Part shown: positions 1 to 43,077 of the stretch, piece after piece
Position numbering within the stretch: the first letter of the stretch is position 1
How the letters are laid out: each line of letters begins with the position of its first letter
NCBI GenBank assembly: GCA_000708835.1
Contig: DF237643.1
Coordinates: forward strand, 1 to 43,077
Length of the DNA: 43,077 nt
Direction of reading: 5' to 3'
Source of the DNA: Klebsormidium nitens
Lineage: Eukaryota; Plantae; Klebsormidiophyceae
Program-made: the position numbers and the translations under genes
The notes under the pieces: model-generated
Seen by the model: only the letters and a program-made list of their open reading frames with translations
Databases searched by the model: none
Told to the model about the DNA's origin: nothing

Positions 1-337
1 GAGTATGGAACTTGAAAGGCCGTCAGTCTGCCCTAAATACACTTGGCGCTTGCGGCTTGTTTGCAGTTCCGCCTTGTCGCTAACGTTACCGTATCTCAGC
101 TTTCTCAGCTTGCGAGCTTGTTTCTGTGGCTTTTGAAATTTGTATGCTGGAGACCAGGCTTGTGACCCGGGAACGCTTTACTGCGGTAACGGTGTACATA
201 CGGACCCCTACCGGCTCATTGCTTATGCCGAAAGGGCCGATATCTGGGTGCCCGGTACATTGACCTGGCTGGGTTGGGTGGGAATGCAAGGTCGCGCCAA
301 CTGCCGTGCCAGCTCAGCGCGCGCGGCAGCAATGGCG

Positions 338-1399
338 CGGCCGCCTCCGAAGCTGCGGCCGCGGCCGCGCCGTGTCCGGGGCGTCTACGGACAAGTGAGT
401 ACGTCCGTGAACCAGCGGTCAGTGTGATTGGTCACGCTACCTTGGAAGAGAGTCAAATTCACTACTAAGGCTGTCGGCCGGACGGTTGCTAACAACGCAG
501 CTTCGTGCTGGAAAACAGCAAAGTCCCCTGCAGAAGCAGTCACCATCACGGCTGTTCTTCAGAACGCTTTGATCTGGGTTGCAAGCGCGATTTATTGTCG
601 CCTTCTCTAGTTTCATTCAATCGAGCGGCTCATTCTTGAATCTTTCAAGGGTAGACTTCTGATCCATATGAACTTCCATTGATGAAGAATTGTTGCAACG
701 CCTTCAGATTCGCTTCAACGCACCAACAAGCTGTAAACCGTCCCTGTTCAAGTTAGCTGTTCTAGCTGACAGATGAATAATCATAGTGCATTTTATTTAT
801 TTTATTCGGCCACAGAGGATCTGCATTGAAGAAAAATAGAATGTAAGATATAATCTGTTTTATATGCATACTAAACGGCCGGTTCCGGTAAGAAAGCTCT
901 ACGACAGACATACTAGTAGAACAAGGGAGGTTTTTTATAGTGGAAGGGTTGAGTTTGAGAGGAGCTTGAGGCATCTGAATTCGACCACAGATAGGGGAAA
1001 GTATCGCTGGGTTCCAGCCCATGCTGTGCTCATTGGTCATCCCCGCCTCAGCGTTTGAAGCTTGGGATAAGACGAGGAAAGATAACTTGCGGAGGGACAG
1101 GTACGAGCCGCTTCATGCCACCAGTATTACGTGACCCTTTTTTGGAACAAGCGTAGTGTGAGGAGGACACGACCGATGGGGAATCGATGCTTTGATTGAA
1201 GCAAGTGGTTTCATAACGAAAGCTCCGAACTGGGGTGGGCCCAACCGGGGTCAACTCCAACTGACAGTCTTAGCAATTCAAGCGTCCTCTTTAAAGCTGT
1301 GGACGACACGGATGTACCAGGGGCCGAACCGGTTTTGAGCCTGTCTTTTCCGAGTCGAAGGTCTCCCCCAATGAGGACCATCAAAGAGGGACATAGCAC
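338..1399. repeat. Copy A of a diverged ~1.1 kb direct duplication (partner 3790-4877); possible pseudogene
   Basis: Colinear similarity from CCTCCGAAGCTGCGGCCGCGGCCGCGCC to GAGGACCATCAAAGAGGGAC, offset ~3460-3480 bp, with scattered substitutions and indels. Confidence 0.92.
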
Positions 1400-3439
1400 C
1401 GGCTTTCGTAATCAAGTATCCCACGTCATTGCAGTATCCAAAGATAATCAGAAAACCCTGGCGAGTAGAAGCTGATGGAGGCAGCTTGAGCAAAGCCCAA
1501 GAGTAGTTGCGCCCAGGAGCCCACTGGGATCGTAGTTGCTCGTCATGAACACCGAAGGGTCATATATCATAAAAAGGACAACAACGTGTAAGTAAGAGAG
1601 GAACGTTTGGTAAGCTCTACTATCTCGGAGAAAATTGCGCCTCTTCTGAACACAACATTCAAGTGAGCTCAGAAAAGCCCTCTGGCCATAAAGCGATCCC
1701 CGCTTCCGGGCCCGTACTAAGCGCCCGCGGCCGCTCATGCACAAATCTTTTACCATGCGGAAGTGGCAATGCTCAGCACTTCAGGCTTGGCCGCCTCAAT
1801 CATGATCGGCTTGCAGCGACTCCAATGCTCGGACAAAGCGTTGGCGCGGTCGCCGCCTCCGTCGGTAGGGGCCGCATGTCAGGTTCAGCCTTATTCGAGA
1901 GCGTGTTTTTCATAAGGATCACTGTTTGGTACCAGACACCTAGCTGGTAAGCCAGCACGCGTACGCAAGGGCGCTTGCGAGATAAAGGAAAGGTGCCGAG
2001 TGGCTCGAAAACGTATGCGTCGGCCAATGCAAATCTGGTCTTTAAGTCCAAACACCGGTTGCCCGTCTTCGCTGACCGTCGGCTGAGCTTGGCGCGCGCG
2101 CGCGCGTGTGAGCGCCACCTTCTCGCGCCAGTCGGGCAATACCGCGCGCCTTCACCAGAGCGCCCGGGCCCGTCGACTGGGGCTACGTCGCTCTGACAAA
2201 AAGTGAAGACCTGGGATACGCCTCTTAGCTTCTGCTAATATATAGGTCTAATCTTTAACCCCTTCAGAAATGTAGTCGCTAGCAAAGACGAGACGTCCTC
2301 TGTAACCGCTACCCCTGTCTGTACAGCCACCCGGCGCAAGCAGGTCGTAAGATGTAATGTCTGCAATGAAACCGGCGAGCAGATTTGCGCACCGCCTGAA
2401 GCGCGCAAGCGTCGAAGAATTCGGCGGCGAAGATGAAAGGGCATCCGGAAGTTGGGAGTGCTTCGGGCCTTTGCCCGAAGCATCGCTGACGTCACTGCCA
2501 CCACGCGTTTGTGCATTCACGACGGACGTCGACCAATGATTGGTGCAAGAGACCAGGGCGCTCAAGAAGATCTTCAAAGTGCATGCGGATTGTATTCCGA
2601 AGTTACGGATCCAATCGATGGCATCCGAGCCATTACAGCGACAGCTTGGCTTCTAGCAACCATCTATAATGCTTCGTCCTTGCCACGTCATGGAGTTCAA
2701 AGGGAAATACTAGACGAAAGAAGGTCGCACGGGATTGCGCGGGATTGCCGGGATCAACAAAAGCATTTAGATGCGCCCATCAGTTGATTACCACACCTAC
2801 AGGGTTCGCGAGGAAAGGAAGTCCTGCCCGATGTGACTTCGTTTTTAGTCCGCATATGCATGGCGGAAGGAAAACACGGATGGGGAAGGGACGGAAGGGA
2901 CCCTCCTTAAAACCAGTTAAGGACCAAACCAAAAGCTTCGTGTACATTTCATCGAAGTCCTCATTTTTGCATGGCTAGCTTTGGTGGCGTTCGAGATGAA
3001 ACTCGGTGTCATACTTCACGGGAGACTCCTCTCAGTTTAGCATCTATCTCAACCAGCAATATAGTATACCCGCCTTGAGAGAAACGTTCCATCCTAGTAC
3101 GCTGTCGTGCGGCAAGGATGTCAAAGCAATTGCGTGCGATTGGAAAATAAACAGCTTCCAATATACCTTTATGCACCGCAGCCGTCCGCTCAATGGCTCC
3201 GCCGTGCTCACGTCATCTTTAACGTCACCCAGGCCTGACTTCTGCAGCGCCCAGCGCGCGCAGTGCGCTCGGTCTTTGCGAACGCACAGGTTTGATGCAA
3301 AGTGCGCTCCATCAGGGTATCTTATAGCTTTCCGATCAGGCCGCACAACGAACGCCGTTCCTAGCGCCCCGGCCCTTACGGGTCGCTTCATTCTTCGGGC
3401 AACCTATTATACGTAGGCCGCGTGAACATACGTCAGCAA

Positions 3440-3830
3440 TCAGTGCTAATGCCGCGCCGCAGCCGCGCGCCAGTCCGAGTCGCGGCCGCCGTTCTACGGC
3501 TCCACGACCGCGCCGACATTAATTTATTTAGTTTTAGAGGGGCCCGCGGTCGCGCGGCCACGCAGCCGCGCAGACGCTCCTCGCTCCCGCACTGGCCCGG
3601 CCGCCAGAAAGCGCCCCGGCCGCGTGGCCGCTGTCTTTCGGTCAACATGGCTTTATTGGCTGCCACTCAAACGGTCAGCGCGCGCGCGCTGAGCAATCAG
3701 TGGGTCTCAAACGCGCGCGGCTGCGCATGATTGGGGCGGCCGCGCGGCCGGTCTGCTACGCCGGCCCCACGCGCGGGGCGCCACTAGCACGGCCGCCCGG
3801 GCCTCCGAAGCTGCGGCCGCGGCCGCGCCG
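3440..3830. other. CGCG/GCGGCCGC-rich CpG-island-like block with CCAAT-like motifs
   Basis: Dense CGCG and GGCCGC, a perfect palindrome TCAGCGCGCGCGCGCTGA (~3675-3692), and CAATCA/TGATTGG motifs. Smaller similar blocks occur at ~290-400, ~2080-2190 and ~7190-7370. Confidence 0.6.
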
Positions 3831-5060
3831 TGTCCGAAGCGTCTACGGACAAGTGAGTACGTCCGTGAACCAGCGGTCAGTGTGATTGGTCACGCTACCT
3901 TGGAAGAGAGTCGAATTCACTACTAAGGGTCTCGGCCGGTTGCTAACAGAGCAGCTTCATGCTGGAAAACAGCATCCTCCCTTGGAGAAGCAGTCACGCG
4001 CCCAGTGGCCGTTTCATCACGGCTGCTCTTCACAACTCTTTGATCTGGGTTGCAAGCGCGATTGATTGTCGCCTTCTCTAGTTTCATTCAATCGAGTGGC
4101 TCATTCTTGAATCTTTCAAGGGTAGATTTCTGATCCATATGAACTTCCATTGATGAAGAAGTGTTGCAACGCCTTCAGATTCGCTTCAACGCACCAATAT
4201 GCTGTAAACCGCCCCTGTTCAAATTAGCTGTTTTAGCTGACAGATGAATAATCATAGTACTTTCTAGTATTTCTGTCGGCCACAGAGGATCTGCAAAGAA
4301 AGAAAATAGGATGTAAGATATGTTCTGTTTATTATGCATACTAAACGGCCTGTTCCGGCAAGGAAGCTCTACGAAAGACGTACTAGTAAAACAAGGGAGG
4401 TTTTTTGTAGTGGAAGAGTTGATTTTGAGAGGAGCTTGAGGCATCTGAATTCGACCACAGATAATGGAAAGTATCGCTGGGTTCCAGCCCATGCTGTGCT
4501 AATTGGTCATCCCCGCCTCAGCGTTTGAAGCTTGGGATAAGATGAGGAAACAAACGTTGCGGAGGGGCAGGTAATGCATGAATCCTCTCCATGCCACCAG
4601 TATGACGTGACCCCTGTTCGAACAAGCGTAGTGTGAGAGGAACACGACCGATCCGGATTGATCTTTAATTGAAGCAAGTGGCCTCATAGAAAGCTCATTG
4701 GGGTGGCCTCAACAGGGGTCAACTCCAATTGACATTCTTAGCAAATGAAGCGTCCTCTTTTACGATTTAGAGGACTCGATGTACCAGGGGCCTAAGTCCA
4801 AAGCCGACCCGAACCGGTTTCCAGCCTGCCTTTTCTGAGTCTCCCCCAGTGAGGACCATCAAAGAGGGACAGAGCACGCGCGCATGGACCTCGTGCCATC
4901 AGTAAGACGTGGCCCTCCTCATGAACTATTGTAAGCTGAGAAGGACACGATTGATGGGGGATCGATCTTATCCAAGCAAGTGGACTCATGACAAAAGCTG
5001 TTGGAGTGGACCCGATCACGGTCGGCTTCAACTGGCAATCTGAGCAGTTCAATCGCCTCT
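3790..5060. repeat. Copy B of the ~1.1 kb duplication plus a third partial sub-copy (~4930-5060)
   Basis: Partner of copy A. The sub-block GGACACGA..GATGGGG..ATCGAT..AAGCAAGTGG..TCAT..AAAGCT occurs three times (~1165, ~4640, ~4940). Confidence 0.9.
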
Positions 5061-5827
5061 TCGATCGAGTACAGTGTAGACATTTTACTGGGAGCCTTTC
5101 TCCAGGAGCGGGGGCAACCCGTTTTACACTTCTAAGTGAGTCGACAGATCTCAACGCGCTAAATATCTGCGGAAGCGCCGCCTGGCCGCCTATCGGAGTG
5201 CTTTGAAGCATGCTACAAACTTCGTTTGTTTAACTGCAAGGACCGGCATATCGGAAGCGGCGCTTGTGGGCGTCAAATGCTAAAGTTACGGTCTTTACTG
5301 AGCAGTAAGCCCAGATCCTATTCCATCACCGCCGTTTGTGAAACCCACCTTCAGTCAGGGTCGCCAACAAAAGTGCGAGGGCTGGACAGGAAGTAGAGGA
5401 CAATGCGCATAGCAAAAAGTCTCAAAGTGTTACGGAAAGTTTTAGCGCGTCGAATCACGGCCTGAGAGCCAAGCCATGTGTCAGCGGAACGGTGTAACAG
5501 CAAGAACCGGTCAAAGGTTGGATTGCCAGTGAATCGATTGTACATGTCACGTAAGACGGGTTTTTCACCCAAGTCGAGAGGGCGAGTAACACAATTACAC
5601 CAGCTTCTTTTGTAAGCGCGGCCTGCCGTGCCCGATGTTTAGTTACTCATGTCAAATCCATTCCTCGTTAGCCAAAAGACAGTCCAGTCCGGCACCATCG
5701 GCGTACAACGGCGTACGTAAGCAAGTGGACGCAATTGAGCCCAGTACTGCCATCGCAGAAACATCATTGCCGGAGACACTGATCACTAGCCTTTAATTAT
5801 GCAGACGAGTACCAAACAAGAAACGTT

Positions 5828-6920
5828 TGACGTGGCACGCGGACAAGGCGCACACACGACCATCATCCAAGAGAACGTTTCCCTACCTTGCATTTGCACC
5901 TAATCCCCTTGCCGTTTCCAGCGACCGAAAGGCAGCCAGTCTGGGGAACCGATTGCCAAGAACGTTTCGAGCTCTAAGGCGACAGAAGGTAGGAAGGAGA
6001 AAAGATGATGCCGGGCAAGTACTGGAGCCGAAAGAACTGGTGCTGCGGTCTCCGCCGTATTAGTCTAGCTGACGGAATCCAACACGTTTGGTTGACAATG
6101 CCATACATGCGGCTTAAGAAAAGCGCATGAGCTTTTGAGACCTCCTTACTTCAGAAAAATAATGAGCCCAGTGAAGGTCCCTTCTGGCAATGGCATCGGG
6201 GTCTTCTCAATCGTATGGCTCAATTCGCCACCAACTTGAAGGCTGAAACACGACCCTTCCATCCCTGCCACTGATCGTAATTTTGAGTACTTCTTGAGCC
6301 AAAAAGTCACAAACGGAAGAACACATCCATCAGATGGACGAAAAAGCTCCACGCCTGCGAGGGCAGAAACATCATTTCCACGGTCGGGAAGTCTAGATGC
6401 AGATGAATACTGACAAGAAAAGGTGACGTGGCACCTGGGCACAAGGCGCGCGGCCGACGAGCATGCCAGAGAGCGTTAGCCCGACGTGACATCTGGCATA
6501 AAACTGACCCACGTGCGGATTCGATCGGGCGACCCAAAAGCAGCCAACTCAAGCAACCGATCGCCCAGAACGTCTCGATCTGTAAGGCATCGGAAGATCG
6601 GAAGGAGAAAACTTTATGCCAGGGCTGAAGTACTGGAGCCGGAAGAACTGGTGCTGCCGTCTCCGCCATTCTAGTCTAAGCTGACGCTTCAACACATCTA
6701 GTTGACCATGCAAAACACGAAGCTTAGGAACGGCGCTTGAGCTTTTGGGACCTCAGTAATTCTAGGATGCATAAGCCTCGGGTCGACGGTTCTGTCTGAC
6801 AATGGCGTTGGGATTCTTGACGACCGGTGGCTTCGATTCGCCATCAAAGCTGAAACGCGATGTTCGTCCTTGCTACTGATCGTACTTCTTGAGGTTTTTC
6901 GAGCCAAAAAGTCACAAACG
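5828..6920 (-). pseudogene. Tandem ~600-bp-period duplication (5828-6315 / 6424-6920); each copy has a decayed F-box-like reading
   Basis: The DNA duplication is clear (shared GTACTGGAGCC..AAGAACTGGTGCTGC.GTCTCCGCC and GAGCCAAAAAGTCACAAACG). One minus frame reads LA*SFLLPIFRCLTDRDVL / PASSFLLPTFCRLRARNVL, which fits the spacing of F-box LPxELLxxIFxxLxxxDL. Stops and frameshifts are present. The F-box call is inference. Confidence 0.35.
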
Positions 6921-9900
6921 CAGACTGCGCAAAAAACGAATCTCCCACCAAACACGGCAATAAGTACCGAGCCACGTCATGCATACCATACGGCAGTGAC
7001 GGGGATATCATTTAATACCATACGGGTATTGACGGGCCGGATTGCACAAGTCTCCGTCAAAGACCATAAGGAAAGACAGGGGCCTTGGAGAGGAAACTAG
7101 TCGAGGGTCGACTGCTCGCGCACAGCTCGCGCCGTAAAGTCGTCATAGGAACACTTTATGCTCAGCTCTCACAACTCGACCATACCAATATGGCGCGCGC
7201 AGCTCTGCGCAAGCTAGCTCGGCTCGGGCTCAGGCTAGCTGCCAAAGTGCTGCCGTTGCAGTCGCGGGTTTCAGTGCACGCGCCCGAGACCACGACTCAA
7301 CGCGCGCCCGCGGCCGCTTTATCGGCCACTGCTAGTTGCATCGCGACCGACATCGCGGCTCAAGCGTAACAGCACCCCGACAAGCTCAGGGCAGGTATCA
7401 AGTAGACTTGGATTTGTTCTCCTTCTAGGGAAGACCAAAACATGAATTTCAGCGTTTCCGACGCAAGAAAAGCCACTTTCTAGATGTCTGGCTACCTCCC
7501 TAACTGACCGGCAATTCAGATTTGGATGAAGGATAGCATGGGCCAAACCCACTTTTGACGTCCTCATGGCCGGCGGAAGTGGGCACATGGATGTAGAACC
7601 AACCACGACTTTTCGCTGTAACCAATCAAACATACTGTGGTGAACCTCTATTCAGCTGAATGTTCAAGGAGCGGAGCGGTTTGACATAGCCAAGCGGACG
7701 ATGAAAAGATGCGAGAAGCGAGCCCGAACAGAAGAGAACAGCAGCAAGTTTAGAGAGCCACCCGTTCTCGGAACAATGTCGAATGATTCAGTCAAATGAT
7801 TGAGCGGACTCGTCAACGAGCGGGAGAAAAGTGTTAGCCGTCACGATTGCTTGCAGTGTTGCCTAGGATACTGCGCTTGATGCGAAGTGGCCAAATTAAT
7901 TGGCGGTTGACGCGCAGACTGCTCAGAGGACACAGCCGACAAGAGAATGGACCGAGGGGTGAGGAGGACGGTAACGAAGCGGGACTGACTCAAAAGAAGC
8001 CGAATGATCCGGGAGAGGAATGGTCATGAGCAACAAAACCGAGCGACTTCATTGAACACGCTGTGATGTTGTCGCCAGCGGATTGAGATCCTGAAGGTAG
8101 TGCCTGGCCACGATCATATCCACAGCCGGATAGACTACGCGTCGCACTACGACGCAACTCACTGGCATGCTTATTCAGAACCGTGACTGTGCAACGAACA
8201 AGTTGTGGCCCGCCCATCCATTGTTCAAAGCAATGATCTGCTCTGAGATCGGACCGGTGACCTTGCACGTAGCGTTGACAGGACCGCTGCAGAGTAAGCT
8301 AGAAGCTGCAAACGCAGCAACTGGAATCAGAAGGGACAAGGCCGGCATCGTAACTCAGATTCCATTCACGCTTGGGCCAAAGCCCATTCACAAGGATTGG
8401 AGTAATTTCTCATGGCCGTGCCGAAGCGATGGGGAGTGACCTGCGGACTTCACCCGGCCAGCATCAAAGCATGTAGCGCGTTGAGCAAAAGTTCACAAGG
8501 CAGACAATCACTGCCGCATCGGCAAACCGCAATTTATCGCCAAGGAATCAATTGTGTATCGGCGCCCTTGCAAAGTTGAAAGTCAAGTCCACCTAAGCAA
8601 GAAGCGAGCTCGATTGCACGTGCGGCGTAAACTTAGATTCAAGACAGATTGGTCGGAGTTGACCACGAAGCAGATTTGGTTGCTAAGCAACGGAACAAGG
8701 AACCGCGGCCACTCATGTGCTCATTTGAGATTTGCCGACGTGAATAATCATGGTAAACCGATATTGCAAGCACTGAGTGCCAGACCGTCACTAGTGAAAC
8801 ATATATGAGCAGCAAGTTGATCGAACTTCGGAACTGTATCATACTGAATTGGTACCATTATACTGATCCTTCACCAAGACACAAAGCAAAGGGTGGCGCG
8901 TGATAAAAAAATCACCCAACTGAATCCTCACCGTCTGAGTCAAGCTAGCAACAAACTTAGTCACTCGGCTCATCGATCCGAGCCTGCCCTGAATCTGAGC
9001 GCTGGGCTATCAATCAACCGTACTCATAAGACTAGCTTTGCAGTGGTGCAATGATGCTAGAGGCCCCGATTGAATCGCATGATACGGGGTGGAAACAAAT
9101 AGGTGCGGTCAGCTCCGCGCCTCCATGAATCATTGAAGTGGCGGCCGCGCCGTCACTCCAACCACTTCAACAGAAGACGGCCGTCCGCCGGCAAAGCGCC
9201 TTGTTAAGACGCAAACTTAGGCAAAAGAAGCTGGTGACCGTCACATCGAGGCCGTCTCTCGCAAGAAGAGTAACAGCCTTCTAGCACTGATGCATGAAAG
9301 CAAACTCGGTTCAAAGCGGGAAAGTAAGGACTGATGCCGTGTTGACGAACGCTTGAGAAAACGCGTCCCTTTTGTCACACCAACTCAGCACTCTTCAGCA
9401 ATTTTCAGCAATCAGAGGTGATAGACGCGGAGATTGCATGGCATTTGAAAATGGTTTGTCTTTGAACTGTTCAAAAGAGTGGCCGTACCCCGCACTTAGG
9501 GGCCGGCTGCTTATCCACGGGACTGTAAGTTCCGACTCGTCTCCAGTATCTTCTGGCGTGCGAGTCCCGTTGCTTGGAAATATTGTTTATATTGCAACTT
9601 GCCAACATTCCCAGGCTTTCCCTCGATCATGAATGAGGCACAGCTGCTTCGAGACCTGGCCTACGGAAGTTCGTCGACCGGAACTCTCAGTGGATCCGAC
9701 CGATCTATTCTATTCCGGACCCCGTGACCAATGTACACGCCAGTAACTTCCAGCAACTATTCCGTGCTTTACATGCCTGCTCTATCTTTGCCTCAGTCTC
9801 CATGTGACCTTAGTCACTCCCCGTAACCAACTTCTTAACAGTATTCAGACTGACGGGCGCCTTTTAAGGGCCAGTATTCGCTATACAAGTTCTCTTTACA

Positions 9901-9996
9901 GGGTTTCCTAGCTAGGCAGAAGAGTCACTGCACCAATCCTTTTTACACTCCCTCGTATACGTCACACCCACGGATCGTTTCCATCTCGTAGCACCC

Positions 9997-10056
9997 TCAT
10001 AAGCGGGCAGCTCTGCCCATAAGCGGCCAGCCCAGCCCATACGCGGATCGCCCAAC
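9997..10056. repeat. Three ~20-bp degenerate tandem repeats downstream of the Deltex stop
   Basis: CATAAGCGGGCAGCTCTGCC / CATAAGCGGCCAGCCCAGCC / CATACGCGGATCGCCCAACT. Confidence 0.65.
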
Positions 10057-10183
10057 TGCTACTCGCAAAGCTGACCAGACGCTCCGCTCTTCGATCCTAA
10101 GCGCACAGCCGGCTAATAAGCGCAGAGATCGACCTGTAAGCGCTAAACCTGAACCATACGGACACAGCAGTTATTGTATAAGC

Positions 10184-13100
10184 TCACGCCGTCACGCCAA
10201 ACTCCGCCAGCTCCGCCTTGACCCGGGCGTGGTAAGTCTCGTCCGGGTACCCGTGCTGTGCCGCGCCGCCGTACGGGTGTGTCTTGTGGTGAATCCCCGA
10301 CCAAACAACCTGGTTAAAAAGAACCGGGGTTTGTCAAACCCGATTGCATTTACGTTTGTTGCTTTCAACAATTATGATTCTTGATTTTTTAGTAGGTACC
10401 CGTGCTGTGCTGCGCCCATACGGGTGGGTCTTGTGGTGAATCCCCGACCACACAACCTGGTTAAGGTAATCTAAGGTTTGTTAGACCCGTTTGCTTTTAC
10501 CGAGTTTGTTCTGAACAATTATGATGTGTAAGTTCATTGGCGGGTACTTGTGCTGCGCCGCGCCTTCGTACGGGTGCGTCTTGTGACGACATTCCGACCA
10601 CACAACCTAGTTAAGGATACTGAGGTTTGTCAGACCCCTTTGCTTTCACTGTTTTTGGTTTCAATAAGAGAAATTCAGGATTTGTCGGCGGTTTATTGTG
10701 TTGTGCCGCGCTTCCGTATCGGCTAGTCTTGTGATCAACTTCTATGTCTGAATCACGGAAGAAGAATGTCAATCCAATTTCGGGTGAACTTGTTGTGACG
10801 CTGACCTCCCAGTTCCGACCGTTCGTCTGTGATCGCCCCACTGTGAAGAAATGCTCTCCGCTTGGTGGCTGTCTGCAGGATCCTGATTCCCCGCACGGAA
10901 ATAAATCCCACTTTGCTGAAGGTTCCGACGACGTGAGTTCTCAAAGTGTTGTACAGTTGAGCAACGCTGACCTGGTTATTCCGCCCGTTTGTTTGTGACC
11001 GGCTCCCTTCGCTTGAAGGCCATCTGCAGGATCCCGCTTCGACAAACAAAGATTCGACTTTCTTCCCTGGCAGTTGCCTGGGAAGAACCTCACAAACCTT
11101 ACAAAGCTCCAAATTCAAGTGGCCCTGACCTGGTTATCCCGCCCGGTTGTCTGTCAGCGCCCGATGTGAACGTGACGCTTGAAGGCCGTCCGCAGGAGTC
11201 CCGGTTCCGCGCACACCAGTCAAAGTAAGTTTACGGAAAGTTGCAGAACTCAACTCTTTTTGATATTTATAATCTAAGCAAGGCTGACCTGGTTATCCAG
11301 GCCACCTATGTGTGACCGGCTCCCTGTGAGAAGATGTCTTCGCTTGAAGGCCGTCTGCAGGATTCCCGCTCTAACATACAATGTTTCAATCTCTCTCCAC
11401 TGACAGCCGGGAACTTTCGACCTTACAAAGCTCCGAGTCCAAGCGACGCTGACCTGGTTATCCCGCCGTCTGTCTTTGACCGGCCCGCAGTAAACGTGAG
11501 CCGCCGCTTGAAGGTGGTACGCGAAAGTGTTCGTTCCGCGCACAACTTTCAAATCCGTTTTTGCTGGAAATTTCAGGGGTGTCCTAATTTTGAGCAACGC
11601 TGACCTGGTTATCCGCCCGGTTGTCTGTGACCGCCTGACTGTGAACGCGAGTCGCCGCTTGAAGGCGGTCCGCAGTAAGTCCCCGTTCCGCGCAAAAAAT
11701 CTCAATTCTTTTTTCCTGAAAGTTTCAAGGGTGTCCCAATCTCAAGCATGCTAACCTGGTTATCGCGCCCGGTTGTCTGTGAGCGCCCGACGGTGAACGT
11801 GAGTCGCCGCTTGAAGGCGGTCCGGAGGAGGGCCAAAACTTCCCGCCCCTGGGCGTCGTCTACCAGGTACGCCACCCGGTTGGTACCGGAGTAGTGGGTG
11901 CCCGGGTTGGGGTGGTTGGGGCCCTGGAAAGAAAAGGGAATGCTCTCAACTCAGGAACAGACTATGCTCACAGCTCTTGATTAAAGAAGTGGGTTTGCGG
12001 TGTTTGGGGCTCTAGTCAAATCTAATCCTGCTGGGTAAAGGATTTGCGAAGGGTGACGGAAGCTTTAGCGGTACTATCTTCTACCAGGTACGCCTCCCGG
12101 TTGGTACCGAGGAATGGGTACCCGGGTTGGGGTGCTTGGGGCCCTGGGAACATGGGTTTTCCATGTAACTAGAAGGGGGACTCAAAGGTCTGGATTTGAA
12201 ATTAGTTTTCAAGGAGGTTTCGATCAAGGGTTAAGACATCCTCAGCTCTTGAAGCAGGACTGGACCTTTAGAGGTTGGAGCTCTTGGAACAAAAATGCGT
12301 CTGGATTCCGGCTGGATGACACTGAAAGTTCGGCGGCAAAAGAGACCCTTTGAGCTGGTTCGGGCAGAAATCATGAAGCGCCAGTAGCATTTGGAGGTTA
12401 GGCTGCTCACAGATGAGGGTAGAGTTAATCTGGGCTTTGGGACGAGGATTTTGCCCCGGAGCCCCAGTTTTAAAGACGGGTGGTTGCAAAGAAGCTGAGA
12501 GTTGCGAGATTGATTACCTGGACCCCATGCGGGAAGCTGTAGTTGATCACTATGACGCCACTGCCCTCGTGGCCTTCCAGCGCCACGCACGCGTGCTTCG
12601 CCTGCGGTGCGTTATGCAGCCGTTAAAGGGGGCGCTGGATGCCGCAGATTGCGCACTCGATGACTATGTGTACTTTTCTCATGGAGTATTTCAAAAATTC
12701 GCGAAAATCGGCCCCTCAAATCCGCAGGTCGCCCAAGTGGTGGACAAATGGGTCCTACGCCCAATGTGCAGCACTGCTCGGTGAGCGGCAGTGAGACATA
12801 AGAGTCATAAGGTCCTCTAGTATTACGACTCGAATGTGTTCAAGGGCGCAGAAAAAGGCGAGGCTTGACATTCAAACGCATTCCGGACGATGCGAGACTG
12901 GATAAGGGCGGAGCTTCAATGATGACTACTGACACTGTTGCAGACTTGCAGAAAGCGCAGATGCTCATAACCGTCTCGTCAACCTTCTGGTTTGGACGCA
13001 AGTTTTGAACGCAAGTACTGCCCACCTGCTCGTAAGTGTACGTTTTTACGGTCAAGGTTCCGTTCTCCGGCTGGTTCCCCGTCCGAACGCCGTACGCCCG

Positions 13101-16100
13101 CATGCACGTCGGACACTTGGGCTTCTGCGCGAAGCACTTCTTGATGCACTCCAGGTGGTACTCGTGCCTGCGAAGAAGGGTTGAATCTTTCAGAGCCACT
13201 GAAGGCCAGACTTTCGGTATCTTCTGCATCCGTCAAGGTTCAGTGCTTGACGTACTTGCATTTTGCGAAGCACTTCTTGATGCACTCTAGGTGGTTCTCG
13301 TGCCTACGGACAATACACAGAATAAAGCGTCCGAAATGGCATCAAAAGTTTCAGGGTCAAAATTGTCCACGTCCATATGCGTGTCGCAGACTTAGGCGGT
13401 TGCTCTCGAAGCACTCCTTGATGCAATCCAGGTTTTACTCGTGCCTGCGGACCAGGTTCGCATCCGGCGCAAAATCTATCCGTGAATTTTGGACCAGACG
13501 TCCAATGCACGCCGGACGCTTGAGCTTCGGACAAAACAGTACCCAAGCAGGTAGAGCACTACGAATCAAACCACGGGGGCCTTCCTGTGGATAGGCTAGA
13601 TTTGGTCACAGATAGTTCCGAACCGTCCGCAAGAACGAACGTCCACAAACCTGCGCAACAATTAAAAGGCACCTAAATGTGCAAGACAACTCACTTGCAC
13701 AGCATGAGCCGCACGGCCGGCTTATCCCGCAGCGATTCGTAGCACACGACGCAGTCTTCATCGTCCGGGTTCTTGATTGTCCGGAGAAGTGATGGGTGTA
13801 CGGAGCCGTCCATTGGGAAATCGACGGCCGAGAGCGGGGCCTCGTCTTCATCTTCGGGCTCCTTGGCAGAGGAGGTACTTGGGCTAGATGGACCTGCAGG
13901 AATAGTGGGTGCTGGTTTACGATGCGAGCAGATGCATCTGGCCGCAGAAGAGGTCAGCTCATAAAGAAAGTACAGCTCGCTCCGAAAGGTTTGGGTGTTA
14001 TGAAGTTCTACCGTCAACAAAACCCACCGGAATCTGAGCTTCGTTTTTCTCAGAGACCAGCGTCTCGTGTCAATCAAAGAAAGCATGACCACACAAGTTT
14101 CGACCTGGCAAGCGGAAATGCATCGGCATCTGGTCCGGATCACTTGAAAAATCTCCGAATCACGGCATTTTCAACGTGTACGGACTGTGTAGCACCTGGA
14201 ACAAAACGCGACAGTTCCAGACACCTAGTTTCGAGAAGCTACACCCTAACCAGACGCAAGGATCGGACTCCACAATTAACTGCGGAGAAAAGAGCATAAA
14301 AATGGTGTGGGTAAAGTATCTACATCTGAGCGTGCCATACCGGCTGGCGGCGCGTTTGCAGACGTCCCCGGCACTTGAGCGCCCGGCGCGAGGCCCGCGA
14401 GCCTAGCAGACCTCCGGAGTACCATCCCCGCGATGTTGGACAGGAACCCGCCTGCCGGAGGGGTCGGCGCCGGGGCGGAAGGAGGGGGGGAAAGCGTGGT
14501 AGTCACCTTGCGCACGGGCTGCTGCTTGCCGTTAATGGTCTGCAGAGGAAAGGGGACCGGAAAAGTGTCGGCATAAAGCGGGCCTTGAAGATGGCCTGAC
14601 GTCAGCCGCTTACGCCGACGACGTCAAGGTTTAAATGCTCATCATCCGGGACGGCGATTTTGTGAGGGGTCTTGGCACGGTTCGATTGGGGTTATCCATG
14701 CATGGTCTACGCCCACTTTAACTTCAGACAGAGATACAAAAATGGTTGGTCAAACAAAACAAAGTCCCGTTTTGAATGGGGGGGTGGCCATGCTGTAGGG
14801 AAATATTGACGCTGCACATGCGAAGACACATCGGGCCTCTGCAAGACTATAGCTCAAAACCCTGTCCAGAGGCGTCATGTACAAAAACAGTCCTTGGTGT
14901 TACCAAATCTCAAGCAGCAAACGACAGACCGGCTTTCAAAAGATCGTTGTCAACAACAAGCTGGAATTGACACATCAATCGGCTCTCCCTTTGCTCTGCA
15001 TGCACCGCCAATTAGGATCGACAGGTCGGATTTCTATCAAAAAGAATTATAAAGAACACATTGTTTCCGTCTTCTACACATTTTAATCTCTCAGAAGAAA
15101 ACCCTGTCTGAAAGAGGGTGAGTCCGGTTGGTGGCTCCAATCACTTGTCCCGGCTACTCTTGAGGCCAGCCGTGCCTCAAAGCATAGCCTATCACGGCCA
15201 GAAGGTGGGACTTCAAACTGCGATGCGATAAGAAAAAAAAAAGAAAACAGATTGAAATAAAACAAAACACAACGAGCAAAAACAAAACCTTGCTATTTGA
15301 GAAAGTTGCTCAAGCAGACAGACGCCGTAGCGCTCCGTCCCAGCTTCTTCCCGCTTTTGATCGCGTCAAAAGTACTGCCAACGAGCAGACGGAGATGCTT
15401 TCGATCTATGGGAGCATAGAAAAGGGATTTCAAGACTTAAGCCGGGCAAGGAAAGACAAAACGACCGCGAAGAGCTCGCGCGCGCGCAATCAGACCGTCG
15501 CGAGAACGTGAATCAGACGGCGTATCCAGACTTTAGATACATGTTAGATTCTGAATAAGCGCTCCTCCTCAGAAGGGGGCATCCTCGCGTTTCACAGACT
15601 ACAAGAAGCGTGATCCGGCAGCAGCTAGAGACCCTAGTCCTTTCAGCGTCAGAGCATGTTGATCCGGAAGGCCGTGTGAGAGTGTGTGGTTTTGCCACCC
15701 TCCCAACGAATTATGGTTCACTGCTGAGCTGTGGCAACTGCTTCCGTAGACCTCTAGCGGGAAACCAATGAGACTCAAGTGACCATATCAAGCTGCTAAA
15801 CGAGATTGCATCCTCATTCTATAGTTAAGAAAACCTGCCATGAAAGCATGATCCAAAGGATCAACCAACCGACAACAGAGTTCAAAGGACAAAACACTCC
15901 CGGTGTAAGGCCGAACAAGGGAAATTTAATCCTTCTCAAAGCTTGCTCGTTGAGAATAGCAGGGGCGAGTCGCTCAACAATCCCGCGTCAACGAAAGAGT
16001 AAAGTACGCGCAGAGCTTGCGGAAAGAGGGGGCCTCTTGGCGTCAGAGCGATAGCGCCAACACTTGGAATTCAATGCTTCCAGCTTCCTAGCGGAATGCT

Positions 16101-19100
16101 CGTCATGGCCAAAGGTGAGCCCAATCCCAACCGCGGAATAGATAGACTGGCCCTCGAACAATATAGGCTCATCGGGAACGCAGCTCCTTAGTCGCAGAGG
16201 CAGATGCCCCAAGTGGTTTTTCACCTTTGAAGCAAAACCGTGCATTGAGTTTGCATTCCGTTTCTCGACAGTGGAATGGGATCGAGCGAATTGAGCTTTT
16301 GTCTATCGTCGGATTTGTTGAGATGCAACACGCTTGTCGTCTGCTGTCGACATCTACCGTGCAAGTCGAGAAAGCGATGTTTGCGGAGTTCCTCACTAGA
16401 TACTTTCCTGTTTCGACGTCAGAGAAATACGAAAGGGAGCCTGAGATTACGTGGCTTTACCAACCTCCCAGCAAGTTGCTCTTCACGGCCAAGACGTGAC
16501 GCTTGAGGCTCTCAACATATCGCCCGGCTCTCGACGAGTTGCCATAAAGACAAAGTAAACCGTACTGCAGATTGCAGCTAAACTGTCCACGATTGTAATC
16601 TGTAGGCACCAGTGGTTTACAGACCCAAGCAAGAACCATCGATCTCACATTTCTGCCCAGATGCGTGGCGCGGGCGGAAAGTCCACCCGCGCTTCGGGAA
16701 TTGGTGAAGCCAGACCGCCCGAGGTTTTAGAACACCGCGCTGACCCGATATCCTGTGCGTACACAGATCCGATGCACTCCGCTAAGAAAGTGCTTGACAG
16801 CAGCTGCCAACACTGCGTCACCTCCATCATCCAGCTCCTTTCACGCAAAAAAGAAAAAGGAGGGAACGGAAACGGACGAGGATTGATAGACTGAAAAGGC
16901 ACTGTAAAAGCGGAGTTACAAAAGCATGTCGAATAACCTGGGAGAAACAACGGTTCAACCAAGGGAACGCGCACTCTAGGCATGCCACTTCAGCAAAGAT
17001 AAACAGGTACTGCAGATGAAAGTTGTTGGTATAGTCCTTATGCTAAGGGGAGACGATTCATTTGCGGAGACCTGAGCACTCACAATGCCGCCAAGACGAG
17101 AATCTTTCCAGGTACTGCAGAAATCACTGCCGCTCGAGGACCAATTGCGCGTACCTCAGCAAAGGTACGAGGGGTGTGAAGACTCTTATTTGGAAAGAAG
17201 ACCTGCTTCAACAAATGCACCGTGGTTGAGGGCGGCGAAGGGGCATCGACAGCCTTGCATAGAAATTTGACAGATTTAAGGGCTTCAGTGCAAGCTTCAC
17301 CTCTGGACTAAGCATTCGCTGGAAAATTCAGCCACCCAGGCAACCAGCATCACTGCCCCCGAAGGAACCATCCGTCCGAACACGGGTCGAATAGATTATA
17401 GCTTCTTGAACATGCAAAGTTTCAGAGGTATGCAAGACGATTGAACTCCTGCTACTCGCAAGTAAAGTACATCACAGGCCGTCACTGTCAAGTTGGAGCC
17501 CTCCTCCCCTGACTAGGACAACGGGACGGGAAGAGCAACCGGAGGATTTTCTCCTTCTTGAAGTACATCATTATGTTCCAGATACTCAAAAGTCACAATA
17601 TAAAAAGCAGACGCTCGAACTCTTCTGACGTCATTGATGAAAGTGCTGCTCGACGTGCTTGTCATAAGCGTTGGCTCCGAGCCGGGACTCGTTCAATCCC
17701 TGAACAGATCTTTGGTACTTTCTTGTCCCAAATGGACGCTCGTCATAGCCAAACACCATGACCAAATGCACAACTGGCCCTGCTTTTGTGTTTGCCAGGC
17801 ATGCTCAAAGTCTGAAGACACATCTTTCAGGTGCAAACGCTTAATAAACCTCGGAATTCAAATCTTGTCCTTTGAAAGCTGCTTGGACTCTACCAGTTAA
17901 AACGGGTTTGCAGATATGGGGCAAGATTGCCGCTCCTAAGCCCCTCTTGCAAGGGGCGTCCTGGCAACACATCAGCTACTGATACACCCCCTATTTCTTG
18001 ATAATCACTATCTAAGACACGAGACTGGTTGTTCAAACAGATATTCGGAGGACGCTATGTGGAAAGACACGGTCATGAAGATCCGACGTTCTCAAAAAGA
18101 GTTATATTCCTGGGAACGGGCTCGAGCAGGATTTGCTTCTGGCATTCAAAAAAGGTGACATACGGAGCGACTGTCTGCCAAGCCCTTATGCTTTTTGGTC
18201 GCGTATGACTGTCTGAATTGCACATTCAGGCGTTTTGTCAGAAGCTCCCAAGTCAGTTGCTTCAGCAACACACGTGGAAATTGGAAGGATAGCCTTGTTA
18301 CATTCCTTAGGACAAGCAGAAGTGCAAACGCTTCGAACGACAATGAGAGGCGGGACGCCCTTTCCAAGCGAGGCAGAACCGACATACAGACCCCCTGAGA
18401 ATGCTGGCAAGTTTCAACAGATGAGTCTTCTCACCTGCCAGGCATCGACCCGAAACTCGATCCAACGGTCCTGCCCATGGAATTAACGCGCTCCGGGCAC
18501 AAAATGGATGGCAAAACCAACTGCCTTTGAAAAACTAGTAAGAATCCCCCTGACATGTTCAACCAGAGCAAATCTTACCACCTGCCACCCGTCGACCCCA
18601 AACTCAACTCAGAAGTCCTCCCTACAAAACAAAGATGCTCCTGGCACAACCAAATCCCGTATGAAAACTTCTGGGACATCCCCCTGACATGTTGACTTAA
18701 AGCGAAACTCCCACCTGCCACGCGTCGACCCCAAACTCGATCCGGAAGTCCTGCCCGTACAGCGTCGTGAAGTCGCACTCCGCCTCGCCCGCTTCCCGGG
18801 CCGCCTCCACCCGGACGCTGATCTCCGGCGGGTATGCCTCCCAATTGTTGCCGTCGAACCACTCCCACTGGACGGCGGCTTGGCCGGGGTTTGAACCAAT
18901 GGGGTTGACTATGCGTCGGGCGTTGCGGCGGTACCCCGTGATTGGATTCACCTGTGCAAGAGAGAACGAAAGTTTGGCACAATCGGTTGTCTGAATGGAT
19001 GTTCCAAGTTCAAGGCAGTTCGAGTTCTGCAACACATCTACACAACGGGAAAAAAACTAAAGACAACGACAACGACAGTCTTTTGAAAGGAAATACATCT

Positions 19101-21353
19101 CACGAGACATGCACCAACTCACAAGAAGAGCTGGTAGCATCTGTATCGTAATTGTTAAGTTCTGAGCGATCGTGAACATGGCTCAGAAAGACCCCAACAT
19201 GCGCTGCCTATTCGAAGAAGAGGCAAGCATCCGGTCTCGTCGTAGCCGGAGATTGACAAAGTTGCAGGACCATTCAATCGAACCACAAGGCTTCTGATCG
19301 ACCTAGTAAAATGCCTCTGGCATCCCCACACAGTCTTCTGACACACACACGTTTCAGGAAGACCATAAGTAGCGTGCTCCCATTAGGTTGGAACCCATTC
19401 CTTGAACCCAGGTGAGGTGCAGTTGGTAAGCCGCAGTATAAAAGCTTCGTGAGAGCTTTGTACGACACTTGGTGGACGAACCGCTGGCTACCGATGTCTG
19501 GCAAATAAGCCACGGGTTCATGGGCTGTCCAATACCTGCCTCGATCTAGGAACTGAAAGCAAAGAGTACAAAAGAAAGCTGGAGTGATCCACAGTGTAGG
19601 AGCAGGATGTGCACAGAGCTTTGGACCTTCCAGGGAGAGAGGGCGCTTGACATATTGCAAAGGCTAAACAAGAAACCATTGCATCTCACTTCCTGAATTG
19701 ACCACAAAGCAGCCCGACAAACTTCCTCAAGTAGAACCCAGGGGAGTGGACTCAGAAGTGAGACAAGCGTAGCGCAACATATCTGCTGTGGATTTAGTAC
19801 CAACCTGTTGAGGGCTTCCTACGGCTAGACTGTGCGTTCACATACAGTGACCTGTCTAGGAATGCCGAAGGAAGGCCGACCTCGATTCAATGGGACCTGC
19901 CACTTTTGAAGCTAAGCAACCTAGACTGCATTTTCAAGCTTGCTCAGCTTGAAGTGCCTGAAGCGGAACCACGTAATCACCACTTATAACGTGGTGGCAA
20001 ATCAAAAGGTAAAAGCAAAACAACAGGGCAGACGGGATCTGCTACACGCTCTGGTCAGTGCTGAAGGATTGAAAGTAGCAAATTGTGCAATGATCAGGGA
20101 GCAAGCGATGCCTAGCATATCAGATTGATGCCACTGATACATTAACCCCAGGTCTGTAAGTAGATTAAAGCCAGCCACACTAAGGTTTGAGAATCCCAAC
20201 TGTGGACCCGGCAGCCCGAAACTGTCCACTCAATGGTAGGTTCCGCCAGAAGCTGGTCAACAAAGCCCTTAGGATTTACAAACCCCAATGGACCAAATAC
20301 ATGTTTGCTTGGTTCAACCACAGAAGGCTCCTGAGTCCTGCTCCCTTTTGTAAGATGTACAAGGAAGGCACGGGCGCTGACAGGGCAAAGGGTTGCTAAG
20401 CTCCCAAGCCAAAATGCTCAAGTGAATTACAGCAGAGCTTTCAGGACCAGGCATTCGCAACAGGTCCGCTAAAAAGGACTTGCATTGACCAAGTCTTCAA
20501 GTGAGTTTATACTGCGTTGTTCTAAGTGTGCTAAGTACACTACTATTTGGATAAGACACTTGGCCGCTCACAGCTCAGACAACCAACAACCAACTGTGAA
20601 GTTCTCAGACAGTTCTCAGAACGCCATTTCAGAAGTAAGATCCTGAACATAAAGAACATCCTCGAGGCTTGCTTGAAGGTCTGACAGAGAGGGCTCTGGC
20701 CTAATGCATGACAGGACCAGCATATGACAGGACCTGAGACAGGCTAGGCATTTTGCAGAGCTTTGTGGTTCAGCGTCCTGCTTGGACATCATACAGTCTT
20801 AAAGAAGCATGCACCAGGACTCTTGTAGAATCACAGCTGAAGCCCATTCTGAACAAAAGCAAAGACCAGCCACGATCACAAGGAGAGGCACGCCACTTTC
20901 TATCTTTGCCACCTTTGTAACACCACGTTCATGAGATGAGGGTACTATACATTTCAAATACAAATGGCAGTCTGCATTATCCTCAAACGAAAGAAGTCAT
21001 TGTCGACTACTCTGCAGAAAGCAGAACCGCATTTTCTATCAACCAGATTAGTTAAGCAACCAAAGAAGTTTGAGGTCGCACTTCCTTATGCCTTCAGACT
21101 TGCCAGATTGCATAGTGATCTCTCAGTTTCAAACAGGCACTCAGGCTTTAAAAGACCACGTCATCACAAAAACACGCACCTGCTTGGGCCCCTCCTGTGC
21201 AAACACCAGCTGGCACGTTGTGCCCCTGTCCACGATCTGGACACTCCCCTGTCCCGCTCCCTCCGCAGCTTTTATTGCAGCAGTTGCGGCGTCGTCGTAC
21301 TTTTGCCACCCGCTGTCTTCCCGCCGCTCCCAATGCACCACGCTAGTTGCCAT
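10184..21353 (-). CDS. DTX: Deltex-like E3 ubiquitin ligase (WWE-WWE-linker-RING-H2-Deltex C-terminal domain), ~442 aa, 8 coding exons
   Basis: Exons 21353-21180, 18951-18715, 14539-14341, 13893-13695 (alternative acceptor 13911), 13167-13026, 12601-12518, 11923-11756, 10309-10184. All introns are GT-AG and phases match. Translation: WWE1 MATSVVHWERREDSGWQKY..Q|VNPITGYRRNARR; WWE2 VQWEWFDGNNWEAY..WQ|TINGKQQPVRKV; RING-H2 CVVC..LCKHEYHLEC..CPTC; DTC YGVRTGNQP..GPNHPNPG..AYLVDDAQGREVL..AFKRRLTFTVGRSQTTG..VVWSGIHHKT..HGYPD..VKAEL..GV. An acceptor just upstream of the ATG suggests a 5' UTR intron, so the true start could lie further upstream. Confidence 0.93.
10310..10750 (-). repeat. Tandem array of three degenerate copies of the Deltex last-exon acceptor + exon start
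   Basis: Copies of GTAC..GTGCTG.GC.GCGC..CGTACGGGTG.GTCTTGTG..CCGACCA.ACAACCT.GTTAA have junctions at 10457, 10607 and ~10750 (true junction 10310). Spacing is ~147-150 bp. Confidence 0.93.
10755..11755 (-). repeat. Tandem array of six degenerate copies of the Deltex exon-7 3' end + donor + intron start
   Basis: The plus-strand motif CTGACCTGGTTATCC.CCCGGTTGTCTGTGA..GCTTGAAGGC recurs with junctions at 11605, 11454, 11289, 11130, 10972 and 10806 (true junction 11756). Spacing is 151-166 bp. Confidence 0.95.
12065..12150 (-). repeat. Degenerate copy of the Deltex exon-7 acceptor + exon start
   Basis: TCTACCAGGTACGCCTCCCGGTTGGTACCG..GGGTACCCGGGTTGGGGTGCTTGGGGCCCTGG matches 11859-11927, offset 220 bp. 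Confidence 0.92.
13262..13455 (-). repeat. Two degenerate copies of the Deltex RING exon-5 acceptor + exon start
   Basis: GCGAAGCACTTCTTGATGCACTC.AGGTGGT.CTCGTGCCT recurs with junctions at 13304 and 13445 (true junction 13168). Spacing is 136 and 141 bp. Confidence 0.92.
18380..18714 (-). repeat. Two degenerate copies of the Deltex exon-2 (WWE2) 3' end + donor + intron start
   Basis: CACCTGCCA..CGTCGACCCCAAACTC and CCCCCTGA(C/G)A recur with junctions at 18582 and 18435 (true junction 18715). Spacing is 133 and 147 bp. Confidence 0.9.
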
Positions 21354-21359
21354 GAACCT

Positions 21360-22080
21360 CTGCTTTGGGAAACACACGAGTGAAATGCAGACGATGGAAG
21401 GATTGCAGCAGGTGTGGGGGCCAATGCTGGGGAACGTGGTGTTTGTTTCCCACATGCACAAAACTTCAAACAAGCAAAATGGTGGAGGTGACGACCCTTT
21501 CAAGGGTTTGCCCTGCAGGCGCTGTGTAGGGATCATCCTGGTTCTGAGCCCAGCATTGCTGAAACGGTTAAGCTATGTGTAGGAGATAACCATCATAAGA
21601 GAACCTCGCTTCAGCTGTATCTGGTACATGTTGCGGCCGCATTCTAAATTATGGCACCCCCTTAACCCAGACATCCAGCTGGGTTAGCGGATCTAACCCA
21701 GGCAAGACTGGTTGACGTCAGCGGGGCTGGACCTTCTCAGAGTCATACATGGGGGCGGCATGCAAGATGGAGGCGCAGCAGCTTTTCCTCCCTCTCAAAC
21801 TTAAAGGGGCGGCTATCATATCTCGAGAGCTGTTGGAAGGAGGAGAACAGCTTGATCTGCAGCAGTGTATACGGCCGCTTGTCGCTTGTTGGCAAGACCT
21901 CGAAACAGAGGTCTAAATTGCTGAGCGGATTGGTGGTTGGGCGTGTTTTATGCTTGTTCAGGCTTGCTGGACAACAAGAGAATCCTCAAATTCAGTGTGA
22001 ACAAACTGAACTAACACTTGGGATATTGCGGGGTTGAAAGTGTGCACGCTTAATGCAGCAATTCTTGCTGACACTTGAGA
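21360..22080. promoter_or_regulatory. Probable bidirectional promoter / 5' UTR region shared by DTX-like and RAB3GAP1
   Basis: The divergent ATGs are 731 bp apart, and each is preceded by an acceptor-like site. Three alternating TAACCCAG/CTGGGTTA motifs (21663, 21679, 21694) lie next to TGACGTCA (21713-21720). Confidence 0.6.
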
Positions 22081-22083
22081 ACC

Positions 22084-25000
22084 ATGGGTATATCGGAGGA
22101 CGAGGTAGGAGACTGTCTGCTCTTCCCCACTGTTCTCTTCCCCTATTTGCTGAGCTACTCAATAGCCAGTGATTGTGCTTGTTATGTAAGGTTGGAGTCC
22201 TCGTCTCTCCATTTTCAAAGAGCGGCAGCTGGCGCCTTTGCTCATGATTCTGCAATGAACACTGTGATGCTGAGTTTCAAGATGCTGCGTCTGAGCAGAT
22301 GTATCCTGAAAAGATATCCTGCTGTTGTCATTTTGCATCACAATCTTTCTCCTGACAACAACCCTTTCGGTATTTGACAACTTCAGATGATCAGTCCATC
22401 TCAAGGAATTCATAAGTAAATGCCCCCAGTAAACACCTGGCTATGTTCGAGGCACCTTACTGAAAGTGGATGCTGTCTGCAGGGGGAGGGTTTTGAGGAC
22501 TTCACACTTGCATCCCCCTGGGAAAAGTAGGTGCCTCAGCCTGCCTCAGAATTGGTCAGATGCTTGTACGATGCTAGTACCTAGGAACTTTGTTTGAACA
22601 GTTGCTTCATAAAATTGAACTGCTAATATCCACCTTGATGTTTGGAGATTAGCTTTGTGGAAGAGTAATCAGCTTTCAGTGGGGGGTGATGGACCCATCC
22701 AGGGTGGAAAAGCTGTGCAATCTTTCAATGATGCTTGTGGCGATGTTTTCACCCATGAAGTTCTAAGTCTGCTCTTTCTTCCATGGCAAAATGTGTTATC
22801 TGGTTGGTCTAGTGCATTAGTGCCTTGAGATCGCTCCAAGCATCCTGCAAATACGTTCGAGAGATTCAGTGTACTTGACCTTTTGCAGGTTGCTGGACGG
22901 GTTTGAGAAAGCAGTAAGGGCATGGCAGGCAGCGGACGGAGGGGTTCAGGTGGGGCTTAATCAGTTGCCTTGAAAACTCTTCCAATAATTCCCACTTAAG
23001 CTTAAAGAGTCTCCCTGACCCTGATGTTAGACTCAGCGCTTACGACGGTGGCGTGTTCTGGCGTTCAATCACATACACATGTTTCAACGGCATCTTTCTA
23101 TCAAAGAAACAGTCACAGATTGACTAGTAGTGGGCGCACACAGAATAGCAACTTGCTCAGCCCGGGGAAAATCTTACTGCAGAGTAGAGTGGGGGACGAG
23201 ACTACTCAAACTTCGAGATTTCTTGTCAACCTGCCTGTGCCAGCTGCGTTCTCACGTCACTCCTGTTCGATGTTTGCCTTCTTGTTAGCATGAACACACC
23301 AATCCAGCCCTCTAAGGGTTGACCAGTTCGCAGTGCAGAACCTGCACAGGACCTTCTCAAAGTGTTTGATCATCTTTTGCGGTCAGCGGATGGCAAAACG
23401 TTTGCCAGGACCCGTTTCAATGCAACTTCTCGCTTCCGGCTGTGTACAGGCTGGTGCGAGTACTCCCCATTTGGTACACCTAGAGTACGCCGGGCAGAAG
23501 CTTTTCTTGAGGCGCCACGTCATAGCACCTCAAGCCTCAGGTTCGTGCATCTCTCCCAACGAAAATAAAAATCTACAGGAAGTAATCATGTACAGTTTTT
23601 CTGGCGATGCACTGCTCTTCTTCCAGGTTGAATCAAGTCAACCTGATCGGAATTCAATGTGTGGTGTTTGCCCTAATCGCTTCCTCCCAATTCGAGCGAA
23701 GCATCGAATCAAGTTAAGCAGTTCCTTTCAAGCTCGTAAGGAATCTGCTAGGCCGTGTTCGTGTTCAGGTTTCCTACAGTTGATACTATCAGTGTGCACC
23801 AAATCCGCCACTAACTCTCAAACAAGTTCAAGAGATAGTACCTTCGTACAGATTGACAAAAGTGGCGGCTCGACCTGGGTGTTTCTCGTACTCGCGTAGT
23901 CAAGCGGCCGATCAGCTGGGAAGTTCAAGATTTAAGAAAGTCCTATCTTTGATCACTTCGAACCATCTGGATGAAGCAGCTTTTTTCTGCAATAGAGCAG
24001 ACTACTCGTAGAATTTCGATAGATCGTCTGAAGCAATACAAACGGACATCTTAGTCAAAAACCCGCTTACAGGTGGAGGCACAGCTCCCGATCCCTGGGG
24101 CGCAGAGCATCCCCTTCAGCTGCAGTTTGGAGTAACTGACTTTCTGGTGAGTACGCAGCTGCCTTTTTTCACCCTCGGTGCATCTTTACCGTCAGAATAA
24201 ACCCTGACAAGTCCTGTCACCTTTCTCCCGAGCCTGTTCGGAGTGTATGGATTTTGCTAAGCGTACTGTATCTTTGTTGGCGGAGAGGTGGCAGTCGATT
24301 GAGGTGGGGGTAAAAAGGACGGAGCAACATGCTTTGATAGTGAGCGTATTCATGTTTGCGCGAAATATTCGAGGCACTTTGCTGCTTTCTGCTTCGAATC
24401 CGTTCTTGGCAAACCAAGTACAGGACACGACATTCCGTCCCCTTCGCTGAGAAGGAAGGCAACCGGAGCTTTGTGTCCGAGCCTAAGGACCGTTCGAACT
24501 TTAAGCTGCCTTGTTCTTCACAGGTTTCAGGTGGTTTTGATTGGAAGGCATTCGAACCGTCTATAAAACGGCGCAGGTCGGGCTGCCTGTTGAACGTACT
24601 CTGTCGCTCGTTTTACAACCGGCTTCTTTCTCTCTCTGCTGTTCCTTTGCTGACCGAACTGCCGAAAGCTCGCTAGGCAGCCCCAAATGGGTCTTGAAAT
24701 GCTGGATCTGATCTACAGCTATCTCGAAGACTGCCATTTTTGTGGCGCAGATATGTGGACCGGCAGAGGGGAAGATTGGATCGGCCTTGGCCAGTATGCT
24801 TCTCAGCACGGCAGCTGTTGGCCTTGCTAACGCTGGCAGGTAATGACCTAGCCTTTTGAAAGGGTTGTCCTCGATGCAGACTGGCGATGTGCCAGTGTCC
24901 AAAAGGACACAGCTTGACCATCCAAATACCCGTCAGCACACCGTTACTCTTTATCGAGTATAGCTAACTTCACGGAAAAGGATGATGAGGTGAGCTAATA

Positions 25001-28000
25001 GATTAGACTTTGTTAGTAGGACGTCACAATCATTTCAACAAGCAGGGACTCCAAAATAAAATATCAGAACTAACCATAAGCCTAAACATTGCGAACCATT
25101 TCAATAGTTGAACGTATACCCAAAGCGATCCGCTCTGCTCGCAGTTCCCTCCCAGCGTTTATACCATTGCCGAACTTGGAAACCGCTGGGCATCGGGGCA
25201 TCGCCGTCCGGACGTCCGTGGGCCTGGTCCAATATTTGGACACTGAGCGGACGGTGCATAAGGCCCCCGCGCCACACCCGGAGCTGCCCGCCCTTGTAGA
25301 CTCTTTGCGCGGCCGAATGGTAAGCGTCCCGTGTAAACCCTGCGGATCTGGACTTTTTTAGATCATTTTCTAAGGACCACGCTTGATTGCGGTAGGCATC
25401 TGCGGACACTTCCCTGTTAAAAAGGTGTGTCTACAACCGGTACTGTCCATTTTACAAACAGCGAATGTTTTGGGCTTTTAACTTTCTCACGCGCTCCATC
25501 AACTACCGTTTTGAAGCTTCTAAGGCGCCCACGTCAGCCGCTCCAAGGCCCGAGCTGATACGCCTGGATTTGAGCTTCAAAAACTTTACGTACCTTATCA
25601 ATTCAAGAACTTTCCCCCGAATCTACGAACCTGAAGTCAATCGATTTCTAAATTTCTCCATCTCTCTCGTCAGCGCCTTCTTGTAACGTCCACAACGCCG
25701 CCGCCCTGCAGATTAACATGCGCCAAACCTTCGAAACCCCCGTTCCAAGTATTCAAACCCTACTTCATTTCGTTCCAGACCATTTTCAATTTATTCGCAG
25801 CGCCTTCTCGGAACGGCCCCCGACCCCGTCGCCCTCCACATCAGCATGCGCCAAACCTTCGAAACCCCGGGGCTGGCCTTGGGGGATCCCTCCGGTCGGT
25901 CCGAAGCAGCGGGCCAAGCGGGTGGAGACGGGGAAGACGGGTTCTGGGACGACGACACGCCCTGGGCGGCATGGCGTAACCTAGACGACCCGGTGCGAGG
26001 TGGGTTACGGAGGAAGGTTTCGCTTGGGTTAATATTTTGCAAGCCTCGCGGCTTTAACAATCCTGTTTCGACCCAAAGTATGTTGAGAACGGGGGAGGTT
26101 CACGATGACGACACGCCCTGGGCGGCGTGGCACAGCCTAGACGACCCGATTATTGGTGGGTTACGGAGGAAGGTTTGCTCAAGGCAAGGGAGAAGGTGTG
26201 CGAATTCAGACTTCCTTTTGTACCGGCCCATGTCCTTTCCTTTCCGCAGATCCACGGCTGAAAGAAGACCGTCCGAGTGACGTCCTTTGTTGAAGATGTT
26301 CTCCCTTGCGGCCAGTGCTCTTCCTTGACCGCAATGGTTCGAAGAACGGCCGATTTCGGCAAAATTCTACTCCTTTTGTCCGCCCGTTGGTCCGGATTAT
26401 CTGTCACCGTCCGTGTCCGGAAGATGGTTCCTTCTCTACGGTCCGCACCGTCCGCATGCTTACAGGCTTCGCTTTGTGGCCCTTTGTGTCCGCAGACGGT
26501 GGACATATTGGTATGACTAGTATCCTTACTCATATTGTGCATGTTCGATATCTGCAGGTTTCCGTCTGCACGTTCGCGGCCCTGCATGCGCACCCCGTCC
26601 AAAGAGCATCGGACTGAAAAACGAGCGGTCCGTAAGTCCCTCGTACTGACACCGTCCGCATATTTGCAGGCTTCCGTGTGTCCGCCTCATGGCCTTTCCT
26701 GTCCGCAGCCGGTCCGAAAGATGTCCGAGCGATTGAGGTCAAGCCGGCGGGGTCAGCCGCAGAGTGGCGCCTCGAGCCGGTTTTTGACACGACACACAGC
26801 GGGTGAGAACCCCCAAGTGGGGGTTGCGGGATCTGACATAACGAATAATATTGCTCGGCAAATTTTAAGGTCATTTGAAAAGCTGCGCGCCTACGACTGT
26901 TGCTGCACGTTCTGGTCGAAATATTGGTTTTCGCGTGCCACGGAGAAGCCACTTGGGGGTTCGTCCTCTTGAAAGTACTCAGGCGAAGAAAAAGCTTCGA
27001 AAGGCGGGCTTGCGAAAAGCTGTTCCCACCTCAATGTTTTGCTCACAAAGTGCAGATTGTTTGAGTGATTTTTATATGCCGATGTCCTCCCAAGGTTTCA
27101 GCAACGACTAAGCACGTTGATTGTATTTTCGGACTGGAGCACACAAACCTTGACAGCCGCAAAGTCCAATTGACAGCCGCAACATCCAATCGAAAACCAC
27201 CAGTAGGAAGCCATTGTAATCAAAGTATCCTACAATCAAGACACTGTCCGCGCTCCTCCGTTGCGCAGAGCAGTCACCGCTGAGGGGGAGGCCAGCGGCT
27301 TCGCCAGCTCGCTCCGGGCGCTTTCCATCGCGTATCTGTGCACAATCGGCACCAAGTTTATGGACGACTTTGCGCATTCCAGTGAGTCCTGCAGCTGCTC
27401 TGCTGCTCATCAAAAGGCCATAGTCGAAGCATGTTTCTTCGATGAAAGTTGTTCAAGAGCTCAGAGTCTGGTCCTCAGTGTGCTCCCGCTTCCCGTCACC
27501 ACATCGGAAAGTCATCGGGGCCAAATGTCGAAAAGAAGCAAACCTGGGGCTTCATTTTGGCCGCGTGATTCATTTCGCCGTCGTCTTTCGCCGCGTGTTC
27601 TCTATGATCAAGCCGGTCCGAGCGATCCCGTCCTTTCTAAAATCAAGCCGCCGAATCTTCTCTCGTTCTGAATCAAAGATTTGGACTCCAGCACCTGCCA
27701 CTGTGAAGGCCAAATGGTGTTCCGCAGAACACGGATGACGAGCTGCAACCTGTTGTCATGCAGACCTGACCGAGCGGAACGAGATGTGGGCCCTCCGTCG
27801 TGCCTTCGACGTCCCCGGCTCCCTCTTTCAGATCCCGCCCCCGACTGCTATCATTCGAAGCGTTCAGAAGCTCTTTGATGAAGGTGAGCGCTTCTGCGGT
27901 TTCTAAACTTTTTTGTGGGCTGCTCAGCGGTTCCTTTTGCGCTCCTTCATTACACTTGCTTTCATGACACACATCCGCTTCAACGATAATGCAACCGACG

Positions 28001-31000
28001 GAGATTCATATCCGCCCTTACGGTCCATCTGTGTGAATCTTCTGAAGCGCCAGTCTCTTGAATTAGCACTCTTTTTCCGCCTTCATTCTTCGCTGCCCAT
28101 GCTCCGTACTCTAGCGTCGATCAACCTCTCTTCCGCCCAGCTGTGACGATAAGTTCTTTCACTGTTGCTCCTTGCTTCCAGATTCCCCTCTGCCGGAAGC
28201 ACCCCCGGCCGCAGGCCGACCCCTTCACCTTCCCTGCAAAGCAGCGCCTCCAGGGTCCCTATTTGCACGCTTCAGTATGCAGGCGCTTCGCTCCCCCAGA
28301 ATACAAGGTGGGGTTACCATTGAAAGCTCAGTGCTGAAACCTCTGGGTAAAGGAGATTTAGGGTTCCAAAGCATTCTGGGGGTTGACAACAATCTAATGT
28401 GCTAAGACTCCAATTTACCCGAGCTTCGGGCTCAAAGCTGTTTGTAAGTTGGAGGGAACAAGGGGCGAAAAGTTTCGGGGTTGACGATACAAGTACACGT
28501 TTGCAGCCTCGGAGAGTGGTCAAGTAGAACTCGTTGCCGGACAGCAGCCTTCTTTGTTCTTATGTTCCACTAGTACCATGACGGGCACGCAGTCGTGCTA
28601 ACGAGAAACACGACCTGTAGTTCGACCCTTGGTCAACCCGCAAGTTACCCTAACCCGAAGCCTAAACCTAACCTGCAGCTGTAGCGGCGCTGTGGACACA
28701 GCTGGTGCAGGAGGTCCGGTGGTTCTGGGAGGAGGCGGAGCCGCTTCCCCACGTCGCAGCTGACGGGCCGCCCGATCTCGCGTGCTGCCTCGTGCACCAA
28801 AAGCTGCAAATGGTAAGCGTTTCCATACTAGTTCTTTGAACTTGGTCGCCTTACGAGTGTTGAAGCGCGGCGACTCCACTTGGGCCCGAAGGGTTGCCCG
28901 ACCGCGCGTGCTGCCTCGCACACCAAGAGCTGCCGTTGGTGTCGACTGTTTGCATGCAATTTCGAGATAGTAAATCGGTCGCAGATTCGATACTCGCTGC
29001 CAGTTTGTGCGGTGTGTCGTAAAGTGTGTAAGCAAGGCTGCAGATAGTGGGCGTTCGAAAACGGCGGCGCCACGACCAGACTGCCGTTGCTTGTTTTCTG
29101 GAGACCTTTACCTACAACGTTTGAGGGTCGATTGGCCTTCTGCCTAGTAAATGAGAAGAAGGAACGGTGGTTTGAGCTTTGATCAAACGTTCTCGAAGTT
29201 CGTTAATTGCTTTGTTGCTTGGTCGTTGCTGCTTTATTCAGGGTTCTCTTCCGATCGAGATGTCCTGTATCTTAACGCGACACGGAGGAAGAGGAGCCTG
29301 GAAAAAGCTGATGTTTCAGGGCCTCTACGTTAGTCGCATTTGTTCGTCGAGCTCGTTCCTCAGCAGGGAATTCTCAGGCCACTGGCTGCTGATCAGTTCG
29401 GGTCTTCTGTGGGCTTTTGGAGGTTTCGCGGACTAAGCTGACAGCGAGCACTCATTTTGTGACACGCACCTTATGGCATTCCCGTGTCTCCGTAGAAAGC
29501 GCAGCTTGTGAGTTCTACCCGTGCTTTGTACAGCTGGCAGCGTGCATCAGGAAGCGCGCAGCGGACCCGGACTTCCGGCGGAAGAGCAGGCGGACGTCCG
29601 AGCAACGGACTTCGCCAGCGGACGACGTTTCGGACCGAGACACGCCCGACGAAAGCGACAGTCACGGGAGAGAAGCTGCAGAAGGTGCGTCACGATGACT
29701 TCTAACGCCGTCAGATACGGCATACTGTTTCTGAAAGAGAGTTCTGACTGAGTGACTTTGATAGCATCATTGAATCCGTGGATACGGGCAGTAAAGACTT
29801 GTCCAGCTTTGACGGCTTGAACTGTTGTTGCAATGGGGACGCTGTTTTGTTGCACAGTCTTGTTCATGTCAGAAAGATCTCGCCAATTTGGAACCATGTG
29901 GCAAGATCGATAGGACCGCTATCTTTTGGTCTATGATAGACGAAGCATGGTCAACCACACTTGCAACGTCGTACCCAGTGTTCCGAGAAGTCCACTCATG
30001 CATACCAATCGTGTGTGCATCATCTTTTCAAAACGGCCATCAGAAACCGAGATCGTCCTGGAAACCGGACAGTCAGTAGAACATGTTGCTTATCGCACGG
30101 CTCCGAAGGTCGAACGAGAACCCGAGATCTGGCTTGTCGGGTCACAAGTTGTAAACCGGCTTGTTTCGTGGCCACAGGGCCGTCAAGAGGTGGCGGCGAC
30201 GACTGGAACTCCGCCCCCGGCTGGGAGGACGCCGACTTTGAAGAAGAGCGCGCGTCGGATGCTACGGACGCTGATGTCACTGCTGACGCCCGGAAACAGT
30301 CCGCCGACCAACCAGAAACGGACACGTTAGCAGCCTCGGTTTTCGACTGCTTTCGAACGCAGGAGGAAGCGGCGTCGGAGGCGAGTGCGGACACGCAGTA
30401 CGACAGCTGTTCGGACACGGAGGTGTTCGAGTCGGGGGGGGGCTATTCGCCCACAGAACCGTCCACCCTGAGTGCGGGCGGGCGTCCGAGTTGGGCGCAT
30501 TCGCCGGGAGGCGCGTCCGAAGTGGTCCGGAAGCGCGGGAAAGAGAAGGATTGGAGGGTCCGGGGAAACTTTGGGGGGGGTGAAAAAGGGCCCGGGCAGA
30601 GGGGGCGGGACGAGGAAGATATGGACGGACGGGAAGGGTCGCTGGGCCCCGTGAAGAATCTGTGGCTGTTGAAAGTGAAGCGGAGGATACACGAGCCGAT
30701 AACACAGGTGAGTGGCAGAAAACTCCCTGCTTATACTTTCTACTTCGCGTGTAGCCGGCTCTCGGTTTTTGAAGCTTCTAAAGCCTCGAGCCTCCGTGCG
30801 AAACGCACCGGGAAGCATTTTGGGAAATGTGGAGAATGCCGAAGGACGGTTGTGACCAGCAATGCGTCCCGAATTGTGTTTGAGGCGTGCCAAACTGCCA
30901 TCGTCATCTTCGATCCGCTGCTGCAGACGTTTTGTCCCGGCGACCCGTCCCCCGTGATTTTACCCTCGGTGTCGCCCAAAAGCCGCGCGCCGTCCTCAGC

Positions 31001-34000
31001 ACAACAACACGTAATTTGAATCCCTTCCGCGTCTTACGCCAACTATCCTGACGACACACCTCGCTTTCAAGCCGAGTCTCTAACAGTGCGAATACAGCTC
31101 AGGTCTCGGTTGTGCTGATGGGGGTTTGTTTTATGCCGGTGCAGGAGCCCCCCTACATGACGGAAGACATGCTGCGGGAGCAAGAGACAGCGCTGGCAGC
31201 GCTCAGCAGCTTCGATCAGGTGACGCTTTTCCCCTCTTGCAATTCTTCCGTCTTCCCGATTTCTACCCCTTGAATCACCCAAGTGGATTTTAGTGTTGGC
31301 TTGGTTACTTTTACGAACTCCGGGGGTTCGAGGGTGCGGGCTTGTCTGCACCGCAAACGTTGCTGATTCCGGTACGACATTCTGAGGAGTTCCCAGGTTT
31401 CCTGCAGGTTTCCTGACCGAAGAATTCCTTTCATCCTATCCTCAAGGACCTTCGTATCAAAGGGCCTTGGAAGGAGAGTAAGGCTCCTTCATTTCGCAAG
31501 GTCTTCTTTGACCAACATGTCACAGGAACTTTCCACTGAACGCATCAAGAGGATAAAACGAGGAGGCTGGGGTTGTGTATGTTGCTGACAGTTAAACGTG
31601 GCTGCAGGGGAAGGACGCCTTGGCGCGTCTGCATAGCCGCATGCTGAGCTCTGGTAAGCTCTTCGTGCCGGCACTCCCCTCAGAAACGCGACGATACCGA
31701 ATCATTCCAGATACCGGAACTTCGACGATGCTTTGATAACTCCAGAGTCAAGAAGCATGGCCTGCTGCGAAAAAGGCACGGTTTTCTTATCTGCAACGCC
31801 AATCTCCGAGTCTTGCTCTGTATAATGGGACGGCATGGTTGGTTGGATCTCTGAGAGTCCAGCCTATCGAACTATGCGACTAACGGGGCACTTAACGCTA
31901 GAGTGCTTAATGGGAGCGTCTTTTCTAGCCGCTCCAAAGTCGAATATGCAGTCTGAGGGTTTGTAGCATCCATCCAACCGGATGATCGTCTAAGCTGATA
32001 TCCTACCTTTTTTTGGTGGGTCGGTGACAACTGGCCACTTCCCGCCCTCCCTAAATTTCAAATGCAACAACGCTGAAAACTAATGTCGGAGTCCGGTCGA
32101 AAGCCCTCTCTTATTCTACTTTTGCATTCTCAAAAGCTTCCCCGTTTTTCGCAGACATGTCCGCATTCAAGGCCGCCAACCCTGGCGCCCTTCTGGAAGA
32201 CTTCGTCCGCTGGCATTCTCCTCGGGACTGGCTCCCGGAGGATTCCGAAACCAGAACCGGAACCGGAACCGGAACCGGAACGAGCTCCTCGGAAGGAGTG
32301 CCCGGTTGGCCCCCCCAGGGAAAGGTCTCCCGGCGGATGCAGGCCGACAGTTTTTGGGGGGAGCTGTGGGAACGCGCCGAGGCGCTTCCGGTCACCGATC
32401 AGCGGCCGCTGTTCGATCACACGAGGGAAGCGGAAAAGGTGAGGGTGGCAGTTGTAAATTTTTGGTTAGTGGCGCAGTAAAGCTCTAGTTTAACGGCTGC
32501 GGGACCGTTGCATTAGACGACGGAAGCCGGGAAGACAGACGGTATGCAAACAGTTGATAGCATCTGTGGTCGGCCGTCTTTTGGTTCCGGAGTACTCGAG
32601 AGGGTGCGCCGATATAGAGTAGTCAATTGTCATGCGTGCTTACAAGAGGCTGAATTGGAATGCTTGCTCTGCTCGATGAAGGCCGCTTTGAGACTGCGAT
32701 CGCTTAAACAGTTGCGGAGATCGACTCCGGATAAAGTGTGCCGTCAGAATCGCTTCAACTTGGCCACGCGTTCTCTTGAGTAGCAATCTGTATCCAGAAA
32801 GCGAGGGGAGAAAAGGAGGAAGTAAGCAAGGAAACGGGCCCCGACACATATGTCGAAGCATTGAGAAGCGAGTTTACCTCGAAGGCATTTTTCGGTTTTT
32901 CGATCCTCTCGGGTAAGCAAGTCTGGGTAAGGAAAGAAGACAGACCCACTCTTGCTTATCCGCAGGTGTTACACTACCTGGACACGATCGAACCTCAGGA
33001 CCTGCTACCCCAGATGCTCGCCACCGCTTTTTACTCCGCTCTAGATCTCCTGGCCGCGGCTCGGGGCGCGTCCGTGCCAACCGTGTCCGAACTGCGCAAA
33101 GCGCTGGCGTCCGAAATGTCCGGTGCTTTGGATCTGGGGCTGTTACAGCAGCAAACGAAAGGTGGGTGCGCGCTTAGCAGTTGAAATCTGCACTTCATGG
33201 TATTGTAACATGGCGATGCAAAAGTTTTACTACATGTAAGGTTGACGGTTTTGGGTTTGGTGAGCTGTCAGGAAGGATCAATCGCTTGAAGTGCTCGTCA
33301 AGAGTGACAGAATGTTTCTGCAGATCCGGGAATGTTACCCAAAGGTACCCCTGTCTTGAATATGACGCCGGAGCGGAACTCCGCTCCCTTGCCTCTTCTG
33401 TTGCTCAAGACAACACAGCCGGCAGCAGACCTCTGATTGCTCATGGATGCCCGCTAAGAGAGCTCTAAGAAACTCCAGAGGTCGATTCCTTTCCGTGTGC
33501 TTCTTATCTGAGCATCTTACCGGCCGGTCACTTTCTACACACCCAACCCCAAAAGGCGCTGTACGAAAACGCTGATAGGAGCCGAAGCTGAATGAGCACG
33601 ACAGGGACTACATGTCGACACGCCAGCATGACCGCAACGCTAGATCTTTTCCAAAGTTGCCACCATAACTTTCTGTCCTTCCTCTAATTTGTGACTCGGA
33701 CATTCGCAGACGAGTCCACAGGGATCCAGAGCTCTCTCGAGGCGCTCTGCAACCGGTTCGAGGAACTGGAAGCCCTCATCGTGCGCGCGGCGTCTCTCAG
33801 CCACAAGCTCCCCGGGCGTCCGCAGCTCGTGTCGGAATTGCTGTCCGCCGTTCAACTTTCCAACCGGGGGGATCCCCCAAGTTCGTTAAAAGTGGAGTCT
33901 CTACCGGCAGCCCAAGAAACTTCCCCAGGTGTAGTGATCGATCTGGCGACACATGATGACCGGAACCGAGCAGCTTTGATCGCCGGGATCCCGGAGCTTT

Positions 34001-34251
34001 TCTCGGACCGGCGGGCGGGGAGCGGGCATCCGGGGAAAGAGGCGTCCGAAAGGGGCGGAGTGGTGTCGATCGGACGGCGGCCGGCCACAGTCGAGTACGT
34101 TCTGGTTCAGGGTTTGCACGGCTGTAAAGATAGTGGGGAAACACGGCTGGAGCCTAGCGTGGTGTTGACGGATCGAATGTATGTCCGCAGCACGCCGTCG
34201 ACGCTTCTGATGACAACGGCGTTTTGGAAGCCGCCATGGCCCGGATCTTAA
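22084..34251 (+). CDS. RAB3GAP1: Rab3 GTPase-activating protein catalytic subunit, ~1067 aa, 20 coding exons
   Basis: Exons 22084-22104, 22483-22526, 22889-22949, 23450-23540, 24073-24146, 24751-24839, 25145-25319, 25801-25999, 26670-26802, 27269-27381, 27764-27883, 28182-28307, 28679-28812, 29534-29684, 30178-30707, 31145-31219, 31608-31653, 32155-32438, 32966-33161, 33710-34251. They total 3204 nt in one open frame. Family motifs: FEDFTLASPWE, LQLQFGVTDFL, LWTQLVQEVRWFWE, PDLACCLVHQKLQMLAACI, PYMTEDM, DMSAFKAANPGALLEDFVRWHSPRDW, PLFDHTREAEKVLHYL. The first mini-exon and exon 4 are the least certain. Confidence 0.92.
25655..25745 (+). repeat. Degenerate copy of the RAB3GAP1 exon-8 acceptor + exon start
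   Basis: CAG|CGCCTTCTTGTAACG..GCCCTGCAGATTAACATGCGCCAAACCTTCGAAACCCC versus the true CAG|CGCCTTCTCGGAACG..GCCCTCCACATCAGCATGCGCCAAACCTTCGAAACCCC at 25801, offset 127 bp. Confidence 0.92.
26000..26669 (+). repeat. RAB3GAP1 intron 8: one donor echo (junction 26156) and about three acceptor echoes (26210, 26466, 26558)
   Basis: GACGACACGCCCTGGGCGGCGTGGCACAGCCTAGACGACCCG..G|GTGGGTTACGGAGGAAGGTTT duplicates the exon-8 end. CACCGTCCGCATGCTTACAG|GCTTC..TGGCCCTTTGTGTCCGCAG and related copies duplicate the exon-9 start CACCGTCCGCATATTTGCAG|GCTTCC..TGGCCTTTCCTGTCCGCAG. Confidence 0.85.
28884..28945 (+). repeat. Degenerate copy of the RAB3GAP1 exon-13 3' end + donor
   Basis: GGGTTGCCCGACCGCGCGTGCTGCCTCGCACACCAAGAGCTGCCGTTG|GT versus the true GGGCCGCCCGATCTCGCGTGCTGCCTCGTGCACCAAAAGCTGCAAATG|GT, offset 126 bp. 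Confidence 0.88.
32257..32282 (+). repeat. Coding hexanucleotide microsatellite (ACCGGA)n giving TGTGTGTGT in RAB3GAP1 exon 18
   Basis: Direct reading: ACCGGAACCGGAACCGGAACCGGAAC. Confidence 0.9.
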
Positions 34252-35554
34252 CGATCATAGTACAGCCTAGGGCAGTTGTATAAAATCACGGGTCATGCGC
34301 AAAACCATAGTCAGCTGGTATTCGATCAATTATAAAATGCACGAACAAGGCCAACGTTGGCGAAGGCAGGCTACTAGGCTATGATCGGACACGATGAAAT
34401 GTCTGAGTCTGTTACTTAGTGAGCACCGTGGGTCGATGCGGGATCGATCGGATCAGATCATGCATATAGAGTATTGTCGACCGTCGAGGACATCTATCTC
34501 AAGAGAATGAAGTAGCGCACAACCGTCCGCATTGCAACAGTACGTGACTTGAACTATATCGATTGCGTGCCGGTCAGCGCGCGGCGCGGCCCGCGCTTCT
34601 CAGCTATTGAGTCGAGTCCCTCTTTGACTATAGTCCGGTCTATTTCAATTACGTATATAGAATGTATACTACGCGTACGATAATGATCGAACTGAATAAT
34701 CATTTATGTCAGTCCGGCTGAGTTCAATGCGGCGGCATGCATCATACTGGCAGATATATCAGATCGACGTTTATTAACTTCTCCAACCGGCAGTCTCGAC
34801 ATTTAGCTAGGTTGTCGCGGTGCGGTGAGTTGCATGATGTTGCCAAGTTGTTGCCCGCGCCGGCCACATTTCCGCGGGACTGCGCATTCAAGAATGTCAG
34901 TGAAGTTGACGGATCATGGACCGCCGCGGGCCGGCAGCACTGCAGCCCGCCTCGCCGGGTTACGGCATGGGGCAATATAATGGACATAGATTCGGATCGA
35001 CTCATGATCTGGATCTAGACTTACGGTACTTATCGTTGGTGCGGGTTCCAGAGACCATGGCATTGAATGATACGGCGACTCGATCGACCAACTTGAGTAA
35101 TTGAGGAAGAAATTCTTACTCTGGTCAACCAAGAGTGCCAGATCCCAGGCTGCTGCAGGAGGTAGATCAGCGCGGAAGGGCTTCCCCAGCCACATTGACT
35201 TTAGCCTGGCACGGCCACGATTGGTAAATTGAGATTGCACCGGGCAACTTGGCAAGCAACTCGATCTCGAATGCCGCTCAGTACTGAGATCTGTTCAGCA
35301 AACTGCCGTCAATTCGAGGCCATAGTACGTGTAGTTCGGGAAGGTCGGTTGCCTGCGTTCATTAATACCCTAACCTGCTCTAGCATCCTTTAGGTATACG
35401 GCTCCTTGATCCATCGAGCCCATGTACGACCTTACCATGCAAGCCTACTAAAGAGCGACATTAATGGCACGTTGAATGGAACCACTGATTGGTGGGAAGT
35501 GCTCCTTTGTGTGCGACCAGATTGACTGGTGGTGTGAAGCGTTGAAACATGTGG

Positions 35555-37031
35555 TTAGTCAAGGTACTCTTGACACACTTCCATTATGTTGTCATGCTCT
35601 TCGCCGCTTCCGTCGTGCTTGATGTCTTTGATGTGGTCGACCTGCAAGTAAAGAGAAGGAGAACGTCAGCAAGGAAACATTTTCTCAATGCCCGTCCTAC
35701 AGTGCTCATGAGAGTAGGAACGAACAAACTCAAGACCGCCAAGTGTTGTACTTTTGTGGATATGGAGCACATGGTCCCGTTTGACTAGATTGTCCTTTAG
35801 TGGAGGGTTTGTTCACATGGGGAACAGATAAATGGGCGACGTTTGTCTGGTGACGCTAGGATCTTTAAATGGGTCATGATCAGATTGCGGACGGACGGAG
35901 GTGTGAGAATCTACCCAACTCTTTCCAGTTTATGAATAGCAAAGCAGGAGGCTTTCATCTACTTTGAACATCCAGTTTCTGTTCCTCAACTAAAAATATG
36001 GGGCTTTCGTTTAGGACAGTTGAGGTATTACTTCTTTGAAAGCTGACAATTGCTCCTCGTCCACACACCTGAAGCTGTCGGGTATGGGCGGACCAACTAT
36101 GCTAAGAGAGGAGTTACGCCGCTCCATTCATTTGGACATCCAAGACTCGTGATGTAGACCCGAAACAAATGCAGCAGAAAAGCTGAAGTCTCGATTTCAG
36201 GTTGAGTTACAGCCAGGTTGAAATAGGTCAGTGCCCGGGTGGGATTAGTTTGAGAGTTAGGGTGGGTTTGGGTGCGGAGCGCATAGGTTGGTGTCTAGGA
36301 CTTTAGTTTAGGTGCGTCCTCTTGTTTCCTGATTGTATTTCAACCTGCCTCAACTGGACCTGAAATTGAGAATATTCAAAAAAGCTCCAATGGTTTATGC
36401 ATGAAGCATAAAATGATTGACGTGACGTTGCACACTCATAATCTCCCAAAACGAAGATGGCCTTCCTTCATTAGCTGGTTTCAAATGACCAAAGTGTTTG
36501 GGGAGTTAAATTTGGCAGCAGGGCAGCTCAGTAGAGCCACTGAGGTACGCACTTGTTCTGTGTCACTAGCGCTCGGCGATTTAGGTACCAGCCAGGAATG
36601 ATGGACTTTGGGGAGACCCGATATCCTTCTCAAGTTACGTTGGACCCAAACATAAAGTTAGGACTGCAGCAGATTTCTCGTTTCATCTCTGATTGCCACG
36701 AACGCAAGTCCACCCCTGAATCAAAACCCTCAGTTTGGACCATTGATGGGCTCTCATTGAAGAACTGACACTAGCTCATCAGTCACGGGGGGACCGAATC
36801 TACAGCTGCAATGACTTGCTTGGCTCATACCTGATACACCTTCTTGTCGCCAATCCAGATTTGAACAACATTCTCAGTCTGGATCTTTTCCAGCATCACA
36901 GAGTAACCCAGCTTTTCCAGTTCCCCTTGCGTCCGCTCCAAGCGCTTCGAGGAGTGCCCCACGCCGCAGAACTCCGCTCCGCAGTCCTTGTAAGGCCCAT
37001 ACCTAATAACGACCTGCTTCTGGTCTCCCAT
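35555..37031 (-). CDS. C10orf53: UPF0728 / C10orf53-like small protein, 95 aa, 2 coding exons
   Basis: Exons 37031-36831 and 35641-35555 (CAG|GTATGA donor; GCTGAC branch point and TTGCAG acceptor). Translation MGDQKQVVIRYGPYKDCG..GHSSKRLERTQGELEKLGYSVMLEKIQTENVVQIWIGDKKVYQVDHIKDIKHDGSGEEHDNIMEVCQEYLD matches the family pattern V.I.YGPY..G..H...RL.G....L...G..V.LEKI...NVV. Confidence 0.85.
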
Positions 37032-38734
37032 TGAGCTCCTGGAGATGAACTCTCTCGATAAATTCTAAGAAGCTCCAGTTATAACACCGGGATGGGTGGG
37101 GTTAGTAAGGGGGTTTAGAATGGGCACGGGTGCGGAGCATGTAAGTGTTCGGGTTAAGGCTTTTTCTGTCAGCTTCGCTCTTATCGTAACTTGATCTAGT
37201 GTAATACTCTTGGGAGATGATTTGGGATGAAGGCTTCGTCTAGCGCACCCTGCAGCCTTGCTGCTCTGGTTCTCGATGCCTTGCTTCAGATTGCGTTTGC
37301 CGGAAGCCCCGGATGCAGCGTCTCGTTTTGAGTTTAATGCTGTTGCTTAAAGTGCGGCTCCTGCTAATAAGGCGTGATAAACTAAGTAGTACTGCGTTCT
37401 AAGTCAGGCTAGGCCCCCGGGGCTTATTGGTCTGGCTCTTTTCCAGCTCTTTTGTGATTGAATGACTGCCGAATGACCTATATTGCCTTCTTATCTCAGT
37501 TTGCGGCTGGTCTGGCGATTGTATAGTTCATGTCATGTATGCCCGTTGGAAGCCCAGGTGCTCTCCCCTACTCCTTGCTCGCTGGATTGACTTCTGCCGG
37601 GTTTGTGTGATTGCCTGGAAAGGGGCCGATTCACTTCAGCAGAGTGTACTTCGTGGGATACCCTCTCACAGTCCAACCAGACAAGCAACGCGCCCTTGAG
37701 CTGATTTGGCTTCGCTGTATCAGACAATTGAATGACAGCCTGTAAGCTTTGCAAGAGAGCGCCAACCAAATGGATGCTCACCGCGCGCTGGAGAGCAACT
37801 CACTGCATAGAACCAAGGCAGAAGAGCAATGGGGGTTCTGCACCTTACTAGGGCAGCTTCTTAACGAGGCATTGCTGTGAAACGTCTAGCGCTTGCAATC
37901 TGGTATTGGGGGAGTCACTTTGAAACTCCGTGGTCCTTGTTGGAAAGTGGAATGCTGCCGGCTCCGCTCCAAGATTCCTTTTGCGTGTACATTGTAACCG
38001 GCGGTACGTAGACGGCACGTACCGGTTCCTGGCAGGCCGCAGACGGTGGAGACGGCACCATTTTCTGCGCACTGGCTGCCGTTTCAAGAGTACCCGTCAA
38101 ACTTTAATATGATCGAACAGAAAATGTATATACCGGTAACCGGCGGTACCCAGCGAAGCGCGGCCCTCAGGCCGACAGCAGGCTCCCAAGTTTCACATCG
38201 GCCCCGGCCGCTTCCGGCAGCTTGTCGGCGATCGGTGGCCTGCCGCCTACCGGTTCTCTCTACCGGTATTAAGCCGGCTCGTGTCACCATACACACTGTG
38301 AGTGGCTGAGCCTGAGATAGTGCGTATACTCAAAAGTACATTATGCAAGGCAGGCCGCTTCAGGCACTGAGTGCATCTTGTTTCCACCAGATTTGCTGAG
38401 CAACGACAGGCACTGCAACGATAAGATTGTAAGACGATGATCAGCTCCGAACTTAAACACGAGCCAATACATCAACATTTATTGTATATATATACTACAG
38501 TAGGCTCGAGTGCTCATTGGCCCAGCTAGCTGTGAGCCCGCTGTGTGCATTACACGTGCATTATAGCAGCCCATGATAGCCGCACTGACTCTCAATCAGT
38601 CCTTACACTGTGCACGAAAGCCCGAGGAGGTAGCCTGGGCAGCTGAAGGACTGAGTCCTGGAGTCCAGTGATCTAGTCCGACGGTCGATGGGCGCAATTA
38701 TACAAGGCAGCTAATGGGTGCGTTCGTTGTTACT

Positions 38735-39467
38735 AACTACATTGACCATCCCGTTGTCAAAAAGCGCACTTTAACTAGGTACATTTCGGGGTCCCGAACT
38801 TTCCGCTGGCTGGGGCTGGCACCGTCCGATGAGTGCCACGTATAGGGACCGAGTCCAAGTCTGTCAGAATTGCACTTGTACACTGCGGCAGTACTTTCTC
38901 CGTCGAGTGTACTCGGAAAATTCAAGGTTACAAGAATTCACCGTCGGCAGGTTTATCCTAGCTGGCGGTACTAGCCGAAGGCTACCGCGCGGGCCGTACC
39001 GGGCNNNNNNNNNNNNNNNNNNNNNNNNNNNNNNNNNNNNNNNNNNNNNNNNNNNNNNNNNNNNNNNNNNNNNNNNNNNNNNNNNNNNNNNNNNNNNNNN
39101 NNNNNNNNNNNNNNNNNNNNNNNNNNNNNNNNNNNNNNNNNNNNNNNNNNNNNNNNNNNNNNNNNNNNNNNNNNNNNNNNNNNNNNNNNNNNNNNNNNNN
39201 NNNNNNNNNNNNNNNNNNNNNNNTCACCGGGCAGCTGAATTGGCTGTGTCTGCAGGCGATGTTACGCTGAATTAGTGACCGGGGACTCACAGCCTGACGG
39301 GACCGGCGGTCCTATACCAACCCACGTGGTATATGTACCACCCCTGTTTCATTGGCCAGTTCAATTCCGTACATTTGACGTGGCCCCGCTGGATGAACAG
39401 CCCCGTATCTTGCGGGCCCCGGGCAAATCGTAGTGCGCTTTTTGACAACCGGCCGGACAATGTAGTG
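38735..39467. mobile_element. Non-autonomous CACTA(En/Spm)-like DNA transposon / MITE spanning the assembly gap
   Basis: 35-bp terminal inverted repeat at 38736-38770 (ACTACATTGaccatcccGTTGTCAAAAAGCGCACT) and 39432-39466, 31/35 identical. The right end reads TGTAGTG (= CACTACA); the left end has A in place of the first C. Flanking triplets are ACT/ACC (imperfect 3-bp TSD). Weaker subterminal inverted similarity is present. No transposase is visible. Confidence 0.6.
39005..39223. other. Assembly gap (219 N)
   Basis: Run of N. Confidence 1.
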
Positions 39468-39847
39468 ACCAGCTCCGGCCCGCAGGGCACGATCGATCGG
39501 ACGGTTCGAAAAACCTAAACGAGCCACGTGTTGACCTCTGGTGGGCACTAGCGAGCTACCAGCTACCGGCCTGAAATTCCAACTCCTAAGGTGCTTGACT
39601 TTCGGAACCAGCTGCGTTCGTGAAGCAGCATATGATTTGACGTAAGATGATGTGGACGAGCTAGTCCGATGATCAGCGAAGCGAACCATATTTGACACCA
39701 CGCTAAAAGGCCACGTGGAACACTACAACCAGTACGATGTGGTTGTATACAAGTTCTCGCAGAAAGAGTCTCTATCAACTTCGCCAGTACACCTCCAGGA
39801 CTGTCAACATCGTGCGGTGGAATCTGGGACCCGAGTAAGGAACTCCC

Positions 39848-42686
39848 CTAGTAGTAGCGCTCCCAGCCCGGGCGGCCCAGAATTTTGCACCCGCCCAGTC
39901 CACGTGGCACCATCTCAGGAACGTCGACGATGAGCCGCTTCCACAATGGGAGTTCCACGCCCTGCAATTTCGAAAAACCTGCCATTTTGACTAGCCTATT
40001 CTGAGAGCGTTCACCATACCCGAAATTGTGACTAGCGATTTATGACAGCGTTCACCAAATACGAAATCATGCTTATCCTTTGATAAGATCGGTTCAAAAG
40101 GGATTGTGGAAAAAGCATGTCCAAGTTGCATGTTCATTTCTTTCCTGGAAAATGCAGCTTACCACAGCATCTGATCCCCTCAGATATCTGCTTGCATTCA
40201 TCAACATTTCCGATTCCCGCTGAACGTAAGGAGGCGGCCAGACGGAATCGAAAAAGAGCTGAAAGCGTTTCTAGAAGGCTCGGGAATGGTGCAAGGTGTT
40301 TCCAGGCTAACCGGGTTGGGTTAGACGCTGACCTGGTACACGTGGCGGCCGATCTGCTGCATGCGCTCCGGCATGGCCCAGCGGAGGCAGCGCAGGGTGC
40401 GCACTCGGTAGCCGTAGAGCTCCTGGGACTCCAGAATGAACGGCAGCAGCTTGACCCACGTGGCGGGTGACGTCACCTCGTAGACCTGCAATAAGGCAAG
40501 CGGTAGCTTGTAAAGTGTGCACGCAATATTCACCAATTCTTAACCAGCCCATAGCCAGCCCAAAAGCATCTTTGGTTAAAGCAAAAAATTCCCTGTAAGG
40601 AACAGCTCCTGAATGAGCGTACGCAAAGGGAGTTTTGAGAGTCCCTCACCTTGCGGAGAGCTTCGATGTGCATCACAATGGGCATATGCTTCCGCGCGAG
40701 TGGATTGAGGTGATTCTCCTCCATGAGCATGTGCTCCGTCAAAACCGCGGAATAGTCGGCCAGCGCGCTTTGGATCTTGACGGCAAGCGAAGTCTTTTCG
40801 TCGCCTGCAAAAGAAGGCAGAACGGTTGAAGTGGACACATAGGTGCATTATAATGTGAACTCAAGGTAGCAGACGCGCTTTATGTTTTGGTATGACAGCG
40901 TCAGGACCTCGTCTCCTAAGGCGAACACTAAGCAGCATTTGCCACCCAAACATGACAAGGACTCGAGCAGACATGATAAAGAAGAAACAATTCTTGGGAG
41001 CGGGCGATCGAAGCGTGAGAGTTGCGGGAAAGGTGACGTAAGCGACTTTGACGGCCACGTTTTTCCTAGCCTTTGTCACCAACCACGAAGAGCGAAGTTT
41101 GACTCACGGCGTTGAGTGAAGCAGGCTTGACGTCAAACGTGCGCTCCAATAGCAGCTAATGAACTTTGAATCAGTGCCAATCTTGGATCAATTTTCCGAG
41201 TCCATTCGGCATGAATTAACCCTGCTTACTAGGGGCGCCATCAGTTATTGGCAGCGCGGCCCTAAACTAGTCACTGGGTTCGTCACATCTACTCACCGTT
41301 TGCCTTTTCGAACCCTTCAAAGAGAGCCCCGATCGCCTGCAGCTGCTCGTGATGACCCTCGTGTTCGTGCTGAGCGGTAGCGGTCACTCCTGGGAAGAAG
41401 GACTCAAAGTACGGGTACAGGACCTGCAATGATATGTGAGAACGTTACTCAAGATCAGACGGACGATTAAAAGTTTCATTATCAGACGTCTCCGGACAGG
41501 CCAGCTTTTGCGCGCTCTCGTTTTTGAAAGGGGTACGTCAGGAAAGAGGATTCCAAGTTGATCCATACGGCGTCTGCATCCGAGGCGTCTGTAGTCGAGG
41601 TATTTACAAAGGTCAGATCAAGGCCCGCATGTTGTCACTTTTGGCAGGCGCCGACTGGAAAGGCTAAGCAGACCTGTTACAGGACGGAGTTTCTCAACCC
41701 GTTTTACATAGCAACGGTAAACATGCGCCTTTTGCTTGTCGAGCGCGTACAATTCTCGGAAACGCCAGCTCACCTTGTCCTCGTGCACGGAGTGCTCCTC
41801 GTGCAACAGAGCCATCATGTCCCACGTCACCTTGAGCTTGCGAAGCGTCACTTTGCTGGGCGCCTCCACTAGACTGGCAGCCTGGGGAGTTAAAAGAACG
41901 GATCGAACGCTGGAAACTCAGATGACTAACTAGAGGCAGTCACACCCCCTTGAATGTCTTCGCCCCGGAGAGAGCTCTGAGATAGCGGCCGCGTTTTGCC
42001 ATCATGTTATCATGGGTCTCACAAGATGAAGAATCGTGGGCTGCGGATTGGACTCACAGTCATTTCGACGGCCGGCGGCAAAAGTGAGACAAGATTGTTC
42101 GGGAACAGCCTAAACATGTCCGCGAATCACGGACTTTGAAGGCGGTCAACAGTTGCGACAATCGACCGGTCAACTGTTGCCACAATGTCCATCGCTTTAT
42201 ATATAGGATCAAGGTTTGATGTCTATGGTCAGGTTCTTCGATCTGTTGAGATTCGGTGCAAAGTCCAAGTTGCACCTGGCCCGATCCAGTGTCGGAGTAG
42301 AGACCAGGGTCTTCATAGCCGCAAAATCGAAGTTTTCATTCTCTGACAGAAGGCCTTATGAGCTCTTCTGTTGTGTGCCGAATCAAATCTCTCTCTTGAA
42401 ATACCTCTTGAGGGCAGGGGACTCCGCCGATCTTGACGAAGTTACCCCTCATAGACGCACAAGGAAAGAGAATGAGTCGCAGAAGGATCAGGAAATATTT
42501 GAAATGCTGGCGCAGGGCACTTAATCTCCGACTCTACAAACCATTTTATCCTAGTCTTCAGCTAGAGGATGCCTTACCTGTTTCTCCATCTTTTTCAGCC
42601 CGCCGTAGAATGCTTTGTGCACCAACTTCATGAACGTCAGCGGACCCCACTTATCGTCCGCCACAAACAGCTCCCCTTCCACCAGC
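39848..42686 (-). CDS. Hemerythrin (HHE)-domain protein, C-terminal ~254 aa; 5' part lies beyond the window
   Basis: Exons 42686-42578, 41881-41774, 41423-41297, 40804-40650, 40485-40333, 39961-39848, all GT-AG with consistent phase. Candidate di-iron ligand pattern: LVHKAF ... HSVHE ... EHEGHH ... HMLMEE. The protein ends LRWAMPERMQQIG..GVELPLWKRLIVDVPEMVPRG..GWERYY*. Confidence 0.85.
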
Positions 42687-43077
42687 CTGCGAAGCGGAAT
42701 TCAAAGGTGTTTATGACGTCAGTGACTCCCGTTCTGACCAGGACTCGGAAACGTACATGAACCATCTTTATATTGCAGCGAAAGCCCTAGAATCTGGACC
42801 TACTCTGGGTCCGGGGAAAGCGACCATGAAGGTGATTTCCCTGCTTTCTGATCGCCAAGCCGATAAACGATATCACCGCCACCCATCACTCTCAAAACGG
42901 CTTTGATGTCACTGGCTTCCCTTCTCAATGATTGTCAAGAATTGTGACGGTTGGACGGGTTTCAACGCTGCCCGTCTGCTAGACATGTGCGGAATCCATG
43001 CCCAGCTTTTCAGCCCAACTTAGGTTCACCTTCAGCAAGAGCGCCTCTCAGAAAAATTGTTGCTCTCTTGCCTTCTT

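What the first reader, a model, noticed from the sequence alone, without database searches (positions are those of the whole stretch)
10310..28945. Splice-junction 'echo' system: introns grown from serial copies of their own exon-intron boundaries
Seen: at least nine separate splice junctions, in two unrelated genes on opposite strands, have one to six degenerate tandem copies of [exon end + splice site + adjacent intron] lying inside the intron. Donors are echoed downstream and acceptors upstream, always in the same orientation, and the functional exon stays intact. I found no such echoes in the hemerythrin or C10orf53 introns. Inference: a recurring junction-centred duplication process acts as an intron-growth ratchet. 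It fills introns with decoy splice sites and frozen older versions of the exons. I do not know of a description of this as a genome-wide system, but I cannot search the literature here.
Basis: partly seen in the sequence, partly recalled or inferred. Interest (0 to 1): 0.93.

Follow-up and report, generated by a model that had tools for sequence, protein, structure and literature searches.

The report
Introns padded with copies of exon edges
In two neighbouring genes of this alga (Klebsormidium nitens, according to earlier scan notes), nine introns have grown by stacking decaying head-to-tail copies, about 150 bases long, of their own exon-intron boundary, and one such intron is missing altogether from three related genomes.

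Summary
All nine junctions carry same-strand copies of [exon edge + splice site + nearby intron], and every copy lies inside the adjoining intron. Five junctions are in a Deltex-like gene (- strand) and four in RAB3GAP1 (+ strand). RNA contigs from three studies show that only the outer, true sites are spliced.

A formal probe test found echoes at 9 of 40 junctions on the expected side. It found none on the wrong side and none in reverse orientation. A sensitive scan of all 43 kb found no tandem duplication of this size that lies wholly inside an intron or between genes.

New here:
- The 1446-nt Deltex intron, made almost wholly of echoes, is absent from three related genomes and from a Tribonema homologue.
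- It is bounded by a 10-nt direct repeat.
- It is retained in about 7-8% of RNA depth.
- Its copies hold graded mixes of ancestral and derived exon bases, so they are a dated fossil series.

Most likely these are neutral relics of local tandem duplications that straddle a splice site, later reshaped by unequal exchange and gene conversion. Whether the duplication itself is aimed at junctions remains unresolved.

This scan had already noted the same pattern elsewhere in this genome. I found no published description.

The parts
10310..11755 (-). Deltex intron 7 (1446 nt). Present in this genome only. Bounded by the direct repeat TAACCAG|GTT.
   Evidence: RNA joint 10306/11753 has 10 letters that fit both sides. 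The site is continuous exon in L001, L002 and L004 and in the Tribonema locus L005. Retained-intron contigs reach about 7-8% of exon depth.
10756..11684 (-). Six donor echoes of exon 11756-11922. CCAG|GT sites lie at 11605, 11454, 11289, 11130, 10972 and 10806; spacing is 151-166 nt.
   Evidence: All six keep AG|GTCAGC, whereas the true donor is GTTAGC.
10310..10755 (-). Acceptor echoes of the last Deltex exon. AG| sites lie at 10457 and 10607, with a decayed third copy near 10755. Period 147-150 nt.
12077..12150 (-). Acceptor echo of exon 11756-11922, lying 221 nt upstream of the true acceptor. Carries a frameshift.
   Evidence: An echo at the same junction exists in L001 and L002 (147-148 nt upstream) but not in L004.
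13265..13464 (-). Two acceptor echoes of the RING exon 13025-13166. Periods 136 and 141 nt. Both contain stop codons.
   Evidence: None found in L001, L002 or L004.
18429..18712 (-). Two donor echoes of the WWE exon 18713-18982. Periods 133 and 147 nt.
   Evidence: Weaker donor echoes also follow this exon in L001, L002 and L004.
25652..25740 (+). Acceptor echo of RAB3GAP1 exon 25801-25999. Period about 128 nt.
   Evidence: Exon supported by homologues.
26082..26179 (+). Donor echo of RAB3GAP1 exon 25801-25999. It lies 156 nt downstream, in frame, with no stop between. It keeps the ancestral WHS.DDP.
   Evidence: The open frame is ORF 25846-26280.
26211..26606 (+). Three acceptor echoes (26211-26271, 26446-26500, 26548-26606) of RAB3GAP1 exon 26670-26803.
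   Evidence: The exon start reads GFRVSASW, matching homologue GFEVVATW.
28867..28963 (+). Donor echo of RAB3GAP1 exon 28675-28812 (which ends ...HQKLQM|gt). Period 126 nt.

Best explanation
The echoes are relics of local tandem duplications of roughly 130-220 bp (median about 150) that happened to include one splice site.

The outermost site keeps being used, so the inner copy (exon fragment + splice site + some intron) becomes intron and the protein is unchanged. Repeats of this event at the live junction push older copies deeper into the intron. Block duplications and unequal exchange among units add further copies. Gene conversion from the selectively constrained exon keeps the exon-derived part of a copy recognisable long after its intron-derived part has faded.

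The net effect is intron growth, plus a dated series of old exon versions. No function is needed.

Shown: the copies exist, they are intronic, they differ in age, they are over-represented at junctions, and an echo-filled intron varies in presence between species.

Inferred: the molecular route of duplication. Candidates are fill-in of staggered nicks, replication slippage, or unequal sister-chromatid exchange.
For: - Anatomy and RNA-supported junctions.
- Side and orientation test: 9/40 junctions on the expected side, 0/38 on the wrong side, 0/42 in reverse complement.
- No same-size duplication lies wholly in an intron or between genes in 43 kb. P is about 3e-6 (uniform model) to 7e-3 (conservative).
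- Age series: the donor copies share K. nitens-derived versus ancestral bases at 12:2, 9:5, 6:8, 11:2, 6:6 and 6:7. The RAB3GAP1 echo keeps the ancestral WHS.
- Copies carry stops and frameshifts and do not appear in mature RNA contigs.
- Mosaic units and two- to four-unit offsets indicate block duplication or exchange.
- Exon-derived parts are 0.8-0.95 identical while intron-derived parts are 0.35-0.72. In the two multi-copy Deltex intron-7 arrays this gap also holds between echo copies. True and echo copies share species-specific bases in L001 and L002.
- Relatives carry echoes at some of the same junctions and at other junctions.
- Tandem duplications arising from adjacent nicks are documented in plants (papers found).
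Against: - A uniform duplication process does not by itself explain the absence of purely intronic duplicates.
- Echo splice dinucleotides survive more often than neutral decay predicts: 17/18, P 0.004-0.02 at 80-85% per-site identity.
- Two short islands (GCCTTCAAGCG and ATAACCAGGTCAGCG) are nearly invariant across the donor copies.
- Copy 4 of the donor array is young although it lies deep in the array.
- In several arrays homology covers only part of the period.
Confidence: 0.7

Rival explanations
1. A duplication mechanism that is itself aimed at splice junctions. It might be tied to chromatin (units near one nucleosome in length), to transcription or splicing, or to breaks at the palindromic CCWGG-type junction sequence. 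It would be active across this algal lineage and able to create introns as well as enlarge them.
For: - 9 junction arrays against 0 intronic or intergenic ones.
- Median period about 150 nt.
- Echoes at the same junctions in several species and at different junctions in relative L003.
- Intron 7 occurs only in this genome. It has a 10-nt boundary repeat and an AACCWGGTT palindrome at both ends.
Against: - A 128-bp triple duplication sits inside a gag-like ORF in L003, away from any junction.
- Exon parts range from 45 to 135 nt, so units are not centred on the junction.
- Gene conversion biases which duplicates remain visible.
- The sample is small, about 100 kb.
- No chromatin data were available.
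Confidence: 0.35
2. Pure survivor and visibility bias. Duplications fall everywhere, but only those that carry an exon piece stay recognisable (through one conserved partner and gene conversion) and are tolerated.
For: - Exon-derived parts are far better preserved than intron-derived parts.
- For about half the arrays the intron part alone would not be detected.
Against: Three Deltex arrays still have detectable intron-derived parts (0.63-0.74 identity). Purely intronic duplicates of that age would therefore be seen, yet none exists in about 13 kb of intron plus about 20 kb of other DNA (P 0.002-0.007).
Confidence: 0.2
3. The arrays are functional splicing decoys that tune intron retention or splice-site choice.
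For: - GT/AG is kept in 17/18 copies.
- Conserved islands surround the echo donors.
- The echo-filled intron 7 is retained at about 7-8% of exon depth, against 3% or less for its neighbours.
- The RAB3GAP1 donor and its echo are in frame, 156 nt apart, with no stop between.
Against: - No echo-site joints appear in contigs of three RNA studies, although contigs drop rare forms.
- The arrays differ between close relatives.
- The copies decay with age.
- Gene conversion explains the preserved sites.
Confidence: 0.1
4. The copies are alternative or mutually exclusive exons, or an assembly artefact.
For: The tandem layout resembles tandem exon duplication.
Against: - Copies are partial exons with stops and frameshifts and with only one splice site each.
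- They are absent from mature RNA contigs.
- The copies differ by 10-40%, and the whole intron is reproduced exactly in independent RNA libraries.
Confidence: 0.02

Closest known systems
Intron gain by tandem genomic duplication of an exon segment holding AGGT (Rogers model; reviewed in PMC3443670; Drosophila cases in PMC2891723; potato RdRp in PMC4974935)
   Same: - Local tandem duplication supplies spare splice sites.
- The coding sequence stays intact.
- Intron 7 sits at an AG|GT proto-splice site that is continuous exon in relatives.
- Its two ends share 10 identical bases.
   Different: - Most echoes here lengthen introns that already exist rather than create new ones.
- They form arrays of up to six copies.
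- In intron 7 the intron ends show no significant likeness to the opposite exon, which the simple model predicts.
Internal gene duplications that span exon-intron boundaries (Gao and Lynch 2009, cited in PMC3443670; the paper is not held, so its content is from my own knowledge)
   Same: Partial-exon-plus-intron duplicates are silenced by use of the outer splice site.
   Different: Here the size is regular (about 150 bp), the copies are serial, about one junction in four or five is affected, and the same junctions are hit in several species. As far as I know these features were not reported there.
Human introns derived from tandem arrays with repeated 5' splice sites (Zhuo et al. 2007; found only as a citation) and minisatellites offering multiple donors
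   Same: Tandem units each carry a donor site inside an intron.
   Different: Those units are short repeats unrelated to the neighbouring exon, and they are used for alternative splicing. Here the units are copies of the gene's own exon edge, and RNA contigs show no use of them.
[quoted passage not shown]
   Same: Intron 7 has a target-site-duplication-like 10-nt repeat that contains AG|GT.
   Different: No terminal inverted repeats and no other copies occur in the window. The units contain host exon sequence.
Decoy exons that promote intron retention (human erythroblast work; from my own knowledge, not checked here)
   Same: Unproductive splice sites lie inside an intron that is retained more often than its neighbours.
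   Different: No evidence here that the echo sites engage the splicing machinery. The copies are lineage-specific and decaying.

Membership tests
Junction-straddling tandem duplication (intron extension) | Head-to-tail, same-strand copies that each contain an exon end, its splice site and adjoining intron | tested here: met
Junction-straddling tandem duplication (intron extension) | The outer (true) splice site is used and the copies are removed with the intron | tested here: met
   RNA joints for the Deltex 3' half. For RAB3GAP1 and the WWE exon there is homology or cross-species conservation only.
Junction-straddling tandem duplication (intron extension) | Copies lie only on the intron side of their junction and only in the same orientation | tested here: met
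   9/40 on the expected side, 0/38 on the wrong side, 0/42 in reverse complement.
Intron gain by tandem duplication (Rogers model) | The intron is absent from orthologues, which have AG|GT at the site | tested here: met
   L001, L002 and L004 read ...CAACCAG GTTGTG... without interruption. The Tribonema locus is also continuous. Direction (gain versus loss in the relatives' common ancestor) is favoured but not proven.
Intron gain by tandem duplication (Rogers model) | The intron's 5' part is a copy of the downstream exon and its 3' part is a copy of the upstream exon | tested here: not met
   Alignment against shuffled controls gives z < 2 for every unit. Exon copies are present but in the opposite order: upstream-exon copies in the 5' half, downstream-exon copies in the 3' half.
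Introner / transposon-derived intron | A dispersed multi-copy element with terminal repeats and a target-site duplication | tested here: inconclusive
   A 10-nt boundary repeat is present. There are no other copies in the window or in the fetched loci. The whole genome could not be searched.
Mutually exclusive / tandem exon duplication | Complete exon copies with both splice sites and an open frame, used in mRNA | tested here: not met
   The copies are partial, carry stops or frameshifts, and are absent from RNA contigs.
Recursive splice sites | AG|GT preceded by a pyrimidine tract, with stepwise splicing intermediates | tested here: inconclusive
   Echo donors read AACCAG|GTCAGC but have no pyrimidine tract upstream. 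Read-level RNA was not available.

The most novel reading that the evidence does not exclude
This algal lineage has a duplication process of about one nucleosome length that is aimed at exon-intron junctions. It steadily enlarges introns, can give birth to new ones (Deltex intron 7), and leaves in each array a datable record of past exon sequences.
Probability: 0.35. Interest if true: 0.8.

Novelty: new variant of a known kind. Interest (0 to 1): 0.62.

Why it matters
How introns grow and arise is a long-standing question with few caught-in-the-act examples.

Here about one junction in four or five of two ordinary genes shows serial duplication of its own boundary. One intron built from such copies is present in one genome and absent in three relatives.

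The copies also act as dated fossils of the exon, which gives an internal clock for these events.

If the bias to junctions proves to be mutational, it would point to an unknown link between splice sites (or their chromatin) and DNA breakage or repair.

If it is only a filter, it still documents a major, simple route of intron expansion in a close algal relative of land plants.

Tried and rejected
- **Rogers model for intron 7.** I tested whether its splice-site-proximal segments are decayed copies of the opposite exon. Local and global alignment against shuffles gave no signal. Blocks I saw by eye were not above chance.
- **Tree of the seven donor units.** It was unresolved, and the units are mosaic.
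- **Echoes of the WWE donor.** I first concluded from blastn that they were specific to this genome. A more sensitive search found them in all three relatives, so I withdrew that claim.
- **RAB3GAP1 exon model.** My first model (26558-26634 + 26709-26803) was wrong. Homologue alignment gave one exon, 26670-26803.
- **RAB3GAP1 5' half in relatives.** Those echoes could therefore not be compared across species.
- **Other ORFs.** Pfam found nothing in ORFs at 3-8 kb and 35-42 kb.
- **L001 57-bp repeat.** The repeat before the RING exon is a pyrimidine-rich simple repeat, not an echo.
- **Gao and Lynch 2009.** The paper could not be read.
Full report
**Setting.** Earlier notes of this scan name the genome as the streptophyte alga Klebsormidium nitens. 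I did not verify this independently. Two genes fill 10-34 kb of the window.
- On the - strand lies a Deltex-like gene (two WWE exons, RING, DTC).
- On the + strand lies RAB3GAP1. Its first conserved exon is at 22465-22527, about 1 kb from the most upstream conserved Deltex exon.

- Contigs from three RNA studies show five Deltex introns, all GT..AG on the - strand: about 10310-11755, 11923-12516, 12601-13024, 13167-13693 and 13892-14338. Every echo lies inside an intron, and only the outer sites are joined.
- RAB3GAP1 exon ends rest on alignment to full-length homologues...DDPVRG|gt at 25999, GFRVSASW... from 26670...HQKLQM|gt at 28812.
- In a formal test the terminal 60 nt of each exon was aligned to the flanking introns. 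Strong matches (z 10-31) occur at 9 of 40 junctions on the expected side, at 0 of 38 on the wrong side, and at 0 of 42 in reverse complement.
- The nine junctions:

| Gene | Junction |
|---|---|
| Deltex | acceptor 10309 |
| Deltex | donor 11756 |
| Deltex | acceptor 11922 |
| Deltex | acceptor 13166 |
| Deltex | donor 18713 |
| RAB3GAP1 | acceptor 25801 |
| RAB3GAP1 | donor 25999 |
| RAB3GAP1 | acceptor 26670 |
| RAB3GAP1 | donor 28812 |

- Periods run from 126 to 221 nt, median about 150.
- The arrays are not an assembly artefact. The copies differ by 10-40%, and RNA contigs of 1496 nt reproduce the whole of intron 7 exactly.

**Anatomy of the largest case.** Deltex intron 7 (1446 nt) is almost entirely echo.
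- Six donor units follow the true donor. Each holds at least 71 nt of exon, then CCAG|GTCAGC, then intron sequence.
- Three acceptor units precede the true acceptor. Each holds about 67 nt of intron, then AACCAG|, then about 81 nt of exon.
- The 670-nt RAB3GAP1 intron 26000-26669 has the same facing layout: one donor echo and three acceptor echoes.
- Intron 7 appears as a retained-intron contig at about 7-8% of exon depth in all three RNA studies. Its neighbours reach 3% or less.

**Relatives.** Exon-sized ORFs led to four contigs from two JGI metagenomes: L001, L002, L004 (Deltex) and L003 (RAB3GAP1 3' half). Exons are 75-90% identical to the window, and introns do not align with it.
- Intron 7 is absent from all three Deltex relatives. 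The sequence runs ...GACAACCAG GTTGTGTGG... as one exon.
- A Tribonema minus genomic homologue is also continuous at this site.
- In this genome the intron is bounded by the 10-nt direct repeat TAACCAG|GTT. That is more than splice consensus explains.
- Together these points favour a gain in the K. nitens lineage. A loss in the relatives' common ancestor is not excluded.
- How the intron arose is open. The simple tandem-duplication model predicts that its ends copy the opposite exons, and that was not supported. Insertion with a target-site duplication would also leave the boundary repeat.
- Echoes are not confined to this genome:
  - L001 and L002 have an acceptor echo at the same junction as 12077-12150. 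L004 has none.
  - All three relatives have weak donor echoes after the WWE exon.
  - L003 has two acceptor echoes at a RAB3GAP1 exon that has none here.
  - L003 also has a 128-bp triple duplication inside a gag-like ORF. Duplications of this size are therefore not limited to junctions.

**Ages.** I looked at sites where the live K. nitens exon differs from all three relatives. At those sites the six donor copies share derived versus ancestral bases as follows:

| Copy (outward from the exon) | Derived : ancestral |
|---|---|
| 1 | 12:2 |
| 2 | 9:5 |
| 3 | 6:8 |
| 4 | 11:2 |
| 5 | 6:6 |
| 6 | 6:7 |

- Copies were thus made at different times and are mostly older with distance. Copy 4 is the exception.
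- The RAB3GAP1 donor echo keeps WHS.DDP as in homologues, while the live exon reads WRN.DDP.
- The echoes are real fossils of earlier exon versions.

**Signs of later reshaping.**
- Units are mosaic, and offsets of two to four units occur.
- Exon-derived parts are much more alike (0.8-0.95) than intron-derived parts (0.35-0.72). In the two multi-copy Deltex intron-7 arrays this gap also holds between echoes.
- In L001 and L002 the true and echo copies share species-specific bases.
- Gene conversion from the constrained exon explains this. It also explains why 17 of the 18 echo copies first read keep GT or AG (P 0.004-0.02 at 80-85% per-site identity).

**Is there a real excess at junctions?**
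- Take a uniform model of 150-bp duplications in which every junction-straddling event is viable. The chance that all nine arrays straddle a junction is about 3e-6.
- Counting only the three Deltex arrays whose intron parts are still detectable gives about 7e-3, or 2e-3 for the whole window.
- No duplication of this size lies wholly in an intron or between genes.
- The excess is therefore real in this sample. Visibility bias from gene conversion inflates it, and about 100 kb of sequence is a small sample.

**Mechanism.**
- Best supported: local tandem duplication straddling one splice site, tolerated because the outer site is used, then repeated and reshaped. Duplication from adjacent nicks is documented in plants.
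- Whether the breaks are aimed at junctions, for example through chromatin, is open.
- A decoy function is possible but unsupported.

**Literature.** Searches found nothing on this in Klebsormidium. They did find the general models of duplication-driven intron gain.

**Earlier scan notes.** The scan had already noted the same pattern in many other windows of this genome. Three follow-ups reached similar conclusions. I did not test those windows.

Noticed in passing
window 318-1399 and 3770-4877 (also 1113-1291 / 4891-5061 and 4592-4740 / 4894-5040): A 1.1-kb dispersed direct repeat, 85% identical, with copies 3.4 kb apart. It could be the two ends of a small LTR-type element. No Pfam hits in the nearby ORFs.
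   Followed up: partly
window 5799-6315 and 6397-6920: A direct repeat with a 598-bp period, 72% identical. It is the only local repeat in the window that is not a junction echo. Its nature is unknown, and Pfam found no domains.
   Followed up: partly
window 21360-22465: The most upstream conserved exons of Deltex (- strand) and RAB3GAP1 (+ strand) lie about 1 kb apart and point away from each other. This suggests a shared bidirectional promoter.
   Followed up: no
window 25999 and 26155: The RAB3GAP1 donor and its echo donor are 156 nt apart, in frame, with no stop between (ORF 25846-26280). Use of the echo would insert 52 residues that repeat the DDDTPWAAW motif.
   Followed up: no
window 10310-11755: The echo-filled intron is retained at about 7-8% of exon depth in three RNA studies, against 3% or less for neighbouring introns.
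   Followed up: partly
L003 10815-11181: Three 128-bp tandem copies (94% identical) lie inside a gag-like CCHC zinc-knuckle ORF of a relative. This is the same size class as the echoes but is not at a splice junction.
   Followed up: partly
L001 1-1550, L002 485-2719, L003 444-2951: Long intron-free ORFs (734-835 residues) with no Pfam hit on record lie next to the genes in the relatives. They may be mobile elements. Gene neighbourhood differs from this window.
   Followed up: no
window 39005-39223: A run of 219 N, which is an assembly gap.
   Followed up: no
window 10000-21400; L005: A full animal-style Deltex layout (WWE, WWE, RING, DTC) occurs in a streptophyte alga. A DTC-domain homologue also occurs in the xanthophyte Tribonema minus.
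   Followed up: partly

What the first reader, a model, noticed from the sequence alone, without database searches (positions are those of the whole stretch)
10755..11756. Polarised six-copy donor array in Deltex intron 7
Seen: six copies follow the true donor at 151, 151, 165, 159, 158 and 166 bp steps. Each still translates recognisably (e.g. LLRTAFKRRLAFTVRRSQTTG versus the true LLRTAFKRRLTFTVGRSQTTG). By hand alignment over ~72 nt, the nearest copy is ~92% identical to the exon and the farthest ~65%. Inference: new units were added one at a time at the functional junction and pushed older ones into the intron, giving a time-ordered record of the exon. The alternative is one array homogenised by gene conversion near the selected copy.
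Basis: partly seen in the sequence, partly recalled or inferred. Interest (0 to 1): 0.88.

Follow-up and report, generated by a model that had tools for sequence, protein, structure and literature searches.

The report
Worn splice-junction copies filling one intron
The last intron of a Deltex-like gene is built entirely from worn, unused head-to-tail copies of its own exon edges; the copies keep older spellings of the exon roughly in order of age, and two related genomes lack the intron altogether.

Summary
Six decayed copies of the last 72 nt of the exon, its donor and about 80 nt of intron follow the true donor (minus strand, exon end 11756). The steps are 151, 151, 165, 159, 158 and 166 nt.

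The gradient is only partly right. Identity to the exon by position is 92, 80, 68, 85, 62 and 70 %.

- **Rooted test:** with two orthologous loci as outgroup, a ladder ordered by position is rejected (AU p = 0.0002).
- **Older states:** distal copies do keep more ortholog states (fractions .18 .33 .57 .13 .50 .60).
- **Best-fitting history:** four additions at the working junction in age order, plus one internal two-unit (~325 nt) duplication.
- **Splicing:** RNA contigs from four studies show only the true donor-to-acceptor joint.

**Unexpected result:** both related loci keep the upstream intron but have no intron at this position and no arrays. The 1446-nt intron is wholly six donor units plus about three acceptor units, and both its ends carry TAACCAG|GTT. 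It was probably gained in this lineage and then grown by junction duplication.

This is the kind of repeat called "mirages" in lancelets. The scan had already noted such arrays in other windows of this genome, which earlier notes call a green alga. It is most likely a neutral by-product.

The parts
11756..11923 (-). True exon (56 codons of the DTC domain). Its last 72 nt are the source of the copied units. The working donor GT is at 11755-11754.
   Evidence: Spliced RNA contigs in four runs; translation and Deltex homologues.
10310..11755 (-). The last intron, 1446 nt. It consists entirely of the donor-side and acceptor-side arrays and has TAACCAG|GTT at both ends.
   Evidence: Joint 10306->11753 (cut +3), 'both' = 10, depth 226/302/98/26. 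Profile hits tile the intron. It is absent from L001 and L002.
11605..11755 (-). Unit 1: tail t0 (11677-11755) plus exon-like copy 1 (11605-11676). 92 % identical to the exon, with a 1-nt deletion. This is the youngest real duplication: t0 and t1 share a ~20-nt deletion.
11454..11604 (-). Unit 2: tail t1 plus copy 2 (11454-11525). 77-80 % identical to the exon; long private branch.
11289..11453 (-). Unit 3: tail t2 plus copy 3 (11289-11360). Old type B, twin of unit 5 at a lag of 324-331 nt.
   Evidence: (D2, D9/D10, D12).
11130..11288 (-). Unit 4: tail t3 plus copy 4 (11130-11201). 93 % identical to the exon where aligned; 6-nt and 1-nt deletions and a stop. It is out of age order, either a twin of unit 2 or later homogenised.
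10972..11129 (-). Unit 5: tail t4 (similar to t2) plus copy 5 (10972-11043), which has a 15-nt deletion.
10806..10971 (-). Unit 6: tail t5 plus copy 6 (10806-10877). This is the oldest unit. It keeps 9 of 15 scorable ortholog states and its donor context has decayed to GGGAG|GTCAGC.
10310..10805 (-). Acceptor-side array. A 51-nt tail t6 is followed by a partial copy of the start of the last exon (about 10690-10754) and two full copies starting at 10606 and 10456. Each full copy is preceded by ...TTAAC(C/T)AG. Period is 147-150 nt. Identity to the true exon start is 62, 78 and 82 %, rising towards the true acceptor.
   Evidence: (Y profile, E from 1e-5 to 1e-25).
10184..10309 (-). Last coding exon (VVWSGIHHKT...AEFGVTA, stop at 10186-10184). 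It is the source of the acceptor-side copies.
12077..12150 (-). Single copy (72 %) of the acceptor plus the first ~70 nt of the same exon, lying 221 nt upstream in the preceding intron.
   Evidence: D10; D12.

Best explanation
The stretch is an array of six non-functional, decaying tandem copies. Each ~150-165-nt unit straddles the exon's donor junction: 72 nt of exon, the GT, and about 80 nt of intron. A tandem copy of such a piece is harmless, because only the first donor is joined to the full exon, so the copies simply become intron. Shown here: the array grew over a long time and mostly from the working junction. The far copy is the oldest, the near one is among the youngest, and one two-unit block was duplicated inside the array. 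Inferred mechanism: after a first local duplication, unequal exchange occurred between the conserved exon end and its most similar neighbour, which is the youngest one. Each exchange creates a hybrid unit next to the junction and pushes older units inward. This would explain why all copies share an edge state (CTG) that neither the exon nor the orthologs have. A mirror-image array grew at the acceptor. Together the two arrays make up the whole intron, which two related genomes lack. The intron was therefore probably gained in this lineage and then enlarged about tenfold or more by this process. The copies are ignored by splicing in steady-state RNA and most likely have no function.
For: - **Units and spacing:**
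- **Splicing:** only the true joint appears in the spliced contigs of four RNA runs. Intron contigs sit at about 6 % of exon depth in two runs, 9 % in X11 and 15 % in X14.
- **Decay:** copies carry frameshifts, deletions and a stop.
- **Age order:** ortholog-state fractions are .18 .33 .57 .13 .50 .60, with a nested pattern of derived states. The acceptor array declines 82, 78, 62 % with distance.
- **Block duplication:** t2~t4 and copy 3~copy 5 at a lag of 324-331 nt. Units 2 and 4 pair in the whole-unit tree with support 74/90.
- **Latest addition:** the nearest two tails share a deletion, which gives the 151-nt period.
- **Relatives:** L001 and L002 keep the same exon order and the upstream intron. 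At this position they read GACAACCAGGTTGTGTGG without interruption, and L001 has no direct repeats in the gene.
- **Wider absence:** 26 further metagenome loci and an oyster DTX3 gene are also uninterrupted here. A brown alga has a different intron four codons upstream.
- **Intron ends:** a 10-nt direct repeat ('both' = 10).
- **No sign of another role:** no Rfam family, no conserved fold, no inverted repeats and no copies elsewhere in the window.
Against: - **Weak statistics for polarity:** with only six copies, Spearman rho is 0.54 with p = 0.15. Adding two other arrays of the gene gives a hand-computed one-sided p of about 0.06-0.08.
- **Single-origin model not rejected:** AU tests do not reject the model in which all copies descend from one first copy (p = 0.11 and 0.27).
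- **Twin mismatch:** copy 4 is far closer to the exon than its presumed twin, copy 2 (5/69 against 17/74 differences). This needs an added conversion event or rate heterogeneity.
- **Non-uniform decay:** among the dead copies, exon-like parts are more alike than tails (0.64 against 0.37). The 16 nt around the donor are the best kept (0.83, p = 0.002). Pure neutral decay does not predict this.
- **Gain versus loss:** this rests on two close relatives of unknown exact kinship plus distant taxa. Precise loss of the 3'-most intron in their lineage is possible.
- **RNA evidence is limited:** assembled contigs drop rare isoforms.
Confidence: 0.66

Rival explanations
1. Single origin plus homogenisation. 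One early copy of the junction expanded inside the intron by copy-of-copy duplication. The resemblance of near units to the exon comes from gene conversion by the selected exon, not from youth.
For: All six copies share CTG and GTCAGCG, where the exon has CTC and GTTAGCA, and both orthologs also have CTC. Copies 3, 5 and 6 form a clade with support 85/88. An all-copies clade is not rejected (p = 0.11 and 0.27). Copy 4 looks overwritten. Exon-like parts are more alike than tails.
Against: The derived states are nested in four steps, so this model would need graded, repeated conversion. The nearest unit shares a tail deletion with the working intron start. That marks a real young duplication including intron sequence, which conversion from the exon cannot supply. 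Conversion does not explain why the most distal unit keeps the most ortholog states.
Confidence: 0.2
2. Functional decoys. The copied donors are kept by selection, for example as U1-binding sites or as regulators of splicing or alternative ends of this transcript.
For: The motif ATAACCAG|GTCAGC is nearly invariant in copies 1-5 although the rest of the unit is 60-80 % identical. The junction window is the most conserved part (0.83, p = 0.002).
Against: No alternative joint appears in four RNA runs. The related loci manage without the intron or the arrays. Copies carry random deletions and copy 6 has lost the motif. There is no conserved RNA fold. The same kind of array sits in many unrelated genes according to earlier scan notes.
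Confidence: 0.08
3. Ancient intron, lost in the relatives. The intron is ancestral and was precisely lost in the L001/L002 lineage. The arrays merely padded an old intron.
For: It is the 3'-most intron, the one most prone to cDNA-mediated loss. The terminal microhomology could itself promote precise deletion. The exon-derived origin of the non-exon parts of the units could not be shown.
Against: No unique intron core is left between the two arrays. Only 51 nt lie between the oldest donor unit and the oldest acceptor unit. Beyond the obligatory AG, the intron's last bases repeat the exon's last bases: AACC, about 1 in 256 by chance. No other sampled Deltex gene has an intron at this site. The oldest unit postdates at least two lineage-specific exon changes (GAC->AAG).
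Confidence: 0.3

Closest known systems
'Mirage' minisatellites of amphioxus (Adh3; globin genes BflGb6 and BflGb9; PMC3087553, read)
   Same: Both are tandem repeats whose unit spans an exon-intron boundary and which lie in the intron beside the authentic junction. Both 5' and 3' boundaries can be affected. Units in the globin genes are 150-160 nt. Regular splicing ignores the copies, although many keep AG/GT.
   Different: The amphioxus clusters are young (81-100 % identity), differ in length between haplotypes and show concerted evolution. This array is old (62-92 %), was identical in all samples seen, and is ordered largely by age. With its mirror array it makes up an entire intron that relatives lack. 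The organism is an alga according to earlier notes, not a chordate.
[quoted passage not shown]
   Same: The intron is absent from related genes. An AG|GT-containing direct repeat sits at both intron ends. The intron content is derived from the flanking exons.
   Different: The classical model predicts downstream-exon sequence at the intron's 5' end and upstream-exon sequence at its 3' end. Here the recognisable copies are arranged the other way round, and the tails show no significant likeness to the opposite exon. The birth event itself is therefore not reconstructed.
Tandem repeats enriched near intron-exon junctions in Chlamydomonas and Volvox (PMC3887541)
   Same: That study reports a genome-wide excess of intronic tandem repeats next to junctions in green algae.
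   Different: It covered units of 1-50 nt only and did not report units that contain the junction itself.
Tandem exon duplication with mutually exclusive splicing
   Same: Both involve local tandem copies of coding sequence with splice signals.
   Different: Here only the last 72 nt of the exon are copied, without an acceptor. Reading frames are broken and no copy appears in mRNA contigs.

Membership tests
Mirage-type junction minisatellite | The tandem repeat unit spans an exon-intron boundary. | tested here: met
   Each unit is 72 nt of exon, then GT, then about 80 nt of intron.
Mirage-type junction minisatellite | Copies lie inside the intron next to the authentic junction, which stays at the outer end. 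| tested here: met
   The true donor is at 11756 and the copies run to 10806. The mirror arrangement holds at the acceptor.
Mirage-type junction minisatellite | Regular splicing is not disturbed and the copies are not used. | tested here: met
   The spliced contigs of four RNA runs show a single joint. Rare isoforms cannot be excluded from contigs.
Mirage-type junction minisatellite | Length instability between alleles or individuals. | tested here: inconclusive
   Contigs from two RNA studies that span the whole array, shorter contigs from two more, and one DNA sample agree with the window, with no differences. No population data were available.
Intron gain by tandem duplication (Rogers model) | The intron is absent at this position in related genes. 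| tested here: met
   L001 and L002 are uninterrupted here while keeping the upstream intron. So are 26 metagenome loci and an oyster gene.
Intron gain by tandem duplication (Rogers model) | A direct repeat containing AG|GT sits at both intron ends. | tested here: met
   TAACCAG|GTT is at both ends, 10 nt in all. Judged from the copies and orthologs, about 8 nt (AACCAG|GT) are old.
Intron gain by tandem duplication (Rogers model) | The intron's 5' part derives from the downstream exon and its 3' part from the upstream exon. | tested here: not met
   Profiles of either exon edge find no match in the predicted places. Consensus tail against the opposite exon gives z = 0.16, and z = 1.9 (1.0 without the last 8 nt).
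Mutually exclusive or tandem alternative exons | Whole exon copies have both splice sites and an intact frame, and are used alternatively. | tested here: not met
   Copies are partial, lack an acceptor, are frameshifted or deleted, and do not appear in any joint.
Introner or transposon-derived intron | Dispersed copies of the intron sequence exist elsewhere. | tested here: inconclusive
   No match was found elsewhere in the 43-kb window. The rest of the genome was not searched.
Structured or known RNA (for example an intronic snoRNA cluster) | A match to an RNA family, or a conserved fold. | tested here: not met
   No Rfam hit at E <= 1. Consensus fold energy is -1.6 kcal/mol, and only 1 of 8 predicted pairs shows a compensatory change.

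The most novel reading that the evidence does not exclude
The same local ~150-nt duplication process that pads introns in this genome may also have created this intron. A duplication inside a once continuous exon, spanning AACCAG|GT, would supply a donor and an acceptor in one step. Exchange at both working junctions then enlarged the new intron to 1446 nt. The result would be a dated series of fossil exon states at each end and the oldest material in the middle. The unit arithmetic fits: 72 nt of exon plus a 79-nt tail at the donor, and a 72-nt tail plus 75 nt of exon at the acceptor. If this is right, these arrays are a live, repeatable route of intron birth and growth, and it could be traced step by step in this lineage.
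Probability: 0.3. Interest if true: 0.78.

Novelty: new variant of a known kind. Interest (0 to 1): 0.57.

Why it matters
Recently born spliceosomal introns with a readable history are rare, and how introns are gained and grow is a long-standing question.

Here one intron is absent from related genomes and consists only of copies of its own flanks. It also preserves, roughly in order, older synonymous and amino-acid states of the exon, such as Gln->Arg, AGA->CGA and GTG->GTC. That turns a repeat array into a small dated record. The array can be used to order substitutions in the exon and to measure how fast such arrays grow.

Earlier scan notes say the genome holds many such arrays. If so, the polarity and intron-birth ideas can be tested genome-wide with outgroups.

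If the array is only a neutral by-product, it still matters in practice. Decoy junctions of this kind mislead gene prediction.

Tried and rejected
- **Exon-derived tails:** I tested whether the non-exon part of the donor units comes from the downstream exon, and that of the acceptor units from the upstream exon, as an (exon7-exon8)n array would require. Local alignments against shuffles, nhmmer profiles in both directions and consensus global alignments were all non-significant. By eye, the tail ends resemble the first ~20 nt of the last exon and there are branch-point-like TTGAC motifs, but neither exceeds shuffled controls.
- **Other roles for the unit:** a dispersed element (no other copy in the window), a known RNA, a conserved RNA fold and long-range pairing (one weak inverted repeat) were all negative.
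- **Finding the window's own full-length protein and closer orthologs:** this failed. A search with a 400-aa homologue returned mainly fish DTX2. Length limits kept single-exon queries from reaching full-length proteins. Searches with the exon and with P0270 found only two close relatives.
- **A brown-algal intron near the site:** it looked similar at first but lies four codons upstream in phase 1, so it is a different intron.
- **Recursive splicing:** rejected, because the copies have no pyrimidine tract before their CAG|GT and no intermediate joints are seen.
- **Organism:** I did not verify its identity. "Green alga" comes from earlier scan notes only.

Full report
**What is there**

The window carries a Deltex-like gene (two WWE domains, a RING and a DTC domain) on the minus strand. 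Spliced RNA contigs from four independent runs define its 3' half. The exons lie near 14339-14543, 13694-13891, 13025-13166, 12517-12600 and 11756-11923. The last exon starts at 10309.

The exon 11756-11923 has 56 codons, phase 0 at both ends, and ends ...LLRTAFKRRLTFTVGRSQTTGRDNQ|GTTAGC. The intron that follows (10310-11755, 1446 nt) is the subject of the finding.

**The observation**

Six further copies of the motif ...GATAACCAG|GTCAGC... end at 11605, 11454, 11289, 11130, 10972 and 10806. A profile of the 100 nt before the donor hits these seven places and nothing else in the region, with E from 2e-18 to 2e-25.

Each unit is about 72 nt of exon-like sequence plus a 79-94-nt tail. The tails are homologous to one another at both ends and variable in the middle. 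The copies are dead as coding sequence. Copy 1 has a 1-nt deletion, copy 4 has two deletions and a stop, and copy 5 has lost 15 nt.

Contigs of 1496 nt from two RNA studies (X3, X8) cover the whole array without a single difference, and shorter contigs from two further studies lie on parts of it, also without differences. The array is therefore real.

**The gradient**

In a proper alignment, identity of the 72 nt to the exon is 92, 80, 68, 85, 62 and 70 % for copies 1 to 6. With gap columns left out it is 91, 77, 65, 93, 74 and 67 %. Spearman rho is -0.6 with exact one-sided p = 0.12.

**Outgroups**

A search with the exon's translation found two short ORF products at 86-88 % identity. Their contigs are genomic: L001 is a 53.8-kb metagenome contig and L002 is a 1975-nt contig.

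- L001 matches the window's exons in the same order.
- Both loci have the intron upstream of this exon, with the acceptor ...cag|GGCCCC.
- Third codon positions differ at 15 of 25 codons by hand count on the alignment, so these relatives are not close.
- All six copies share window-specific states such as AAG where the relatives have GAC. The relatives therefore branched off before the array formed and can serve as a root.

The rooted maximum-likelihood tree of the exon-like parts is (6,(3,5)) against (2,(1,(exon,4))), with supports of 65-88. It is not a star.

The clade that a position-ordered ladder needs, {exon, 1, 2, 3}, is rejected. AU p = 0.0002 on the exon-like part and p = 0.013 when the tails are added.

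At the 17 columns where both relatives agree and differ from today's exon, the share of relative-like states is .18.33.57.13.50 and .60 for copies 1-6. The pattern is nested:

- three changes are derived in all copies;
- three are still ancestral only in copy 6;
- two to three are ancestral in copies 3, 5 and 6;
- two are ancestral in copies 2, 3 and 5 (one of them also in 6);
- one is derived only in copy 4;
- two are ancestral in all scorable copies.

Examples are CAG (Gln) where the exon now has CGG (Arg), AGA against CGA, GTG against GTC, and ACG/GGT/GAC in copy 6.

**A history that fits**

Whole-unit comparisons give three pairs: units 1~2 (76 %), 3~5 (69 %) and 2~4 (65 %). Matches at a lag of 324-331 nt exceed those at one unit across tail 2 and copy 3. 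Units 2 and 4 pair in the whole-unit tree with support 74/90.

Tails 0 and 1 share a ~20-nt deletion, which explains the 151-nt period of the two nearest units.

The unit types therefore read A' A B A B C outward from the junction. That is what four additions at the junction in age order (C, B, A, A') plus one duplication of the A-B block would give.

Two points do not fit cleanly.

- Copy 4 has far fewer private changes than its presumed twin, copy 2. This suggests a later conversion or uneven rates.
- All copies share CTG and GTCAGCG where the exon has CTC and GTTAGCA, and the relatives also have CTC.

The second point can be explained. If new units arise by unequal exchange between the exon end and its nearest copy, the hybrid unit inherits its 5' edge from the older copy and the rest from the exon. 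Because the youngest copy is the one most like the conserved exon, such exchange would favour the junction end and would produce the polarity without any junction-specific machinery. This mechanism is inferred, not shown.

The data cannot reject the model in which all copies descend from one first copy (AU p = 0.11 and 0.27).

**The other half of the intron**

A mirror array of acceptor plus the start of the last exon fills 10310-10754 with a period of 147-150 nt. It has two full copies and one partial copy. Identity to the true exon start is 82, 78 and 62 %, falling with distance from the true acceptor.

Only 51 nt separate the oldest donor unit from the oldest acceptor unit. No unique intron core is left.

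**The intron is missing in relatives**

In both L001 and L002 the sequence reads GACAACCAGGTTGTGTGG straight through. L001 has no direct repeats at all in this part of the gene.

Twenty-six more distant metagenome loci and an oyster DTX3 gene are also uninterrupted here. A brown-algal gene has an intron four codons upstream in another phase.

In the window both intron ends read TAACCAG|GTT ('both' = 10). Judged from the copies and the relatives, about 8 nt (AACCAG|GT) of this repeat are old. Four of those are obligatory splice bases, which leaves about a 1-in-256 coincidence.

I therefore favour gain of the intron in this lineage (about 0.6-0.7) over precise loss in the relatives.

I could not show how it was born. 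The classical tandem-duplication model predicts that the tails derive from the opposite exon, and every test of that was negative. What remains in favour is the terminal repeat and the unit arithmetic: 72 + 79 nt at the donor and 72 + 75 nt at the acceptor.

**Function**

The spliced contigs show only the true joint. Intron depth is about 6 % of exon depth in two runs, 9 % in X11 and 15 % in X14.

There is no Rfam match, no conserved fold and no inverted repeat of note. The copies lack an upstream acceptor, so they cannot be defined as exons. That is a plausible but inferred reason why they are skipped.

One oddity remains. Among the dead copies, the 16 nt around the donor are the best conserved (0.83, against 0.64 for the exon-like part and 0.37 for the tails; p = 0.002). 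This could reflect homogenisation, uneven mutation or weak selection, and I could not decide between them.

**What is known**

Tandem repeats spanning exon-intron boundaries are described in amphioxus as "mirages", with units of 150-160 nt in a globin gene and no effect on regular splicing (PMC3087553). Intron gain by tandem duplication is documented in a few genes (PMC3265369, PMC4974935). An excess of short tandem repeats near junctions was reported for Chlamydomonas and Volvox (PMC3887541).

Earlier notes of this scan report many such arrays in other windows of this genome, which they call a green alga. I did not verify the organism.

New here are three things: the rooted, largely age-ordered reading of one array; its internal block duplication; and the absence of the whole intron from related genomes.

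Noticed in passing
window 13130-13464 (minus strand): There are three copies, at steps of 136 and 141 nt, of the acceptor side of the RING exon 13025-13166. The farther copy is more like the exon (83 %) than the nearer one (76 %), so polarity does not hold in every array.
   Followed up: partly
window 18429-18756, 25690-25868, 25948-26176, 28762-28940: Further direct repeats with periods of 126-156 nt lie in or near other exons of the window. They are probably more junction arrays. I did not relate them to splice sites.
   Followed up: no
L001 10128-10160: The related locus L001 has a small tandem duplication (GGATCCGTAT GGATCCGTAT) in place of the conserved HHKT motif of the DTC domain, which L002 keeps. 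That copy may be impaired.
   Followed up: no
L030 (brown alga Ascophyllum, Deltex-like gene) about 2724-3174 and 3546-4435: tblastn of the annotated protein matches two stretches twice at neighbouring places: residues 91-101 and 177-212. This may be exon-edge duplication in a brown alga, or an annotation artefact.
   Followed up: no
proteins P0001, P0002, P0003: Several database proteins match this one exon 3 to 17 times. They are either true multi-DTC proteins or gene models that read through junction copies.
   Followed up: no
window 10806-11756, units 1-6: Exon-derived parts of the dead copies are about twice as well conserved among themselves as the intron-derived tails: copies 3-5 are 84 % identical against 60-70 % for tails 2-4, and exon-copy 1 is 92 % against 73-75 % for tails 0-1. 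This is unexplained.
   Followed up: partly
window introns at 11924-12516 and 12601-13024: Other introns of the gene also show 5-6 nt that fit on either side of the joint ('both'). That is more than AG|GT alone would give.
   Followed up: no
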